This document shows positions 1-64,000 of a stretch of 64,000 bases of DNA, piece by piece; positions within the stretch are counted from its first letter, which is position 1, and each line of letters starts with the position of its first letter. A model generated the notes under the pieces. It worked only from the letters and a program-made list of their open reading frames with translations, ran no database searches and was not told the DNA's origin. The position numbers were made by a program, and so were the translations under genes. This DNA is from a virus: the IMG/VR virus record IMGVR_UViG_3300028043_000001, positions 32,001-96,000 of that record; one strand, given 5' to 3'.

Positions 1-264
1 CCTTTCTGTGGGGCTGAAGATGGGGGTCTGTTGAATTTCGGCTGCGGCACTTATGCTATTACCATTCCTCTTTACGATAAGGAGTGTGAGTGGATACGGC
101 ATGAAGATTGCTACTTGCGCCAAATCGCCCAACTCCAAGGATTGCTTGGGGAGTGCTGGGAATTTTTCTATGCGTATGAAAACAATCTGCCAATTCCATT
201 CAATACATGGCCGAGTGAAATGCTAAAGAAAATCCAAGAGTTCAAGCCAAAGGAGAAGCCATGA
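1..264 (+). CDS. Hypothetical Cys-motif protein, 5'-truncated; paralog of 628..1173
   Basis: Frame is open from base 1 (PFCGAEDGG...FGCGT...EDCYLRQIAQ); the same motifs occur in ORF 628. Confidence 0.6.
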   Translation, partial: PFCGAEDGGLLNFGCGTYAITIPLYDKECEWIRHEDCYLRQIAQLQGLLGECWEFFYAYENNLPIPFNTWPSEMLKKIQEFKPKEKP

Positions 265-635
265 TCGACGGCAACCTTAACCACAAGATGGCCGAGATTA
301 TGGGATGGGAAATCAGAATAAGGGACTATCCACGTCCCGGTCATAATTGGTTATACGATGCTGAGGGAAACGAAGTAATGGCTCTTTATGAGTGGCACCC
401 CTCCACCTACATCGCCCAAGCTATGATGGTGGTGGATAGGCTTATTGATAGATATGAAATGTATGTCACTCTAGTTAGTCACTGGGAAGGCTGTCGCTGG
501 ACTTGCTTCATATTCCCAGATCCTTATTCCGAGGAAGGAAAGGTTAAAGGCAAGAATAAGACTCTTGAAAGAGCTATTTGCCTCGCCGCAGCCGAGGTGT
601 GGGAGAAGATGAAAGGAGGAGTACCTAGTGAGTAA
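261..635 (+). CDS. Phage ABA-sandwich-domain-like protein
   Basis: Pattern AEIMGW...WHPSTYIAQAMMVV...AICLAA; GGAG SD, ATGA overlap. Confidence 0.55.
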   Translation: MIDGNLNHKMAEIMGWEIRIRDYPRPGHNWLYDAEGNEVMALYEWHPSTYIAQAMMVVDRLIDRYEMYVTLVSHWEGCRWTCFIFPDPYSEEGKVKGKNKTLERAICLAAAEVWEKMKGGVPSE

Positions 636-1173
636 AGACGACTTGGGATTGCTAAGGACAGACCCAATTTTAAATGAAATGGCAAAAACAACGAGGGAAG
701 CATGGAAAGAGGTGGGTGGGAGCTGTCCTTTCTGTGGGGCACCCAAAAGAATTTATTCCGACCCATATGACTACCCCTCGGACTTTGATTGCGGAACAAT
801 TTTAAATCTGCGTGGACAGACTAAGCGGGGGGAAGATTGCTATGAGCGACAGATTGCTCAGCAGGCTGAGCGAATCAAAAGCCTTGAAGAACGTCTCTCA
901 CAGTATGAAGGTGAGGACTTTAACGTTGCCACCATTGATGAGCTTAGAGGTACAAGAATAAAACAATGGCGTGAAATAAAAAGCCTAAACGAAAAACTTG
1001 CTGTATGGCGCACCAGCCTTGAGCTAGTCAAGGCTCTTGCAGGTATAAGTGTAACCCACTTAGCGTGGGCAGGATGGCAGGAAAAGATAGCTGAATTTCT
1101 TGAGAACCTTAAAACCGTAGGGGAGGACATGAGCCATGGAACTAAACCCTCGAACAATTCTTACAGCGATTAA
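628..1173 (+). CDS. Hypothetical protein, CPFCG motif plus coiled coil
   Basis: CPFCG...DCGT...DCYERQIAQ followed by heptads; GGAGG SD. Confidence 0.6.
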   Translation: MSKDDLGLLRTDPILNEMAKTTREAWKEVGGSCPFCGAPKRIYSDPYDYPSDFDCGTILNLRGQTKRGEDCYERQIAQQAERIKSLEERLSQYEGEDFNVATIDELRGTRIKQWREIKSLNEKLAVWRTSLELVKALAGISVTHLAWAGWQEKIAEFLENLKTVGEDMSHGTKPSNNSYSD

Positions 1174-2236
1174 GGCCAATGAGGAACAAGTCACAACCCC
1201 TTCTATCATTAGCAACTTACGGCGTGTTGCTAAGTACTTAACTAATGAGTGCCAACTTAAACCCGACGTTGACATCGAAAGTCTTGCCTCACAGTGTAAG
1301 TCAGTAGTAAGCACCGTGAAGCGCTATATTAAGGTTTTTCGGGATGCATTCCTATACGTCACAGAACCTGAAACTCACACAAACCTCGTTGAGAAAGCCC
1401 GTAAAGGTTCTCAAACTGGTGCCGGGATTCTCAGTTTGCTGGGAAGAGACATCACCAGTTTAGAGAAATACGAATCCTTCCAGAGACAGCATCTGCGGCA
1501 ATTTTTACCTAAAGGTAGGGTTGGTAGGCCTCCCAAAGCGAAGCTTGAGGTTAAAAGGAGGGTACCTTTAGTTAAGGTAGCTCCCGTTAGAGAATGGAGA
1601 TCTCTCACTCAAATCGAGGATGAGAATCGAGAGCTGCGCGGCGAAGTCAAGACCCTCAACACAACTCGAAGAAATTTAATGGGAACTATTGAGGACCTCA
1701 AAAGACAGCTTAGCGCTGCACAGGGTAAGGCCTCCCACACACTGGATTTCGAGACTCTTATAAACTCGGGTATTCCTCAACCCCTCAAAGGTGCTGACCT
1801 CGCTGAGCAACTTTCAAGGTTCTTTTCTGAACTGAGCAAGTTTTCAGGACAGTCAGCAAGATGTGTAGAACTTGCAAACAGGCTCCGCGAGCTCAGCCAC
1901 CCAGAACCTGTAATTGATTTACCTTCTACGGCAGTTTGGCAGCAGAAGGGGTGGGCGACGATTGAGCTTTCTGAGGAGGCTATGCGGGAGTTCAAAGCTC
2001 TTAGCCCCACCCAAAAAGAGCTCCTAAGGAATGCCTTAAGGCACCTCTCTTTGGATATAAGACACCCATCGTTGCACACTAAAAAGCCCTACGCCCCAGT
2101 CAGTGGTATCCCTACTGAGGCCTACTACAGCAGAGCGTCAAGCAAAATTCGCTTCTATTGGACCGCTAAAGGAGCCGCAGGGATGTGGGAGGATGTGATT
2201 CTATCTATTCATCGAATCGAAGTGAAGCGAGGCTAA
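1136..2236 (+). CDS. Coiled-coil protein with C-terminal RelE/ParE-like domain
   Basis: C-terminal IELSEEAMREFKAL...RHPSLHTKK...YSRASSKIRFYW fits the RelE/ParE pattern; GRPPK AT-hook-like motif. Confidence 0.55.
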   Translation: MELNPRTILTAIKANEEQVTTPSIISNLRRVAKYLTNECQLKPDVDIESLASQCKSVVSTVKRYIKVFRDAFLYVTEPETHTNLVEKARKGSQTGAGILSLLGRDITSLEKYESFQRQHLRQFLPKGRVGRPPKAKLEVKRRVPLVKVAPVREWRSLTQIEDENRELRGEVKTLNTTRRNLMGTIEDLKRQLSAAQGKASHTLDFETLINSGIPQPLKGADLAEQLSRFFSELSKFSGQSARCVELANRLRELSHPEPVIDLPSTAVWQQKGWATIELSEEAMREFKALSPTQKELLRNALRHLSLDIRHPSLHTKKPYAPVSGIPTEAYYSRASSKIRFYWTAKGAAGMWEDVILSIHRIEVKRG

Positions 2237-2638
2237 ATGTACAAAAAAATTACAGTCTATGCCCGCCTTGAGGAGTTAAGGAGTTATCGACTCACTAGAG
2301 GAGGTGACCACGCTTTTAGAGTGCTCTTTTGTAATACGGATCACTTTAGGTGTCCCTCGTGTAATACCCTCATCGCTTTGAGGGTGTCATATAAACCTAA
2401 CGCAGGTTTTCGGTCATCAGTATGTGCAGAGTGTGGTTCTCGTTATTGCCTACAATTCCTCGAGGACTCGTGCGGCTTATGCCGCCACCGCACTGTCGAT
2501 TGCCTACTTAAAGTTCAGGTCAAATTGGAATTAGTGCACTCCCACTCTCGTCATGAAGGCTTGTATCTCATCTCTCGTGGATTGTGGCCCCTTTCGCGTA
2601 TACAAGAGGAGATCGAAAGAATGAGACAGAGAATTTAA
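2237..2638 (+). CDS. Zinc-finger protein
   Basis: CPSC, CAEC and CGLC pairs. Confidence 0.5.
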   Translation: MYKKITVYARLEELRSYRLTRGGDHAFRVLFCNTDHFRCPSCNTLIALRVSYKPNAGFRSSVCAECGSRYCLQFLEDSCGLCRHRTVDCLLKVQVKLELVHSHSRHEGLYLISRGLWPLSRIQEEIERMRQRI

Positions 2639-2743
2639 GAATGAGGAGTCCGTTTTGGTTTGGCTCTGGAGAGTTTAATGTTAAGTTGATGGAACGCATT
2701 GTAGTATAAACCAAAAAAATTTTTACCCTTGTAGGGACCTCGA

Positions 2744-3016
2744 GTGGAAATTGATACGACAAATATTGTTTATTCGTTAGATGAAGTGTGTTTCATTTTT
2801 CGTATTGGCAAACGGAAGTTGAAAGAATTGATTCGTGAAGGTAAAATTAAAGCAATTTCATTTAGTAAAAGGCATTGGGTTATTCCACGCAGCGAAGTAG
2901 AACGCTGGTTAGGAAGTGATTTACGTTTCGTTGATTTGGCTGGACTTGGCAAGAAACCACCCAAACCTAAACAGAAACGAGATGTGGTAAGGTTTTTGAA
3001 AAGGCGAGTACAATGA
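2744..3016 (+). CDS. Excisionase/MerR-like HTH DNA-binding protein
   Basis: YSLDEVCFIFRI...LIREGKIKA...WVIPRSEVERW. Confidence 0.75.
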   Translation: MEIDTTNIVYSLDEVCFIFRIGKRKLKELIREGKIKAISFSKRHWVIPRSEVERWLGSDLRFVDLAGLGKKPPKPKQKRDVVRFLKRRVQ

Positions 3017-4374
3017 GCAGAATTCACATTGAAAATATTTTTTGCCGTTTTGAGGGAACCCCACCGGAAGAGCTGTTAAAGCTTCTATCTTATGTAGACA
3101 AGCAACGCTCATTTCAGAATTACCACTTTACTGGTACTTACGCCCCAGCTGTCAAAACTCTGTTCTCGCGCAGAAGTAACTCCTTCCCCACCGGCCTTCT
3201 ACCTCTCGTACAAGACAAGTTTCCTGAGTGGGAGTACATTGACAAACGCGAGCAGGAAGAAATCGAATGGCTCCCTTATCCTGAGGAGTTATCTTACAAA
3301 AGTGGTCATCAGCTCGAAGCCGTACGTATTATGCAAGAAAAGAGAAGGGGTACGATTGATGGTGTCACTGCGATGGGGAAAACCTTCATTGAAGCTGGCT
3401 TCGCCGCAATTTTTCCTGCTAACACGCTTATCCTTTGTCATCGACGCGAGATCTTCAATACAATTGTCGATCGATGTCAAACCCTTTGTGGAGACGACAA
3501 CGTGGGAATTATCGCGAGTGGCAAGACTAAAATCGCTCGTGTGGTGGTGGGGATGGTTGGAAGTGTGGCATCTCGAATTCGCCAACTAACCAAGTACCTG
3601 AATAGCGTGGAAGCTATTCTTGTTGATGAAGCTCACCATATTAGTATGGGGTCACAATATGCGAAAATCTTGGCAAAATGTGGACGTGCAAGTTTTCGTT
3701 TTGGTCTTACCGGAACACCATACCGCGAGTCTGGCGATACTATTGCGATATTTGCTTTTACTGGGCCGGTTATCTACTCCTACCAGTATGAGGTCGCTCT
3801 TGCAGATGACGTTGTGGTGCCCATTGAAGTCTACGTAAGCCCAGTCAACTCTATAATCCGAGACATGCCATTACTAGAAAACTTTAGGCATGTTTATGAG
3901 AGTGGCATTGTTAGGAATGGGCAACGAAACGACATGATAGTCAAAATCGCACGGAGGCTTTACGAAAAAGGTGAAAACGTGCTTATCCTTGTGTGGCGTA
4001 AAGTCCATGGCAGAATCATTAGTAAAATGCTCGAAGACGTCCCTCATTGTTATCTTCATGGGGATTCAAGAGATAGGGATATCGAGCGATCCCGCTTTGA
4101 GAACGGCGATAATTCTGTTCTTATCGCTTCCTCTATTTATGACGAAGGTACTGATATCACCAACGTCAGGAATATCATTGTAGCTTCGGCATTCAAGTCC
4201 TTACGCATTACTGCACAGCGCGTCGGCAGAGGCATGCGTCCGCATGAGGGGAAGGCAGTGTGCCGGGTTTTTGATTTCATGGACTTATCCCATGATACTT
4301 TACTCAAGCATTCAAGAAAACGTTTAGGTTACTATAAGAAAATGAAATTTACTATTAAGGAGCTTGTGATTTAG
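3013..4374 (+). CDS. Superfamily 2 DEAH helicase (UvsW-like)
   Basis: TAMGKT, DEAHH, TGT and QRVGRGMR motifs. Confidence 0.9.
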   Translation: MSRIHIENIFCRFEGTPPEELLKLLSYVDKQRSFQNYHFTGTYAPAVKTLFSRRSNSFPTGLLPLVQDKFPEWEYIDKREQEEIEWLPYPEELSYKSGHQLEAVRIMQEKRRGTIDGVTAMGKTFIEAGFAAIFPANTLILCHRREIFNTIVDRCQTLCGDDNVGIIASGKTKIARVVVGMVGSVASRIRQLTKYLNSVEAILVDEAHHISMGSQYAKILAKCGRASFRFGLTGTPYRESGDTIAIFAFTGPVIYSYQYEVALADDVVVPIEVYVSPVNSIIRDMPLLENFRHVYESGIVRNGQRNDMIVKIARRLYEKGENVLILVWRKVHGRIISKMLEDVPHCYLHGDSRDRDIERSRFENGDNSVLIASSIYDEGTDITNVRNIIVASAFKSLRITAQRVGRGMRPHEGKAVCRVFDFMDLSHDTLLKHSRKRLGYYKKMKFTIKELVI

Positions 4375-4455
4375 TAGTTGTCAAGTCCCTAAACCTTTAA
4401 AAAACACATACAACTGTGATTGTAATTCAAATAATCTGTCAACTTTAGAGGTAAT

Positions 4456-5445
4456 ATGAGCAGAGAAGACATTATAAAACGGTTTGGCAAGATACTTGCA
4501 GAGCATGGCCCTCTGCTTTCCACTGAATACGATAGGCTAGACATTCCCGACAAACCTTCGAGGAGGCTTTTGTTCGCTCATTGTGGGTCGTGGCAAAATG
4601 CGGTTAAGGAAGCAACACAGACTTGCAACTTAAAACTTGAGCCCCGAGAAGTTGAGTCCTCCCCCCATCCCGAAGTCTTGCGGCTGATGCAGCAAGTTGA
4701 GGATCTCAAGAAATCCTTACAAACATCGAAGTTACACTTGCATGGCACCGAGTTTAAGTTTGGGGTTATTTCTGATACTCATATCGGCAGCTTGTTTTGT
4801 GATTATGGTTTGCTCGATGTCGCTTATGAGACTTTCGCTGCTAGGGATGTTAAAATTGTACTCCATGCTGGAGATCTTTTGGATGGTCAAAAAGTTTATA
4901 AGGGGCACGACTTTGAAGTTGAGACCTCTGGAGCCGACAGCCAAATCAATTTGTGTGTGGACAGATATCCTCGTCATGATGGGATAACTACCTATTTTAT
5001 CAATGGTAACCACGACCGCTCTTTTTGGAAAAGATCAGGGATCGACGTGGGTCCCAAAATTACTACGAAGCGTCCCGACATTGTTTATCTGGGTTATCAG
5101 GAAGAAGATATCACCCTTGGGGACGAGCCTCAGAATGTCGTGGTTAGGTTGTTTCACCCGGAGGGCTCAGGGTCGGCTTATGCACTGTCCTACTTAGCCC
5201 AACGTTATGTCTCAGAACTATCCAACGTTAACAAACCTCACCTTCTCATTCATGGCCACACCCACAAGTTCAATTACATGTATTACCAGAATGTTTTCAT
5301 TTTACAAGCTGGTGCTTTGCAGAAACAGACACCCTTTATGAGAGGCAGAAAACTAGCCAGCCATCAAGGTTTTTCAATCGTCGATCTCGTCGTGACGAAA
5401 AAGGGTGTTGCAAGCATGAAGGTCGAATTTTTTCCGTGTTATTAA
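4456..5445 (+). CDS. Calcineurin-like metallophosphoesterase with N-terminal homing-endonuclease-associated repeat
   Basis: DTH, GDLLDG, GNHD, GHTH motifs; N-terminal PS...GSWQNA pattern. Confidence 0.8.
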   Translation: MSREDIIKRFGKILAEHGPLLSTEYDRLDIPDKPSRRLLFAHCGSWQNAVKEATQTCNLKLEPREVESSPHPEVLRLMQQVEDLKKSLQTSKLHLHGTEFKFGVISDTHIGSLFCDYGLLDVAYETFAARDVKIVLHAGDLLDGQKVYKGHDFEVETSGADSQINLCVDRYPRHDGITTYFINGNHDRSFWKRSGIDVGPKITTKRPDIVYLGYQEEDITLGDEPQNVVVRLFHPEGSGSAYALSYLAQRYVSELSNVNKPHLLIHGHTHKFNYMYYQNVFILQAGALQKQTPFMRGRKLASHQGFSIVDLVVTKKGVASMKVEFFPCY

Positions 5446-5503
5446 GAGGTTAGCCAAAACTCTTCTTCACATAGAGCAGCTTGCCCAAACGGGACAAATT
5501 GGA

Positions 5504-5965
5504 TTGTGGGGAGGGAGTTTGTTGGAGTACATAGTTCGTGACTGCAGCAACTGCGGGGGGTGGTGTTGTCGTTGCCTTGTTACGGCTGGGGAGTATCAGC
5601 CTTTTTGGAATTCTGTAACCCCACAGCAGGTTTCATTTTATAATCCGTGGCTACCAAGTAGCGTCGATCTCGAGAAGCATCAGTGGGCGACATGCCGTTT
5701 ATTGACAAGCCGGGGGATTTGCATTGATTACGCTGATCGTCCCAACTATTGCCGAAGTTTTCCTAATTTTGAATTGTTCTTGGAGGAGTATTTGAGTGGC
5801 CTTGCATTCTTTTACTGTCCATGGTGCTACTATCGGGCCGTAATTTTGGAGATGCAAGGTATTCCTTTTTTATTTTGTGAAACTGGTGATGAATGTCTCG
5901 AGCGTTACCTGCAAGACTTCAAAGATGACCCGACGTTAGCACAACAGTTTTTAGGCCCGTTTTAG
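5504..5965 (+). CDS. YkgJ/CxxCxxCC-family cysteine-cluster protein
   Basis: CSNCGGWCC...C...CIDYADRPNYCRSFP. Confidence 0.7.
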   Translation: MWGGSLLEYIVRDCSNCGGWCCRCLVTAGEYQPFWNSVTPQQVSFYNPWLPSSVDLEKHQWATCRLLTSRGICIDYADRPNYCRSFPNFELFLEEYLSGLAFFYCPWCYYRAVILEMQGIPFLFCETGDECLERYLQDFKDDPTLAQQFLGPF

Positions 5966-5978
5966 TTTTGAGGCTGAA

Positions 5979-6365
5979 TTGAAAGTTGAGTTTGTCTCTT
6001 TAGCTGAACTCGATGAATTTATTGGCTGGGATAATTCTGCCAACGCCCCCGAATTTGTTTTCTTAGTTGAGTATCAACATGCTTGGAAGGAGTTCTTCAA
6101 TGCTTATATGTGCCCCATCCAAGTTAAACCACAATCCTTTGAGAGTTCAAAAAATTTTTGTCAGCGAGTTGGCCTTCCTTTTAGGTGGTTTTTAAGGTGG
6201 AGTATTCAAATTCTTGAACACTTCCCCCGACCTTGGGAGCTCAACCTCCATTGGCTACAAGCAGAAGTTGAGCAGATTTGGCTCGACGCCCAAAACGTAA
6301 AAGTTCTTAAAGGGGTTGACCCATCATGGCAACTGCCGAAGATACTCAAAGCTCATCACTTTTAA
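5979..6365 (+). CDS. Hypothetical protein
   Basis: ORF fills the gap before the helicase; GAGG SD. Confidence 0.5.
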   Translation: MKVEFVSLAELDEFIGWDNSANAPEFVFLVEYQHAWKEFFNAYMCPIQVKPQSFESSKNFCQRVGLPFRWFLRWSIQILEHFPRPWELNLHWLQAEVEQIWLDAQNVKVLKGVDPSWQLPKILKAHHF

Positions 6366-7606
6366 TTTCAGACGCCCTAATTGTGAGTGCGTCGATTCAC
6401 CCTTCGCTTGCGGCACAAATTTTGCCCAAGTTTAGTGCCGCGTGGGTAAACACGCCCGAGCTTCGTCTTGTTTTTCAAAACGCTCAAGCATTCTTCACGA
6501 AGTTTCGTACACCTCCAACCCCTGAGAGTCTTTTAGAGTTTATCCGTTTAGAAGGAAAAGTTTCGGAGATTCAAATTGAAAAACTTGAAACTTTTATTCG
6601 AAATCTGCCCACGATTACCCAACCTGACTTCTTTGCTTATCAACTGGAGAAGGTTCTACAAAGTAAGGTTTTGCAAAAGGTAATTCGTGATGCCGCAGTT
6701 CTTCACCAACAAGGACAGTACGATGACATTTTTCGTTTGTTTCAAAGGGCACGAACTGACGTATCCCTTCGGCACGAAAATGCAGGATCTTTTTGGGATG
6801 ACTGGGAGCTCCGTGATATTTCTCTGCTCGGAGAACCCAACCCAACAGGTTTTCCCTCTCTGGACTCACTACTCAAGGGTGGTATTTTTCCCAAAGAAAT
6901 GATGTTGGTAATAGGAGCGAAGTCAGCTGGCAAGTCCTGGTTTGCCTCCTGGGTCGCAAAGTCTGCCTTGTTTTTCAATAAATTTTACGTAGTGGTAACT
7001 ATGGAGATGTCACGTACCGATCTCCTGAAGCGTATTGATTGTGCAATTACAAACTTTGATTTCGATTTATACCATGAGAGACGCGACGCGATTCGTGACA
7101 TTATTATGTCCAAGAGAGAAGAACTGCAGGGTAATGTTTACATCGTTGAGTATCCTTCTGGGTTTCCTACCGTGTCAATCATCGAAAATGAAGTGTTGGA
7201 TATTGAGCAAAGGGTGGGACGCAAAGTCGACTGCGTGCTAATCGATTATCTTGACCTCATGAGAGGTACAGTAGTAGGGGATGGTGAAGAAGCCCGCCGA
7301 TTCGGACTTATTGCGGCTGCTGTAGAGATTCGTGGCATGTGTAGTCGAAATCAATGTAGCGCAATTGTGCTTAAACAGTCCAATGCTTTAGGGAAGAAGA
7401 GGCCATTTATAGAGGCGGAAAATTCCGCTGAAGCGTATGGCGCTGCGTGGGCCCCCGATTTTATCGTTTCAATAAATGAAGTTATCAACCGCCCTGATTT
7501 AAGGCGTTTGTATGTGGCAGATTCGAGACGCACAATGAAAAAGGTAGCCATTCCCTACCACGTCGACTTTAGTAGGGCTCAGTGGACCGAGCATGGAGGT
7601 TTCTAA
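6326..7606 (+). CDS. Replicative DnaB-like (gp41-type) helicase
   Basis: PTGFPSLD, Walker A GAKSAGKS, TMEMS, IDYLDL. Confidence 0.88.
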   Translation: MATAEDTQSSSLLISDALIVSASIHPSLAAQILPKFSAAWVNTPELRLVFQNAQAFFTKFRTPPTPESLLEFIRLEGKVSEIQIEKLETFIRNLPTITQPDFFAYQLEKVLQSKVLQKVIRDAAVLHQQGQYDDIFRLFQRARTDVSLRHENAGSFWDDWELRDISLLGEPNPTGFPSLDSLLKGGIFPKEMMLVIGAKSAGKSWFASWVAKSALFFNKFYVVVTMEMSRTDLLKRIDCAITNFDFDLYHERRDAIRDIIMSKREELQGNVYIVEYPSGFPTVSIIENEVLDIEQRVGRKVDCVLIDYLDLMRGTVVGDGEEARRFGLIAAAVEIRGMCSRNQCSAIVLKQSNALGKKRPFIEAENSAEAYGAAWAPDFIVSINEVINRPDLRRLYVADSRRTMKKVAIPYHVDFSRAQWTEHGGF

Positions 7607-7685
7607 AAAAGCAATGGCAACCATTAAAATTTGTGACTGTTGTGATTAAAGAGCGGATCGTGTAGCAAAAAAAAAAAGAGAAAAA

Positions 7686-8522
7686 ATGAAGTACCCTTAC
7701 TTAACCACTGGCTCCGAAGAGCTTCGTTTTTGTTGTCCAAAGTGTGGTGATACTAAATATCACCTTTACTACAATCCCCACAAAGCGGAAGGAGGGGGCC
7801 TTTATCATTGTTTTCGCTGCAATTACTCTGGTAGGGGATTTCCTCTTGAACTTTCATCCCTGTCTTTGCCCCCAATTCCGCAAACCTATCAGGAGAAGAA
7901 AAAGCAACGAGCCTTTTCGTGGCACCCTATTTCCGCACACCCCCAAAGTGTTATGGAGGCTGTTGCACTTGATTACTTACAAAATACTCGACATTTATCA
8001 ATTGAAACTATTCAAGACTACCAACTCAGTTGGAGTCCTGAATTACCTCTTACAATAGTTTTTCCAATCATAATGAATGGTGAACCTCAAGCACTACAGG
8101 TTAGACACTTAACCAAGTCTTTTGCAAAGTACGTTTTCCACCCCGCGAAACCTGGTGACGATCTCAAGAAGAAGGTTTTGCTGTATAATTTCGACAAGGT
8201 AAAAGAAGGAGTGAGTACTCTTTATGTAGTTGAAGGTATTTTTGACGTCCTATGTTCCGATTCTAGTTGCACAGTTTGTACATTTGGCAAGAGGGTATCA
8301 CTTGAACAAGCCGAGCTACTTCGTTCGATCCCTAAAAAGAAGTTAGTTTTGGCATATGACACCGATGTCAAATTAAAGGAGCTTCGCCTTTCGGTGGAAA
8401 GGCTTGAAGCGTTCGAGCCGGTTTATATCAAGAAACTCCCTAGAGGTCAAGACCCCGCAGACCTCGGCCCAGAATTTATAGGACAACCCGAGTTCGAGTT
8501 CTTCGAATTTATCTCAAGCTGA
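7686..8522 (+). CDS. DNA primase (Zn ribbon plus TOPRIM)
   Basis: CPKC...HCFRC; VVEGIFD; YDTD; DPAD. Confidence 0.88.
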   Translation: MKYPYLTTGSEELRFCCPKCGDTKYHLYYNPHKAEGGGLYHCFRCNYSGRGFPLELSSLSLPPIPQTYQEKKKQRAFSWHPISAHPQSVMEAVALDYLQNTRHLSIETIQDYQLSWSPELPLTIVFPIIMNGEPQALQVRHLTKSFAKYVFHPAKPGDDLKKKVLLYNFDKVKEGVSTLYVVEGIFDVLCSDSSCTVCTFGKRVSLEQAELLRSIPKKKLVLAYDTDVKLKELRLSVERLEAFEPVYIKKLPRGQDPADLGPEFIGQPEFEFFEFISS

Positions 8523-8535
8523 AAGGAGTTGTACC

Positions 8536-9255
8536 ATGCTCACAAAAATTGCTTTAGAAACTCCCCTTTCTTGTCCTGACTTGGGGTTTAGGTATGGTGA
8601 CTATTTGTTCGTTTTGGGTCATCTTTGGTCAAACCCAGTCTACCGAGAAGCTGTGCTTTATTGGCAGCGGACTGGAAAGCCAGTTTACCTTGATAACTCA
8701 GCGTTTGAGCTTTCGACCTCAATCTCAAACACCGATTATTTCCAAGTCATTGGGGAGCTACGCCCAGACATAATTGTCGTTCCCGACGCAGTGGGTCAGT
8801 TTAAGGAGACTGTGAGGTTAGCCCGCTCCTTTTTTACTGAAATTTCAGGATCTGCTTTTATGCGGCACCGTTTTATGATAGTCCCCCAAGGCAAAGATAA
8901 CCGAGAAAGGATGAAGTGCTATCACGCATTAAAAGGAATGGGGTTTCCTTTTCACATGATTGGGTTACCTAGACATGCTTACCCTTACAGGGTGGAGCTT
9001 CTCTACAATCTAATGAAGTTTACTAATAAGTCCAACATGCTTTTCCACTTCCTGGGAGTTCCCGACCCTAAGGAGCTGAATGGTATTTCTCCACTGTTGC
9101 ATTCTTTAGATACGTCGTGGGTGGCAAAAGATGCGATTGGTAAAGGGGGCTTTGATTCCCTTAACTTTGAGGCTGATGAGGTTGAGGAGAGTGCTTTCTT
9201 GTCGTCGCTAGAGAAGCTGGTTAATGCCTTGCAAGAAGGAGATGAAGGTGAGTGA
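8536..9255 (+). CDS. dpdA: DpdA-like 7-deazaguanine DNA transglycosylase (TGT fold)
   Basis: LDNSAFE, PD, VPQG, HFLG, SLDTS match TGT-fold motifs; queC, queD and folE2 are in the window. Confidence 0.7.
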   Translation: MLTKIALETPLSCPDLGFRYGDYLFVLGHLWSNPVYREAVLYWQRTGKPVYLDNSAFELSTSISNTDYFQVIGELRPDIIVVPDAVGQFKETVRLARSFFTEISGSAFMRHRFMIVPQGKDNRERMKCYHALKGMGFPFHMIGLPRHAYPYRVELLYNLMKFTNKSNMLFHFLGVPDPKELNGISPLLHSLDTSWVAKDAIGKGGFDSLNFEADEVEESAFLSSLEKLVNALQEGDEGE

Positions 9256-11653
9256 CGCTGATACTTTAATCGCGAAGCTTTTAACTCATTGTGCTCCTAA
9301 CTCTATCGTACCCGCCCAGATTCCCACTTCAGAGTTTTCGGGAATTGCTTTCGTAGGGATAGCTCCTGCCAGCCAAGAAATCTTGGAGGGCAAGCCTTTT
9401 GTCGGACCTTCAGGGAAGGTTTTTGATGCTTGTCTAAACGCGGTTGGCATTGACCGCTCAAGATGTTGGGTAGGAAATTTATGTCCCGTACGCCTCTCCC
9501 AAGATAGAGGCCTCTCGCGCTACGAGGTGCAGGTTTTACGAGAGCCCCTAATTGCAGCTCTGAAGAAACTGCAACCGCGCCTAATTGTAACTTTAGGTGC
9601 AGAACCAACACGCGCGTTCTTCATTGAGAGAGACGTGGAAATAATGCTTCTGCGTTCACACATTTTTGAGTCAGAAGATCTTCCTGGTACCTCTATCATG
9701 CCCACAATCCATCCTGCCTACGCCCTGCGCCAAAATCTTGCTTTGGGGGCTTACTTACTAAACGACTTTCTAATTGCAAAGAAGTTTTTAGAGGGTGTAC
9801 CTCGATACAAACCTTGGACTTACGAAGAAATTACCACTATTGCCCAGCTTCAAGAAGTCTTCTGGACCTTTAAAGATCAACTTACAGCCCTCGATTCTGA
9901 AGCCACTAGCGTTAACCCGTTTAAGGCCTCTCCTTTTATGGTGAGTTTTGCCTTCGAGAGTGATCCCAATCATAGTTATGTTATTCATACACCTCACGAA
10001 AATTACGTCCCGCAACTAGGTGCTCCGGAGCTTCTTGATGGTAGGAGTAGTGCAACGCCAATTGAAAAAGTGTTGCCCATCTTAAAGGCACACAATCCCC
10101 GTACAGTAGTCCAGAACATGCTCTACGACTTTGTCCTCCTTTCTAGGTTTGGTTATTCTCCTAACGTTTACGCAGATTCTATGTACGCTTTTTCCTTACT
10201 CGATGAAAACTGCCCTAGAGGCCTCGAGACTTTAGGTAGTTTTTTTGGGGGAATTGCTCCATACTCTATTGATTATAACTCCTGTGACTTAACGATGTGG
10301 AAGCCCTACGCAGCCTGCGATGCCGTAAATGCTTTGAGAGTGTGGCAGTCTTTCGAGCCCCGTTTTATAGAGCCTCATATGAAGTGGCTGTTGTGGGACT
10401 ACATGCTTCCCCTACTCCACGAGTTAGCCCGAATGGCAATTCGAGGTTTGCATATTGACACAACGAAGCTTGCAGAGGTGGGCGCGAAGGTACAAGACGA
10501 TATACGAAAAAAGGTTTCAATGATGCACATGATTGCGGGGTATGAGTTTAATCACCGCTCAGGCGATCAGTTAACACCTGTCTTTGAAAAACTACGTATT
10601 CCCATCCTTGGCAAATCGCGGAAAACAAAGAAACCCTCTTTTCGTAAGGAGTTACTTGAGAGACTTAAAGACCGTTACCCTTTTGTGGAGCTGTTACTAG
10701 AAACCAAGAAGATGGAAAAAATGTATTCGTCTTACATTAAAAATGTCCACCAGTTTCTTGATGATGAGAACTGTGTACACCCCAACTTTGATATCAAGAA
10801 AACAGGACGCCTATCTGCTTCAGAACCCGCAGTACAAACATTGCCGAGAAATTCGGTTATTTTGGAACTATACAGCGCTCGACCCGGCCACGTATTTATA
10901 AAATGTGACTACAGTGCCGCCGAGTTACGTTGGCTAGGCTTTTTGGCGGGTGAGGAAAGGTGGCTTAATCCAGCGGCTGATCTTCATGTTTCTAATGCTT
11001 CCTTCTTTTATCAAGTAGAGCCTGGACAGGTTACTCCAACAATGCGCACGGAGGTTAAGTTTTTGGGGTTTGGTAAGGTCTATGGTTCTAGCGTGGAGAC
11101 TCTTGCGAAGCAGCTGAACTGCAGCATCGCACAAGCCCAGCAACTCGAGGACAAGTTTTTCAAAACCTTCCCCAAAATTAAGGCGTATATGGAGCGGTGC
11201 AAAAAGATCGCTCTAACAGAAGGATGTTTAACCAATTACTTTGGGCTCAGCCGCCGATTCTCATATGACATTATTTTTGGAGGACCTAGTGATGAGGAGA
11301 GGATCGTTAGAGAAGCCTATAATTTTGGACCCCAATCGACTGTTGCGATGTGGACAAACCTTACTCTGGTCAAAATTCAGCAATGGTTTCGCCACCACTT
11401 ACCCGGTTCCCACATAGTTTTACAGATTCACGATGCCATAGTTGCCGAAGTGCCCGTAGAGGAGATCTATGTTGCAATGAAGGCCATGTGGACTATAATG
11501 AGGCGCACAATCGATGTCAAGTCGAAGTTCTTTTTGCCCGTCGATGTTTCTATCGGACCTAACCTTCTACGTCAAGTCAAAGTCATTCCGTTTTATGAGG
11601 AGGATTTCGATGTCGCCTACTCCCAAACTTCTAAAAGTGCTAGAGCAGTTTAA
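9224..11653 (+). CDS. polA: Family A DNA polymerase with N-terminal family-4 UDG-like domain and 3'-5' exonuclease
   Basis: UDG: GIAPA, PFVGPSG, HPAYALR; exo: DSE, NMLYD, YAACD; pol: TGRLS, DYSAAELR, FGKVYG, IHD. Likely start is GTG 9248. Confidence 0.92.
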   Translation: MPCKKEMKVSDADTLIAKLLTHCAPNSIVPAQIPTSEFSGIAFVGIAPASQEILEGKPFVGPSGKVFDACLNAVGIDRSRCWVGNLCPVRLSQDRGLSRYEVQVLREPLIAALKKLQPRLIVTLGAEPTRAFFIERDVEIMLLRSHIFESEDLPGTSIMPTIHPAYALRQNLALGAYLLNDFLIAKKFLEGVPRYKPWTYEEITTIAQLQEVFWTFKDQLTALDSEATSVNPFKASPFMVSFAFESDPNHSYVIHTPHENYVPQLGAPELLDGRSSATPIEKVLPILKAHNPRTVVQNMLYDFVLLSRFGYSPNVYADSMYAFSLLDENCPRGLETLGSFFGGIAPYSIDYNSCDLTMWKPYAACDAVNALRVWQSFEPRFIEPHMKWLLWDYMLPLLHELARMAIRGLHIDTTKLAEVGAKVQDDIRKKVSMMHMIAGYEFNHRSGDQLTPVFEKLRIPILGKSRKTKKPSFRKELLERLKDRYPFVELLLETKKMEKMYSSYIKNVHQFLDDENCVHPNFDIKKTGRLSASEPAVQTLPRNSVILELYSARPGHVFIKCDYSAAELRWLGFLAGEERWLNPAADLHVSNASFFYQVEPGQVTPTMRTEVKFLGFGKVYGSSVETLAKQLNCSIAQAQQLEDKFFKTFPKIKAYMERCKKIALTEGCLTNYFGLSRRFSYDIIFGGPSDEERIVREAYNFGPQSTVAMWTNLTLVKIQQWFRHHLPGSHIVLQIHDAIVAEVPVEEIYVAMKAMWTIMRRTIDVKSKFFLPVDVSIGPNLLRQVKVIPFYEEDFDVAYSQTSKSARAV

Positions 11654-11685
11654 ACCTTGGTGACTCGAACAAATTGAGAGGAAAT

Positions 11686-11958
11686 ATGATAAACCTTCTA
11701 CTAGTCGTGGTACTCCTTCTCAATGGCTGTTCTGGGGTTTGGAGACTAAACGAGAAGCCTATTGTTCTTGAAGATGGCTCCTCAATTACTGTAGTTCGTG
11801 CAACTGCAAAGCAAGTCTTAGGGTTGGGAGGATCTTTAACTGCACTGTATTTATTCCAACACAAGGATGGAGATAGTAAGTTAATCCGAGCCGATTCAAG
11901 CTCTGCGGCTAGTGCTTTAGAAAATCTCAAACTCGTGGCGGGTAAGGCGGCCCCTTAA
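11686..11958 (+). CDS. Putative lipoprotein
   Basis: Hydrophobic signal ending in LLNGC lipobox; GAGG SD before ATG 11686. Confidence 0.6.
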   Translation: MINLLLVVVLLLNGCSGVWRLNEKPIVLEDGSSITVVRATAKQVLGLGGSLTALYLFQHKDGDSKLIRADSSSAASALENLKLVAGKAAP

Positions 11959-11961
11959 AAA

Positions 11962-12240
11962 ATGGCTTGGTTGCGTTTCGGAGAGTGTTGTAGGTGTGGG
12001 CGCTGTTGTTACCTGAAAAATCTTCTTGATTCTCCAGTTCACCAAAAAACTAGTTGCAATGTTAAATCAGATGATGTAAAATGTAAGCATCTACGATTTG
12101 AGAAGGGGCTCGCGATTTGTGAACTTTTTGACTCAACAGAAAGGCCCCTCGCATGTGGCCTTCACCCTAGCAGCCCCGACTCGTTAACCCCTAATTGCGG
12201 GTATTTCTTTATGTGGATTAATCGTTTCGACGATTCCTAA
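11962..12240 (+). CDS. YkgJ/CxxCxxCC-family protein
   Basis: CCRCGRCC...CKHL...CELF...RPLACGLHP. Confidence 0.7.
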   Translation: MAWLRFGECCRCGRCCYLKNLLDSPVHQKTSCNVKSDDVKCKHLRFEKGLAICELFDSTERPLACGLHPSSPDSLTPNCGYFFMWINRFDDS

Positions 12241-12251
12241 AGGAGACTAAA

Positions 12252-12650
12252 ATGTATAGTATTACGCGTGAAGCAACGTTTGAGTATGCCCACCGGCTGC
12301 TCGATCATAAGGGAAAGTGTCGCTACATTCATGGTCATAGTGGGAAGGCGATAGTCACTGTATTTTCTGAGTCTCTAGATAATGAGGGTATGGTCCTTGA
12401 CTTCTCAGTATTGAAGGAGCGTATGAATAGCGTGCTCGATGAGTGGGATCATGCAATCATTCTACAGAAAGACGACCCTCTTGTTCCCCTATTACAAACT
12501 CTCGACCAACGCGTCTTTGTGTTACCAGGTTCTCCTACTGCAGAAAATTTGGCCCACTTTCTATACTTTAAGTTACATACTATGGGCTTGAACGTTGAAA
12601 GCGTAACAATTTATGAAACAGAAAAAAATTGTGCAACAATGAGGTTTTAG
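12252..12650 (+). CDS. queD: 6-carboxy-5,6,7,8-tetrahydropterin synthase
   Basis: AHRL, CRYIHGHS, DH, PTAENLA, YET motifs. Confidence 0.93.
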   Translation: MYSITREATFEYAHRLLDHKGKCRYIHGHSGKAIVTVFSESLDNEGMVLDFSVLKERMNSVLDEWDHAIILQKDDPLVPLLQTLDQRVFVLPGSPTAENLAHFLYFKLHTMGLNVESVTIYETEKNCATMRF

Positions 12651-12651
12651 T

Positions 12652-12975
12652 ATGGACTTCAATACGTTTGATCGGCTGCTACCAATTTTGAGGCAGCAGG
12701 CAATGGTTAACGGCAGCGTTTTTCTTTTGGTGTCCCTTTTGTTTGCGGTTGTAGGTGTGGGGGGTGTTTACGTCTTACGAGCATTCTTTCAATCGAAAAA
12801 CAAAAAGGAGGACAACTGGTTTGCCTTTTCGGGCACGGCCCTAATACTTGTAGGTATTGCAGGCTTTTTAGTTTTTTTAAGTTTGGGGTTGCCGAGGCTC
12901 TTGAATCCCACCTTCTACGGCTTAGAGCAGTACTTTGACTTCTTGAAGGCTGCAAAAGGAGTATATCAGCCATAA
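12652..12975 (+). CDS. Two-TM membrane protein
   Basis: Two hydrophobic helices. Confidence 0.55.
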   Translation: MDFNTFDRLLPILRQQAMVNGSVFLLVSLLFAVVGVGGVYVLRAFFQSKNKKEDNWFAFSGTALILVGIAGFLVFLSLGLPRLLNPTFYGLEQYFDFLKAAKGVYQP

Positions 12976-13395
12976 ATGGCAAAAGTAAGGTCGAATATTC
13001 GCTCTAATAAGGCTGCAGGCAGAGAACTACAAAATTGGACTTGTAAACAATTTTCGGGCGCTCTCGAGACACCTTGGGGTACTGCTGACGACCTCGAAAT
13101 TCGTCCGCGCCCGGGAGGCCAGGGGGGAGTTGATATTATCTTTTCAGTAAGGCTGAAAGCCTTACTATCAAGGTTAGGCATCCCACACTCGGTTGAGTGT
13201 AAGAACCACAAAACATGGAACGTGCAAAAGGCCATCATCCAGGCTAGAAACAATAGCTCGACTGGGAAAGACTGGGCGTTGATAATGAAACGGCGTTCTC
13301 AGCAAAAAGCCGAGAAAATTGAACCCGTTATAGTTATGGACGCGTCAGTATTTTTTGAGTTGCTGGGGAGTTTGCATGGCAAAAGTAAAAACTAA
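12976..13395 (+). CDS. PD-(D/E)xK Holliday junction resolvase-like nuclease
   Basis: KAAGRELQ...GVDI...VECKN. Confidence 0.75.
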   Translation: MAKVRSNIRSNKAAGRELQNWTCKQFSGALETPWGTADDLEIRPRPGGQGGVDIIFSVRLKALLSRLGIPHSVECKNHKTWNVQKAIIQARNNSSTGKDWALIMKRRSQQKAEKIEPVIVMDASVFFELLGSLHGKSKN

Positions 13396-13858
13396 AAAGG
13401 CGCCTCGTGTAGCTGTTAGTGCTGCTGAGCTGGATTTCGATAAGTTGTTTGAGGTAGCGCTAGCGCCTCCCCCAAAGAGAGAGAAAAAGGCTCGTGGGAA
13501 AGCAAAACAAACTCCTGCTGCCCCTAAAAAGATTGATGGTGAAAAACGCGATTTAATTAAACGCATAAAGAAAATTTACCGCGATAACGAGTTTCCGAGT
13601 GTTACAGATTTGACCAGCTTTACTCCAGAGCAGCTACGTAATCATCTAAACCGCCTGCAATGGGGTCTTATTGAGTGGATGACCCGCAAGGGGATTGTAC
13701 CCGATCCTCCTGACGAGTATCCTGTTAAAGGGTTTCGTTGCGAGACCTCTTTCCATAGAGTCTGGACAAACTCTTCAATCTGCCAGTCACGCACTTATTA
13801 CCCCTCGCTATATCCTGCCTGCGGGCGATGCATAAAATGGGAGGAGGAACGTGGTTAA
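13376..13858 (+). CDS. Hypothetical basic protein
   Basis: Lys-rich N-terminus; GGAG SD before ATG 13376. Confidence 0.5.
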   Translation: MAKVKTKKAPRVAVSAAELDFDKLFEVALAPPPKREKKARGKAKQTPAAPKKIDGEKRDLIKRIKKIYRDNEFPSVTDLTSFTPEQLRNHLNRLQWGLIEWMTRKGIVPDPPDEYPVKGFRCETSFHRVWTNSSICQSRTYYPSLYPACGRCIKWEEERG

Positions 13859-14099
13859 AGTGATACCGATTCCCCCGATGTTTTCGTTGGAGATGCCTAG
13901 CCTTAACCTTGTCCACAATCTATCTCCCTTCTCTACCATAAAACCCAAAAAGATTTCAACCGAGCCATTCCCGGTCGATTCTTCAATGATCTGGATTGCT
14001 TTAATCAAGGATTTGTGTGGCTTGTTTTTAAAGGAAGATCTATTTTTACATCAAAAGTGTCCAACGTGTGGGAGGGAATTTGATGAAAGAGAAATTTGA
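13851..14099 (+). CDS. Hypothetical protein
   Basis: GGAGG SD, overlapped stop/start, C-terminal CPTC. Confidence 0.45.
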   Translation: MVKVIPIPPMFSLEMPSLNLVHNLSPFSTIKPKKISTEPFPVDSSMIWIALIKDLCGLFLKEDLFLHQKCPTCGREFDEREI

Positions 14100-14451
14100 G
14101 CGCCAAGCCAATGATCTATCCCCCAATCTCTTGCCGGACTCTTTCAGTGTGTTCACAAGGGTGAGCTTGCGTGTGATGTTCGACTTACTAACCGAGGTTT
14201 CCGGCAAATTACCTGGGGACTCCTTGATGCTCGATCTCTTAGCTCGATTTGAGATAGCCTTTAGGAGGATATTTCCTAACGCTGAGCCTCCGCGTCTCGA
14301 ATCTTTTAAAGCGTCGCTGTGGCGGATGCTTATAGAAGCTCATTATGTGGCTCCCCTTGATAATCCAGCTGACCTTCAAAAGAAGCTCCACACCAAAGAA
14401 GGTCCAATTTTTTATGGCACAGTTTCACCCAGGAGGAGGCCAAAACGATGA
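14083..14451 (+). CDS. Hypothetical protein
   Basis: GGAGG SD; coupled to neighbours. Confidence 0.5.
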   Translation: MKEKFERQANDLSPNLLPDSFSVFTRVSLRVMFDLLTEVSGKLPGDSLMLDLLARFEIAFRRIFPNAEPPRLESFKASLWRMLIEAHYVAPLDNPADLQKKLHTKEGPIFYGTVSPRRRPKR

Positions 14452-14678
14452 TTTTTTCGCGTGATGATATTGTTGCAGCTCTCGACCTTGTTGACGACCT
14501 CGAGGAGCTTTGTGCAGATCTGATTGAGACAGCATCTATGGTAACTCATACTGGCGACGTCACAGAGCTAGAAGTTCTTCTCGAAGAGTTGGGTGAATTT
14601 ATTGAGTCAAGTAGCTGGGGAGACCGAAAAGTCTGGAAAGATTTTTTTAGTCTCAGTGATGAAGAGGAGAGCGAGTGA
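14448..14678 (+). CDS. Small highly acidic protein
   Basis: 23 D/E versus 4 K/R in 76 aa; AGGAGG SD. Confidence 0.6.
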   Translation: MIFSRDDIVAALDLVDDLEELCADLIETASMVTHTGDVTELEVLLEELGEFIESSSWGDRKVWKDFFSLSDEEESE

Positions 14679-15487
14679 AAACATGCAAACTCCTTGTTGG
14701 TGGACTTTGCGTAGGAGACACGTTTCATTTTACGTCTCTTCTCAACCGTTTAATGGACAACGAGGGTGTCACCCAATTTATCTGGATGACTGGAACCTTC
14801 GCGCGACAGGCAGTCGAGTTTATGGGACGCTGTTTTCCTATTGAGCCCATTTTCCTTTTTGATACGGACAAACCTTTAAACATTAACAATATTGTTGAGT
14901 TTAAGGAAGTTCGTAAAAAAGAGTTCGAAGCGATCGAAGCTGACTTAAGCATCGACGACCAGAATCTCGGTTTTAACTTTAGCGGCGTGGAGTATGATTC
15001 TCCCGAGCTGCGTTTTCGCAATCTTGAGCAGTTCTACGATCCTAGTGAGCCCCAGTGCTTGATTGTCCACCCTCAATCACGCAACAATTGGAAAAATGTT
15101 AGTGCCCTCCTGAAAATTGATTGGCCCATGTTCGGTCTACCAGTATACACCGCGGGCGCTCCGGATGAGGTGCTAATCCCCAATACAATTGATTTTCGAG
15201 GTAAGACTTTTGTAGAACTGGCTCCCAAAGTTTTGGCTGCTGCTGTGGTAGTCAGCATACACTCTGCGGTTGCGTGTTTTACCTTTTATACTCCCACTAA
15301 CCTCGTAACTTGTCATCCTGGTGAAGGGGATTACTTGACTTTTAGCCATTTTAAATCAAACGCTCTAGACATCCTAACTCCTCCTGGCGAAGATATAAAG
15401 AAGCCAAATTCAGTGAAGATCGTTGAGGCTATAGAGTACTTTCTTAACAACCAGGGTAGCCAAAATGTGCCATCAATCGGTTCGTGA
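14675..15487 (+). CDS. GT9 (heptosyltransferase-like) glycosyltransferase
   Basis: VGD, IVHPQS...WKN, DFRGKT..EL, VSIHSA pattern of GT-B family 9. Confidence 0.6.
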   Translation: MKTCKLLVGGLCVGDTFHFTSLLNRLMDNEGVTQFIWMTGTFARQAVEFMGRCFPIEPIFLFDTDKPLNINNIVEFKEVRKKEFEAIEADLSIDDQNLGFNFSGVEYDSPELRFRNLEQFYDPSEPQCLIVHPQSRNNWKNVSALLKIDWPMFGLPVYTAGAPDEVLIPNTIDFRGKTFVELAPKVLAAAVVVSIHSAVACFTFYTPTNLVTCHPGEGDYLTFSHFKSNALDILTPPGEDIKKPNSVKIVEAIEYFLNNQGSQNVPSIGS

Positions 15488-16028
15488 CTTTGGTGACCGC
15501 ATCCTAACTTGGGAAAGGGTTGCAGGTAAGACAATTCTTGAGGTGGGCTCACTAGATATAAACGGTAGTTTACGAGAGTTTTGTTTGCAGCGAGGCTGCA
15601 AGTCCTATCTAGGAGTTGATTTAGAAGAGGGTCCAGGAGTTGATAAGATCGTAGATGCTATTACCTTAGTTGATGAGTTTGGCTTTTGTGCGTTCGATAT
15701 TGTGATTGCTACTGAGCTCATCGAGCACACTCAAAATTGGCAAGCCGTGATTAATAACATTAAAAACGTTTGTAAAGAGGGCGGTTTTATTCTAGTTACA
15801 ACCCGCTCTCCTGGATTTCCACTACACCACCCCCCAGACTGTTGGCGGTTTACCGCTGATGAGTTCTTCAACATTTTCTCAGATTTGGACATTAAAATAC
15901 TCGCGCAAGATGAGCAAGTTCCTGGCGTGTTTATTTTTGCGGAAAAGCCTAACAACTTTCTTAATACAGATCTCAGCAATATCCATCCTTTAAAAGTCGA
16001 GGACCAGGAGGAACAAAATGAACCTTAG
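15465..16028 (+). CDS. Class I SAM-dependent methyltransferase
   Basis: LEVGS, GVD, FDIVIATELIEH, DCWRF. Confidence 0.82.
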   Translation: MCHQSVRDFGDRILTWERVAGKTILEVGSLDINGSLREFCLQRGCKSYLGVDLEEGPGVDKIVDAITLVDEFGFCAFDIVIATELIEHTQNWQAVINNIKNVCKEGGFILVTTRSPGFPLHHPPDCWRFTADEFFNIFSDLDIKILAQDEQVPGVFIFAEKPNNFLNTDLSNIHPLKVEDQEEQNEP

Positions 16029-16860
16029 TGGCCTGCGAGTTTCTAAAAAGGACGACAGGGATTTCTCTCCGGAGACTCCTGAAGTTGAGTCAATTTTGTG
16101 GAGCAAGGTTGCTCCGCTTGCACTCGAGAAGTCTGCCAGCCTCGAGGAATGGTTTTCACCTCTAGAGGACCAAGAACAACTTGGTGCGTGCACGGCACAT
16201 GCTGTCGTGGCACTGTTTGAGTACTACGATCGCCGCGCTTTTAATAATCAGTACAGCGATCTTTCCCGCCTATTCCTTTACAAAGTCACTCGTAATCTAT
16301 TAGGCCTGACCGGCGACTCCGGCGCTGATCTACGTTCTGCGATGCGCGCTACACATCGGATCGGAATCTGCCCAGAGAAATATTATCCATACAACATTGA
16401 AAAGTTTGACTGGGAACCTGATTCTTTTCACTACGCGCTCGCTAGGAATCATCGCGCTACCCACTACGTTCGCCTCGACAAAGATCAGAACGTGGAGGCA
16501 ACCCTAACAAGGGTGAAAGCCTTCATTCGTGCAGGGCTACCAAGCTGTTTCGGTTTTTTGTGTTATGAATCTCTGGATGATGTTGGCTCAAGTGGCAATG
16601 TGCCTTTCCCCGGTGAGAGTGAACAAATTGTTGGAGGCCACGCAATCGTCGCTGCAGGATACGACGACGAGAGAGTAATTACTCACCCATCGACTGGTGA
16701 TCAAACTGTTGGCGCGATAAAGTTCCCCAACTCGTGGGGTACTGAATGGGGTAGCGAAGGTTGGGGTTGGTTACCCTACTCCTACATTTTAAAGAATCGT
16801 GCCTTCGATTTTTGGGTTCTCCTGAGAACCGACGCAGTGAGGTTTTTAGAATGGGATTAG
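16018..16860 (+). CDS. Papain-like C1 cysteine peptidase
   Basis: DQEQLGACT (Q/C), GGHA (H), NSWG (N). Confidence 0.92.
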   Translation: MNLSGLRVSKKDDRDFSPETPEVESILWSKVAPLALEKSASLEEWFSPLEDQEQLGACTAHAVVALFEYYDRRAFNNQYSDLSRLFLYKVTRNLLGLTGDSGADLRSAMRATHRIGICPEKYYPYNIEKFDWEPDSFHYALARNHRATHYVRLDKDQNVEATLTRVKAFIRAGLPSCFGFLCYESLDDVGSSGNVPFPGESEQIVGGHAIVAAGYDDERVITHPSTGDQTVGAIKFPNSWGTEWGSEGWGWLPYSYILKNRAFDFWVLLRTDAVRFLEWD

Positions 16861-17063
16861 GAGAGAACTTTAAGGACTTTATCGTTTGTTGTCATCTCAA
16901 GGACTGCAAGTACAACGATGGCCTGGGTTGCTGTACCCTTGAAGGCGTCCAGGCTTCTCAATGTACAGTTCAGGGACGAAACCGTTATACAAGAGTACTT
17001 CATCCAAAAGAGCAAAACCCCAAAACAAAAGTAAGTTTTTTACCTAAAAGGGAAAGGAGGTGA
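16851..17063 (+). CDS. Small Cys-rich protein
   Basis: CHLKDCKYN...CC; GAGG SD before ATG 16851. Confidence 0.4.
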   Translation: MGLGENFKDFIVCCHLKDCKYNDGLGCCTLEGVQASQCTVQGRNRYTRVLHPKEQNPKTKVSFLPKRERR

Positions 17064-17488
17064 CAAGACAAATGGCTAAGAGAGTTTTCACATGGATCGT
17101 TCTCCTAACTTTCTGCGCAACCTCAACTTTCTCGTGCAGCCCAAAATTTGCGGACAAGTGGGATAACTTCATTCGGATTGCTTGCGACAGATATGAAGAG
17201 TTCCACCCAAAAATTGAGAATGGGTTGAACACGTTGCAGGATGTTCTCAATTTGATCGTGAGTGGTTGGCCTGAAAGCGCCACTGAGGTAGCCGGCTTTA
17301 TTTTAGCGGCGCAGATTGTAATTGCGGGTCTCACAAAGGTTTTGTCTTTTATTGCCAAAACCTGTCCGGAGAAGGCTGACGTTGAGGCGACCGAAAAAAT
17401 TTGTAGGCAGGTTCTAGTGAGTCCTGTTGTCCAAATGGCGATGAAACAGGCTAAAATTAACATTGCTAGGAAAGCCACAAAGAAATAA
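17060..17488 (+). CDS. Putative exported/membrane protein
   Basis: N-terminal hydrophobic signal; AGGAGG SD. Confidence 0.5.
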   Translation: MTRQMAKRVFTWIVLLTFCATSTFSCSPKFADKWDNFIRIACDRYEEFHPKIENGLNTLQDVLNLIVSGWPESATEVAGFILAAQIVIAGLTKVLSFIAKTCPEKADVEATEKICRQVLVSPVVQMAMKQAKINIARKATKK

Positions 17489-17508
17489 ACAACACTAGGA
17501 GAAATGGT

Positions 17509-18207
17509 ATGAAAAAAGTTTTACTTGCTACACTACTCATCTGCTTTTTAGCCGCACCAGTGAGTGCCGGCGTTTGGATTGGGGGTCATTTTGGTCCGAA
17601 CTGGACGGGGGATTCGGATGTTAACTTTAAAGCACCCCCCTTAAAGGGGACTTTGAATGGTGTCACCACTAATGCTGGCTATCTTGCGGGGTTGATAGTT
17701 GGCTATGACTTCGATCAACGCCACGGATTTCCTGCATGGACTGAGTACTTTGGAGTTGCCCTTGATTTCTCGTACAACCCCTTCAATCAATCTGCCCAGA
17801 TTGTTGGAGGTACGTTTATTCCGCCCTTCATTAATGCTGCACAATTACCACAGATCGAAGGGTACCAGGTAGCCCTGTCATTTTTGTTGAAGGGGCAATA
17901 CCCGTGTTTAAAGAGCGCTGCATTTCCCAAGGGCAGACTTTTCCCTTATCTTATGGTTGGTCCGGCTGTTGTGTGGACTACCTCTTTTGCTAACACGATT
18001 GCTTCACAGTCGTCCACCAATGTTGGAATCGTGACTGAGGTAGGGCTGCAGTACTTCATTGTTCCTAATCTCGCTGCAAGTGCTGGGTTTCGTTACCGCC
18101 ATGTTTGGGGGCCAACTTTTGATTTCAGGCGCGACATTAATTATGTTCACGCCAACACATCTACTGACCAATACACCGTGCTCCTGAGGCTGTCGTACCA
18201 CTTTTAA
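17509..18207 (+). CDS. Outer-membrane beta-barrel protein (OmpA-TM/Ail/Lom-like)
   Basis: Signal peptide, amphipathic strands, PYLMVG, terminal LSYHF Bam signal. Confidence 0.82.
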   Translation: MKKVLLATLLICFLAAPVSAGVWIGGHFGPNWTGDSDVNFKAPPLKGTLNGVTTNAGYLAGLIVGYDFDQRHGFPAWTEYFGVALDFSYNPFNQSAQIVGGTFIPPFINAAQLPQIEGYQVALSFLLKGQYPCLKSAAFPKGRLFPYLMVGPAVVWTTSFANTIASQSSTNVGIVTEVGLQYFIVPNLAASAGFRYRHVWGPTFDFRRDINYVHANTSTDQYTVLLRLSYHF

Positions 18208-18214
18208 GGTGGGT

Positions 18215-18254
18215 ATTTGGGACACAGTATTCACTGTGTCCCAAATGTTTTTTT
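18215..18254 (+). terminator. Rho-independent terminator
   Basis: 14-bp stem ATTTGGGACACAGT-attc-ACTGTGTCCCAAAT followed by a T7 tract. Confidence 0.88.
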
Positions 18255-18279
18255 GTTGTTGGGAAGCTGGAGAGGTGAA

Positions 18280-19221
18280 ATGGAATTTCCTGTTCTCCTT
18301 ACTGGGGACCTCCACGTCTCTCACCGCAACTTACATTTGTTCAAGATTTTTTCCGGACAGGTAGAGGCTTTAGCTCCCGACTTTCGGTCGATTGTCATTA
18401 TTGGTGATCTATTCGATAGTCAAGACGCCACTAAGTGGGAAGCCATTTTAACTGTTTATGAATTTCTGGCTTGGCTTTACACCCAAAATAAATCGATCTA
18501 TCTTCTTTCAGGCACTCACGACACCCTGTTTTTAAATCGAACTGAATCTACCCTTTCAATTTTTAGTCCCCTTGCAAACGTGATCCGAGTTCGTACGGAG
18601 TTTGAATGCTGTACGTGGCTCCCCCATTCAAGGGATTTAAACAGAGACGTTGAATTTTTAGAAGCTGCTACAAACATAGATGCCTGTTTTTCACATCACA
18701 TGGTTAGAGGATTGCAAATTGGTAACTTTGTCGTCCCCGCAGGTTTGCCTTTGGAGCTGCTGCAAAAGTTTGATTGGGCTTTTAATGGACATATTCATCA
18801 ACCCCAAGTGAGTGGCACATTTTTCAATGTAGGCTCCCCGTGGCAGCACTCTTTTGCTGAGGCTAATCAAAACAAGTATTTGTGGTTGTGGGATAGACAC
18901 TCTGTAAAGCCTCTTGCATCGGAGGTAGAGCCACAGTTTTTTAGTGGCTCATTCTCGGAGCTTCGGGGTTTAAATTTAGAGGGTAAAAGTGTCAGAGTTT
19001 TTTTAGAACAAACGGACGACCTCGAAAGAGTTGTTGAGTTCCTTACCTCCGCTGGTGCTCTTAGGTGGGAGCTGTGTTCCCCAACTCTTCAGCCACTCGA
19101 CGTGTCCCCTTTAAATGAATCCTACCAGTTAGAGGACTTGGTTGAAAGGTGGGCGAACGCGAAAAACTTATCTGCAGACGAAACTTCATTGGGCAAAACA
19201 TTTCTTAAGGGGATGTCATGA
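18280..19221 (+). CDS. SbcD/Mre11/gp47-like nuclease
   Basis: GDLH, GDLFD, GTHD, GHIH, GSP; GAGG SD before ATG 18280. Confidence 0.88.
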   Translation: MEFPVLLTGDLHVSHRNLHLFKIFSGQVEALAPDFRSIVIIGDLFDSQDATKWEAILTVYEFLAWLYTQNKSIYLLSGTHDTLFLNRTESTLSIFSPLANVIRVRTEFECCTWLPHSRDLNRDVEFLEAATNIDACFSHHMVRGLQIGNFVVPAGLPLELLQKFDWAFNGHIHQPQVSGTFFNVGSPWQHSFAEANQNKYLWLWDRHSVKPLASEVEPQFFSGSFSELRGLNLEGKSVRVFLEQTDDLERVVEFLTSAGALRWELCSPTLQPLDVSPLNESYQLEDLVERWANAKNLSADETSLGKTFLKGMS

Positions 19222-20930
19222 TAATTTTTCGGCGTGTTGCGGCCCGCAATTTTCGCTCCTTCGAAACTTTTGATCTGCCTCTCGACGCCTTCGGAATGGT
19301 TTTAGTACAGGGAATCATTGAGGGAGGGTCGGCGTTGGAGTCAAATGGTGCTGGCAAGTCTTCCCTTTTTGCAGCAATTTCTTGGGCCTTGTTTGGTAAA
19401 TTTTTTCATGTAGGCGGGGCATTAGTTTCAGGTGAACAGGTTATAAAAAGGGGTAGCAGCGGTGGTTGCTGCGTTACCCTCGAGCTTTTTAAAGGAGACG
19501 ATCAGGTTGTTATCAATCGTTTTCGCGGTGACAAGCAGTATGGTAACAAAATCGTCGTTAGCGTAAACGGGGTTGATCGCACGCCCTCCTCTAATTTTAA
19601 AACTCAAGAGCTGATTGAAGAGGTGCTGGGTATTACGTTTGAATTATTTGCAAACCTCGTTTATATTAATGAAACATCGATGCGCAGCTCTTTCGTTTTA
19701 GAGGCCGACACTCAAAGGAAAAAGCTATTAGTAAGTGCGCTGCCCCACTTGGAACAGTTTGGTGAAGCCCGCGAGGAGGTTAAACGCAATCTCGATTTCT
19801 ATCACAAACACAAAGCTGAACACAAGAGCCAGATTAACGCACTGCTCGAAGCTTCGCGAGAGTTGCAAAACAGTACTCCCCCAAGTCCCGATTCAATTTA
19901 CATCCAACTTCACTCTTTGAAGGAGCGGTTTACAGATTTAAGTGATCGTTTCGTCCTTGCTAACTCAATTGTGCTCAAACTACCTTCACAGGAGCAATGT
20001 GAGTCACAACTCCGAGCCAAGATTAGGGAGGTAGCTACTGCTGAGGCAGCCATTAAGTTTCATGAAAAAGAGGTTAGTAATTGGAAAGCTTTGCACAACG
20101 CGTGCTATGTTTGTTCACAACCCATTTCGCCCGACTTCAAAGAAACTCAAATTCAAGTCCTTGGGCGTACTATTACGGAGTTGCTCGATGAACTTGGTCA
20201 ACTTCAAAGGGAAGAGGAACAGCTTCGCAGTTTTTGTGGACAACACCAGAGCCTCCTGAAGATAAAAGAGAGTAAAGAAGGACTCATGCAATCTATTACG
20301 CAGTTGCAACAGGTAGCTGCCGAGATAGAGCAAACCCAGTTGAAACTAGCTCGGCAAAAACAATCCCTAGAAAGAAGGATTGAAAACTTGCAAGAAGTTT
20401 CACGGATCGTTGATTCGTATAGTCAGACCTTTCAGGTCTGGCTCGACGGTTTTGGTCCTCGGGGTGTGATGTCGTTTGCTCTTGAACACGTCGTTGCAAT
20501 TCTAACCAAGAAGTCGGAAGAGTGGTTAAAGAAGTTGTGGGCTGAGGGAGCTGCTGCGACGTTTGGTTTAGCAGGCGATGACTCTTCAAAAATTGAAGCA
20601 AAGTTGTTTTTAAATCAACACGAGGTTAACCTCCTCTCCCTAAGTTCTGGAGAAACCCGTAGAGTGTGTCTTGCGATTTGTTTTAGTCTTCGAGAGACTT
20701 TACAAGCTTTAACGGGGTGGAGTTCAAATTTGCTGATATTAGACGAAATTAATGCTGGTTTAGATCCTTCTGGAAGTGAGCAAGTTATAAAACACTTAAA
20801 ATCGGCGTATGGGACCAACTCTAGCATTTTTGTGATTTCCCACCTCCCAACTCCCAGCCGCCTTTTTGACGAGCATTTACTCGTGCATTACCGGGGAAAT
20901 TCTTCAACGCTTGAGTGGCACACAAAGTAA
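19218..20930 (+). CDS. SbcC/Rad50/gp46-like ATPase
   Basis: NGAGKSS, CYVC Zn hook, LSSGE, LILDE, ISH. Confidence 0.92.
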   Translation: MIIFRRVAARNFRSFETFDLPLDAFGMVLVQGIIEGGSALESNGAGKSSLFAAISWALFGKFFHVGGALVSGEQVIKRGSSGGCCVTLELFKGDDQVVINRFRGDKQYGNKIVVSVNGVDRTPSSNFKTQELIEEVLGITFELFANLVYINETSMRSSFVLEADTQRKKLLVSALPHLEQFGEAREEVKRNLDFYHKHKAEHKSQINALLEASRELQNSTPPSPDSIYIQLHSLKERFTDLSDRFVLANSIVLKLPSQEQCESQLRAKIREVATAEAAIKFHEKEVSNWKALHNACYVCSQPISPDFKETQIQVLGRTITELLDELGQLQREEEQLRSFCGQHQSLLKIKESKEGLMQSITQLQQVAAEIEQTQLKLARQKQSLERRIENLQEVSRIVDSYSQTFQVWLDGFGPRGVMSFALEHVVAILTKKSEEWLKKLWAEGAAATFGLAGDDSSKIEAKLFLNQHEVNLLSLSSGETRRVCLAICFSLRETLQALTGWSSNLLILDEINAGLDPSGSEQVIKHLKSAYGTNSSIFVISHLPTPSRLFDEHLLVHYRGNSSTLEWHTK

Positions 20931-20959
20931 GAGGGAATTTCAACTTGAGGAGCAGATAT

Positions 20960-22291
20960 ATGGACAGAAGGAATTTTACTTTGCAGATCTTGATCGGTAG
21001 TTTAATTTCTTCCCCGGAATTTCTGGTCCGCAGAGAAGAGAACTACCTTTATGTGGAAGACATTTTACAGCCCCACATAGAGTATCAAATGTGGAAAGTA
21101 CGCCATTGGAAGCAGTACGGCGAAATTACCAATGACGCTATGTGGGATGCAGGTATTATTGCCTTCGTTATTCCAGAAGCCGTTGCTGAGTTTATCGATT
21201 GTGAACGAATTTCGACAGGACAGACTGGGCATCTACTTTCCCTCCTCAACGATCTTGGACTAGCAGTTTGGTTTATGGAAACAAGTTCGTGGCAGGATGA
21301 TCAACTTGAACTTCCCTTACCTATTGACTGGTTTCAGTTTGCTCAATCCGCGGAGCGCCTCTTCAACCCCTTCGATGTTGTGTTACCCTCCAAGCCTGAA
21401 ATTTATGTTACCTTCGACGACGACAGTGCTATGAAGTTAAAAGAGGCCATCTTTCCGTTCGTTGTGCCATCTAAAAGAACCAAGTTTGGGAAGTATCTCT
21501 TAGAACTGCACGACATCTCAAAGTCAGTTTCGAAAACCCAAATGCAAATTCAAAAGGTTGGCATCCGCCAAGTTCCTATACCATTAACTATTCATCTCAG
21601 ATCTGAGCCCTTCCAAACCATTGCAACCGCGTCGGTGTATACTAATCTGCAGCCCGAGGTGATGGGCTCCCACCTCAGCCGCCTTGTTGAAGTTTTAAAC
21701 TCGGTTTCCTCTCAACCTTTAGCCACCGACTTGCAAACTATGCAGTCTTTATTGAGCGTCCTTCAAGAGCGCTTAAAAGCAACGAACGCTTACCTCAAAC
21801 TTAGGTTCCCAATCTTGATTGCACAAGAAGCACCTGTCTCGAAAATTAAAGGAATGGTGCACTACGACTGCACTCTCTCCGGCGAGATAGTTGATGGGGA
21901 CTTGAAAGTTTTAAAGACGATACGAGTGCCCTACGTTTCTTCTTGTATTTGCTCAAAAACGATCAGCTTATTTAACGCTCACAATCAGAGGAGTTTTGCT
22001 GATGTAACCCTGATGTTGAGAGAGTGCGACTATGCTTTTGAGGATATCATCGAGATCGTAGAGGGCTGCTGCTCGGCACCGATTCGGGCGCTCCTGAAAA
22101 GAGAGGATGAAAAATTCATCACCGAGGCTTGTTTTGATTATGCTGGCTTTGTTGAGTCCATCTGTCGCCAGATTGCAGATAACGTTGCTGCTCTAGATGT
22201 GAGGGGCTGGCTGGTTGTTTGTGAACATCTGGAGAGTATCCACCAACACAACGCGGTTGCGTTGATTCGAGGTGGTGAGTATATCCCCTAA
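20960..22291 (+). CDS. folE2: GTP cyclohydrolase IB (FolE2) with N-terminal degenerate LAGLIDADG domain
   Basis: KVGI, GSHLSR, CICSK, AHNQRS, KREDE, FVE, ESIHQHNA; about 180 extra N-terminal residues; GAGGAG SD before ATG 20960. Confidence 0.88.
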   Translation: MDRRNFTLQILIGSLISSPEFLVRREENYLYVEDILQPHIEYQMWKVRHWKQYGEITNDAMWDAGIIAFVIPEAVAEFIDCERISTGQTGHLLSLLNDLGLAVWFMETSSWQDDQLELPLPIDWFQFAQSAERLFNPFDVVLPSKPEIYVTFDDDSAMKLKEAIFPFVVPSKRTKFGKYLLELHDISKSVSKTQMQIQKVGIRQVPIPLTIHLRSEPFQTIATASVYTNLQPEVMGSHLSRLVEVLNSVSSQPLATDLQTMQSLLSVLQERLKATNAYLKLRFPILIAQEAPVSKIKGMVHYDCTLSGEIVDGDLKVLKTIRVPYVSSCICSKTISLFNAHNQRSFADVTLMLRECDYAFEDIIEIVEGCCSAPIRALLKREDEKFITEACFDYAGFVESICRQIADNVAALDVRGWLVVCEHLESIHQHNAVALIRGGEYIP

Positions 22292-22379
22292 AAAAATTAA
22301 GGTCATAAATTTTCGCCTTGAAAAAAGCCAAATTAAGCAATTAAAATTACTTAATAAGTAGAATACTTTAGGAGCGAGA

Positions 22380-22601
22380 ATGGAGTGGTTGTATTTTTTG
22401 GGAGTAGTGCTTCTATTTGGAAGTCTGTTCTCAATAGGTTGGGTTGTAAGAAGGAGGCACTCCAAGAACGCAAGAGAGTTAGTCCACCCCCACAAACTTG
22501 GGGACAGTTTTGACATCGAAGGAATGCGCAACCAGTTAGCGCGGCTAGACAATGAGCTTAAAAGGCTGCATGAAGTGCTTGGGGGAGATGAAAAGAAATG
22601 A
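22380..22601 (+). CDS. Small membrane-anchored protein
   Basis: N-terminal TM helix; AGGAG SD. Confidence 0.55.
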   Translation: MEWLYFLGVVLLFGSLFSIGWVVRRRHSKNARELVHPHKLGDSFDIEGMRNQLARLDNELKRLHEVLGGDEKK

Positions 22602-22770
22602 GAGAGACATGTATTGCATGTGGTGAAAAATTTACGAAGTTTGGCTACGAAGCATCAACTGACCCACTATGCTTCAAATGCAGGGAGAAGTTGGAAGAGG
22701 AACAACAGGATAGCCGCACCCAAAGAAGAGGATGGACACATCCTCTTTCATTTTTGTTTGGTGATGACAT

Positions 22771-23004
22771 GTGGTAGGAGGAAAAAAAGTCGTGTCTTTT
22801 GAAGATAAAACTTTTTCCATGCAAGAATTTCTAAAGAACCTTGCGAAGCAACTATTTGGACGCGAGATTGATGGTATACATTGCGTTGTTTGCGGGTCGG
22901 CAGTTGAGGGACCCCACAATTTTCGCGACGAGCTTTCTTGGAAGGAGTGGCAAATTTCCTTTCTGTGCCAAGCATGTCAAGATGAAACTTTCGGAAAGCA
23001 ATGA
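22771..23004 (+). CDS. Small Zn-binding phage protein
   Basis: CVVC...FRDELSWKEWQISFLCQAC. Confidence 0.55.
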   Translation: MVGGKKVVSFEDKTFSMQEFLKNLAKQLFGREIDGIHCVVCGSAVEGPHNFRDELSWKEWQISFLCQACQDETFGKQ

Positions 23005-23022
23005 GAACAAATTTTCAAAGAG

Positions 23023-23415
23023 ATGCGCAATCAAGAACTTAGAGTTACAATGTTCGCGATAGATGACGGCACCTTCCAGGAAATGACATTGGCTGCTCCC
23101 AAACTCTGCGCCTTAACACAAGTTGCAGAATTAGCCGTCCAAAGAGTAGACCAACCGCCCCCCGAAAGTAAATCTTTACGCCCCAACCTCTACATCCAAG
23201 TTGAAGTAGCTCTAGGTGATAAATGTGTGCGTTGTTGGTACTCCTCTCCAAGTGTTGGTAGTGATTTACACCATCCTCAACTTTGTGGTCGTTGTCTCCA
23301 AATTGTGGCCCCTCAAGGAGGGTTAATTAGTGATTGGCAAAAGAGTAAAAATAGCGAACCGATTTGCCTCAAGGATCTGGGAAAAATATCACCGGAATCA
23401 TTTAATTGGATTTGA
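23023..23415 (+). CDS. Stand-alone IleRS C-terminal zinc-finger domain protein
   Basis: ALGDKCVRCW...VGSDLHHPQLCGRC matches the zf-FPG_IleRS pattern. Confidence 0.65.
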   Translation: MRNQELRVTMFAIDDGTFQEMTLAAPKLCALTQVAELAVQRVDQPPPESKSLRPNLYIQVEVALGDKCVRCWYSSPSVGSDLHHPQLCGRCLQIVAPQGGLISDWQKSKNSEPICLKDLGKISPESFNWI

Positions 23416-23611
23416 AACTCTTGAAGAGATTGAGGAAAACTTACCTCCAGTGGGAGCGTATAGAAAAACCAAAGTGTTTTGCTCTTGTCCCTACTGTTGC
23501 GGGAACCCTCGTCGTGGCAAAGGAAGCTTAAAGGATAGACTAACCAAACAGGAGTTACAAGCTCTCGAGGACGAGGTTATTCAGTTCCAGGAAGGAATAG
23601 GAGTCTTTTAA
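23330..23611 (+). CDS. Hypothetical protein (CSCxxCCGNPRR motif)
   Basis: GGAGG SD; Cys motif. Confidence 0.5.
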   Translation: MIGKRVKIANRFASRIWEKYHRNHLIGFETLEEIEENLPPVGAYRKTKVFCSCPYCCGNPRRGKGSLKDRLTKQELQALEDEVIQFQEGIGVF

Positions 23612-23618
23612 AGGGTAA

Positions 23619-23876
23619 GTGACATTGAAAGATGAGTGGTGGAAACTTATTCTTTCGATAGCTGGTGCGGCAATTTTATTCCTACTCCATCAGAATCAAC
23701 AGTTTCTTGAGAAGGAGTTGGATCGAAATAAAGTCCAAAACTCAGCTCAATGGCGGACCTCCGCTGAAGTAGAGAGAAGTCTGGTTCGGGAAATTGCAGC
23801 TTTAAAGGAAAAAGTTGCCTTTATTGATGGCTACCACGCAGGCCTTCGAGAGAGTAAAGTAACAACAAAGAAGTAG
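23619..23876 (+). CDS. TM plus coiled-coil protein
   Basis: N-terminal TM helix then heptads. Confidence 0.5.
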   Translation: MTLKDEWWKLILSIAGAAILFLLHQNQQFLEKELDRNKVQNSAQWRTSAEVERSLVREIAALKEKVAFIDGYHAGLRESKVTTKK

Positions 23877-23880
23877 ATTT

Positions 23881-24072
23881 ATGACACCTATAACTGAGCT
23901 TCCCTTCAAGCCGCATGGCTGGTGGCGACGAGTTTGGCAAACGCTGCTAGTCTTTTTCGGATTGGCGAGCCTTGCAACTGGAGGCCTCCTAAAATATCGT
24001 AGGCGCCCGTTGCTGATTTTCACTGCAGCTGTCGTCGCAGGTGCAGTTTTAGTTTGGTGGGTATGGGAATAA
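23881..24072 (+). CDS. Small two-TM protein
   Basis: Two hydrophobic segments. Confidence 0.45.
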   Translation: MTPITELPFKPHGWWRRVWQTLLVFFGLASLATGGLLKYRRRPLLIFTAAVVAGAVLVWWVWE

Positions 24073-24449
24073 TTGAGTATCTTATATTGTTGTGGGAAAG
24101 ACGTAGACTCAGAAAGATAGTCGAGCAGTTGCATCGGAGGCGAGATTATGAAAAAAGGGAGGCATCGACGGTGACCACGGTAAAAACCAAAAATGAGAGA
24201 GCTGAGGCTATGGCGTTTTTACTATCAGCGCGTGGCAACTTCATTGTCTCACAAGCGCTGGTGCTAGCAATAAGGACAATCAAGTCCCGACCAAAAACTT
24301 TTCAAGAACCCTCAAACGTGGCAGATATGGAATATCTGCTAGACACCCTATTCCCGATCTATAAAGCTGTTGAAGCTTCACAACATGTGGCTAACAAGCA
24401 TCACCCCCTTACCGACGAAACGCTCGCTAAAATTTACAATGAAGAGTAG
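24063..24449 (+). CDS. Hypothetical protein
   Basis: ORF tiling the + strand; start uncertain. Confidence 0.5.
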   Translation: MGIIEYLILLWERRRLRKIVEQLHRRRDYEKREASTVTTVKTKNERAEAMAFLLSARGNFIVSQALVLAIRTIKSRPKTFQEPSNVADMEYLLDTLFPIYKAVEASQHVANKHHPLTDETLAKIYNEE

Positions 24450-24505
24450 GGCCTTTTTTCCAACTCTTCCAAATCGAACAAGGTATTCAACGAAGGGTAG
24501 ATAAA

Positions 24506-24820
24506 ATGGGTTTTTGGGATTGGCTTTTTGGCTCATCGGAAACCCTGGACCGAATCGAGGACAGGGTTACCCATATTCAACAACAAATTCAACTTTTGGA
24601 GGAAAGGCAGATGTTGGAGTTCGAAGCACTAAAAGCGGCAGTGGCGGAGCAGACCACGGTAATCAACAGCGCAATCGTCCTTTTGAACGAGCTCGAGGAT
24701 CGTCTCGAGGCAATGAAGGACGCCCCAACCCCGCAGGATGTCCAAAATCTCTTGGATACGGTGATAGCCGACAAAGAGGCTCTTGCGGCAGCTGTCGCAG
24801 AGAACACCCCTGGCGCCTAA
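24506..24820 (+). CDS. Coiled-coil protein
   Basis: Amphipathic heptads; followed by a hairpin. Confidence 0.6.
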   Translation: MGFWDWLFGSSETLDRIEDRVTHIQQQIQLLEERQMLEFEALKAAVAEQTTVINSAIVLLNELEDRLEAMKDAPTPQDVQNLLDTVIADKEALAAAVAENTPGA

Positions 24821-24828
24821 TCTTAAAT

Positions 24829-24854
24829 AAGGGAGGATCTCCGGATCCTCCCTT
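24829..24854 (+). terminator. Hairpin with cUCCGg tetraloop (terminator or RNA stabiliser)
   Basis: AAGGGAGGATC-TCCG-GATCCTCCCTT; weak U tract. Confidence 0.65.
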
Positions 24855-24875
24855 CATTTAAAGGGTTAAGCTAAG

Positions 24876-25544
24876 TTGGAAGAATTTGGCATCGTTGTAC
24901 TCACCTTTAACCGCCTTGAGCGTCTACAGTCGTGTTTAGACCACATCTTCTCACGCACAAAAGCCTCCTTTAAACTTTACGTAGTCGATAATTACTCAAC
25001 TGATGGCACACAAGAGTATCTCGAGGGTTTCAGTGCCAACCAAAAGCTCGTCTATATTAGGATGGATTCGAATGTTGGGGTCTTAGCTCGAAACGTAGCG
25101 TTTCGTCAAATTACTGCACCCTTTATTGCCCAGATCGATGATGACGTTACTGTTGACCCTGATTGGGACTCAAAATGCTTGCAGTTAATGAACAGCGATT
25201 CCCAAATCGGTTTGATTTGTCATCAAGGAGCCCGTATCAAGGAGTGGCCCCATTTTGAGGTCCAGCATGAAGATTGCTTTGTTGATTGCGCTACCGGGTT
25301 TTTTATGTGCTTCAGAAACGTTGGCCTGTTGTTTGATGAGAACATTGAAAGATTTTGGTGTGAGGATCTAGACTTATCACTACAATTTAAAGAAAAGGGT
25401 TACCGCATTTTTTGCACACCAACGTTGTGTAGCCATGCAAGTGCCCGTGATATCCCTATCGACCTGGATCTTTATAATAGGAACCATGATTACGTTTTTA
25501 AAAAGTGGGCTTCAAGATTAGCAAGCCTGGGGCTCGAGGCTTAG
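24876..25544 (+). CDS. GT2 glycosyltransferase
   Basis: VVDNYSTDGT, ARN, IDDD, EDLDL. Confidence 0.9.
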   Translation: MEEFGIVVLTFNRLERLQSCLDHIFSRTKASFKLYVVDNYSTDGTQEYLEGFSANQKLVYIRMDSNVGVLARNVAFRQITAPFIAQIDDDVTVDPDWDSKCLQLMNSDSQIGLICHQGARIKEWPHFEVQHEDCFVDCATGFFMCFRNVGLLFDENIERFWCEDLDLSLQFKEKGYRIFCTPTLCSHASARDIPIDLDLYNRNHDYVFKKWASRLASLGLEA

Positions 25545-25822
25545 ACGTGTTTAACTTTTTTGTGCTTGTAAACCAGCAGTCCGAGGCTCTCAAAACCATC
25601 GTAGACTCCCTGCTAACGTTTGGGGTGAGGTGCTCTGAGCTTCCTCGGGTGTGGGTATGGGACTTATTGCACTCAACTCCCCACACACGAATTCTAACCT
25701 TCGGTGCAAGACGCACGAAGCTTCCCGAACGTACTCCCCTTGAGTTCGTCGATGACGAAGGAAGAAGGTGGAAAGTGGGGCCCGTAATTTCACAAAAAAG
25801 ACATGGAATACAGCAATCTTAA
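25505..25822 (+). CDS. Hypothetical protein
   Basis: Fills the gap in the cluster; start may be GTG 25547. Confidence 0.4.
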   Translation: MGFKISKPGARGLDVFNFFVLVNQQSEALKTIVDSLLTFGVRCSELPRVWVWDLLHSTPHTRILTFGARRTKLPERTPLEFVDDEGRRWKVGPVISQKRHGIQQS

Positions 25823-26381
25823 GGCGGTTGAAAATATTTTTGGTTGGCTTGAACCTTTAGAGGGTGAGTGTCTTTACCGTTTAGCTCAGGAATGTTCAAA
25901 GGGAGTGATTGTTGAGGTAGGTTCCTTTAAAGGGAGGTCAACTGCATGTCTTGGTTTAGGCTCCCTTGCCGGGTTTAAAGTTAAAATTTATGCGGTAGAT
26001 CATTTCCAGCCCTACTTCGACGTGATCTTGCAAACTGTTTTTGACTACACTCTTGAAGAATTTTGTACTAACATGCACAGCTTGGGTCTTGGAGAAATTG
26101 TTATTCCAATTGTAGCTTCGTCAAAAGAAGCTTTTAAAACCTTCGAGCACGACATCGGGGTTCTGTTTATAGACGCGTGCCACAACTTTGACGAAGTTAC
26201 ACATGATATAGTCTCCTGGTCGACAAAGTTACTTCCAGGCGGAATTATTGCTGTACATGACTGCGCGCCTGGAGGGAATTGGGTTGAGCCTCAACGTGCT
26301 TTTAATCAACTTGTAAAAGAGTCCCCGCAGTTCCAGTTTCTTGGATTTGTGGGTTCAATTGGAGTGGCAAGAAAAAAATGA
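25803..26381 (+). CDS. Class I SAM methyltransferase (Methyltransf_24-like)
   Basis: VEVGSFKGRST, LFIDACH, GGIIAVHD. Confidence 0.88.
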   Translation: MEYSNLKAVENIFGWLEPLEGECLYRLAQECSKGVIVEVGSFKGRSTACLGLGSLAGFKVKIYAVDHFQPYFDVILQTVFDYTLEEFCTNMHSLGLGEIVIPIVASSKEAFKTFEHDIGVLFIDACHNFDEVTHDIVSWSTKLLPGGIIAVHDCAPGGNWVEPQRAFNQLVKESPQFQFLGFVGSIGVARKK

Positions 26382-27064
26382 ATCCAGCTTTTAAAGAGGA
26401 GTTTGAGTATTGGGAGGAATGGCTCAAAACGCGGGGAAAATGTCAGGATTTGTTTCCTCACGAGTATGAGGAGCGCCTCGATCCTTACCTTCCCCTCCAA
26501 TTTGAGATTGAAAAGCTTCTCCCGAGGGAATCACGAGTTGCACGCATTCTCGACGTAGGATCTGGTCCGCTAACACACGTTGGTAAATTTCATCCAAATA
26601 TTACTCTTGAGGTGGTTGCACTTGATGCACTTGCAGATGAGTACAATCAGCTCCTAGAGACTTGCGGTGTTATTCCTCCGATAATGGTGGTTAAAGGAGA
26701 TGCCGAAAAACTGCTCTCCTATTTTAACCCCGACTTTTTCGATGTTGTGTGTTTTCGTAATAGTTTTGATCACTGCCCTCGACCTTTGCCTTCCTTCGTT
26801 GCAGCCCTTTCAGTAGCTAAAACGGGGGGCTATGTGTTCTTACAGCATGAGGAGTTTGAAGGACAAAAAGCTGAGTATACCGGCTTGCACCAGTGGGATT
26901 TATACTCACGCGACGGCAGTTTTTTTGTTAGTGATAAAGTGGGTAACACTTTTAATTTCTCATTACTATTTCAGGGCGTGGCTCAGCTCGAGTGCTCGTA
27001 TGATGTTTTTGGGTGGTTGGTAGTAACGGCAAAGAAAATCGTTACGGGAGTTGTTAATGTATAG
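26378..27064 (+). CDS. Class I SAM methyltransferase
   Basis: ILDVGSGP, FDVV..RNSFDH, GLHQW. Confidence 0.82.
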   Translation: MNPAFKEEFEYWEEWLKTRGKCQDLFPHEYEERLDPYLPLQFEIEKLLPRESRVARILDVGSGPLTHVGKFHPNITLEVVALDALADEYNQLLETCGVIPPIMVVKGDAEKLLSYFNPDFFDVVCFRNSFDHCPRPLPSFVAALSVAKTGGYVFLQHEEFEGQKAEYTGLHQWDLYSRDGSFFVSDKVGNTFNFSLLFQGVAQLECSYDVFGWLVVTAKKIVTGVVNV

Positions 27065-28256
27065 ACATCCAATTGGTAAACTTAGTAAAGGGGCAGTTCT
27101 TGATATAGGTTTGAAGTGTCCCCACAGTTGTGCCTTCTGTTACTATTCATATTTGAATGGTGAAGATGAGCAGTTTTACGGCATCCGTCACTCATCTTTT
27201 CGCACTCCCCAAGAATGCACCGCAATTTTAGACCTCCTCAAGCAATCAAAGTTTCTTAACTTTGATATCACTGGTGGCGAACCAGTAGTCCATCCAGGTA
27301 TTGTTGAGATTGTTCAACATTCGACCGAGCTCAGCCTAGCATCTCGCCTGATTACTCTAGGCCAGTTTTTGTTTGTTGATAATTTAATTGATAGGTTATT
27401 AGACGCAGGATTAACAAATTTCCTTTTCTCTGTCCACTCTCCCAATAACAAGACTGCTCAAAGTTTGACGGGCGCAAAGCTAACCAAAATTTTAGAGGCT
27501 TTTGACTTCCTGGACGCCCTTGATTTTTCTTACTGCACAAACACCGTTATTACTGATTTCAATTTTAAAGACTTGCCTGCCCTCGCTTCCTTATTTACCC
27601 AGCACAACGTTTACCACTCCAGCTTCATTTACATGAATCCCCACTACGGCTGGCAAGATCTGTCAAGAACGGATACCCTCTTTAAGTTGCTCGCGAGACA
27701 CTCCGATATTCAACCATTTATAGTTGAGGCGGTGCAGATCTTGGAAGCCAGCAAGATCGCGGTCAACTTAAGATATGCTCCAATGTGTACTGTGAAAGGT
27801 GTAGAGAAGAATATGGTCGGCGTTGTAGGAGTACGCTACGACCCCTACGAGTGGATGAATCAAGGTGGACATCTTGGTGGAGACCCAACCTCTTGCGCAA
27901 CCCCTAACAGGATCGTAGAAGGTGATGTGGAGCCTAATTTCCGCCTGGAGCGGTTTTCTGCCCCTATTCAATTCCTTGACTTTGCAGTTATTGGTAGACG
28001 CAGTGATTTAAGGTATTTTCCTTTACAATGTGGTGAATGTGGTATGATCGAAGTATGTGATGGCGTCCATGGTCGTTATTTGCAAAAGTTTGGTGCAGCA
28101 GAATTTTCCCCCTTTCCCGAGAGGGAATTAGGCTTTCCCATTCATGCAGCGAGGGCACAATATTTACCTCCCTTCATTGTTAAAACCGAGCAATTTGAGA
28201 ACATGAAGGCACTTCTGACCGCGGAGTTCGACGAGTGTACCCTAGAGTCTCCGTAA
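27051..28256 (+). CDS. Radical SAM protein with C-terminal Cys cluster (SPASM-like)
   Basis: CPHSCAFC, TGGEP, CGECGMIEVCDG. Confidence 0.88.
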   Translation: MLMYRHPIGKLSKGAVLDIGLKCPHSCAFCYYSYLNGEDEQFYGIRHSSFRTPQECTAILDLLKQSKFLNFDITGGEPVVHPGIVEIVQHSTELSLASRLITLGQFLFVDNLIDRLLDAGLTNFLFSVHSPNNKTAQSLTGAKLTKILEAFDFLDALDFSYCTNTVITDFNFKDLPALASLFTQHNVYHSSFIYMNPHYGWQDLSRTDTLFKLLARHSDIQPFIVEAVQILEASKIAVNLRYAPMCTVKGVEKNMVGVVGVRYDPYEWMNQGGHLGGDPTSCATPNRIVEGDVEPNFRLERFSAPIQFLDFAVIGRRSDLRYFPLQCGECGMIEVCDGVHGRYLQKFGAAEFSPFPERELGFPIHAARAQYLPPFIVKTEQFENMKALLTAEFDECTLESP

Positions 28257-29719
28257 TTATTCCATGCTTTAACTACGGATTGTTTCTCACTAACGCAATT
28301 CAGAGTGCCCTGTTGCAAACTTTGCCAAACTTTGAGGTCATTGTGGTTAACGATGGCAGCACTGACAACTCCTTAGAAGTAGCTCAGGGTTTTGAGTCAG
28401 ACGCTCGTGTCAAGGTAGTGGACCAACCAAATAGTGGCACGCCTGCTATTTCCCGAAACAGGGGCGCTCTTCATGCACAAGGTGATTATTTCGTTTTCCT
28501 CGATGCGGACGATATCCTTGAACCCGATGCTCTGAGAGAGTGGTCTACTTTCCTCAATCAACACCCCGAAATTTCTTTGGTCTACTCTGATCGCTTTGAC
28601 TTGCACAGCGATGGCTCAAAACACTACATCCATTTTCTGGATTGGAATACTGAGCGACTCAAAATTCCCCTCAACTTGTTTTCATATTGTAACATGATGC
28701 GTCGCAGTTTGTGGGAGGCGATCGGGGGTTTCCGTACAAACGTTCATGGGGTTGAGGATTGGGATGCCTGGGTAGCAATGGTCTCTCGAGGGCTTGTCGG
28801 ATATAGAATTCCGAAGCCGTTATTTACTTATCGAGTAAAAGAGGTAGGGGTTTTTCAGGATGTTGTACGTAATGAAGAGTTAAAAAAAGCACTCGTTATT
28901 GTGAATAACGCCGAGTTGTTTTCGGAAGAGGGCATCAAAGCTGCCAAAAACGTAATACCGAGAAACGTTGTGCAGCCCCTTGTTTCAATAATTATTACGA
29001 CCTTCAATAGACCTGAGCTAGTAAAAAGAGCAATTTGTAGTGCTCTCACTCAGACATACCGGAACATCGAAGTTATCGTTGTAAATGATGCGGGGTGTGA
29101 CATTAGCCCCCTAATTGAGTCTATCAATCGGAGTAATTTAAAATATATTACTCACGAGACTAACATTGGAATATTATCGGTTACGCGTAATAGTGGAATT
29201 GCCCAGGCCAAAGGTAAGTACATTGGGTTTCTCGACGACGATGACTTCCTGTATCCCCACCACGTAGAGTTTTTAGTGGAAGCTTTAGAAGCAGACTCCT
29301 CTCTTGGAGCTGCTTATTCGGACGGTATTTTTAGTGAGGTTGATTTTGTGAACAACATTCCCGTTATTAGAAACCAGTTTCGCACCCAGCATATCGATTG
29401 GCGGTCGAATATCTTTTTCGAAAATAATATAAGCCCCGTGACTGCATTTTTAGTTAGGAGAGAAGTTCTCGACGAAGTGGGCCTTTTTGATCCTCGACTA
29501 GGCATCAACGAGGATTGGGAACTTTGGATCCGTATCGAAAAGAACTTTCCCTTCAAGAGAGTCCCCAGAACTACCTTTGAAGTGGTTATTCCTGTTGAAA
29601 GTTGGAATTCCCCTACACGTAAACTTGTCCGCGAAAAGTTTTTACTGGGGGCAGCTCAAATCTTTAGGGAGGAGCATGGTAAGGATTTGGAGTATGTTTT
29701 AAAAATGTATGGTATGTAG
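28235..29719 (+). CDS. Double-domain GT2 glycosyltransferase
   Basis: Two GT-A units: VNDGSTD/LDADD/EDWD and VNDAG/LDDDD/EDWE. Confidence 0.92.
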   Translation: MYPRVSVIIPCFNYGLFLTNAIQSALLQTLPNFEVIVVNDGSTDNSLEVAQGFESDARVKVVDQPNSGTPAISRNRGALHAQGDYFVFLDADDILEPDALREWSTFLNQHPEISLVYSDRFDLHSDGSKHYIHFLDWNTERLKIPLNLFSYCNMMRRSLWEAIGGFRTNVHGVEDWDAWVAMVSRGLVGYRIPKPLFTYRVKEVGVFQDVVRNEELKKALVIVNNAELFSEEGIKAAKNVIPRNVVQPLVSIIITTFNRPELVKRAICSALTQTYRNIEVIVVNDAGCDISPLIESINRSNLKYITHETNIGILSVTRNSGIAQAKGKYIGFLDDDDFLYPHHVEFLVEALEADSSLGAAYSDGIFSEVDFVNNIPVIRNQFRTQHIDWRSNIFFENNISPVTAFLVRREVLDEVGLFDPRLGINEDWELWIRIEKNFPFKRVPRTTFEVVIPVESWNSPTRKLVREKFLLGAAQIFREEHGKDLEYVLKMYGM

Positions 29720-29730
29720 GTAGAAGTTTA

Positions 29731-30279
29731 ATGACTCCTCAAGAGGTATGGCAAGTATACTGTGGTAAGCAGCCCGTGATTGATATTGGGTGTGGATGGC
29801 ACATAGTATTTAGTTTCGATTATGTCAGATTCGACAAAGCAAGTCAGATATTGAGTCAAAAAACATGTGTTAATCACTACGGCGATTTTCATGACATGTC
29901 CAACTTCGCAGACAACACGTTTGCTTTTGTCAACGCAACGCATGTTATTGAACACGCCGAATTTCCTGAAAGGGCCTTGAGCGAGTGGCTACGTATCTTA
30001 CAAGCCGGCGGCGTGATCAATTTGACGTGGCCCGACTTAGATGTAGGGGATCGAGGCAAGATTGAGGAGTTAAAGAAAGCAGTGGATAGAGGAGACTTAG
30101 AGACATACCGAGCATTGGGAGGCGACTTAGCTTGGGTTTCTTTAGATAAAGATGGCAAGAAAATGTTAGATGTCCACTACAACAGAATTACTTTAAATGA
30201 CATGAAAAAATATTTAGGTGAAAAGGTTGTGGTACTCGCTGAGGGTATTGAATTTCTAATTGCAAGGAAGGTTTATTAA
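29731..30279 (+). CDS. Class I SAM methyltransferase
   Basis: IDIGCG, HVIEH, EWLRILQAGG. Confidence 0.8.
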   Translation: MTPQEVWQVYCGKQPVIDIGCGWHIVFSFDYVRFDKASQILSQKTCVNHYGDFHDMSNFADNTFAFVNATHVIEHAEFPERALSEWLRILQAGGVINLTWPDLDVGDRGKIEELKKAVDRGDLETYRALGGDLAWVSLDKDGKKMLDVHYNRITLNDMKKYLGEKVVVLAEGIEFLIARKVY

Positions 30280-30306
30280 CTTTATGTCTTTAGGAGTGAA
30301 CAAAAT

Positions 30307-31257
30307 ATAAGACCGCTTAAAATTTTTGGTGTTGCAGCAAACCACCGAAAGTATGGTGGTAAGGGGGGTGTTGAAAAATTCCACCACCACTTAAAAGAGG
30401 CTATAAATGCCGAGCCTCTTTTACCGCAAGAAGTTGTTGGTGCTCTCGAAAGATTTTCGGCCGAGAGTTTGCTTTTCGTAGTTGACGGTGGGCACGGCAT
30501 TGACATTCCTCACTACATTCCTTTAATTTCTGTTTGTCATGGAACTTGGGTTGCTTTGTGGGCAAGGGCAGACTGGCAGCCTGAACATCTTGGTTTTGAC
30601 GAAGAATGTTATGAACCTTCTCAACTACAAATGTACGGCAGGCGCGGTCAACCTGGAAGGCCAAACATGCTCCCCGTCGCAGTTTCCGCCGGCGCAAAGA
30701 GGGAGCTCGTTATGTATCATAATCGCCACGACGCGGTTACGATTTGCAATGGCGTTAGCACTCGAGAATTCTGCCCACTTCCTAAGCATACCGACAGGGC
30801 CCGGCCGATCATAATTCACGCCGCGGCAGATTGGCGGAAAGGGATTTATATTATTCCCAAACTCCAGGAGAGGTTGCCTCATTTTGATTTCCAATATTTG
30901 AATGCTGAAATTGGAGAAGAACCCGCAAAGTTTGCACGAGGTGACATGTTTGTGCACATCTCGTGCTCTGAAGGTAACGCTTATGCATGTCTCGAGGCGA
31001 TGAGCTGCAATTTGCCAATGGTGGTGACAAATGTCGGTCTATTTGAAAGTGACGTTGATAGTTCTATTGTTGGTCGTGTTATACCGTATGTATCAACAGT
31101 TGAGGAAATCTGTCAAGCAATTGAGGAAGTGTGGGAAACCAGAGAAAAATTCAATCCCCGAGAATGGATTTTAAGCAATGCCACATTCGAGCATTTTAGA
31201 GATAATTGGCATAGTTTAATTGAAAATCTCGAACAACTTGGATTAAAAAGGAATTAG
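30307..31257 (+). CDS. GT4 glycosyltransferase (probable ATA start)
   Basis: Frame is open upstream of 30469 and includes RPLKI...GGVEKF; also RKG, EGNAYACLEAMSC. Confidence 0.8.
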   Translation: MRPLKIFGVAANHRKYGGKGGVEKFHHHLKEAINAEPLLPQEVVGALERFSAESLLFVVDGGHGIDIPHYIPLISVCHGTWVALWARADWQPEHLGFDEECYEPSQLQMYGRRGQPGRPNMLPVAVSAGAKRELVMYHNRHDAVTICNGVSTREFCPLPKHTDRARPIIIHAAADWRKGIYIIPKLQERLPHFDFQYLNAEIGEEPAKFARGDMFVHISCSEGNAYACLEAMSCNLPMVVTNVGLFESDVDSSIVGRVIPYVSTVEEICQAIEEVWETREKFNPREWILSNATFEHFRDNWHSLIENLEQLGLKRN

Positions 31258-31261
31258 GAAA

Positions 31262-31924
31262 ATGGTATTTGTAGCAGATGGATTGGCGGCTAAAAGTATT
31301 CGTGCTATTTTTCATGGCTACCGTCCTTTTAAAATTGTTGAAACTGGTACTTTTCTTGGTCTTGGATCTACCCGAATTATAGCTGAGGCTATAAGAGATT
31401 ACAGCATCAACGCGCAATTTTACTCAATAGAGTGTAATCCCTCTTTCTTTAACGGAGCCACTAACAACTTGAAATCTTTGGGGTTAAGCATTTTTGTTGA
31501 ACTAATTAATGGGTTATCAGTTCCCCATTCTAGGTTACTCCCGCGCGAGGAAATCGTTGAGTGGCTCTCAAAACAACCCGCTGACTTATTTGACGACCTG
31601 CAAAGAGAAAGAAAGGCAGTTAACTACGTTGAAGAGACTTCATTTAATGTTCCTGACGACCAGCTCCGAGTTGTCCTAGAGAAGTTTAATTTTCGCCCCG
31701 ACTTCGTTTTACTAGACAGTGCAGGCTATTTAGGAAACGTTGAGTTTAACTACCTTCTAAGTTTATTAAAAGGTCCCACCTTTATAGTTTTAGATGATGC
31801 TATGCACCACGTAAAACATTTTGAAAATTGGCAGTTCATGTTGAATAATCCCAAACAGTTTAAACAAATGTTTACCGTTGACGAACGCTATGGTGTCGTT
31901 GGCTTCCACTACAATCCTGACTAA
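31262..31924 (+). CDS. Methyltransferase-like protein
   Basis: IVETGTFLGLGST, VLLDS, VLDD. Confidence 0.65.
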   Translation: MVFVADGLAAKSIRAIFHGYRPFKIVETGTFLGLGSTRIIAEAIRDYSINAQFYSIECNPSFFNGATNNLKSLGLSIFVELINGLSVPHSRLLPREEIVEWLSKQPADLFDDLQRERKAVNYVEETSFNVPDDQLRVVLEKFNFRPDFVLLDSAGYLGNVEFNYLLSLLKGPTFIVLDDAMHHVKHFENWQFMLNNPKQFKQMFTVDERYGVVGFHYNPD

Positions 31925-31985
31925 AAAAATTTTCTTCCCTCAAGGACCTGGAATTGAGATTTTTTGGGGTTAACAAAATTTGGAG

Positions 31986-32014
31986 TTGAAAAATTTTTGA
32001 TTATGTAGTATAAT
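31986..32014 (+). promoter_or_regulatory. Sigma70-type promoter
   Basis: TTGAAA-17 bp-TATAAT upstream of dUTPase. Confidence 0.75.
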
Positions 32015-32056
32015 AGGTTCAAAAGAAAAAAGAACACCTATTTGTGGAGAGTGTCG

Positions 32057-32482
32057 ATGTCGAAAATCCTGGTTAAATTGCACTACCCAAATGCATGCCC
32101 CCCCTCAAAGCCTAGACCCGAAGATGCTGGATGGGATTTGTATTCATACAGAGATCTGAGTCTCCAGCCAGGCACAACCGCAAAACTTGATTGTGGCGTG
32201 GCTATTTGGGTTCCCAACAATTTTGTTGGTCTTATCTTCCCACGCAGTTCGTGGCGAGCACGCGGACTGGTTTGTCACAGCGTCTACGATCATGGCTATA
32301 CTGGGCTGTGCCAACCCTTTGTTACTAACGCTTCGCGGCTTACCCTTCAAATCACAGAAGGCGAGCGCGTCCTTCAGTTCCTCTTTTTACCTGCACAGCT
32401 GGGGGATCAAATTCAGGTTGTTGAGGAGTTACCAAGCTCAAGCCGTGGAACGCTTGGTGCAGGATCTTCAGGTCGCTTTTAG
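32057..32482 (+). CDS. dut: Trimeric dUTPase
   Basis: AGWDL, PRSS, DHGYTG, RGTLGAGSSG. Confidence 0.92.
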   Translation: MSKILVKLHYPNACPPSKPRPEDAGWDLYSYRDLSLQPGTTAKLDCGVAIWVPNNFVGLIFPRSSWRARGLVCHSVYDHGYTGLCQPFVTNASRLTLQITEGERVLQFLFLPAQLGDQIQVVEELPSSSRGTLGAGSSGRF

Positions 32483-32757
32483 TGCAACTTTTAAAAGGCA
32501 TAAGGAGAAACCGTAAAATGGGGGATGTTATAGGCTTCCCGAAATCATGTCTTGCAGCACGCACAAACCAAATTTGCGCGTTCAATGATGACCACCTTCA
32601 AAGCTTCTTAACGGAAATCACAAAAGAGTTTCACGATTCCTTCGGTATTCATCTCCGTTTCATCCGAACAATTCCGCATGCAAGCCATGATCCAGACTTT
32701 TGTCGGCTCGAAGCTTGGGTGGAGATCAGTATTCCGAAACTATTAGGGAAGAGTTAA
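32482..32757 (+). CDS. Hypothetical protein
   Basis: AGGAG SD suggests start at ATG 32518. Confidence 0.45.
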   Translation: MQLLKGIRRNRKMGDVIGFPKSCLAARTNQICAFNDDHLQSFLTEITKEFHDSFGIHLRFIRTIPHASHDPDFCRLEAWVEISIPKLLGKS

Positions 32758-32769
32758 AGAGGTCTACAA

Positions 32770-33513
32770 ATGAGCGTTGACTATCGCGGGACAAGTTTTT
32801 CGGCGGTCTACATTGAGGCGACCACCTTAGGGGATGCGTGGTTTCAGTTGCTATTCAATGCCTACCACAAAGGCCGCCGTTACCTAATCACAAAGGGTTC
32901 ATATGAGGGAGGTCACCGCGTTGAGTTCGATTTTGCTGCAGGTTTTATAAAGTATCCCCATGACCGCCCCCTAGCCCCCATCATGCCCGAAGGAATCAAC
33001 ATCAGTTCACCTACTGATGACGAAAAAATCTGGGAGTATTTTGAGAATTATTTGATGGACCCGACGTTAAGTGATCATGAGGAATATAAATATGCTACAT
33101 GGATCAATGGGCCTATCCCTGGCTCCGACCTCACCCAGATCGACTGGGTCATCAAGCACTTCAAGGAATCGGGCTACGGAACAAATCATTGCTTCGTTCA
33201 AATTGGAGACCGTGATTCATTTATGGCCTACGAACGCCCATATACGTCAGAGCTGGAACGAGGTACAAGCCCTTGCCTGCGGGGCATTGATTTTAAGATA
33301 GTTGACAAAATTCTTACCACCACCGTTTACTTCCGATCGTGGGACCTCATAGGAGGCTTTCCTATAAACCTTGGAGGCATTGTCCACTTGAGCGAGTATG
33401 TCGCATATGCTCTGGATGATGTAGAACCGGGGCCTCTTGCTTTTTGTAGTAAGGGTCTCCATGTCTACGATTTTTATTTAGAGCTGCTCAAGTGCTTATT
33501 ACGAACCGACTAA
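32770..33513 (+). CDS. thyA: Thymidylate synthase-superfamily enzyme (methanogen/Desulfobacterota type)
   Basis: PCLR, FRSWDL, P.NL, SKGLHVY. Confidence 0.82.
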   Translation: MSVDYRGTSFSAVYIEATTLGDAWFQLLFNAYHKGRRYLITKGSYEGGHRVEFDFAAGFIKYPHDRPLAPIMPEGINISSPTDDEKIWEYFENYLMDPTLSDHEEYKYATWINGPIPGSDLTQIDWVIKHFKESGYGTNHCFVQIGDRDSFMAYERPYTSELERGTSPCLRGIDFKIVDKILTTTVYFRSWDLIGGFPINLGGIVHLSEYVAYALDDVEPGPLAFCSKGLHVYDFYLELLKCLLRTD

Positions 33514-33527
33514 AGAAGGAGAAACTT

Positions 33528-33767
33528 ATGTTAAGGTGGCCGATTGGGTTTGCGCTTTGCTTCTTGCTCTCAGGTAGTGCGGGAGCCCATCATGATTTCC
33601 GCGTCCCCGACCACAAAATTCACGAAACAAAAACTTTTAAAATTTACGTCTTACCGGATGGCCGCTTCTTGGTTGAACCTTTAAAGGAAAAACCTCGCTA
33701 TGAGGATTTAAAGAACGAAAATCCCCGCATTGGGGTAGAATTGGAGGATGACGATGTCGACGAGTAA
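33528..33767 (+). CDS. Putative exported protein
   Basis: AGGAG SD; signal peptide ending SAGA. Confidence 0.5.
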   Translation: MLRWPIGFALCFLLSGSAGAHHDFRVPDHKIHETKTFKIYVLPDGRFLVEPLKEKPRYEDLKNENPRIGVELEDDDVDE

Positions 33768-34467
33768 TGGGTGCGTTGTTTTACTTTCGGGGGGTATGGA
33801 TTCTACAGTGCTAGCTTCTCTGGCAACTCAGAACTTCGACCGCGTAGTTGCGTTGTCGGTTAACTACGCCCAACGCCATAAGCGTGAATTGGAAGCAGCA
33901 TCTAAAGTGGCAAAACACCTGAATATCCCCCACACAGTCTTGGATATTTCAAACATTAACAATCTACTCCAAGGATCGGCTTTGACCTCAAAAGAGGTCG
34001 AAGTACCTCACGGCCACTATGCTGCAGACAACATGAAAATCACTGTTGTCCCAGGAAGGAACACCATCCTTCTTAGCATCGCTTACGGCTTCTGCGTGAG
34101 TCTCGGCTTCACGAGCGTATCGTATGCGGCGCACAGGGGTGATTTTTACCAGTACCCTGACACACGATTTGAGTATGTACAGGCAGTTCAGAAGGTTTTT
34201 GAGTTAGGCCATTTCTGGCCCGTCACGTTGTGGACACCTTTTCTGGAAACCGATAAAGCAGGAATTTGCAAAATCGGTCTTGAAATTGGTTCCCCCTTCG
34301 AGCTCAGCCACACTTGTTATGAGGGAGAAGAGGTCGCGTGTGCCAAATGCGGCTCATGCGTGGAGCGTATTGAATCCTTTTATCTTAATGAAGCAATCGA
34401 TCCTATAAGTTACAAAGGGGGTTGGGATCACGCGTTGCAAAATATCTTCGCAGTGCTCGCTAAATAA
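33748..34467 (+). CDS. queC: 7-cyano-7-deazaguanine (preQ0) synthase
   Basis: SGGMDS, YAQRH, VPGRN, YPD, CY...CAKCGSC. Confidence 0.95.
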   Translation: MTMSTSNGCVVLLSGGMDSTVLASLATQNFDRVVALSVNYAQRHKRELEAASKVAKHLNIPHTVLDISNINNLLQGSALTSKEVEVPHGHYAADNMKITVVPGRNTILLSIAYGFCVSLGFTSVSYAAHRGDFYQYPDTRFEYVQAVQKVFELGHFWPVTLWTPFLETDKAGICKIGLEIGSPFELSHTCYEGEEVACAKCGSCVERIESFYLNEAIDPISYKGGWDHALQNIFAVLAK

Positions 34468-34505
34468 GGCGTTGCTCACATTAGCTTAAAGACACCAAAT
34501 TAAAG

Positions 34506-34985
34506 TTGAAAGACAAGCATTTTATGATACACGACTTTCTGTCAAAGCTATTGGAATTGCTTGATAGTGGACCTAAGTTTGACGAATTTGTTAGTGACTT
34601 GCAAAAAGATTTAGACCGCTATGCCAAGATTTCTGAGACCGATGCCGACCTTAATGCTTTACCTGCCGGTATTCAATACTGGATGGCAAAGAAAGCGGAT
34701 CTTGAGTTTTGCAAACGCTCTCTCGAAAAAGAGATGCGGCAGACATCGATTCCGCGGTTGATGGAGTTGGTTAAAAAGGGAAATTATATTTCATCTAAAC
34801 TGTTAGATGCCGCCCTAGAGTCCGTACCCGAATACTCGCGGCTCGCTGAACGTTGTTCTAAAGTTCAGTATGTAATCGACCTAATCCAGACCGGAGTTAC
34901 CGGAATGTGGTTCAAGAGGGATGCCTTGATTAACTTGAGTGCGTCGCGGCGGCGCATGTTAGACTCCGAGAAATTTGATTACTAA
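34506..34985 (+). CDS. UvsY-like recombination mediator
   Basis: Helical; KRDALINLS..RR end; next to SSB and RecA. Confidence 0.45.
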   Translation: MKDKHFMIHDFLSKLLELLDSGPKFDEFVSDLQKDLDRYAKISETDADLNALPAGIQYWMAKKADLEFCKRSLEKEMRQTSIPRLMELVKKGNYISSKLLDAALESVPEYSRLAERCSKVQYVIDLIQTGVTGMWFKRDALINLSASRRRMLDSEKFDY

Positions 34986-35022
34986 ACCAAATTTAACTTT
35001 TTAACTTTGGAGGATTACCCCA

Positions 35023-35874
35023 ATGCAAACTGATGTTTTGACCATGTTAAAGGAACAGTTGGACCCCGAAGAGTTTCGTAGGCTCACTGAAACTCGGCAA
35101 AGCCTCGAGAGGCGCTTCATGAAGTTGCAATCTGAAACCAACTACTTGCGCATCTTGCCTGGCGAGCCCGGAAAACTATGGTTTCGAGAAGTGCACAACC
35201 ATTTTAAAGTTGGAGGTCCTGATAAGCGCGGAGTTTGTGTGTGCCTCGCCGCAGAGAGGTTAACTCAGTCGAGGTGTTTCATTGAAGATGTGATTTCGTT
35301 TTATCAGAAATCATCCCACGCTGCCGACCAGGAATACGCGAAGGCCTTAAGAGCCTCACGGATCTATTGGGTAAATGCTTATGATGCCAAGTCGGATGAA
35401 CCTGTTGTGAGGATTGTACCCTTGAGTTACACCACCTTCCAACAGCTTTTCTCTATGTATCTTGCAGGTGAGCACTCCTTTCTTGATGTTGAAAAAGGAG
35501 TAAACACTATAATCACCAAACAGGCAGGCAACAAATACTTCGTTCGGTTAGGAACTCAAAAAGATCCCATTGCATCCCCAGATTTGCTTGATCAGCGGTT
35601 CGACCTCGATGAGATTGTGCAGCAGCAAATTCGGTCTTACGAAGAGCAAATGTCAATGTTCCCGGTCGAGCTCGTTGCGAAGATGAAATCGTTTGGTCTC
35701 GTTAAAGACAGCGTGATGCCTGCTGACTCCCCCCACTCCGACTTTTCCTTTACTGCCCCTATCACAGGTATTAGTGAGGAGAGGCAGGGCATGGGGGAAG
35801 ACGAGATAAATGAGCAAATGGAAGCCTTAATGAAGGTAGCCAAACGGTCGAAAGCCAACTTAGAGGATATTTGA
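35023..35874 (+). CDS. gp32-like single-stranded DNA-binding protein
   Basis: NYLRILP, WFREVHNHF, C..C, acidic tail. Confidence 0.7.
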   Translation: MQTDVLTMLKEQLDPEEFRRLTETRQSLERRFMKLQSETNYLRILPGEPGKLWFREVHNHFKVGGPDKRGVCVCLAAERLTQSRCFIEDVISFYQKSSHAADQEYAKALRASRIYWVNAYDAKSDEPVVRIVPLSYTTFQQLFSMYLAGEHSFLDVEKGVNTIITKQAGNKYFVRLGTQKDPIASPDLLDQRFDLDEIVQQQIRSYEEQMSMFPVELVAKMKSFGLVKDSVMPADSPHSDFSFTAPITGISEERQGMGEDEINEQMEALMKVAKRSKANLEDI

Positions 35875-35918
35875 ATCCTCCACCCGAACAAGTTAATGAG
35901 TGAGGAGAGGATGAAGAG

Positions 35919-36164
35919 GTGAAGACAAAGAAAAAAGAAGACATAAAAGTTACTTATGTCCCCGAGTTTTGCTGCAAGGATGCCGAGGAGGCAAAAAATG
36001 AAGGTTTTGTGACTTTCATTTTGGGCCCTCTTACCAACAGTGCGGGTTTTTTCATCGTCAACAAGGCAGGCAAAGTCCGTATGATCAAGTTCTGTCCATT
36101 TTGTGGGGCCCGCGTTGAGAACGTAGAGGGTAAGCAGCAATTTGTCGATGACGTTGAAATATAA
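35919..36164 (+). CDS. Small Zn-binding protein
   Basis: FCC...FCPFCG. Confidence 0.55.
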   Translation: MKTKKKEDIKVTYVPEFCCKDAEEAKNEGFVTFILGPLTNSAGFFIVNKAGKVRMIKFCPFCGARVENVEGKQQFVDDVEI

Positions 36165-36166
36165 GA

Positions 36167-36244
36167 GGGTGGAAAGCCCGGGCTAGCTTGGGGTGGGAAC
36201 TTAGGTTACCTGTAAGAAGGACGTTTCTCGCCCCGAGCTTTTTT
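36167..36244 (+). other. Structured intergenic RNA element upstream of recA/uvsX
   Basis: Long stem 36185-36239 with G-U pairs and an inner hairpin, followed by a T run. Confidence 0.55.
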
Positions 36245-36263
36245 AAACTTAGGGACTTTCTAT

Positions 36264-37289
36264 ATGTCAAAAGACGACAAGAAAACGAAATGGACCATTA
36301 AGCCAACTGACCTGGATTCTCCTGAGTGCCACTCAAATATTACTTCGTATGTCAGCACTGGGGTACCGACTTTAGACTTAGCGATAGGCAAGCCAGGATG
36401 GCCTGTAGGACGCTGCAGTTCTCTTGTTGGTAATCCAGGTGTTGGTAAGTCCTCATTAATTTACTCCACTTTAACAGGTGTGCAAAAAAGTGGTGGGATT
36501 AGTGTGCTCGTGGATTCTGAATTTTCTTTGGAAAAGACCCGCGCTCAAGCTGTAGGAGTCGACATTTCAAAGCTAATCCTGTTCCAAGGTATTCAACTTG
36601 AAGATTTTGTTCCTTTACTAGAGGAGATGATTGCAAAACGCAACTCTGTTGATCCTAGCACCTTACTCGTTGTGGCTTACGACACGGTCTCCGCTTTGCC
36701 CAGCGAGAGCGATCTTACTGTTAGTCCAGGCTCAATGCCGCAACCTGGCTTTCATGCTCGCTACTTCAGTTTTGCGTTTAGGCGACTAATGGAGCGGATT
36801 GCTAGTGAGAGGGTGGCCTTAATAATGGTTCATCAGCCAAGGACAAAAATCGCTACTATGGGATATGGTAGCACCCTGACTTGGCTAGCAAAGACTCCGA
36901 CGACGTTCTATTCATCACTAATCATTCAGCTTACAAAGTTCCGCGACCTTAAAAGTTCTCAACAAACAGTGGGTATTGAGGTGATAGCAAAGATAATCAG
37001 AAGCAAAATCGCCCCGCCATTGGGCCAAACGCGATTCAATGTTTTGTTCAAGAGCGGTGTAGACGGTATTACTCCAATCCTTGACATTCTCCTCCAGGAG
37101 GGGTTTGTTGAGAAGAAAGGGGGCTGGTATACCGTTATTGAAACTGGAGAAAAATTTCAAGCCAAAGACTTCCTGGACTACTATGAAGCACACCAACAAA
37201 GGCTTGACGAAATTGTCTCCTCCGCGTACGCTTCAGCGGAATCTTCCCTGGAAAGAGACCTTGAAGATTTGAGCTTTTCTAATTCCTAA
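36264..37289 (+). CDS. RecA/UvsX recombinase
   Basis: STGVPTLDLAIG..GWPVGR, GNPGVGKS, DSE, SKIAPP, KKGGWY. Confidence 0.92.
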   Translation: MSKDDKKTKWTIKPTDLDSPECHSNITSYVSTGVPTLDLAIGKPGWPVGRCSSLVGNPGVGKSSLIYSTLTGVQKSGGISVLVDSEFSLEKTRAQAVGVDISKLILFQGIQLEDFVPLLEEMIAKRNSVDPSTLLVVAYDTVSALPSESDLTVSPGSMPQPGFHARYFSFAFRRLMERIASERVALIMVHQPRTKIATMGYGSTLTWLAKTPTTFYSSLIIQLTKFRDLKSSQQTVGIEVIAKIIRSKIAPPLGQTRFNVLFKSGVDGITPILDILLQEGFVEKKGGWYTVIETGEKFQAKDFLDYYEAHQQRLDEIVSSAYASAESSLERDLEDLSFSNS

Positions 37290-37304
37290 AAGGAGGGCTG
37301 AAAT

Positions 37305-37499
37305 ATGCCACTCGAAGTTTTGCGTCCCGGAATTTTTCGACTTCACCACAACGAAATGCCCTTTTGCCCTGAGTGCGGTTCTAAGGACTTCGAATTTGAG
37401 AAGCTAAATTCACCCAAGCTTAAATTGCCCGCAGAGTCGGTCGTCATGATGTGCGAGGTGTGCGGCTGCGTTTTTAAGCTTTCCAACCTTGAGGGATAG
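37305..37499 (+). CDS. Zn-ribbon protein
   Basis: CPEC...CEVC; AGGAGG SD. Confidence 0.6.
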   Translation: MPLEVLRPGIFRLHHNEMPFCPECGSKDFEFEKLNSPKLKLPAESVVMMCEVCGCVFKLSNLEG

Positions 37500-37502
37500 T
37501 AA

Positions 37503-38057
37503 TTGGCAAAAAAGAAAGAAGTCGAGTTACACCGCCAAGCATTTGAATTGTACGTTCAAGGCTTAACCTTGATCGAAATTGCTTCGGCATTAGGTGTAAG
37601 TCCTAACACTTTAAAATACTGGAAGTCCAAGAACTGTCAATGCGTGTGTGCTTTCCATGACTGGGTTGACTTTAAGAAGAAAGTCCAGGCTCAGGTACCA
37701 CAAACAGTAATTGATGCTACCAGCTCTGCGCTTATCCCAAAAATGTCTGCTCAAATGATGATTAAGCAACTCGAGCAGATTTGTGCGGAAGAACTCGGGA
37801 AAACCGATGGTTTACGTCCCAAGACTTGGAAAGAACTTATTGAAACTTTCAAGCTTTTGGTTGATTTAAGGAAAGTCTATGGAGTGACTGAAGAAGAAGA
37901 CGTTACTTTGACTCGCACTGAAACGAGAACCGTCGAAGAGAAAATCCAAATCCACACCGCAGTTGATGACTTTGTTAAGCAGCTTCACGAAAGACAAACT
38001 CAACCCAAAGAGAACGTTGTTGACCTTCTCGTCGATCAGTCCCGAAGCGCCCTTTAA
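37503..38057 (+). CDS. Terminase small subunit (HTH)
   Basis: AFELYVQGLTLIEIASALGVSPNTLKYW; upstream of TerL. Confidence 0.65.
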   Translation: MAKKKEVELHRQAFELYVQGLTLIEIASALGVSPNTLKYWKSKNCQCVCAFHDWVDFKKKVQAQVPQTVIDATSSALIPKMSAQMMIKQLEQICAEELGKTDGLRPKTWKELIETFKLLVDLRKVYGVTEEEDVTLTRTETRTVEEKIQIHTAVDDFVKQLHERQTQPKENVVDLLVDQSRSAL

Positions 38058-38099
38058 TTTACAACTTACTAGGTAAAGTCTTGGGGGGGTTCTAGGTTA

Positions 38100-38966
38100 A
38101 TGAAAAGCTTAAGTCATAACAACACTACAAAAAGTATTTTGTGGATGCATGAAAAGTTTTTGTATCCCGTTGTTAGGGTTTTTGGTCAAAGGGCGGCTGG
38201 ATCTGGTACTGTGATTCATAGCCGTGAAGGAGTTTCTCGAGAAGGCGAGTTTGAAACTTTTGTGCTAACTAACCACCATGTAATCGAAGATTGTATAAGC
38301 CACAAAAAAGATTGGGATTCTATTCTAAAGCGCAATGTTGAGAAGGAGTTTCTCGAGAAGGCGCACGTCGAAACTTTCAGCTATGTAAACATGTCAACTG
38401 TTGACTCATCTAATCGATATAAAGCTGATATCGTTGCCTATGACAAATCCCATGATCTTGCCCTACTGAAAGTTGATAGCCCCCTCGAGTTTAAATACGT
38501 TGCTAAAATTATCCCCCGAAAGGAAATCGATGATATCAAACTTTTTATGGAGGTTGTTGCTTGTGGCTGTTCTTTAGGGCACGAGCCTTTATGCAACCAT
38601 GGACATGTCACTTTCCTCAAAGAAATTATCGATAAGAAAAAGTATATTATTTCTTCGGCTGGGGTGTACTTTGGAAATAGTGGTGGAGCGTTGTACCTCG
38701 CAGAGACCGGTGATTTAATTGGCGTCCCAAGTCGCGTTGCAGCCGTCCAATTAGGGTTTGGAGTTGATGTTATATCGTGGGTAGCATTCTCAGCTCATCC
38801 TGAAAGAATTTATGAATTCCTGGATGAGCAGGAGATGAAGTTCATTTATGAGCGTGGCGACACGTTTGCAAAGGCTTTGACGCGGCGACAGCAAAAAGAG
38901 AAGGACGCAATTCTGGCTTTAAAAGCTGAAATTGCCCGGCAAAGCGAAGAAGAGTCCGATTTCTAA
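38100..38966 (+). CDS. Trypsin-like serine protease
   Basis: GSG, TNHHV, DLALL, GNSGG. Confidence 0.9.
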   Translation: MKSLSHNNTTKSILWMHEKFLYPVVRVFGQRAAGSGTVIHSREGVSREGEFETFVLTNHHVIEDCISHKKDWDSILKRNVEKEFLEKAHVETFSYVNMSTVDSSNRYKADIVAYDKSHDLALLKVDSPLEFKYVAKIIPRKEIDDIKLFMEVVACGCSLGHEPLCNHGHVTFLKEIIDKKKYIISSAGVYFGNSGGALYLAETGDLIGVPSRVAAVQLGFGVDVISWVAFSAHPERIYEFLDEQEMKFIYERGDTFAKALTRRQQKEKDAILALKAEIARQSEEESDF

Positions 38967-38977
38967 GGAGCTCCATA

Positions 38978-39577
38978 ATGAAACCTTCCACAACGTGGAA
39001 CCGTGGAATAGCTATAATTGGTGCTGAGGGAAGCGGAAAGACCACCCTAATTAATGCACTGGAGAAGAGGATTGAAGTACCTGTTATGAAGGAGTATGTG
39101 CGGGAAGTTATGAGAGAGCTTGGACACTCTTCTCCAGTGCAGTGTGATGACCTTGGACAAATGAAAGCTTTTCAAGACGCCCTTGCGCGGAAAAGGCGTG
39201 GGTTAGAGCTTTCCTTTCAAGGAGCCTTCTTATCAGACCGCTCACCTGTCGACAGCTTTCTATATGCCCTAAGTGGCGTGGCAAGAGACCTTGAATCCCA
39301 AAGTTGGCTAAAGCAATACCACAGTGAGAGCTTGCGCCATACTATCGAGTCATATCAATTGCTAATTCTTGTACCGCACGGCAGGATTGGCGGAGAGATT
39401 GCATTTGATGGCGTTCGCAGCACTTTGTGGTTTAATGCACTTATGATGCACTACCTATTTATTGGTGCCTTGCCAGAGTTTGGAGTTGACCACTACACTG
39501 TAAGATACACTGCTCTTGAAGATCGAGTCGAAGAGGTAATTTACGTTTTATATCAGCGTGGGCTCCTCCAACTGTGA
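38978..39577 (+). CDS. P-loop nucleotide kinase (AAA_28/dNMP kinase-like)
   Basis: GAEGSGKTT, SDRSPVD, DGVR. Confidence 0.75.
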   Translation: MKPSTTWNRGIAIIGAEGSGKTTLINALEKRIEVPVMKEYVREVMRELGHSSPVQCDDLGQMKAFQDALARKRRGLELSFQGAFLSDRSPVDSFLYALSGVARDLESQSWLKQYHSESLRHTIESYQLLILVPHGRIGGEIAFDGVRSTLWFNALMMHYLFIGALPEFGVDHYTVRYTALEDRVEEVIYVLYQRGLLQL

Positions 39578-42075
39578 GAGACCTCCTTTCAAAACCATTC
39601 AGTAAATTAAAGCGCGATGAGGTCCTTATACTTCGTCGTACTGCAGAGGAGAGGTTTGATTTTTTCAATGCGTATTTCCTTGACACTGCCTTACAACCTT
39701 TTCACCAAAAATGGGTTGAGTTCCAATTAGGCAACTCCCGAACTTTAATTCTTGGACCTCGCGCTTGTTGGAAGTGTGCTAGCGCAAACTCTTTAATTCC
39801 TACCACTGAAGGCTTGGCCTACTTCAAGGATTTTCTCCCAGTTCCCACGAAACTTCCTTTTGTTGAATCTGTGGACAATGTTGTGGGATCATGTTTAGGT
39901 CTCACAAAAGCAACCCGTTTATTCTGCAACGGCATCAGCGACGTCTTGGAGATTGTAACCGAAGATGGCTTCACTCTCCAAGTTACCCCCGAACATCGCC
40001 TTCTTGTATGGGATGGTGGACGTTTGGCCTTTAATAGTGCAGGAGCTCTTTCAGTTCACGACCAAATTCTTTTCCGTTGTGACTGGCGTTCATTTGCGGC
40101 AGCTGATATTAACCCCTTCAACGTACCTTCAGAACTTTGGTTTTCTGCTCTTGCTTACTTCTATGTGGCCTATCCCAACTGGCAGCAGATTTGGCAACAA
40201 AAACATCTCCGTAAGACAATCGCACGACCGCTATGGAAGCATTTCAAACATGCTCGTAAGGAGGTTTTACCCAAAGCTTTAGAGGACTTTCTTGATTCCT
40301 TCGGGTTTGGCTCCCATTTAATTCCCAAACCTTTGCGGTGGTGCACTGCAGAATCCGCGCGAGTTATAGCAGAAATGTTTTGGTGGCTCAACCAGTTCAT
40401 CAAGTTTTCCGACGCCCAGGCTTGTGAAGTGCAAAATTGGTTTCTTAACTTGGGACTACCTTTACGTCGAGTAGGGCCTACTCTAACTCATATGAATGCT
40501 AGCCTACGAAACCACTTCCACCAGTTCCTCAGGGGAACTTACGAGTTCAAGTACTCTGAAGAACAGATAATCGAACTTGCCGGGTTAACGTTTTTGGAGG
40601 TAACGTGTTCTTCATTTGTTCCCCCCTTACTAAAATTTAAAGCTTTGCAAATGGGCAGAAAGGGATTCACCAACAAACCTACTCTGGCAACACAATTTGT
40701 TGGAGAGTTTCTGCAGCACGCTCCTAAGTTACGGCGCTTTGCTTTCATGTTTCGATTCCCCTTCTTTCTGCAAAGGGTTGCACACGTAGGTGAGTTTGAA
40801 ACACTCACCCTCGATTTTACAACGACTGAGGGCAACTACCTAATCAACGGCGCAGTAGGTCATAATTCAACAGTATGCGGCAAGAATTATGGAATTTGGC
40901 GTGCTTTAAAAAACCCCAATATTCGAATCGGTATAATTTCTAAATCCTCTTTACTGTCGTCAATGTTTGTAAGTCAGATTAAGCATATTCTTGAGACTAA
41001 CAGTAGAATCAATTACGTATGGAGTGATCTAATTCAGCCTAAAAAGGCCCAGAAGTGGAATAATAGTGAGGTGACCCTAATACGTCCAATGTCCCTAGCA
41101 AACGCGACATTCACTGCTATGGGAGTTGGTACTTCCTTAGCGGGGCATCATTTTGACATCCTTATCTTTGATGATGTGGTCGACACTGACCATCAGATGT
41201 CTCCCTCCTTACGCAAACGGCTATGGGATTGGTTTCGTTTCGTCGCGATGCAGACTCTGAGCGTGGCCGAAGAAACCCAGGCCCACATTATTGGCACGTT
41301 ATATCATCCCGATGATCTCTATCACCATATTATTAGGTTTGAGCGTGAAGGTCGAGGCAGTTGGAGCAGCTTAGTGCAGCCCGCGATAAACGAAGATGGT
41401 ACCTCGTTTTGGGAGGAGATGTTTCCTTTAAGTGCTCTACAAGAAATTGAGGCAACATACGGCCACGACGTTTTCCAGCTTCAGTACCAAAACGACCCCG
41501 ACTTTGGCTCAAGTGGTATTACTTGGGATATGTTTGAGGCCAATTACTACGAGCCCGAAAACATCAACCCCGACCTTTTGGAGGTTGTCATCGGAGTTGA
41601 TCTCGCAGCCCCCGAAGCTGAACGGCGCCACAAGCAAAGTTCTTTTGCAATTGTAGTGGCAGGTTTAGAGAGACAAACCAACAAGATTTTTGTGCTTGAT
41701 ATTTTAAAACGAACGAGTGTTCGGATGGCTGATCAGCGGGCGTTTATTGAAAATTTCTATTCGCGTTATCGACACACGTCAACCATTCAAATTGAAGCCT
41801 ATGCCGTGCAAAGTTACTTTCATGAATATTTGGGAGAATCTGAAATCGTGTTACCCTATGCGAAGGTGCAAACTGGAGGCTCAAAGGAGGCTCGGTTTGA
41901 TCATGTCCTTAACCTTTTAGCCTCGAATCGCCTCTATTTTCGTGCACACCTACACAACGAGCTCCTAGAGGAGATAATCAACTTTCCTAATACAAGCGCC
42001 GATTTAATCGACTCTTTATACCTAGCTATCAAGGGTTTTCATCGAGAACCTAAATTAAGGTTTTTGAATTGGTAG
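39574..42075 (+). CDS. Terminase large subunit, intein-containing
   Basis: PRACWK|S P-loop, GHHFDILIFDD, IGT..HPDD, QYQN, GVDLA, DLID. Confidence 0.9.
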   Translation: MRDLLSKPFSKLKRDEVLILRRTAEERFDFFNAYFLDTALQPFHQKWVEFQLGNSRTLILGPRACWKCASANSLIPTTEGLAYFKDFLPVPTKLPFVESVDNVVGSCLGLTKATRLFCNGISDVLEIVTEDGFTLQVTPEHRLLVWDGGRLAFNSAGALSVHDQILFRCDWRSFAAADINPFNVPSELWFSALAYFYVAYPNWQQIWQQKHLRKTIARPLWKHFKHARKEVLPKALEDFLDSFGFGSHLIPKPLRWCTAESARVIAEMFWWLNQFIKFSDAQACEVQNWFLNLGLPLRRVGPTLTHMNASLRNHFHQFLRGTYEFKYSEEQIIELAGLTFLEVTCSSFVPPLLKFKALQMGRKGFTNKPTLATQFVGEFLQHAPKLRRFAFMFRFPFFLQRVAHVGEFETLTLDFTTTEGNYLINGAVGHNSTVCGKNYGIWRALKNPNIRIGIISKSSLLSSMFVSQIKHILETNSRINYVWSDLIQPKKAQKWNNSEVTLIRPMSLANATFTAMGVGTSLAGHHFDILIFDDVVDTDHQMSPSLRKRLWDWFRFVAMQTLSVAEETQAHIIGTLYHPDDLYHHIIRFEREGRGSWSSLVQPAINEDGTSFWEEMFPLSALQEIEATYGHDVFQLQYQNDPDFGSSGITWDMFEANYYEPENINPDLLEVVIGVDLAAPEAERRHKQSSFAIVVAGLERQTNKIFVLDILKRTSVRMADQRAFIENFYSRYRHTSTIQIEAYAVQSYFHEYLGESEIVLPYAKVQTGGSKEARFDHVLNLLASNRLYFRAHLHNELLEEIINFPNTSADLIDSLYLAIKGFHREPKLRFLNW
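39775..40866 (+). mobile_element. Intein (364 aa) in the TerL Walker A motif
   Basis: Starts C-ASANSLIPT, block B TPEH, ends LDFTT..NYLINGAVGHN followed by Ser. Confidence 0.9.
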
Positions 42076-42077
42076 GC

Positions 42078-42497
42078 CTACGAAAGGGTTAGTATTTCAG
42101 AAGCAGCTTGAAAAATGAAGTCACTAACGTAGCTTGATTTCTGGGCATTGAAGTCAAAGTAGTTAACCAACCACGCCTGGGTTGGATCGGAGCTAACTTT
42201 GTAAATCACCGCGCCTGACGCTGTAATGGTGCTATTAATCCAAGTCGCCTCGTTGGACCATAACCTCGCCTCATTGTTTACCAGATCTATCATCACTGTC
42301 ACCCCAGTTAGTAATTGCCCGCCCGCTGAATAGCCTAAACCGGTCACTTCATTACTTATATTAACATAAGAGTGGTGGCTATCTTTGTCTGGAGTGTACA
42401 GACTTGACACCAACATTACCTTGAACGAGTCCGTAGCAAAATTTATTGCCCCGGTCATCACCTTTTCTTTGAAGATGTTATAGATTGTGTGAGCCAT
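42078..42497 (-). CDS. Conserved phage virion/fibre-associated protein
   Basis: D.FKVMLV...YTPD.D.H...NEV.G.GY.AGG...W..STITA.GAVIY pattern; clean fit between TerL and portal. Confidence 0.75.
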   Translation of the reverse strand: MAHTIYNIFKEKVMTGAINFATDSFKVMLVSSLYTPDKDSHHSYVNISNEVTGLGYSAGGQLLTGVTVMIDLVNNEARLWSNEATWINSTITASGAVIYKVSSDPTQAWLVNYFDFNAQKSSYVSDFIFQAASEILTLS

Positions 42498-42581
42498 CTC
42501 TATCTTATTTTGACCTCTAAGTTACTGGTTATCTCTCGAATCGTTTTAAACAAATTTGTTACAGGGGTCTGTTGGAAGGCA

Positions 42582-43895
42582 ATGGGGAAACTCCTCACTC
42601 TAGTTAAACACTTACAACCAGCTCAAAAGAAGATCGAAGTTCCGCTTTCTGTGGATACTACTCCCAAGGATTCAGAAAGCCGTTCGATGTATTGGCAGTT
42701 TTATCAACCACCTAGGAACTTCCAAACCATGCTTCAAGCCTACATGGTAAACCCTTGGGTTTATTCTGCAATCTACTTGATCGCCAATACTGCTTCAACC
42801 GTCCCCTTCAACATTTACACGAAACAAACGCAGCGACTCGCTGACAAGGATCACTACCTTTGGAAGATTTTTGAGCAGCCCAATCCTCACATGACCTTCA
42901 CAGATCTGCTCGAAGCTACCTTTATTTACATGGAGCTCATAGGCAATGCTTTTTGGGAGATTGTCATGAATGCGGATGGGTTTGTAAAAAATCTTTACCT
43001 TCTCGATCCCTGCAAAATGAGGATCGTTCCTCACCCCGACTACTATGTTATGGCTTATGAGTATCTCGTGGGGGACAAAAAGATTGTCTACAAGCCGTGG
43101 GAGATCGTTCACTTCAAATATTTCAATCCCTCCAATGAATATTGGGGAACTGGGAGCTTGCAACCAGTTTGGGATCAAATAATCTTGGACGGTAAATCCA
43201 CTGACTATAATGCTCGATTTTTCGAGAACGATGCAACGCCTGGAGGCGTAATAACATCACCTAGACCAATTTCCGATTCAGTGTGGAATCAACTCGTTGG
43301 ACGCTGGACAGGACGACATGAAGGCGTGAGAAAATCTCATAAAGTTGCGGTACTCGACGACGGCATGAAATTTGAAACCATTTCATCCACCCCCAAAGAG
43401 GCCTCATTTCCTGAGCTTAAGAAAATCGTTCGAGACACCATTTTTGTCGGCCTTGGCGTGCCTCCGACTTTAGCTGGAGTACCAGACGTAGCAAATTACT
43501 CAACGGCGCGAGTTGCCCAGAGTATTTTTTATGATAGTACAATTGCACCCAAGTTGCGCAAGGTCGCTGACTTAATCGACCAAAAAGTCATTGAGCCCCA
43601 GGATCCTACGTTGATGGGGGCCTTTGACACATCAATTGCCCCCATCAACATTGTCAAGCTGTCGGCGAACTCTCGTATTATTTCTCGTCTGGTGCAAGCA
43701 AAACTTATCACCTCTGATGAAGCAAGAGCCCTTTTGGGTTTGCCTCCTTTAAAAGAGGAGGAGAAACCTCCCAAAGAGAAGCCCAGATTTTCACCTAACA
43801 CTCCAGATGCGATGGGTGAATCTGAATCTACGGGTGAAGGAGAGGAAGAAGGTGATAAGGGGGATAAAGGACTTTTCACTAGGTCTGGGAGATGA
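42582..43895 (+). CDS. HK97-family portal protein
   Basis: PWVYSAI, PNPHMT, GNAFW, EIVHFK, FFENDATPGG, GVPP, NYS; GGAAGG before ATG 42582. Confidence 0.93.
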   Translation: MGKLLTLVKHLQPAQKKIEVPLSVDTTPKDSESRSMYWQFYQPPRNFQTMLQAYMVNPWVYSAIYLIANTASTVPFNIYTKQTQRLADKDHYLWKIFEQPNPHMTFTDLLEATFIYMELIGNAFWEIVMNADGFVKNLYLLDPCKMRIVPHPDYYVMAYEYLVGDKKIVYKPWEIVHFKYFNPSNEYWGTGSLQPVWDQIILDGKSTDYNARFFENDATPGGVITSPRPISDSVWNQLVGRWTGRHEGVRKSHKVAVLDDGMKFETISSTPKEASFPELKKIVRDTIFVGLGVPPTLAGVPDVANYSTARVAQSIFYDSTIAPKLRKVADLIDQKVIEPQDPTLMGAFDTSIAPINIVKLSANSRIISRLVQAKLITSDEARALLGLPPLKEEEKPPKEKPRFSPNTPDAMGESESTGEGEEEGDKGDKGLFTRSGR

Positions 43896-45022
43896 ACTTA
43901 CAGCAACTAAACCCTAAAACCGTTAGAACTATTAATGACCACGAACTGCAAAATTTACACTTCCGGTTACATCAACTGGCTTCACCTTATCTTCGCGAAA
44001 ACGCTTTTCAGAATCCCAAATTCCAGTCCATCGTTCTTAGGCACCGCCTCATCGCCTTTGAGATTATCCGCAGGGGTTTGCGGTTTAAAGTACATGATGA
44101 GCTTGATCGTAAAGCCCTGCCAGAAATTGAGTCGTTTGTAGAACGCTTCTCTAAACTCATCCCCGGAAAGTTATCTGATCTGTCCAAACTGGAGCTCATA
44201 CGTCTGCACAATCAACTACACAGCGTATGGAGTGTCGTGCACGCTCAGCAAGTAACCACCACTCAGCAAGAGCAATTGTTCAACTGGCACCGGATGTTGC
44301 AAAGAGAAATTGAGCGTCGCGACATCGAACATCCGACTAATTGGGATTCCCTAGACCGCCCACTAGGTCAAGCGATTAGCAGCCTCTCTAGGACTCAAGC
44401 TTCAGGGCAGGAGATGGGCGAGTGGCTTTTCATAGAAGACCTCCTGCCCCTCATTCCCGAGGTTTTGCCAATTAAAAAAGGCATCGTTCTCATTGACGAA
44501 GAAAAAGGAAAGGTTTATTTATCCAATATAGGGGGCAGGCAACTTATAAAAGTTATGTATTTCCGGATTCTGCGCCAATTCCCTCGTTCGGAGTGGTCGC
44601 GCTTTAAACCAGTGAGCTTAGATGAATTGGGTGCGGTCGATATTTCGTACGATTTAATTATGAAGAAGCTCGACCCTTTATGGACTGTGCAGCTAAGTTT
44701 TAATTTTGAGGACTTGTGTCTTGTTAAGCCCTTTCTCTTTATTGTGGGAGGCATTGCGACCCAAGGAAGTTCGAAAAACGACATCGACATCCTTCTTCGC
44801 CAGGGCTTGGAAGAGTCCTTCGAGCAGCAAATTTACCTAACGTTTATCAATGCCTTCCCCGAAAAATATCGTCCCCGCTTCACCAGAGTTGAAGATTCGG
44901 GGCTTTCACCTTTTACGAGCTACATTGGCGTCTATTCTTTAGAACTCGTAAAAGGAGATCCCAGTCAAATTGAAGATGATAAAGAGGAGCTAGTAGAGGA
45001 TAATGAAGAGCAGACAGTCTAA
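43892..45022 (+). CDS. Helical-repeat plus Pol-beta-like nucleotidyltransferase protein
   Basis: Two EL..LH..LH...E..RR repeats; VGGIATQGSSKNDIDIL NTase motif. Confidence 0.65.
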   Translation: MNLQQLNPKTVRTINDHELQNLHFRLHQLASPYLRENAFQNPKFQSIVLRHRLIAFEIIRRGLRFKVHDELDRKALPEIESFVERFSKLIPGKLSDLSKLELIRLHNQLHSVWSVVHAQQVTTTQQEQLFNWHRMLQREIERRDIEHPTNWDSLDRPLGQAISSLSRTQASGQEMGEWLFIEDLLPLIPEVLPIKKGIVLIDEEKGKVYLSNIGGRQLIKVMYFRILRQFPRSEWSRFKPVSLDELGAVDISYDLIMKKLDPLWTVQLSFNFEDLCLVKPFLFIVGGIATQGSSKNDIDILLRQGLEESFEQQIYLTFINAFPEKYRPRFTRVEDSGLSPFTSYIGVYSLELVKGDPSQIEDDKEELVEDNEEQTV

Positions 45023-47651
45023 CGTTACCGACGCTCAAAGGCAGGCACGGGCCGACAAGCTGCTTGGGCCCGGCTTTTTCTTTTTTCCTCCGAAAACCTC
45101 CCTTTCTATAGTTTCCTACCGTAAAGCTGAAACATTTTCAGTAGAGCAGACCCTTGAATATCTGCAGCGGTGGTCTACGGCGCAGCCTGATTTAAAGATC
45201 AGCGTGCAGCTAAAATATGATGGCATTTCATGTTACTTACATCGTACAGCCGACGAGGATTTTTTTGTCTTCACTGATGATGGTACTGATGTGACCGACA
45301 GAGTGCCTCATTTAATAGAGAAAGCAAAGGAGCAGCTACCCAAAACGGACTACATCGTATTGGGCGAGATTGAAAAGTGGATCACCCAAGGTAATAAAAG
45401 AGTTCACCAAGGTCGCGAGTATGTTGCCGGGGAAATCCATGCCGCGGGACCCCCGAAGGATCGAGCCTATGTTTGGAATGTGTACGATTTACTTTGGTTT
45501 AATGGTAAAGATTTACACAACCTTGAATACCAACAACGGTTCGAAACCCTACAGAAGGAATTTCATTTCGATCAGTCCCTTCTCACCAGCATGCAGCCTG
45601 GATTTAATTTAGCTCCTAATTCAATTTGTGAGACTGACGAGGAGATACGCAAGGCCCTGAAAGCCATGGTCGCTTTTGAGTTCTCTGAGGGAGCCATGGT
45701 TAAGAAGTGGAATGGCTTTAAATTTGAGCTTGACGGTCGCACCAATGACGTCCTAAAATTTAAAAAATACGCTGAAGCTCATCTGTGGGTGGTCGACAAA
45801 CGCACTATCAGTGGTGCCGAGAAAACTTTTCAATATAAGGTAGCCATCGAGGTCCTACCCTCGGAGATGGAAGATGTTGATGAATCTGCAGTTATCAGTT
45901 TTCGGCGTCGTAAGGCGATGATCGTAGCAAAAACTTTCAACACTAATGTGGTTGCTAATGTTGGTGATATTTTGACCGTGCAATTCCACAACGTTTTTGC
46001 TACACGAACTGAAAGCGGCAAAATAAAACTAACTTTGTATGAGCCGAAAGTTTATGAAAATCGGACGCTCCGTGGTGTCTCTGAAGACCCTGACACTGTG
46101 ACTACCTTAATTAAGATTGGCCGCGATGCTCAACTATTCCGCTATAAACACCACGACGATGAGTTTCTGCCCTTCGAGTTGGTAAAACAGGTTGGCATCT
46201 TCCAACAATACCCAGCTGAAGGTAGAATGTATCCTTTCATTATTCATAACCACTGGCGTGGCAAGTCGGTGCATGCTGATTTGCGGCTTTCTCATGTTAA
46301 CCGCCAGTACTTAATTGGCTACACTCTGGACGTTCAAGTACCCGATATCGTCCGCGACCCCGTACTTAATATGGACAGAGCTCGCGAGATGACCAAAAAG
46401 GACGAGCTGTGGAAATTCAATGCCTTTGATGGAACTTTCAAATCCCGACAAACTCGTGTGGGCATGAAAAAAGCTACCTCCGTTTTGGTGCAACTAAAAG
46501 CTCCGGAGCCTAATGAGTGGCTCAGTTTTGAGGGCGTGTCCGAAAGGGGCTCTGTTGGTTCAACAAGGGACTACCCCGGAGTCTTTTTGATTGTTGCTAA
46601 AGGTAACGTCGAGTATGGCTTCAGGTCAGGATATTTTCACGAATATTGGTTTCATTGTGAGCAGTGGCCGAACGGTGGGATGCGCCTTTTGTTCAGGGAA
46701 CTTGCCTCAGATATTACTGCAAGCATCCCAGTTAGCAAGTTTTTGCAGTGGGCCTTTGATGTCGACAACCCTATTACTGATTTCCAATACGGTGATCACT
46801 CCATTGTTTGTGATTTAGGCGAGGTGCTGTTGCCTGAACAGCTGCAGCTCGACTTTGGGGATTCTTTGTCACTCGCCCTAGCACCAGCTGAAAAACCCGA
46901 GTTGCGCACTCCGACTATGTGGATGCTTATTAAACCTAACACCGACGAACCTTACGTCTTATCGCAGCGCGCTGCCACCAAAGGAAGGATGCCCCCATTT
47001 GGCATTTCTGCTCTTCCCAAAACTATTAAAGATCAAATCCCCGCTGAGTTTGCCTATTGGACAATAAAAGAATCAAAAAAGGCCCTTGAAGTGAGAAACT
47101 CATTAATTGCAGCCATTAAGAAGAAGAAGGTGAAACTTGATTTTACCGTGTTTAAAAGCTTTAAATCGACAGGGGAAGAGCAAGCAATTGAAACCTCAGT
47201 TGAAGTTGAGCGTGAATTTATTTTAAATCGTCGCACTTGGCGAGGACCAATTGTAGTCAGACTAGGCTATAGTGGTGAATTATACGACTTGTGGATTGCA
47301 ACAGGCGAGGGAGCTACGCTGTTCACTTTTAGTGACGATCCTCGTGAGGCTACTGAGATAACTGGTACTGCCGAGAAGTTTAGTGATAAGATTTTAATGG
47401 CAGCCGTTGGTGAGCTGCTTCCTGGGTCACGACTCAACCCCAACAAAAGGATTCCAGTTAAAGTAGTGAGATTAGAAAAAGGAAAACTTTTGCTGTTTGT
47501 TGATGACCCCAACCTCAAAAAGTTTCAGGTTAAATCAAAAAACTGGCAAGGTGTTTACTTACTCGAGCAAGATGAAGACTCGAAAATCTGGACTCTAAGG
47601 GTTGCAGAAGCTGCTATACAACCCGTCGATTCTCAAGGAGTGGGTAGATAG
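45003..47651 (+). CDS. ATP-dependent DNA ligase fused to LigD phosphoesterase-like domain(s)
   Basis: KYDG, LGE, YDLLW, EGAMVK, KFK; FIIHNHWRGKSVHADLRL. Confidence 0.8.
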   Translation: MKSRQSNVTDAQRQARADKLLGPGFFFFPPKTSLSIVSYRKAETFSVEQTLEYLQRWSTAQPDLKISVQLKYDGISCYLHRTADEDFFVFTDDGTDVTDRVPHLIEKAKEQLPKTDYIVLGEIEKWITQGNKRVHQGREYVAGEIHAAGPPKDRAYVWNVYDLLWFNGKDLHNLEYQQRFETLQKEFHFDQSLLTSMQPGFNLAPNSICETDEEIRKALKAMVAFEFSEGAMVKKWNGFKFELDGRTNDVLKFKKYAEAHLWVVDKRTISGAEKTFQYKVAIEVLPSEMEDVDESAVISFRRRKAMIVAKTFNTNVVANVGDILTVQFHNVFATRTESGKIKLTLYEPKVYENRTLRGVSEDPDTVTTLIKIGRDAQLFRYKHHDDEFLPFELVKQVGIFQQYPAEGRMYPFIIHNHWRGKSVHADLRLSHVNRQYLIGYTLDVQVPDIVRDPVLNMDRAREMTKKDELWKFNAFDGTFKSRQTRVGMKKATSVLVQLKAPEPNEWLSFEGVSERGSVGSTRDYPGVFLIVAKGNVEYGFRSGYFHEYWFHCEQWPNGGMRLLFRELASDITASIPVSKFLQWAFDVDNPITDFQYGDHSIVCDLGEVLLPEQLQLDFGDSLSLALAPAEKPELRTPTMWMLIKPNTDEPYVLSQRAATKGRMPPFGISALPKTIKDQIPAEFAYWTIKESKKALEVRNSLIAAIKKKKVKLDFTVFKSFKSTGEEQAIETSVEVEREFILNRRTWRGPIVVRLGYSGELYDLWIATGEGATLFTFSDDPREATEITGTAEKFSDKILMAAVGELLPGSRLNPNKRIPVKVVRLEKGKLLLFVDDPNLKKFQVKSKNWQGVYLLEQDEDSKIWTLRVAEAAIQPVDSQGVGR

Positions 47652-47654
47652 TAA

Positions 47655-47969
47655 TTGAGTGAAGGCCGCGTCCCCGTTTCGTTTGAGAAACTCACAATCT
47701 CTACATCAGCAGTGATGCTCACTTCCAGTTTGCTTCATCCCACCCCTGGGCAAAGCGGCGCAGGTAATGCAGCTTGCTTAGCGTTCATGACCGTTGAGGG
47801 TGGTAGCATTCGATTTCGCGTTGATGGAGGTTCCCCAACTACCGCAGATGGACATTTAGTGCTCGACGGCGGCAGCGTTGAAATCGAGACAATTCAGGCA
47901 CTAGAGAAGTTTAAAGCAATTAGGGCGGCGAACAAAAATGCCACCCTTTTTGTGACGTACTTCTTTTAA
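47655..47969 (+). CDS. Hypothetical virion-module protein
   Basis: IRFRVDGGSPT..DGH; genomic context. Confidence 0.55.
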   Translation: MSEGRVPVSFEKLTISTSAVMLTSSLLHPTPGQSGAGNAACLAFMTVEGGSIRFRVDGGSPTTADGHLVLDGGSVEIETIQALEKFKAIRAANKNATLFVTYFF

Positions 47970-47977
47970 GAGGGTTT

Positions 47978-48358
47978 ATGGCAATTCGAATCTACAATCC
48001 CCCATCGTACGAAGTGGAATTTACACACACTATGTACGTACCTCCTGGCACGACGGTGAGCGAAAGCATTCCAGGTCACGTTAATCGGGGCATTGCTTCA
48101 GCACTTGATGTTGAAGAAGTTGGAGGTGAAGTTTCGGGCAATTATGATTTTGACCTTTACCACGCAAACACTTTTGTAGAAGATGATTTAGCCTATAGAG
48201 CTTTGAATATCGATCCTGCGGCAGCCTATGTTGATCGGCTGCCTTTTCAAGTTAAGGACAAAGACGAAGCCTCTGAAGCTCATATTCGTATTCGGAACCT
48301 AGATGCAACAAAAGGAGCTACATTCAACATCACAATGAGAACGGAGAAGTTTAGATAA
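47978..48358 (+). CDS. Hypothetical virion-module protein
   Basis: Beta-rich; MAI start like its neighbours. Confidence 0.55.
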   Translation: MAIRIYNPPSYEVEFTHTMYVPPGTTVSESIPGHVNRGIASALDVEEVGGEVSGNYDFDLYHANTFVEDDLAYRALNIDPAAAYVDRLPFQVKDKDEASEAHIRIRNLDATKGATFNITMRTEKFR

Positions 48359-49407
48359 TGGCAATATTGCGGGCTCATTCATTTGGTGCTAGCTTCGGAT
48401 TTGGATACAACCCTCCTGAGCCGGGGATCGACTATTATGGTGGTGGCAGCAATTGGCTATCTACAGTAGGCGGTAGGTTGGAGTTTGGGGTGAAAGTCGC
48501 AGCGGGAAACTCGCCTTGGGAGAAGTACTGGATACAATCCTCTTTCGCCGCAAAAAGTGAAATTTATGTGCAGATATGTGAGAAAACTGGCGTAGGAGTC
48601 AGTAATGATTATAGGTGGATTACTTTTCGTGCAGGCACTACTGAGTTGGTTGTTGCTAAATTAAAAACCGATGAGTCAATAGATTTTTACCGTGGGGATC
48701 CCGATGTGGGAGGTGTCTTGCTAGGTAGTACTAGCATTGATACTCTCCGGATTGATGGAGTATTTGCCTATTATGAGTTTCGTGTTAAAATTGATGGCTC
48801 TGCTGGAGTTGTTAAAATGAGAAAGGACGGCTTCGAAGTTTTTAGTTTCACTGGCAACACAAAACCTGGGGCAGAAACAACTATCGACAATATTAGAACG
48901 TACAACACCCCCCCAGGTATGATATATAGCGATTTCATCATTAACGACACTTTGGGGTCCTACAACAATTCTTGGCCAGGTGGTGCACATGTAGAATTTA
49001 TAAAGCCGGATGCTGCAGGTGCCGTTACGGAATGGCTGCCTTCATCAGGCTCTAATTATCAATGCGTTGATGAATTTCTTCCCTCCGCATCCGATTATGT
49101 TACCACAGATATTCCTAATGTTGTTGACGTTTATAATCTTGCGTCTATTGATGGCAGCGCCATTGTAGTGAGTGCAATCATCCCTATGTACCACATCCAC
49201 TATGATGGTGATCCTCAAACCAAGTATTATCAGAGAGTTTTACGTGCAGGTACGACAAACTATACTAGTGCCTCGAGGCTAGCACCTGCCTCGACAATGA
49301 CATTGGATAGCTGGGAGGTATTAGAAACTAATCCTGCAACTGGTGCACCTTTCACAGTAAGTGAAATTAACAATTTACAGTTGGGGCTTAAGGCAGTGAC
49401 GTCTTAA
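48358..49407 (+). CDS. Putative virion lectin-like protein, paralog 1
   Basis: Beta-sandwich N-terminus; shared C-domain W.P...N..CVDE. Confidence 0.65.
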   Translation: MAILRAHSFGASFGFGYNPPEPGIDYYGGGSNWLSTVGGRLEFGVKVAAGNSPWEKYWIQSSFAAKSEIYVQICEKTGVGVSNDYRWITFRAGTTELVVAKLKTDESIDFYRGDPDVGGVLLGSTSIDTLRIDGVFAYYEFRVKIDGSAGVVKMRKDGFEVFSFTGNTKPGAETTIDNIRTYNTPPGMIYSDFIINDTLGSYNNSWPGGAHVEFIKPDAAGAVTEWLPSSGSNYQCVDEFLPSASDYVTTDIPNVVDVYNLASIDGSAIVVSAIIPMYHIHYDGDPQTKYYQRVLRAGTTNYTSASRLAPASTMTLDSWEVLETNPATGAPFTVSEINNLQLGLKAVTS

Positions 49408-49421
49408 AGGGAGAGTAACAA

Positions 49422-50438
49422 ATGGCATTATTAGTATGCGCTGGAGCAGAAAGTTCTGTATATGAGGTGAGTTGGGGTGGTGTCTGCGTACAAAGCTCTA
49501 CGCGGGCTCGATCTGGGACATACTCATTTCGTTTAAACGGCGGATATGCTTCAGGATCTGGTATGAATCCCAACTGGATTGGCTTAAATTTTGTTGCAGG
49601 CTCTACTATTTATTTTCAAGTCGCGATTTATGTCACGGAAGTTTTTGGAGGTACAACGAATAATAGAGTTTTTATATTTCGGTCAGGTAGCGTTTTTCAA
49701 ATTGTAATGTCGGTGACCGGCAATTCTACATTTAAACTTTGGCGAGGTGACTGTTGGTCTCCTGGTGTGGAAATTGCCTCGGTATCAGCAGGGTTCGCTC
49801 TTAATTCTTGGAACCTTTTTGAAGGATACCTCTATGTTGCGGACAGCAATGGAATTATTCAAATCAAGAAAGATGGGGTAATGCTTTTCGATTTTGTTGG
49901 CGATACACAATACGATACCAATACGATTGATTCTTTTGTTGTAGGGGTGACGTCGTCTGGGGGGACCGATTACTCATGGTACGATGACTTAATCATAAAC
50001 AACAACCAAGGTAGCTACTTTAACAGTTGGCCAGGAGGAGTTCGGATTCACGCCTTAAGGCCTTCTGGTGTAGGTAACTACTCTCAATGGACACCCGCGG
50101 GCACCTCTCCTAACTGGGATTGTGTCGATGAAACTCCAGTTAGTAGCGCAGAGTACGTCCATACTGGGGTAGCTGGACAAAAAGATAGTTATCAAATGTC
50201 CAATTGTCCAACTGGGTTACATAGAGTCAGAGCAGTGGTACCTCAATTCTGGGGTGAAGGGGGCCAAGCCATTAAAAGATTATTACGCATAAGTAGCACT
50301 GACTACTTGGGGGCCACTGTTAACTTAACATCAAGCTTTGGTAAGGTTGAAGAAATCCACTATGTTTCACCCGCAACCAGCAGTGCTTGGACGCTTTCTG
50401 AGGTTGATGGACTTGAGAGTGGCATGGAGAACGTGTAG
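49422..50438 (+). CDS. Putative virion lectin-like protein, paralog 2
   Basis: GNYSQWTPAG..NW.CVDETPVSS shared with paralog 3. Confidence 0.65.
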   Translation: MALLVCAGAESSVYEVSWGGVCVQSSTRARSGTYSFRLNGGYASGSGMNPNWIGLNFVAGSTIYFQVAIYVTEVFGGTTNNRVFIFRSGSVFQIVMSVTGNSTFKLWRGDCWSPGVEIASVSAGFALNSWNLFEGYLYVADSNGIIQIKKDGVMLFDFVGDTQYDTNTIDSFVVGVTSSGGTDYSWYDDLIINNNQGSYFNSWPGGVRIHALRPSGVGNYSQWTPAGTSPNWDCVDETPVSSAEYVHTGVAGQKDSYQMSNCPTGLHRVRAVVPQFWGEGGQAIKRLLRISSTDYLGATVNLTSSFGKVEEIHYVSPATSSAWTLSEVDGLESGMENV

Positions 50439-50455
50439 TAGGGGAGGATTAGAGG

Positions 50456-51469
50456 ATGGCATTATTAGCATTCGCTGGAGCAGAGGATGGTCTTTTAGAA
50501 GTCTTGATCTCAGGAGATGTGACCCAAAACTCAGGCCAGGCAAGAACTGGAACATACTGCTTTAGGGTAAAGGGGATGTCTCCTACCGAATCTATCTTAT
50601 CGAATTCCTTCACCCTTAACTTTCCTGAGCGGAGTGAGTTTTTTTGGCAGGCTGCAACAAGGGTAAGTAGCACAGCCACATATGGAGGATACAATCCATA
50701 TCACATAGGGTGGTGTAAAGGCAATACGTTTTTGGGGTGCCTAATTACTGCAGGAACGTTAGCCTCTATGTTTGTTTGCCGCGGTGACAACTCCGGCACA
50801 CTACTAGGAAGCATTAATGTTGGTATGCCTACTAACAGCTGGTTGCTACTTGAGGGGCATGTAGTAATTCATAACACTACGGGTTTAGTTAAGGTTTGGG
50901 CTAATGGCATTCTTGTTTTCAACTATAGTGGCGATACTCAACCTGGGTCTGACACAGGAGTAGATAATCTTCTTTTCTCGGGCACACCCACCACCTCAGG
51001 TTGGCAGTACTGGGATGATATGATAGTTGGAGATGTCCAGGGCAGTTACTTTAATAGTCAACTTGGGGGCCTAAAAATTCACCGCCTAGCTCCTACTGGC
51101 ATAGGTAACTACTCCCAATGGACACCTGCTGGTTCAACTCTTAACTGGGCTTGTGTCGATGAAACTCCAGTTAGTAGTGATGACTATGTGAAAGGCGCTG
51201 CGTCAGGTAACAAGGATTCCTATGCAATGGCTGATTGTCCATCGAATGTTTATGACGTGCAAGCAGTAGTCGCGCGCTATTGGGCCCAGGGAGGAGGTGG
51301 AATAAAAAGACTGCTGCGGATTGGGAGCACCGACTACTTGGGAACTACTATCAATGTTTCTACTTCCCTCACGTACAATGACGATATTATGTATGTTAGC
51401 CCCGCCACCTCCAATCCTTTTACCGTAAGTGAGATAAATAGCCTTGAGAGCGGCATGGAAAGGCAGTAA
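50456..51469 (+). CDS. Putative virion lectin-like protein, paralog 3
   Basis: Same architecture as paralogs 1 and 2. Confidence 0.65.
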   Translation: MALLAFAGAEDGLLEVLISGDVTQNSGQARTGTYCFRVKGMSPTESILSNSFTLNFPERSEFFWQAATRVSSTATYGGYNPYHIGWCKGNTFLGCLITAGTLASMFVCRGDNSGTLLGSINVGMPTNSWLLLEGHVVIHNTTGLVKVWANGILVFNYSGDTQPGSDTGVDNLLFSGTPTTSGWQYWDDMIVGDVQGSYFNSQLGGLKIHRLAPTGIGNYSQWTPAGSTLNWACVDETPVSSDDYVKGAASGNKDSYAMADCPSNVYDVQAVVARYWAQGGGGIKRLLRIGSTDYLGTTINVSTSLTYNDDIMYVSPATSNPFTVSEINSLESGMERQ

Positions 51470-53341
51470 ATGGCCACCACTTCTTGGCAAAACCCAACGA
51501 CGGCCGCTACTATTGATCGTGATGGCAAGGCGTCGTGGGCTTCAGTCGAACGCGCACTAGTTTCTGATAATCAGCGAACATACTGCGATGTAGCAACTAG
51601 CACCTATGGCGATTGGCTCAGACTTACCGGTTTCAACCTTCTCAACTTAGTTCCCCACGAAGCCACCATCGATGGCATCGAAGTTGAGATTGAGGGCTAC
51701 GCAGGGATAGCCAACAAGCTTAAAGACTCGGCTCTCTACCTACGCACAACTGCGGGCCAAACGAGTAACAACGGTGCCCTTCCAGATTATTATGACACCA
51801 GTGAAACTACCTACTTCCGGGGGGGTGCTTCCGATACTTGGGGTACTACTTGGGCGAAAGAACATTTTAACAGCGATTTTGGCATCGATATTTCCATTCA
51901 AAACGATGATACATTAACACGGCGTTTTAACATTGACTGTGTAAGAATAAGAGTTCACTTCACCGCTACAGGTGATACATATGTTGATGGCCACAGTTTA
52001 CAACTGTTTAATCGCAACGATGGTATTTCAGGTCACAGTTTACAACTGTTTAATCGCAACGATGGTATTTCAGGTCACAGTTTAAACCTCTTCTATAAGC
52101 CAAGAAGTTCTGGCTTCGAGTTTGACCCCCGAATAATTGAGTACTGGCGGTTTGAAAACAACCTCAATGCAGAGAAGAGCGGTAATACTTTAACTGCATC
52201 TGCGGGCGGCGTTGGCTATAGCTCTAGCGCTCCCCTTGAGGGTGCCTTTACCCTCGATTTGGAATTTGATAATGACCAGTTCGCCTACCGAACCGATACT
52301 GACCTTAGCACCGGCTTTCCTTTTAAAAGCGGTGATACCAACAAGAAAGCCACTTTTTGTTGTTGGGTAACTCCCGAAAGTAGCGGCGCTTGGCGGTGCA
52401 TCTGGTCAAAAACTAATTACTTTTGGGGTGGTGGTAACAACTGTACTCATGCTAGTGTCGACTACGGTACCTTAAAAATTGGTTGGGGTTCTGCTACTAG
52501 TAATACTGACTATAATACGGGCATCACTTTAAATGCGGGAGTCTCCTACCATGTTGCTGTTGTAATTAATGGAGTTTATCCAGGGTCAATCTATGTAAGA
52601 GTTTACCGCGGCGATAATGGTACTATAAGCGAGCATAGCGTAGGACTTTTGGACGCCCTTAATATTTGCAGCAGACCATTTAGAGTTGGGGCCTTTGCTG
52701 ATCGTGATGCTGATAACACCTGGGATGGCAGGATTGATGAGTTAGTAGTAGCCAATGCTTTACTTTCTCCCTATGAAATTGACCAGATTCGAGCTGGCAC
52801 TTACGAGTATCAGCCTGGTGTTCATGGACATGCACTTCAAACTTTACTTGATGCTCCAGGTGTTCATGGTCATGCACTTCAAGCTCTACTCGATGCTCCT
52901 GGTGTCCATGGACATGCACTTCAAATTTTATATGATAACTATGGCATTAAACTGGATAGAATCGGGACATCAGTTGTTTATAAGGTCGACAAAGTTTTTC
53001 TCTCGCGTATTGGCACTACAGTTGTTTGGTCAGACTCTATTAATGTAACGGTTGAACTAGCTGAAGCCGTGCAGCTACTAGCCTCACCCAGTTCTCCTAA
53101 CTTGTTAACTGGGTCTTCAGTTAGTGTTGACGAAGCTTTACAGTTACTATCTACCCTCAACACGCCCTCACTTTCACTAGGCTCGACAACCGAGGTGGCC
53201 GAATTGCAATTGTTATCAGCATTATATAATCCTTCCTTCGTAGGTACTCCTACTGGAGAACTCCGAGTTTTCCCAGTACCCCTACCCGAAACGGTTTGGC
53301 AAAGCCAAGCAGGGAAAAGAATTTTTCCAATGAAACCCTAG
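51470..53341 (+). CDS. Fibre-like protein with LamG/ConA domain and 14-aa repeats
   Basis: YWRFE...FCCWV...YHVAVV...WDGRIDEL..LS..EI. Confidence 0.72.
   Translation: MATTSWQNPTTAATIDRDGKASWASVERALVSDNQRTYCDVATSTYGDWLRLTGFNLLNLVPHEATIDGIEVEIEGYAGIANKLKDSALYLRTTAGQTSNNGALPDYYDTSETTYFRGGASDTWGTTWAKEHFNSDFGIDISIQNDDTLTRRFNIDCVRIRVHFTATGDTYVDGHSLQLFNRNDGISGHSLQLFNRNDGISGHSLNLFYKPRSSGFEFDPRIIEYWRFENNLNAEKSGNTLTASAGGVGYSSSAPLEGAFTLDLEFDNDQFAYRTDTDLSTGFPFKSGDTNKKATFCCWVTPESSGAWRCIWSKTNYFWGGGNNCTHASVDYGTLKIGWGSATSNTDYNTGITLNAGVSYHVAVVINGVYPGSIYVRVYRGDNGTISEHSVGLLDALNICSRPFRVGAFADRDADNTWDGRIDELVVANALLSPYEIDQIRAGTYEYQPGVHGHALQTLLDAPGVHGHALQALLDAPGVHGHALQILYDNYGIKLDRIGTSVVYKVDKVFLSRIGTTVVWSDSINVTVELAEAVQLLASPSSPNLLTGSSVSVDEALQLLSTLNTPSLSLGSTTEVAELQLLSALYNPSFVGTPTGELRVFPVPLPETVWQSQAGKRIFPMKP
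51992..52084 (+). repeat. 42-bp tandem repeat, two exact copies plus a partial
   Basis: CACAGTTTACAACTGTTTAATCGCAACGATGGTATTTCAGGT. Confidence 0.95.
52814..52939 (+). repeat. 42-bp tandem repeat, three diverged copies
   Basis: PGVHGHALQxLxDx three times, mostly synonymous changes. Confidence 0.92.
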
Positions 53342-53436
53342 AACAGTTTGCTACCGTACCCCGAATTCGTTCCGTTTTGTAACTCCACGAACAATTTACT
53401 TTTTGATGAGATTCCGCGTGGGAGGAGGTCTTTACC

Positions 53437-54576
53437 ATGCCAGAGTTAGCAGTGAAAATACAAGAAGACGGCTTTAGATTCGAGCAGGCCCTTTTTGACA
53501 TCGAGAAGAAAGCGGAAAAGATCGAGCAAGAGTCTGGCGAGCTGAAACGAATCGTCACCGGTTTTGCGGCTGTTGCGGATGTCATTGATTCACAGTTTGA
53601 GGTAATTACACGCGAGGCTTTAGAAGGAGCGTCAAAAGACCTTCTTCAATATACCACAGTACTGTATAATCATGACCCCAACCGTCCGATTGGTAAGGTT
53701 CTGGAAGCTCAACCTAAGGGTGACGGACTGTTCGTCAAAGTTCTGATTTCTGCCTCAGAGGATGAAATTTGGAACAAGATCACAGAGGGCATTATTTCCA
53801 AATTTAGCTTCCGGGGTTCCGTCACTGACTTCGAAGAGAAGTATGACAAAGGGCTACAAAAATATATCACTGTCATTAAAGGGTTCCGAATTTTCGAAGT
53901 TTCTTTGGTATCAGTACCTGCTAACCCACATGCTAAGACTCTACACTATTATCTCTCAAAAGCGTTGGAATCTGTTGAGAAACCAACAACCGAAAAGGAA
54001 GTTGAGCTTCCTCAACCAAAAGAAACAAAAGGAGGGCTTTTAAAAGCTATGGATAAGGAAAAGGCCAAAATGATCGCTGACTTAGTCGACAAGCTTATGG
54101 CGGCCCTCCAAGACATGCCACACAAAGTGGACGAGCGCCTTCTCGTGATTTGCCGGAAAATTAAATCCGAAATTTTGAGGGCAGCTGCTGGCGAGGATCA
54201 GCCGGCGTATCCCGAACCCTCTGCTGAGGAAAAGATAATCGAAGGCTATGATCCTATCGCTGAGGGTTTCAAAAACCGCCTTGCCTCGTTTGAGGAGAAG
54301 GTGGCTAGCCTTGAGAAGCGGTTGGACGAGATTAAGCCGGCAATCGAAGAGATGTTGGTTGAAGGCATCAAAAGTGTAGCCGAGACTTTGGTCACTGACA
54401 AAATCGGGGACATTGAAAAAGAACTTGGCTCCCAAGCCGAAGTGCTGTCTAGCTTCATTGAGTTGCTAGATGCGCTTCGTCCACAACTTGGACTTCCTGT
54501 TCAGGAACAGGAGACTAATTTGCCATCAGCAAAGTCTGAAAAGTCTGAGGAGATTAAAGACGGAGGTGAATCCTAA
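53437..54576 (+). CDS. HK97 prohead protease with C-terminal scaffold-like coiled coil
   Basis: YNHD...IGK, FSFRG, EVSLVSVPANP; GGAGGAGG SD. Confidence 0.92.
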   Translation: MPELAVKIQEDGFRFEQALFDIEKKAEKIEQESGELKRIVTGFAAVADVIDSQFEVITREALEGASKDLLQYTTVLYNHDPNRPIGKVLEAQPKGDGLFVKVLISASEDEIWNKITEGIISKFSFRGSVTDFEEKYDKGLQKYITVIKGFRIFEVSLVSVPANPHAKTLHYYLSKALESVEKPTTEKEVELPQPKETKGGLLKAMDKEKAKMIADLVDKLMAALQDMPHKVDERLLVICRKIKSEILRAAAGEDQPAYPEPSAEEKIIEGYDPIAEGFKNRLASFEEKVASLEKRLDEIKPAIEEMLVEGIKSVAETLVTDKIGDIEKELGSQAEVLSSFIELLDALRPQLGLPVQEQETNLPSAKSEKSEEIKDGGES

Positions 54577-55952
54577 TGCCTAACGAGCATATTGAAAAGG
54601 CCAAAGAACTTTTGGCTAAAATGAATGCTGACATTAACAGGCAGCAGGAAGATAAGGATGTCAAAAAGCTCCTCGGCGATGTCCTAGACGAACTCAAAAA
54701 GGCAGGCGATGGCGAGCGTAAAGGCCGTTTTGACACACAAGATGCCCTCGAGGTTATTAAAACCACCCCCAATCCGGGGGCGGGGCTTCAAAAAATGGTG
54801 GAGGTTTCAACCTCTGATGGTCTTATCAAAGACTTTCAGCGGCTTAACGACGACATCTTTCTGTTGTCCCAGATGCTGAAAAAGGATCCCCGTGAGCTCA
54901 AAGTTTACCGGCAGCTCATGGAGCACCCCCTTGTTCAGAAAACCCAAGACTCTTTTGGTGGAGCTGGGCCTACCCTTTCAGGTCCGAGCACTCATTATGG
55001 TGCTGACTGGATTCCGATTGGGTTTTCAGCAGATTTGATCGACATCGTACGCATGCAGCTCAAAGTTGCTGCTTTGCATCGCCGTATTAACATGCCCAAT
55101 CCGACTTACAAGCTACCTATTGGCGGCACTGATGTGACTGCTTACCTAGTAGGTGAAACCATTACGTCGGGCTCTCCCGAAGGGAGACCGACTGCCTCGC
55201 TGCCAACCTCTGGTACTGGGGTAACTTTGGACGCCAAAAAGATCGGTGCGCTGGTATATTTCTCTGAAGAAATTACCGAAGATAGCATCATCCCCGTCCT
55301 TCCCTACCTACGGGATAACATGTCGCGCGCTATGGCTAATGCCCAAGAACATGCGGTAATCAATGGACAGAAAACTGGCACAATTGATACGGGGTACTCT
55401 ATTGCCTCAACCGACGTTCGGAAAGCTTGGGATGGCTATAGGTACAATTGTCAGTCAGCGGCCAAAGCCGATTTTGGCACATGGTCCACAACTACTGCCA
55501 CTGGCCTTCTGCGCGGCTTGCGAGCGAAAATGGGTAAATACGGCGTTGATCCCAAAAACCTAGTTTGGGTTACCAGTATTGCAGGCTATCATCAGATGCT
55601 TGGTAACGCCGATCTTTTAACCCTCGATAAATACGGCCCCAATGCGACCTTGCTTAGTGGTGAGCTTGGGAAGTTTGACAACATCCCAATTATCGTCAGC
55701 GAGTATGTCGCCGAGAATTTGAATGCCCTCGGCGTCTATGATGGTGTTACCACGACCAAAACCTTGGTTGCGTTGGTTTACACTCCTGCGTGGCTGTTTG
55801 GAGATCGTCGGTCTATCACTGTTAAGACTAAGGACAATCCTGAGGATGACAACCATCTTCTGGTCTGTCACCAGCGGCTCGATTTCAAACCCCTGTATAA
55901 TGTGTCAACAGAGTACATTATCGCACTGGGGTACAATCTTGCCAAACTCTAA
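54576..55952 (+). CDS. HK97-fold major capsid protein
   Basis: WIP.GFS..LI, AKKIGAL..SEE.TEDS, INGQ, QRLDF; follows the protease. Confidence 0.9.
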   Translation: MPNEHIEKAKELLAKMNADINRQQEDKDVKKLLGDVLDELKKAGDGERKGRFDTQDALEVIKTTPNPGAGLQKMVEVSTSDGLIKDFQRLNDDIFLLSQMLKKDPRELKVYRQLMEHPLVQKTQDSFGGAGPTLSGPSTHYGADWIPIGFSADLIDIVRMQLKVAALHRRINMPNPTYKLPIGGTDVTAYLVGETITSGSPEGRPTASLPTSGTGVTLDAKKIGALVYFSEEITEDSIIPVLPYLRDNMSRAMANAQEHAVINGQKTGTIDTGYSIASTDVRKAWDGYRYNCQSAAKADFGTWSTTTATGLLRGLRAKMGKYGVDPKNLVWVTSIAGYHQMLGNADLLTLDKYGPNATLLSGELGKFDNIPIIVSEYVAENLNALGVYDGVTTTKTLVALVYTPAWLFGDRRSITVKTKDNPEDDNHLLVCHQRLDFKPLYNVSTEYIIALGYNLAKL

Positions 55953-55977
55953 TCAGATCTTTTGATCTGGTTGGTTA

Positions 55978-56010
55978 TCTAGGGGAGCAAAGCTCCCCTA
56001 GAGTTTTTTT
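55978..56010 (+). terminator. Rho-independent terminator after MCP
   Basis: TCTAGGGGAGC-aaa-GCTCCCCTAGA followed by T7. Confidence 0.9.
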
Positions 56011-56163
56011 GACCCGTGCTTTTGCAACACGAATATTTCAACTTATTGATTGAGGCCGGCGCAATACATGCGCCCTTATGATTAACCTTCAACCTCTGGT
56101 GTTTTTTAATAGCCAAAATTCAAACACCAGAGAATAAACCCTTTTTTGGTTTAGTTCCTCCAC

Positions 56164-56197
56164 CTCCAGGATTTCCGAAATTTCGGAAATCCTGGAG
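56164..56197. repeat. Perfect 34-bp palindrome
   Basis: CTCCAGGATTTCCGAAA|TTTCGGAAATCCTGGAG with no spacer. Confidence 0.95.
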
Positions 56198-56222
56198 CCC
56201 TTTTAGGGACAAATTAGAAAGC

Positions 56223-56399
56223 ATGATATCGACCCAATATCACTTAGAAGTTTACTTACTACCCAATGTTTGTTCCCTCAACGTTTCTTTGGGCAAAGTA
56301 GAAGTAGCCCTAAAACCTGCTCCCACGATTGAGATTAACACATCCCTTACCATTTCAACCAACGTTTTCCTCCGCAGCGAAGTGATCAGTGGGGGGTAG
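56223..56399 (+). CDS. Possible 58-aa ORF (not in the ORF track)
   Basis: ATG...TAG, MISTQYHLEVYLLPN...; weak SD. Confidence 0.3.
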   Translation: MISTQYHLEVYLLPNVCSLNVSLGKVEVALKPAPTIEINTSLTISTNVFLRSEVISGG

Positions 56400-56458
56400 C
56401 TGCAGGCTTTTTTGTCAAATTTTAAAGAGGAATACTTTTACTTTGGGGGATTTGGAAA

Positions 56459-58345
56459 ATGGCAATTGGCGACGATTTCAGTGTTGCGGTAAATGGTGAT
56501 ATTCGCCACGTATCCGGAACTGACCGATATACAGTTCTTGCTTTTCATCGTTGGCTACAAAATTTGGCTGACAATCCATCATCGTCAAACGATGACCTGC
56601 TCGACATCACGAGCAGCACTCCGTCTGCACGGGCGACTGATAACATCATCACGCTGAATAGCCCTTATAACATTGATGATACCGCGGCTAAGTATCTGTA
56701 TAATGGCTCAATTGAGCAGGCGGCTGGAGGTACCTTATACTCGGGGCTGGTTGTTGTGGGATCAGTGTATGCTGGTACAACCCTACAGGTTGTTCAAAAC
56801 AACGCTCTATATGACGGTGATACGCCGTTTTGGGGTCAAGGCATTAACACAGACGCTGCAGCCAATATTTTGAGCCGCATGCTTATCAAAACCCGATCAG
56901 GGGGTTCAGATATTGATGGCAAACGAATACGTGTATATGCCCGCGAATGGGGTCAATCGTATGCTGAGTTTGAAGTTACTATGGGCTTAGGCAACTCGGT
57001 TGCAGCTATTTTTACCTCCCAAGATTTGAACAACCAGACAGCTTTTGCTACCGTCGCTGGAATGACAACCATCACGAACGTGGAGGGCTACCAACTTATT
57101 GATTTAAACAACGGCAACAGTGATCGACCCTACTACGCACAATGGAATCGTACCGCCAACTACACCATTAATCAGCTTTACGAAAGGGCTAAATACCTGT
57201 CTGTTAGAGGAACCTCTGAAACTCTTTATGGGTTAGACGGTGAGCTTTTTCGGGGAATTACCCACCAGATTTTGTGCGACAACCCTAGCGGCACGCCGTT
57301 CAACGCGGTCGAGAATATCACTTGGTCTGGAGGGACTGGGAGACTCCTTGCCCGCGTGAAATGTGACAGCGGCAGCACAACAATTGACGTTGTTGCCTCT
57401 GCAGGCACCTACACCCGATCGTCCGGCAGCTTCCTAACCGATGGCTTCCTCCCAGGGATGCTCGTGCAGTTTACAGGATACTCCAACAGCGGAAATAATG
57501 CTCTCAAAACCATCTCTACAGTAACCGCCACAGTAATCACCGTAACCAGCACTTCGGGTCTAGTTGATGAGTCCGGCACTGGAGACGAGAGGGCATTAAC
57601 TGTGTTGCTCTGGATGCAACTTCTAACTGGCGTGCAACCCACCGACAACCAACAAATCACTGGCAGCGCTTCAGGAGCGACCGCCGACGTTAACGTTTCG
57701 GTTACAGCGCGATCACTCACCGGCGTCTTCCTCGGACAGTCTACTGGTTCTGCAATTATTGGTGGCTATGGTGTGGGGTTTAATCCTCTTTATCTAACGA
57801 AAGATGATAAGATTTTCGACCTGACTAACACCCAGCAAACTCCTCCCAATAACGTTGTTTTCTATGTTTATGGCTTAGCATCTGGTGAGGATAGAGTTTT
57901 GGTGACCAATGCACAGGGACTAGGTATTGACTTCGATCAAATGTCATTAACAACCACCCTCAACGGCGGCTCTGAAACAGCGGTGGTGGTGAACTCAATT
58001 CCTGCGGACACTCCTCAAACCGGAAACTTGCGCATTCAGCTTGATACTGGCATCTATCGCCTCGTACCGTACACAGCCCACAACGGGTCAACTACGTTTA
58101 CAATCGCATCAACAGATTTTACAGATCCCAATGACGCGACCAGCGGCAACAACGTTTTTCTGGGCTACATCGACAAGGAGGCTACTGCGGCCACCGAGTC
58201 AGTTACTTTAAAGTATAGCGCTGACCGTACCTTATTCGTGCGAGTTAGAGATGGAGGTGCCTCCCCCATTAAAACTTTTGAAACCACCGCTGCACTGGGT
58301 ACCGGAGGAGGTTCAGCTACCGCAAACAGGATTACGGATGCTTAA
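56459..58345 (+). CDS. Putative virion structural/fibre protein
   Basis: 628 aa, G/S/T-rich beta protein after the MCP. Confidence 0.7.
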   Translation: MAIGDDFSVAVNGDIRHVSGTDRYTVLAFHRWLQNLADNPSSSNDDLLDITSSTPSARATDNIITLNSPYNIDDTAAKYLYNGSIEQAAGGTLYSGLVVVGSVYAGTTLQVVQNNALYDGDTPFWGQGINTDAAANILSRMLIKTRSGGSDIDGKRIRVYAREWGQSYAEFEVTMGLGNSVAAIFTSQDLNNQTAFATVAGMTTITNVEGYQLIDLNNGNSDRPYYAQWNRTANYTINQLYERAKYLSVRGTSETLYGLDGELFRGITHQILCDNPSGTPFNAVENITWSGGTGRLLARVKCDSGSTTIDVVASAGTYTRSSGSFLTDGFLPGMLVQFTGYSNSGNNALKTISTVTATVITVTSTSGLVDESGTGDERALTVLLWMQLLTGVQPTDNQQITGSASGATADVNVSVTARSLTGVFLGQSTGSAIIGGYGVGFNPLYLTKDDKIFDLTNTQQTPPNNVVFYVYGLASGEDRVLVTNAQGLGIDFDQMSLTTTLNGGSETAVVVNSIPADTPQTGNLRIQLDTGIYRLVPYTAHNGSTTFTIASTDFTDPNDATSGNNVFLGYIDKEATAATESVTLKYSADRTLFVRVRDGGASPIKTFETTAALGTGGGSATANRITDA

Positions 58346-58359
58346 GTGGGAGGTTACGA

Positions 58360-58806
58360 GTGCGTGTGTGTGGCGAATGTACCTTATGTTGCAAACTTCC
58401 AGCCGTCCCAGAGTTTAATAAACCTACAGGCGAGTGGTGTAGATACTGCAATCCCAAAAAGGGGTGCCAAATCTACACCACTCGCCCTGAATCTTGCAAG
58501 AATTTTCAATGCCTTTGGCTGCTAAACTCCCTACCTGATTATCTTAGGCCAGATAAGTCTGGTGTTATTTTCGAGAGCCTACCCTCAGGGAAAACTTTTA
58601 TTGCCCTTCTCAATCCGGGTCGTGAAAACACTTGGAAGACGTCCAAAGTTAAAGATGTCATTGAATCATTTTTGCAATCAGGCAAAGCTGTTGTAGTAAG
58701 TTCTAAGCCCCCCCAATTTTTTGTGCCTTTTGGTCGCTCGATCGAAGAAGTAAAAGAGGAACTGCTACAAACTGCAGAACAATATGGTTATAGGGTAACC
58801 AAGTGA
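58360..58806 (+). CDS. YkgJ/CxxCxxCC-family protein
   Basis: CGECTLCC...CQIYTTRPESCKNFQCLWL. Confidence 0.75.
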   Translation: MRVCGECTLCCKLPAVPEFNKPTGEWCRYCNPKKGCQIYTTRPESCKNFQCLWLLNSLPDYLRPDKSGVIFESLPSGKTFIALLNPGRENTWKTSKVKDVIESFLQSGKAVVVSSKPPQFFVPFGRSIEEVKEELLQTAEQYGYRVTK

Positions 58807-58807
58807 A

Positions 58808-60862
58808 ATGGCAGCACCAGCATACACAACGGATCTAGTTACCATAAACACCGCTGAGTCCATAACAGGCTGGGCTGAACCCACTGCAACTGGATGGACT
58901 GGCGGCGGTAACCCTACTCAAGATGTTGACTACCCGTACATCCAAGGCTCGTATGCGGTTCTTCAAGCTACTACTAAAACAGGTATAGCAGCTTTGATGG
59001 TGGACGCCGGAGTTGGAGGTGTGACACTTCCCACCGACGGAGCATTTCTAGTTTGGCAAAACATGTATTCTCCTGGTCCTGTAGTCTTAGACACCTATGC
59101 TAATGGCGGCTTACGAGTGATGGTTGGTAGTGGCCTCGCTGACTTTGATTCCTGGGACGTCGGTGGCAACGACACTGGACGGAATCCATATGGTGGCTGG
59201 CAATGCTGGGCAGTTAACCCAACTTTGAGCTACGATGATCGGCTAGGAAGCCCTACCGGAACTTATCGCTATATTGGTGCAGCAGTTAATTTATTGGCAG
59301 GTATTGGGAAGGGTTACCCCCATAACGTTGATGCGGTTAGATATGGCCGAGGCGAGGCTAGGTTTAGTGGCGGAGAATCAGCTAACTACGCTACTATAGC
59401 CGGGTTTGCTACACAGAATGATAGCACTTCCAATAGATGGGGCCTGATCCAGGCTATTCCTGGTGGCTATCTCTGGAAAGGGCTGATTAGTTTAGGGGAG
59501 AGTAACCAAGCCACCGCTACCAGAGCTAGGAGCTCTAATGTTGCCACCATCACCTTTTCCTCAGCCCACAAATTTAAGGTGAATGATGTAATTACTGTAG
59601 CTGGTCTCGGAGGGTCCGGCTACAATGGCACTTGGACTGTTGCTTCAGTTCCGTCAACAACTTCATTAACTTATTCGAACACTGGCTCCAATGAAGGTCA
59701 AACATCAGATATTAACGGCACAGTAGGTTGTATTGTTGATTTTCGGGACACAAACAGACTCGTCTTTGTCGACGATACCCGCAAAATCACAGCCGCTTTC
59801 AATAAAATTGAGATAAAGCATGGCTCAAGTAGAGTTGATTGGACTGGGTATTCTTTTATCTGTACCTCTCCTTCGACTACGGCTAGCAAGGGCCGTATTG
59901 AGGTTGTGAATGACTGTGACGTTAACATCGACGCTTGCTTGTTCCAGGATCTGGACACTACAATTTGGCAAACGACCAGCAGCATCGCGGGAAGCATTTT
60001 TCGTCGGTGTGCACAAATCACCCAAAACGGCGCAGTTTTTAGTGGCTGCACCCTTGATAACGCGACCTCAGCGGCAACGATCTTATCCAGTAATCCCGGG
60101 AATATTTCCAGCAGCATTTTCAAGTCTGATGGAAGTAACCACGCGATTCAGCTAACATCTGCATGTGCTGGGAACTCTTACGATCTTAACAACTTACAGT
60201 TTCAGGGGTATGCAGTCGTGGATGGCTCGACTGGAAATGAAGTTATTTATAACAATGCAGGAGGCACCGTTACTCTATATATCTATGGGGGCAGCGGTGT
60301 TGTGTCAGTGCGAAACGGTACTAACTCGTATACCACGGTTGTTTCAGGTAGCGTCAATTTTTCTGTCACTGTGAAAGATACCAGCGTGCCTCCCTCAGCA
60401 ATTCAAGATGCGCGTGTGCTGATGCTTGCAGGTAGTGGTGGCCCTTTACCTTACGACGTTACAGTAACAATTTCGCGTACGGACTCAACCGCAACAGTCT
60501 CCCACACAGCACACGCGATGATTACTGGGGACAAGGTGCAAATTTTGGGTGCCAATCAAATGGAATATAATGGGGTTTTTACTATCACCAAAATAAACGA
60601 CAACAGCTATAGCTACACTGTCAGCGGCACCCCCGACACCCCTGCAACAGGTACAATAAAAGCTACCTATGTTGCTCTATCGGGCTTAACTAGCTCAGGT
60701 GGTGTTGTTTCAGATAGTCGGGTTTTTTCAGACAATCAACCGATCACTGGCAGGGTGCGAAAAAGCTCTACTGCCCCTTATTACAAGACTACCGACTTTA
60801 CTGGTTCGATTAGCAAAACAACGGGCTTTTCAACCACAGTGCAGCTACTCCCAGATCAATGA
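58808..60862 (+). CDS. Putative virion fibre protein with beta-helix and two FCCH-like domains
   Basis: Two AT...AH.....D...I.G....YNG..T. units; beta-helix-like stretch. Confidence 0.65.
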   Translation: MAAPAYTTDLVTINTAESITGWAEPTATGWTGGGNPTQDVDYPYIQGSYAVLQATTKTGIAALMVDAGVGGVTLPTDGAFLVWQNMYSPGPVVLDTYANGGLRVMVGSGLADFDSWDVGGNDTGRNPYGGWQCWAVNPTLSYDDRLGSPTGTYRYIGAAVNLLAGIGKGYPHNVDAVRYGRGEARFSGGESANYATIAGFATQNDSTSNRWGLIQAIPGGYLWKGLISLGESNQATATRARSSNVATITFSSAHKFKVNDVITVAGLGGSGYNGTWTVASVPSTTSLTYSNTGSNEGQTSDINGTVGCIVDFRDTNRLVFVDDTRKITAAFNKIEIKHGSSRVDWTGYSFICTSPSTTASKGRIEVVNDCDVNIDACLFQDLDTTIWQTTSSIAGSIFRRCAQITQNGAVFSGCTLDNATSAATILSSNPGNISSSIFKSDGSNHAIQLTSACAGNSYDLNNLQFQGYAVVDGSTGNEVIYNNAGGTVTLYIYGGSGVVSVRNGTNSYTTVVSGSVNFSVTVKDTSVPPSAIQDARVLMLAGSGGPLPYDVTVTISRTDSTATVSHTAHAMITGDKVQILGANQMEYNGVFTITKINDNSYSYTVSGTPDTPATGTIKATYVALSGLTSSGGVVSDSRVFSDNQPITGRVRKSSTAPYYKTTDFTGSISKTTGFSTTVQLLPDQ

Positions 60863-60872
60863 GGAAAGTATA

Positions 60873-61124
60873 ATGACGGAGAGAAAATTTGAACAACTGT
60901 ACCAATCAATGATAAGTGTTGTCGAGGGCTTGGAAGCTGAATTAGCTGAATTGAAACGAATTAACGCGATCCTCGAAGCGGAAAAAATGCAATGGGTTGC
61001 AGAAAAGATGGCGCAGCAAGCCATCATACAGCAAGCCCTCAGTGACGCCAATGCAACTAGCAATCAGTATCTAGAAGAGAATCGTGAATTGAAGGAAGAG
61101 ATTAAGAGGCTCAAGGAGCTTTAG
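60873..61124 (+). CDS. Coiled-coil protein
   Basis: GAGG SD before ATG 60873; heptads. Confidence 0.55.
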   Translation: MTERKFEQLYQSMISVVEGLEAELAELKRINAILEAEKMQWVAEKMAQQAIIQQALSDANATSNQYLEENRELKEEIKRLKEL

Positions 61125-61126
61125 GT

Positions 61127-62380
61127 GTGGCAGTATCAATCAACTGGGGAACGAAAGTAATTTATGTACCTAGAAACGATCTGACCCTTATTCAAAGCAG
61201 TCCAGAAATAAGGGAATTGGATGTAAATTGGTTTCGCCTGTGCCTCAAGGATCTTGAAGATAATGAAGATGGTATTATCTTTCCGAGAACCCATAATCAC
61301 AACACCGAAGTCACTCTATCAGGTTTAAACTACGCCCGAATTGTTGAGATTATCAATGGTTATACTGTTGAATTTGAAAATGCCCAATATACTGTGGCTT
61401 GCACAGGAGCTAACCACAACATAGCCGATGTTAAGGTCCCCAACCAGGTCTCTCTGATTGTTAACAATGCTGCCGGCCTCATCACGAACCCTGCTATTGA
61501 GTATGCGTCATATAACAATGGTGTAACCGTCGACTTAACCTCGAGCTGGTCAGGAACTCTTTTTCCTATTGGTACCCTTCAACGTCCCGTCAATAACCTT
61601 ACCGACGCCTTGTTGATTGCTCAATATCGCGGCTTTGCCACGCTTTATATTCTTGGTGATGCGGCTATCGATACGAGCGGGGATTTCTCTGGTATGAATA
61701 TAATCGGGGAATCCACCACCAAGAGTGAGATAACCGTGGATTCCGGGGCTAACGTTTTTAGAGCCGAGTTTTATTCCTGTACTTTGGCGGGGGACCTTGA
61801 TGGTCAAGCATATCTGCGGGATTCGAGAATAAGTGACCTCAACTATATTAATGGAGTGGTGGAGAGATGTTTACTAGACGACGGAGTAATAACCCTCGGG
61901 GGCAGTCAGGAAGCGATATTCCTGGATTGCTGGTGCGGCAGCCCAGACGCAGTTCCGGTAATCGACATGGGAGGAAGCGGACAAAGCTTGAGTATGAGAA
62001 ACTACTCAGGGGACGTAAAGATAAGAAACAAGAGCGGCCCGGAGCCGATCAGCATCACCCTCCTCGCGGGCCAAGTGACATTAGAGAGCACCGTAACTAA
62101 TGGTCCTATCTATATTTGTGGGAATGGGGTGGTAATTGACAACTCAACTGGTACAGCTGAGGTTAACACCAACGACTTATTAAGCCCAGACATCATCAGT
62201 TCCAAGATTAGAAGTGAACTCACTCCTGAATTGCTACAGGTTAGCGAAATTTTTGCTATCCACGGTCTTAACCCCGCATACCCCCTATTTGTAGGTTCAG
62301 TAGAAAGGACTGCGGGAGGTACTTATATCGTGCAGCTCGTTGAGACTACTCCGGCAGGTACAACGGTGACAAGAGTATGA
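61127..62380 (+). CDS. Putative virion protein, beta-helix-like
   Basis: GTLQRPVNNLTDA pattern; structural context. Confidence 0.62.
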   Translation: MAVSINWGTKVIYVPRNDLTLIQSSPEIRELDVNWFRLCLKDLEDNEDGIIFPRTHNHNTEVTLSGLNYARIVEIINGYTVEFENAQYTVACTGANHNIADVKVPNQVSLIVNNAAGLITNPAIEYASYNNGVTVDLTSSWSGTLFPIGTLQRPVNNLTDALLIAQYRGFATLYILGDAAIDTSGDFSGMNIIGESTTKSEITVDSGANVFRAEFYSCTLAGDLDGQAYLRDSRISDLNYINGVVERCLLDDGVITLGGSQEAIFLDCWCGSPDAVPVIDMGGSGQSLSMRNYSGDVKIRNKSGPEPISITLLAGQVTLESTVTNGPIYICGNGVVIDNSTGTAEVNTNDLLSPDIISSKIRSELTPELLQVSEIFAIHGLNPAYPLFVGSVERTAGGTYIVQLVETTPAGTTVTRV

Positions 62381-62682
62381 TTTTAAGCCACCGCGCGATT
62401 GCAGTTCAAGGCGTCGGCTACTCGCCTCCTGTAATGGCTCTACAGGGGTTCTGGACTATTGGTGAGGCTGTTCAAGTAGCCCTAGAAGTGTTGGCCGTAA
62501 CCGCCTCCCTTTTAAATCCCAACTTTGTGATCTACAGCCAGATCCTCGCGGACGTACTTGCTCTTCATGCAGAATTGCATGAACCTTTTGCTGGATTAGT
62601 ACAAATTATTCAGAGAGGAATGCGGTTGAACGTTGATACGTTGAAAAGACTAAGCGTTGCCCTCAGATTAAAAGATGAGTGA
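62377..62682 (+). CDS. Hypothetical virion-module protein
   Basis: ATGA overlap; context. Confidence 0.5.
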   Translation: MILSHRAIAVQGVGYSPPVMALQGFWTIGEAVQVALEVLAVTASLLNPNFVIYSQILADVLALHAELHEPFAGLVQIIQRGMRLNVDTLKRLSVALRLKDE

Positions 62683-63007
62683 TCTGAACAATCTGAAGCA
62701 AGGTGAACAGAAATATTTGGTACTCACTGTGAGGGATGCCAGTGGTCAACTCGTTGACTTGTCAAGTGTTGATGATTTGTATTTAGGAGTTAAAAAGAAG
62801 AAGTCTGATACCACTCTTCACTTCTATAAGGAGTTTGCTTCCTTTACTACCACCAATGCAGCCCGCGGTGAAATTTCGGTATTGTTGACTACAAGCGATA
62901 CGGCCGAGGCGGGTAAATTTTTAGGAGAACTTAAAATTACCTTTTCTGATGATACAGTTGAGAAAACTGCTGATTTTCACTTGTATATTGAGCAGTCAAT
63001 TACATAA
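62675..63007 (+). CDS. BppU N-terminal-like protein
   Basis: KQGE...VRD.SG..VDLS...GEISV.LT..DT...G.F.GEL. Confidence 0.6.
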   Translation: MSDLNNLKQGEQKYLVLTVRDASGQLVDLSSVDDLYLGVKKKKSDTTLHFYKEFASFTTTNAARGEISVLLTTSDTAEAGKFLGELKITFSDDTVEKTADFHLYIEQSIT

Positions 63008-63019
63008 GGGGTAAGTGAA

Positions 63020-63625
63020 GTGTTTGCATCGTTAGAGGAATTAAAAGATTTTTTGGGTCTTGGTAGCGTTGAAAGTGCCGAAAATCAATTGCTGTTGTGC
63101 CTGAATGCCGCCGACAGTTTCATCAAGACTTTTACGAATCGTTTCCTAATTTCAACTCGCTTTAACCATAACATAACTCCACAAAACTCCTACGAAATTT
63201 GGGTTCCTGAGTTTCCTTTAACCGCACTTCATGGAATGACCGCCTTCCAATTTATGTCTGATACCGCTGGAAGTGCCATCGACCTCAATTATACCAGATT
63301 TCTTAGGAGTGGGTTGGTCTATAGTAGCGAAGGGTTTTTTATTACCTCAGTTCCAGGGAGCGTTCTTGTTGACTATACTGCGGGGTATTCTTCAACCGAC
63401 CCCGAGTTTGAAACCTTAAAATGGATCACACTCGAAACTGCAGGGCAGTTTTTCCGAGGTCGAGGCTTGATGAACATTGTATCGTATCAGGCAGGTGGTG
63501 CCCAGGTCCAAAAGTATGACGTCAAGATCACAGATGTTGGTGCAGCTATTGGTATTCTAGGCCCCGAAATAGCTGCTGCCCTAGGAACCTTTGCAGTACG
63601 TGGACCCCGTAGTATTGATAGGTAA
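63020..63625 (+). CDS. Head-tail connector (gp6-like)
   Basis: ASLEELKDFLG...LNAA...IKTFTNR...VDYTAGY. Confidence 0.75.
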   Translation: MFASLEELKDFLGLGSVESAENQLLLCLNAADSFIKTFTNRFLISTRFNHNITPQNSYEIWVPEFPLTALHGMTAFQFMSDTAGSAIDLNYTRFLRSGLVYSSEGFFITSVPGSVLVDYTAGYSSTDPEFETLKWITLETAGQFFRGRGLMNIVSYQAGGAQVQKYDVKITDVGAAIGILGPEIAAALGTFAVRGPRSIDR

Positions 63626-63633
63626 TTGAGTCC

Positions 63634-64000
63634 ATGTTTTGCTTTAACGACCTTATAACCTTTACACGATACTCAAACAGCGTGGTTTCTAACTGGCAAA
63701 GCGGTTTTGCTGAAATAACGACCCCTTATTCGCCCGCTTTTTTACAGGTTGCGGTAAGTGGTATTACTACAGCAGGTACTCTGTATATTCACGGATCTAA
63801 TGAAAACAACAACAACATTTTTGAGGTTTTATCTTTTTCGGCCAGTGCAACGTTACTCACTTCTAACAAGTTTAAAGTAGTTGCGGGATTAACTCCTAGT
63901 TGGGGCTCATTTTTAATAAATGTTACTGCAGCTAATGAACAAGGTGAGCCAATTCGACATTCTACGTCCTATGGCCCTTATCCTTGTAGTATTACCGAAC
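63634..64000 (+). CDS. Virion-module protein, 3'-truncated
   Basis: Open frame MFCFNDLITFTRY... to the window end. Confidence 0.55.
   Translation, partial: MFCFNDLITFTRYSNSVVSNWQSGFAEITTPYSPAFLQVAVSGITTAGTLYIHGSNENNNNIFEVLSFSASATLLTSNKFKVVAGLTPSWGSFLINVTAANEQGEPIRHSTSYGPYPCSITE

Follow-up and report, generated by a model that had tools for sequence, protein, structure and literature searches.

In the 64,000-nt stretch of viral DNA analyzed here (the window), two overlapping genes, ORF A and ORF B, directly follow the portal gene, and related viruses make their equivalent as a single polyvalent protein. ORF B joins a DNA ligase to a LigD-type 3′-phosphoesterase (PE) barrel that keeps the Mn-ligand triad, followed by a catalytically stripped PE barrel. 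The C-terminal domain of ORF A is probably, to judge from its sequence, a minimal Pol-beta-type nucleotidyltransferase (NTase). The link of this module to head genes was strongly supported, and we see an even chance that ORF A and ORF B are the halves of one head-module DNA end-repair enzyme, which is packaged and repairs the incoming genome.

Locus and operon

The genes of the locus, all on the same strand, were as follows.

42489..43895, + strand, portal protein gene (PF04860, E 2.2e-61; phrog_12, E 5.5e-77)
43892..45022, + strand, ORF A, 376 aa (open reading frame list; 27 homologues, all ≥52% identical; AlphaFold model)
45003..47651, + strand, ORF B, 882 aa (open reading frame list; 30 homologues; alignment)
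47655..53341, + strand, six ORFs between ORF B and the protease gene (104, 126, 349, 338, 337, and 623 aa)
53437..54576, + strand, prohead protease (PF04586, E 3.7e-12)
54576..55952, + strand, major capsid protein (PF05065, E 1.8e-13)

The stop codon of the portal gene and the start codon of ORF A share an ATGA overlap, ORF A and ORF B overlap by 20 nt, and the sole strong terminator-like site of the operon found by the terminator scan lies after the capsid gene (55978-56002). Given these start and stop codon overlaps, and with no strong terminator before 55978, translation of ORF A and ORF B is coupled to that of the portal gene, and the operon extends as far as the capsid gene. The earlier note had placed two overlapping genes between the portal and the prohead protease; both genes and their overlap were recovered, but the protease is not adjacent, since six ORFs intervene. 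The matches of these six ORFs were phrog_6368/2448 and Laminin_G_3, and their homologues were absent from all 31 related loci; they are context, unrelated to the ORF A/ORF B module. In the close relatives (L002-L011), the protease directly follows ORF B in 10 of 10 loci. The phage also encodes PolA, a helicase, a RecA/UvsX-like protein, an SSB, and SbcCD-like proteins.

Domains of ORF B and ORF A

ORF B comprises, in order, a ligase, an OB-like region, PE unit 1, a middle region, and PE unit 2.

45195..45764, + strand, ATP-dependent DNA ligase adenylation domain (ORF B residues 65-254; K71 in KYDG; PF01068)
45765..46082, + strand, candidate OB-position region (ORF B residues 255-360; conserved block after the adenylation domain)
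46215..46712, + strand, PE unit 1 (ORF B residues 405-570; LigD-type 3′-phosphoesterase homologue by hhalign)
46728..47189, + strand, middle region (ORF B residues 576-729; kept in relatives)
47208..47612, + strand, PE unit 2 (ORF B residues 736-870; canonical PE beta-barrel fold)

It is certain that ORF B contains an ATP-dependent DNA ligase. PF01068 matched residues 65-254 with 65 bits (cut-off 26.2, E 9.5e-18) and scored 68.9 bits in a six-frame search of the genome. TIGR00574 (E 1.2e-17) scored above TIGR02776/02779, and the ligase profile matched human DNA ligase 1 chains (E 9e-9). Eleven residues (K71, D73, G74, E122, E124, E229, G230, A231, K234, K252, and K255) were invariant in 21 aligned ORF B sequences, in which D162 and K254 were at least 90% conserved. 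We take the conserved blocks to be motifs I (KxDG), III, IIIa, IV, and V, all of which the earlier note had read in this gene; they are present, with core residues invariant in the 21 homologues. A conserved block (ORF B 255-399) trails the adenylation domain in relatives too. Within the OB-position region, for which no Pfam match was found, Y346, P348, E352, N353, and R354 were invariant.

A single PF01068 match makes ORF B the only ligase detected in the 116-kb record (approximately 75% complete), and no NAD-dependent ligase was found in that record; replication may therefore be an additional, or the sole, function of ORF B. On this basis, ORF B would be a general ligase for replication and recombination that also carries an accessory end-healing domain, ORF A would be its accessory subunit, and the post-portal position would be meaningless. 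The phage's own replication and recombination gene set, listed above, favors this reading because a replicative ligase is expected in its company. We nevertheless consider it improbable: the ligase count comes from a record that is approximately 75% complete, an extra small ligase gene lies elsewhere in 2 of 4 related virus records, and the gene context in relatives argues against it (see below).

The LigD-PE-like motif noticed earlier after the ligase was found at ORF B 412-429 as FIIHNHWRGKSVHADLRL, with H417, R419, H424, D426, and R428 invariant. H417, H424, D426, and R428 were conserved in 19-20 of the 19-20 diverse sequences with a residue there and align with PaePE His42, His48, Asp50, and Arg52, which are Mn ligands and essential residues according to PMC3300020. 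PE unit 1 matched 17 canonical PF13298 ORFs in register over 110 columns (hhalign 97.5%, E 5e-12) and also matched PE unit 2 (hhalign 96.5%; controls, 0.2% and 0.15%). It carries an insert of approximately 50 aa, and its model consists of beta strands with pLDDT 80-95. The position of PaePE His84 was occupied by Glu (12), Gln (8), or Ile (1) in 21 sequences, and that of Tyr88 by Trp in 21 of 21. PF13298 gave zero matches to ORF B fragments at E up to 10, and one relative, P0065, scored 21.8 bits, below the cut-off of 31.1. Given the lack of a PF13298 match and these replacements of His84 and Tyr88, the phosphoesterase chemistry may differ or be lost.

The middle region showed no PE similarity (hhalign 0.2%), and no structural match was reported for it. 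PE unit 2 lacks the His/His ligands and retains D762 only. An eight-stranded PE beta-barrel fold was found in ORF B: whereas PE unit 1 is tied to PE by profile comparison only, PE unit 2 matches solved PE structures. The second PE unit suspected near 47217, which the earlier note called degenerate, is thus a real second barrel, from residue 739.

ORF A begins with two helical repeats and a linker, continues with an alpha/beta domain and the Pol-beta-like NTase domain, and ends in an acidic tail; its AlphaFold model has a pLDDT of 75.6.

43892..44329, + strand, two helical-hairpin repeats (ORF A residues 1-146; helices in the model; hhalign)
44174..44347, + strand, Pyr_excise-like second repeat (ORF A residues ~95-152; PF03013)
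44432..44692, + strand, alpha/beta domain (ORF A residues 181-267; model secondary structure)
44699..44956, + strand, putative minimal Pol-beta-superfamily NTase domain (ORF A residues 270-355; G286-G287...D297-x-D299, D335)

The two helical repeats proposed earlier gained modest support (repeat 1 vs. repeat 2, hhalign 72.9%, E 3e-5). PF03013 (Pyr_excise, T4 endonuclease V-like) matched 23 of 26 ORF A homologues at E ≤ 0.1 (best, 6.3e-7) and giant relatives at E 2e-6 to 3e-7; residues ~95-152 of the window's own copy resemble this family below its curated cut-off (16.5 bits against 23 bits). The alpha/beta domain was confined to close relatives. It had been read as a degenerate copy of the NTase domain (ORF A 177-268), which hhalign did not bear out (0.13% against the NTase domain). 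In a Pfam search, neither ORF A nor ORF B showed a MuF or protease domain of its own, which weighs against packaging.

The NTase motif of ORF A is V-G286-G287-x9-D297-I-D299-I. The G286-G287...D297-I-D299 residues on which the earlier note had relied were invariant in 26 homologues and near-invariant across 151 instances from 147 diverse representatives (G in 150, G/S in 148, D in 147, and D/E in 150). Two columns are candidates for the third catalytic carboxylate: an acidic residue occupied the D335 column in 80% of the 151 instances and a later column in 71%. Residues 270-355 fit the pattern hG[GS]x9-13Dh[DE]h, which we take to be the Pol-beta superfamily signature. This C-terminal domain (NTase-like, approximately 100 aa) was present in 819 representative proteins. 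When its profile was compared with PDB sequences, 23 of 25 rows were DNA polymerase beta and 2 were URT1, the best being sub-threshold (E 0.063), and the GG and DxD of ORF A were in register with the GS and DxD of Pol beta. The near-invariant motif and these sub-threshold matches in register make the Pol-beta NTase call likely. Structure searches did not add confirmation of the fold: Foldseek on ORF A returned weak MNT rows (E 0.66 and 1.3), Atlas leads for the NTase domain fell under the Atlas bar, and both VIA structure-match lists for ORF A were occupied by helical hairpins. No Pfam NTase family matched ORF A, the 26 homologues, or the 61 representatives (0/61). A palm-only domain of approximately 100 aa is unlikely to act as a templated polymerase.

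Fused relatives and the proposed role

Distant viruses, among them ANMV-1 of archaea, encode the C-terminal domain of ORF A and the domains of ORF B in one polypeptide, which reaches approximately 1900 aa. Across the relatives, single polypeptides measured 1000-2200 aa, and multi-domain giant ORFs were found in 17 distant loci. The ORF A profile matched the N-terminal part of giant ligase ORFs in 9 loci; the profile of its C-terminal domain added 6 further loci as well as ANMV-1, in each case on the polypeptide that carries the ligase. The NTase-like domain of relatives lies immediately N-terminal to the ligase, which starts 22-101 aa after it in 12 of the 20 ligase-bearing representatives. 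The module was absent from cultured phages in the collection searched (50,697 records).

The giant protein usually follows the portal gene and frequently includes a fused Dam methylase, metallo-beta-lactamase, or XkdF-type prohead protease domain. Among 30 related loci examined, 22 had a recognizable portal gene upstream (4 more loci were cut by contig ends), and these portals span three different Pfam families in viruses whose ligases share 21-58% identity. L025, L027, L030, and 7 of 61 representatives have a fused C-terminal XkdF-type protease domain, which shares 37-50% identity with proteins annotated as head maturation proteases in cultured phages; MuF genes adjoin the module in L025 and L031. 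The homologues are thus linked to head genes, a point on which the earlier note had staked its reading. The same gene contexts have been used to predict head packaging (PMC5512222, PMC9503650). A post-portal position kept across three portal families and such ligase divergence argues against a general replication ligase, for which prohead protease fusions are also hard to explain.

The polypeptides of relatives also carry C5 methylase, metallo-beta-lactamase, and radical SAM domains, conflict-type domains such as Dam methylase and Tad3, and 2H/LigT phosphoesterase and Rv2179c-like exoribonuclease domains, and some of their ligase domains weakly match PF09414 (RNA_ligase). The last three features would suit substrates of RNA or another kind, with the module repairing tRNA after host anticodon nucleases or the NTase nucleotidylating a host protein or signal; passages of PMC5512222 assign protein-modifying roles to minimal Pol-beta NTases found in polyvalent proteins. 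We regard such substrates as very improbable: the ligase scores highest against models and chains of DNA ligases (PF01068, TIGR00574, DNA ligase 1), and the domains that accompany it, namely Dam and C5 methylases and Pyr_excise-like repeats, are directed at DNA.

Conserved portal adjacency is also what would be seen if the module were a cytoplasmic, late, packaging-associated quality-control ligase that heals and seals concatemeric DNA beside terminase and portal and is not ejected. In favor of this, the two genes share a transcript and translational coupling with the portal and capsid genes, neither ORF A nor ORF B has a recognizable capsid-targeting domain, and T4 reportedly requires its DNA ligase for encapsidation, a result ascribed to Zachary and Black, 1981. 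However, the C-terminal prohead-protease-type fusions fit capsid-internal delivered proteins better, as does the company of Dam methylase, Tad3, and MuF, and we hold such a cytoplasmic helper to be rather unlikely.

Under the packaged end-repair reading that we prefer, the enzyme set may, from sequence and gene context, travel inside the virus particle. The ORF A and ORF B proteins would be synthesized late, become incorporated into the prohead, and leave it together with the DNA. PE unit 1 would strip blocking 3′-phosphates or 3′-ribonucleotides, the NTase domain may add a nucleotide to a 3′ end, and the ORF B ligase would then seal the nick or break, with the PE unit 2 barrel and the helical repeats serving as DNA-end binding parts. 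A point against this reading is that restriction cuts leave ligatable ends, for which the PE step is not needed. The benefit would be that breaks in the incoming genome are repaired before any phage gene is expressed. More broadly, and somewhat more tentatively, many bacterial and archaeal tailed viruses could load their capsids with a LigD-like end-repair machine and eject it with the genome, healing DNA after host nucleases or circularizing it without host ligase before gene expression. If true, this would be a repair-based counter-defense carried in the virus particle.

Comparison with known systems

Viruses that supply their own 3′-end healing and ligation include T4 (Pnkp and ligases) and ASFV (Pol X, ligase, and AP-endonuclease), and the repair enzymes of ASFV are reported to have been detected in particles. 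For the healing step, those systems use unrelated protein families, and they lack the portal-linked polyvalent architecture. Archaeal stand-alone PE proteins (PDB 3p43 and 3p4h; Methanocella NHEJ PE, 5dmp) compare at 13-17% sequence identity; in contrast to them, viral unit 2 lacks the catalytic histidines and the viral barrels lie inside a ligase fusion.

Bacterial LigD (POL-PE-LIG, NHEJ) likewise combines an ATP-dependent ligase, a 3′-end-healing barrel of the PE superfamily, and a nucleotide-adding domain. The module differs in having no AEP-type POL, for which ORF A and ORF B gave no Pfam match; its candidate adder is the Pol-beta-like palm of approximately 100 aa. It also has two PE barrels, the second without metal ligands, its ligase is not specifically LigD-like (TIGR00574 above TIGR02776/02779), and its genes are viral and belong to a head-gene operon. 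Ku (PF02735) had zero matches in the 116-kb record (approximately 75% complete), in agreement with the earlier note, which saw no Ku gene. That the module is LigD itself was rejected, since it has no AEP polymerase domain, no Ku in the 116-kb record, and Glu/Gln at the His84 equivalent. The domain assignments put forward earlier hold for the most part.

The relatives also resemble the polyvalent proteins described from phages and conjugative elements (Iyer et al. 2017, PMC5512222), among them MuF- and portal-linked packaged effectors, which likewise combine disparate enzymes in single polypeptides and are encoded beside terminase, portal, and MuF genes, the neighborhood on which the prediction of capsid packaging was based. 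In the accessible text of that article, "LigD" occurs 0 times and "ligase" 3 times, in the context of RNA ligases, and the Pol-beta NTases described are domains of firmicute conjugative elements fused to ArdC-N. The window differs in dividing the protein between two coupled genes and in having neither a MuF nor a zincin peptidase domain in them. The family as a whole displays the two marks of polyvalent proteins, location in the terminase-portal-MuF-capsid module and many enzyme domains per polypeptide.

Position of ORF A and ORF B among the head genes

ORF A and ORF B, two overlapping plus-strand genes after the portal gene, encode a candidate nucleotidyltransferase (NTase) protein and a ligase-phosphoesterase protein. 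The virus record containing the window has 116,436 bases and was judged about 75% complete. The genes around them are listed in order.

Table. Head-module genes, with coordinates, strand and description
First in order, + strand: TerS-like gene
After the TerS-like gene, + strand: trypsin-like protease gene
Between the trypsin-like protease gene and the large terminase, + strand: AAA_28 kinase-like gene
39574-42075, + strand: large terminase, apparently intein-bearing
Between the large terminase and the portal, minus strand: small gene
42489-43895, + strand: portal (PF04860, E 2.2e-61)
43892-45022, + strand: ORF A, 376 aa
45003-47651, + strand: ORF B, 882 aa
47655-53341, + strand: six ORFs, from ORF B to the protease
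53437-54576, + strand: prohead protease (PF04586)
54576-55952, + strand: major capsid protein (PF05065)

The portal stop and the ATG of ORF A overlapped as ATGA, and ORF A and ORF B overlapped by 20 nt. Promoter-like sites were at chance level (25 found, 23.0 +/- 4.8 expected), and the sole strong terminator-like hairpin was at 55978-56002, 3′ of the capsid gene. Because of these start/stop overlaps, chance-level promoters and a terminator only after the capsid gene, ORF A and ORF B look like members of a late head operon.

The neighbourhood survey strongly supported the link to head genes, with portals upstream in most loci and the protease next in the ten closest. A homologue of the window's portal was found upstream in 11 of the 13 closer loci (L002-L014), and the other two begin at a contig end. 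Seventeen distant loci were scanned with Pfam (L018 left out): a portal (PF04860 or PF06074) lay one to three genes upstream in 11, two were cut by contig ends, and four had no recognised portal, two of these having a MuF gene (L031) or a terminase (L032) upstream. MuF genes lay between the portal and the ligase protein in L025 and L031. The portal of the archaeal virus ANMV-1 (L001, KP703175) belonged to a third family, the gene before its ligase fusion matching PF06381 (E 3.2e-22). This gene (1913-3193), a portal by that match, carries the apparently mistaken annotation "MutT-like phage hydrolase"; among matches listed to E 0.01 there was none to Nudix. Kinship of ORF A with it was rejected, there being no similarity.

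The earlier note had placed the prohead protease directly after the two genes. In the window this was not the case, six ORFs intervening; in the ten closest loci (L002-L011), whose ORF B homologues are 48-58% identical to ORF B, the protease and capsid genes follow immediately, in that order. All 31 related loci lacked homologues of the six ORFs, which we read, from sequence comparison, as a presumed insertion into an ancestral portal-A-B-protease-capsid order. Among the products of the 5.7-kb block are three paralogues of ~340 aa (phrog_6368/2448, no function assigned) and a 623-aa protein that combines short internal repeats with a Laminin_G_3/ConA-like lectin domain; the genes may code for capsid decoration or fibres.

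Other genes of the window were also inspected. The large terminase (833 aa) had terminase matches confined to residues 432-824 and a weak intein-splicing match at 112-222, and looks like a terminase with an inserted intein; that of close relatives had the same form (832-841 aa). A cluster at 20915-34467 (FolE2-type GTP cyclohydrolase, QueC, a radical SAM protein, a thymidylate-synthase-like protein, and several glycosyltransferases and methyltransferases) suggests DNA hypermodification, and fits 7-deazaguanine and/or glycosylated bases. A family A DNA polymerase at 9224-11653 carried a fused N-terminal uracil-DNA-glycosylase-superfamily domain (PF03167, E 6.5e-18), and a papain-family cysteine protease gene and an outer-membrane beta-barrel (OMP_b-brl) gene were found at 16018-18207, in the early or middle region.

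Domains of the two proteins

ORF B carried an ATP-dependent DNA ligase adenylation domain at residues 65-254 (PF01068, 65 bits, cut-off 26.2; TIGR00574, E 1.2e-17). The ligase motifs read earlier from the sequence were present and invariant in 21 aligned homologues (K71/D73/G74, E122/E124, E229-G230-A231/K234, K252/K255). A conserved block at 255-399 occupied the expected position of the OB domain and had no family match. Direct family scans with ORF A and with fragments of ORF B gave only PF01068 beyond chance-level rows, and the ORF B profile matched ligases only, and none of the LigD-type 3′-phosphoesterase (PE) chains, among PDB sequences.

Two PE-like units, the second degenerate, had been proposed after the ligase. 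Both were supported (unit 1, residues 405-570; unit 2, 736-870), but the unit called degenerate was the one that matched PE structures. When ORF B 385-882 was folded from a 22-sequence alignment (pLDDT 80.2), LigD 3′-phosphoesterases were all five Foldseek matches at E <=1e-3 (3p4h, 3n9b chains A and B, 3n9d, 3p43), and the matching part of the model (residues 352-486) corresponded to ORF B 736-870. The same model had no match at E <=1e-3 among BFVD viral structures. PF13298 did not match ORF B; one relative (P0065) reached 21.8 bits, under the cut-off of 31.1. Profiles of the window and diverse relatives were compared with 17 canonical PE ORFs gathered by PF13298.

Table. Profile comparisons of ORF B regions (E-values are those of single pairwise comparisons)
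PE unit 1 and canonical PE: 97.5%, E 5e-12, 110 columns, in register
PE unit 2 and canonical PE: 93.2%, E 3e-7
PE unit 1 and PE unit 2: 96.5%, E 9e-10
ORF B middle region and PE (control): 0.2%
OB-like region and PE (control): 0.15%

With close homologues only, hhalign of unit 1 against unit 2 was not significant (8.7%), but it became significant once diverse giant ORFs were added. According to the available part of PMC3300020, His42, His48 and Asp50 are the Mn ligands of PaePE, and both of its activities need these residues together with Arg52, His84 and Tyr88. In the profile register, H417, H424, D426 and R428 of PE unit 1 took the places of the two canonical histidines, the Asp and the Arg, and their equivalents were kept in all 19-20 diverse sequences having a residue there. 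At the His84 position, 12 of 21 sequences had Glu, 8 had Gln and 1 had Ile; at the Tyr88 position all 21 had Trp. In PE unit 2 the two histidines were absent and only D762 was kept. ORF B carries a tandem of PE-superfamily barrels, a divergent relative rather than a canonical LigD PE. PE unit 1 probably has catalytic activity, its general-acid position being altered; PE unit 2 is very likely non-catalytic.

Searched directly, ORF A matched no family and no PHROG, and phmmer against PDB sequences returned noise only. In its model (pLDDT 75.6) an alpha/beta half (181-355) followed two helical hairpins (4-64 and 78-146) and a disordered linker. The hairpins resembled each other modestly (72.9%, E 3e-5) and, with their presence in the model, lend modest support to the two helical repeats described earlier. 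The second hairpin was Pyr_excise-like: of 26 family members, 23 matched PF03013, with E 6.3e-7 at best, while the copy in ORF A itself stayed under the cut-off at 16.5 bits.

The last ~100 residues of ORF A (C-domain) held V-G-G-x9-D-I-D, invariant in 26 homologues. Its profile found 819 representative proteins at E <=1e-3 and 404 at <=1e-10 in a library of 1.84 billion. In 151 instances drawn from 147 of the best 150 representatives, the G, G/S, D and D/E positions were held in 150, 148, 147 and 150, and a further acidic column was 80% occupied. Against PDB sequences, 23 of 25 rows were DNA polymerase beta and 2 were URT1 uridylyltransferases, with a best E of just 0.063; the GG and DxD of the C-domain aligned on the GS and DxD of Pol beta. 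Foldseek gave two minimal NTases weakly (E 0.66 and 1.3), and the ESM Atlas leads, NTP_transf_2/Polbeta clusters, were under the Atlas's own bar. For the Pol-beta NTase proposed earlier, the invariant motif and the in-register Pol beta rows speak in favor, whereas the matches were weak and none of the 61 relatives scanned matched a Pfam NTase family. We hold it likely that the C-domain is a minimal NTase of the Pol-beta superfamily, and term it putative. A degenerate copy of this domain, suggested to precede it, was rejected: comparison of ORF A 177-268 with the C-domain gave 0.13%.

ORF A and ORF B as one protein in related viruses

The ORF A profile matched the N-terminal part of ligase-bearing giant ORFs in nine distant loci (L015-L020, L024, L027, L030), and the C-domain profile added L022, L025, L026, L028, L029, L031 and ANMV-1. 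The 866-aa "ATP-dependent DNA ligase" of ANMV-1 contained the C-domain (40-133), ligase (180-362), PE1 (486-622) and PE2 (734-865). The usual order was C-domain, ligase, OB-like, PE1, middle, PE2, and in 12 of the 20 representatives with a ligase, 22-101 residues separated the C-domain from the start of the ligase domain. Since related loci and ANMV-1 join the C-domain and ligase-PE parts in one polypeptide, the A/B boundary of the window falls in the linker of a protein made elsewhere as a single chain. That a programmed frameshift fuses the two genes was rejected because close relatives stay split and the overlaps differ (4 nt in L002 vs. 20 nt in the window).

Three loci, as well as 7 of 61 representatives, had an XkdF-type (PF14550) protease domain at the C-terminus; that of L025 was 37-50% identical to head maturation/prohead protease genes of cultured Bacillus, Lactococcus and Enterococcus phages. 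Giant relatives also carried Dam methylase, metallo-beta-lactamase-fold, radical SAM, DUF6884, 2H phosphoesterase, C5 methylase and Tad3 domains. One 2190-aa representative (P0108), a polyvalent protein, combined the C-domain, inteins, Tad3 (type I Thoeris inhibitor), ligase and XkdF protease, which ties the C-domain family to known anti-defence domains. In L027 (5316-9551) the order was permuted, with the ligase, OB-like region and XkdF protease placed after the C-domain, PE1, middle and PE2. In L020 (4613-10357; record G106, 100% complete, direct terminal repeats), a 1914-aa post-portal protein had two ATP-dependent ligase domains, ORF A-like parts and both PE units. Close homologues of the module occurred on a 90-kb contig binned into a Brevinema MAG (L033), in the portal-A-B layout of the window, and on a 4-kb contig binned into a Thermoplasmata MAG (L034); both contigs are probably viral and ended up in bins of cellular genomes, which makes them unreliable for host assignment.

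Proposed role and comparison with known systems

The domain composition, conserved catalytic residues, A-B fusion in relatives and head-operon position are established here, and they bear on the virion-packaged end-repair kit put forward in the earlier note. The two proteins would be made late and incorporated into the prohead, in relatives perhaps via the fused protease-type domain, and would be released with the DNA. PE unit 1 would strip 3′-phosphate or 3′-ribonucleotide blocks and the ligase would then seal, while PE unit 2 and the Pyr_excise-like helices may hold the DNA end. The NTase might add a 3′ nucleotide or act on some other substrate; that the module works on RNA or protein substrates seems very improbable. 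To the full chain, from late synthesis through prohead loading and release with the DNA to end healing and sealing, we assign an even chance. Capsid packaging and injection were predicted from such contexts in the available parts of PMC5512222 and PMC9503650; prediction from a portal/MuF/protease context is a heuristic and no demonstration. A module that is not ejected and serves packaging-associated nick and end repair is a weaker, rather doubtful reading.

An ordinary replication ligase is unlikely in our estimate. The phage encodes its own replication genes, ORF B was the only PF01068 match in 116 kb, and no NAD-dependent ligase was found there; against this, two of four related records had an extra small ligase gene (a 283-aa frame in G107, 100% complete, and a 428-aa frame in G105). 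Both ligase domains of G106 were inside one giant ORF.

In a collection of 50,697 records the module was found in no cultured phage; only ANMV-1, itself metagenomic, matched beyond single domains. None of the full-text papers searched described a phage head operon with a ligase-PE module, although the architecture-listing supplements of PMC5512222 could contain such a description; the term "LigD" is absent from the main text of that paper on polyvalent proteins, as far as it was available. Among the papers searched, "LigD", phosphoesterase, phage and portal were co-mentioned only in one on an E. coli IS-excision enhancer protein.

For biochemists, the module would offer two PE barrels in natural tandem, one predicted active and one degenerate, and also a putative NTase family, new and ligase-associated, of 819 representative clusters. 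The viruses that carry the module have portals of at least three families, and one of these viruses is archaeal. LigD-type 3′-phosphoesterases are known as cellular end-joining enzymes, and polyvalent head-packaged proteins chiefly for carrying methylases, ADP-ribosyltransferases, nucleases and peptidases. A portal-tied viral ligase-PE-NTase module would add incoming-genome repair to early-infection strategies. As for the LigD-analogous system proposed earlier, the combination of ligase and PE stood, but the AEP polymerase domain of LigD was missing and the His84 position of the PE was changed. Ku was absent, as noted before, from the 116-kb record, about 75% complete, and the ligase of ORF B scored no better with NHEJ (LigD) models than with general ones. 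The module would work like LigD yet is not LigD, and its place is among the phage polyvalent proteins.
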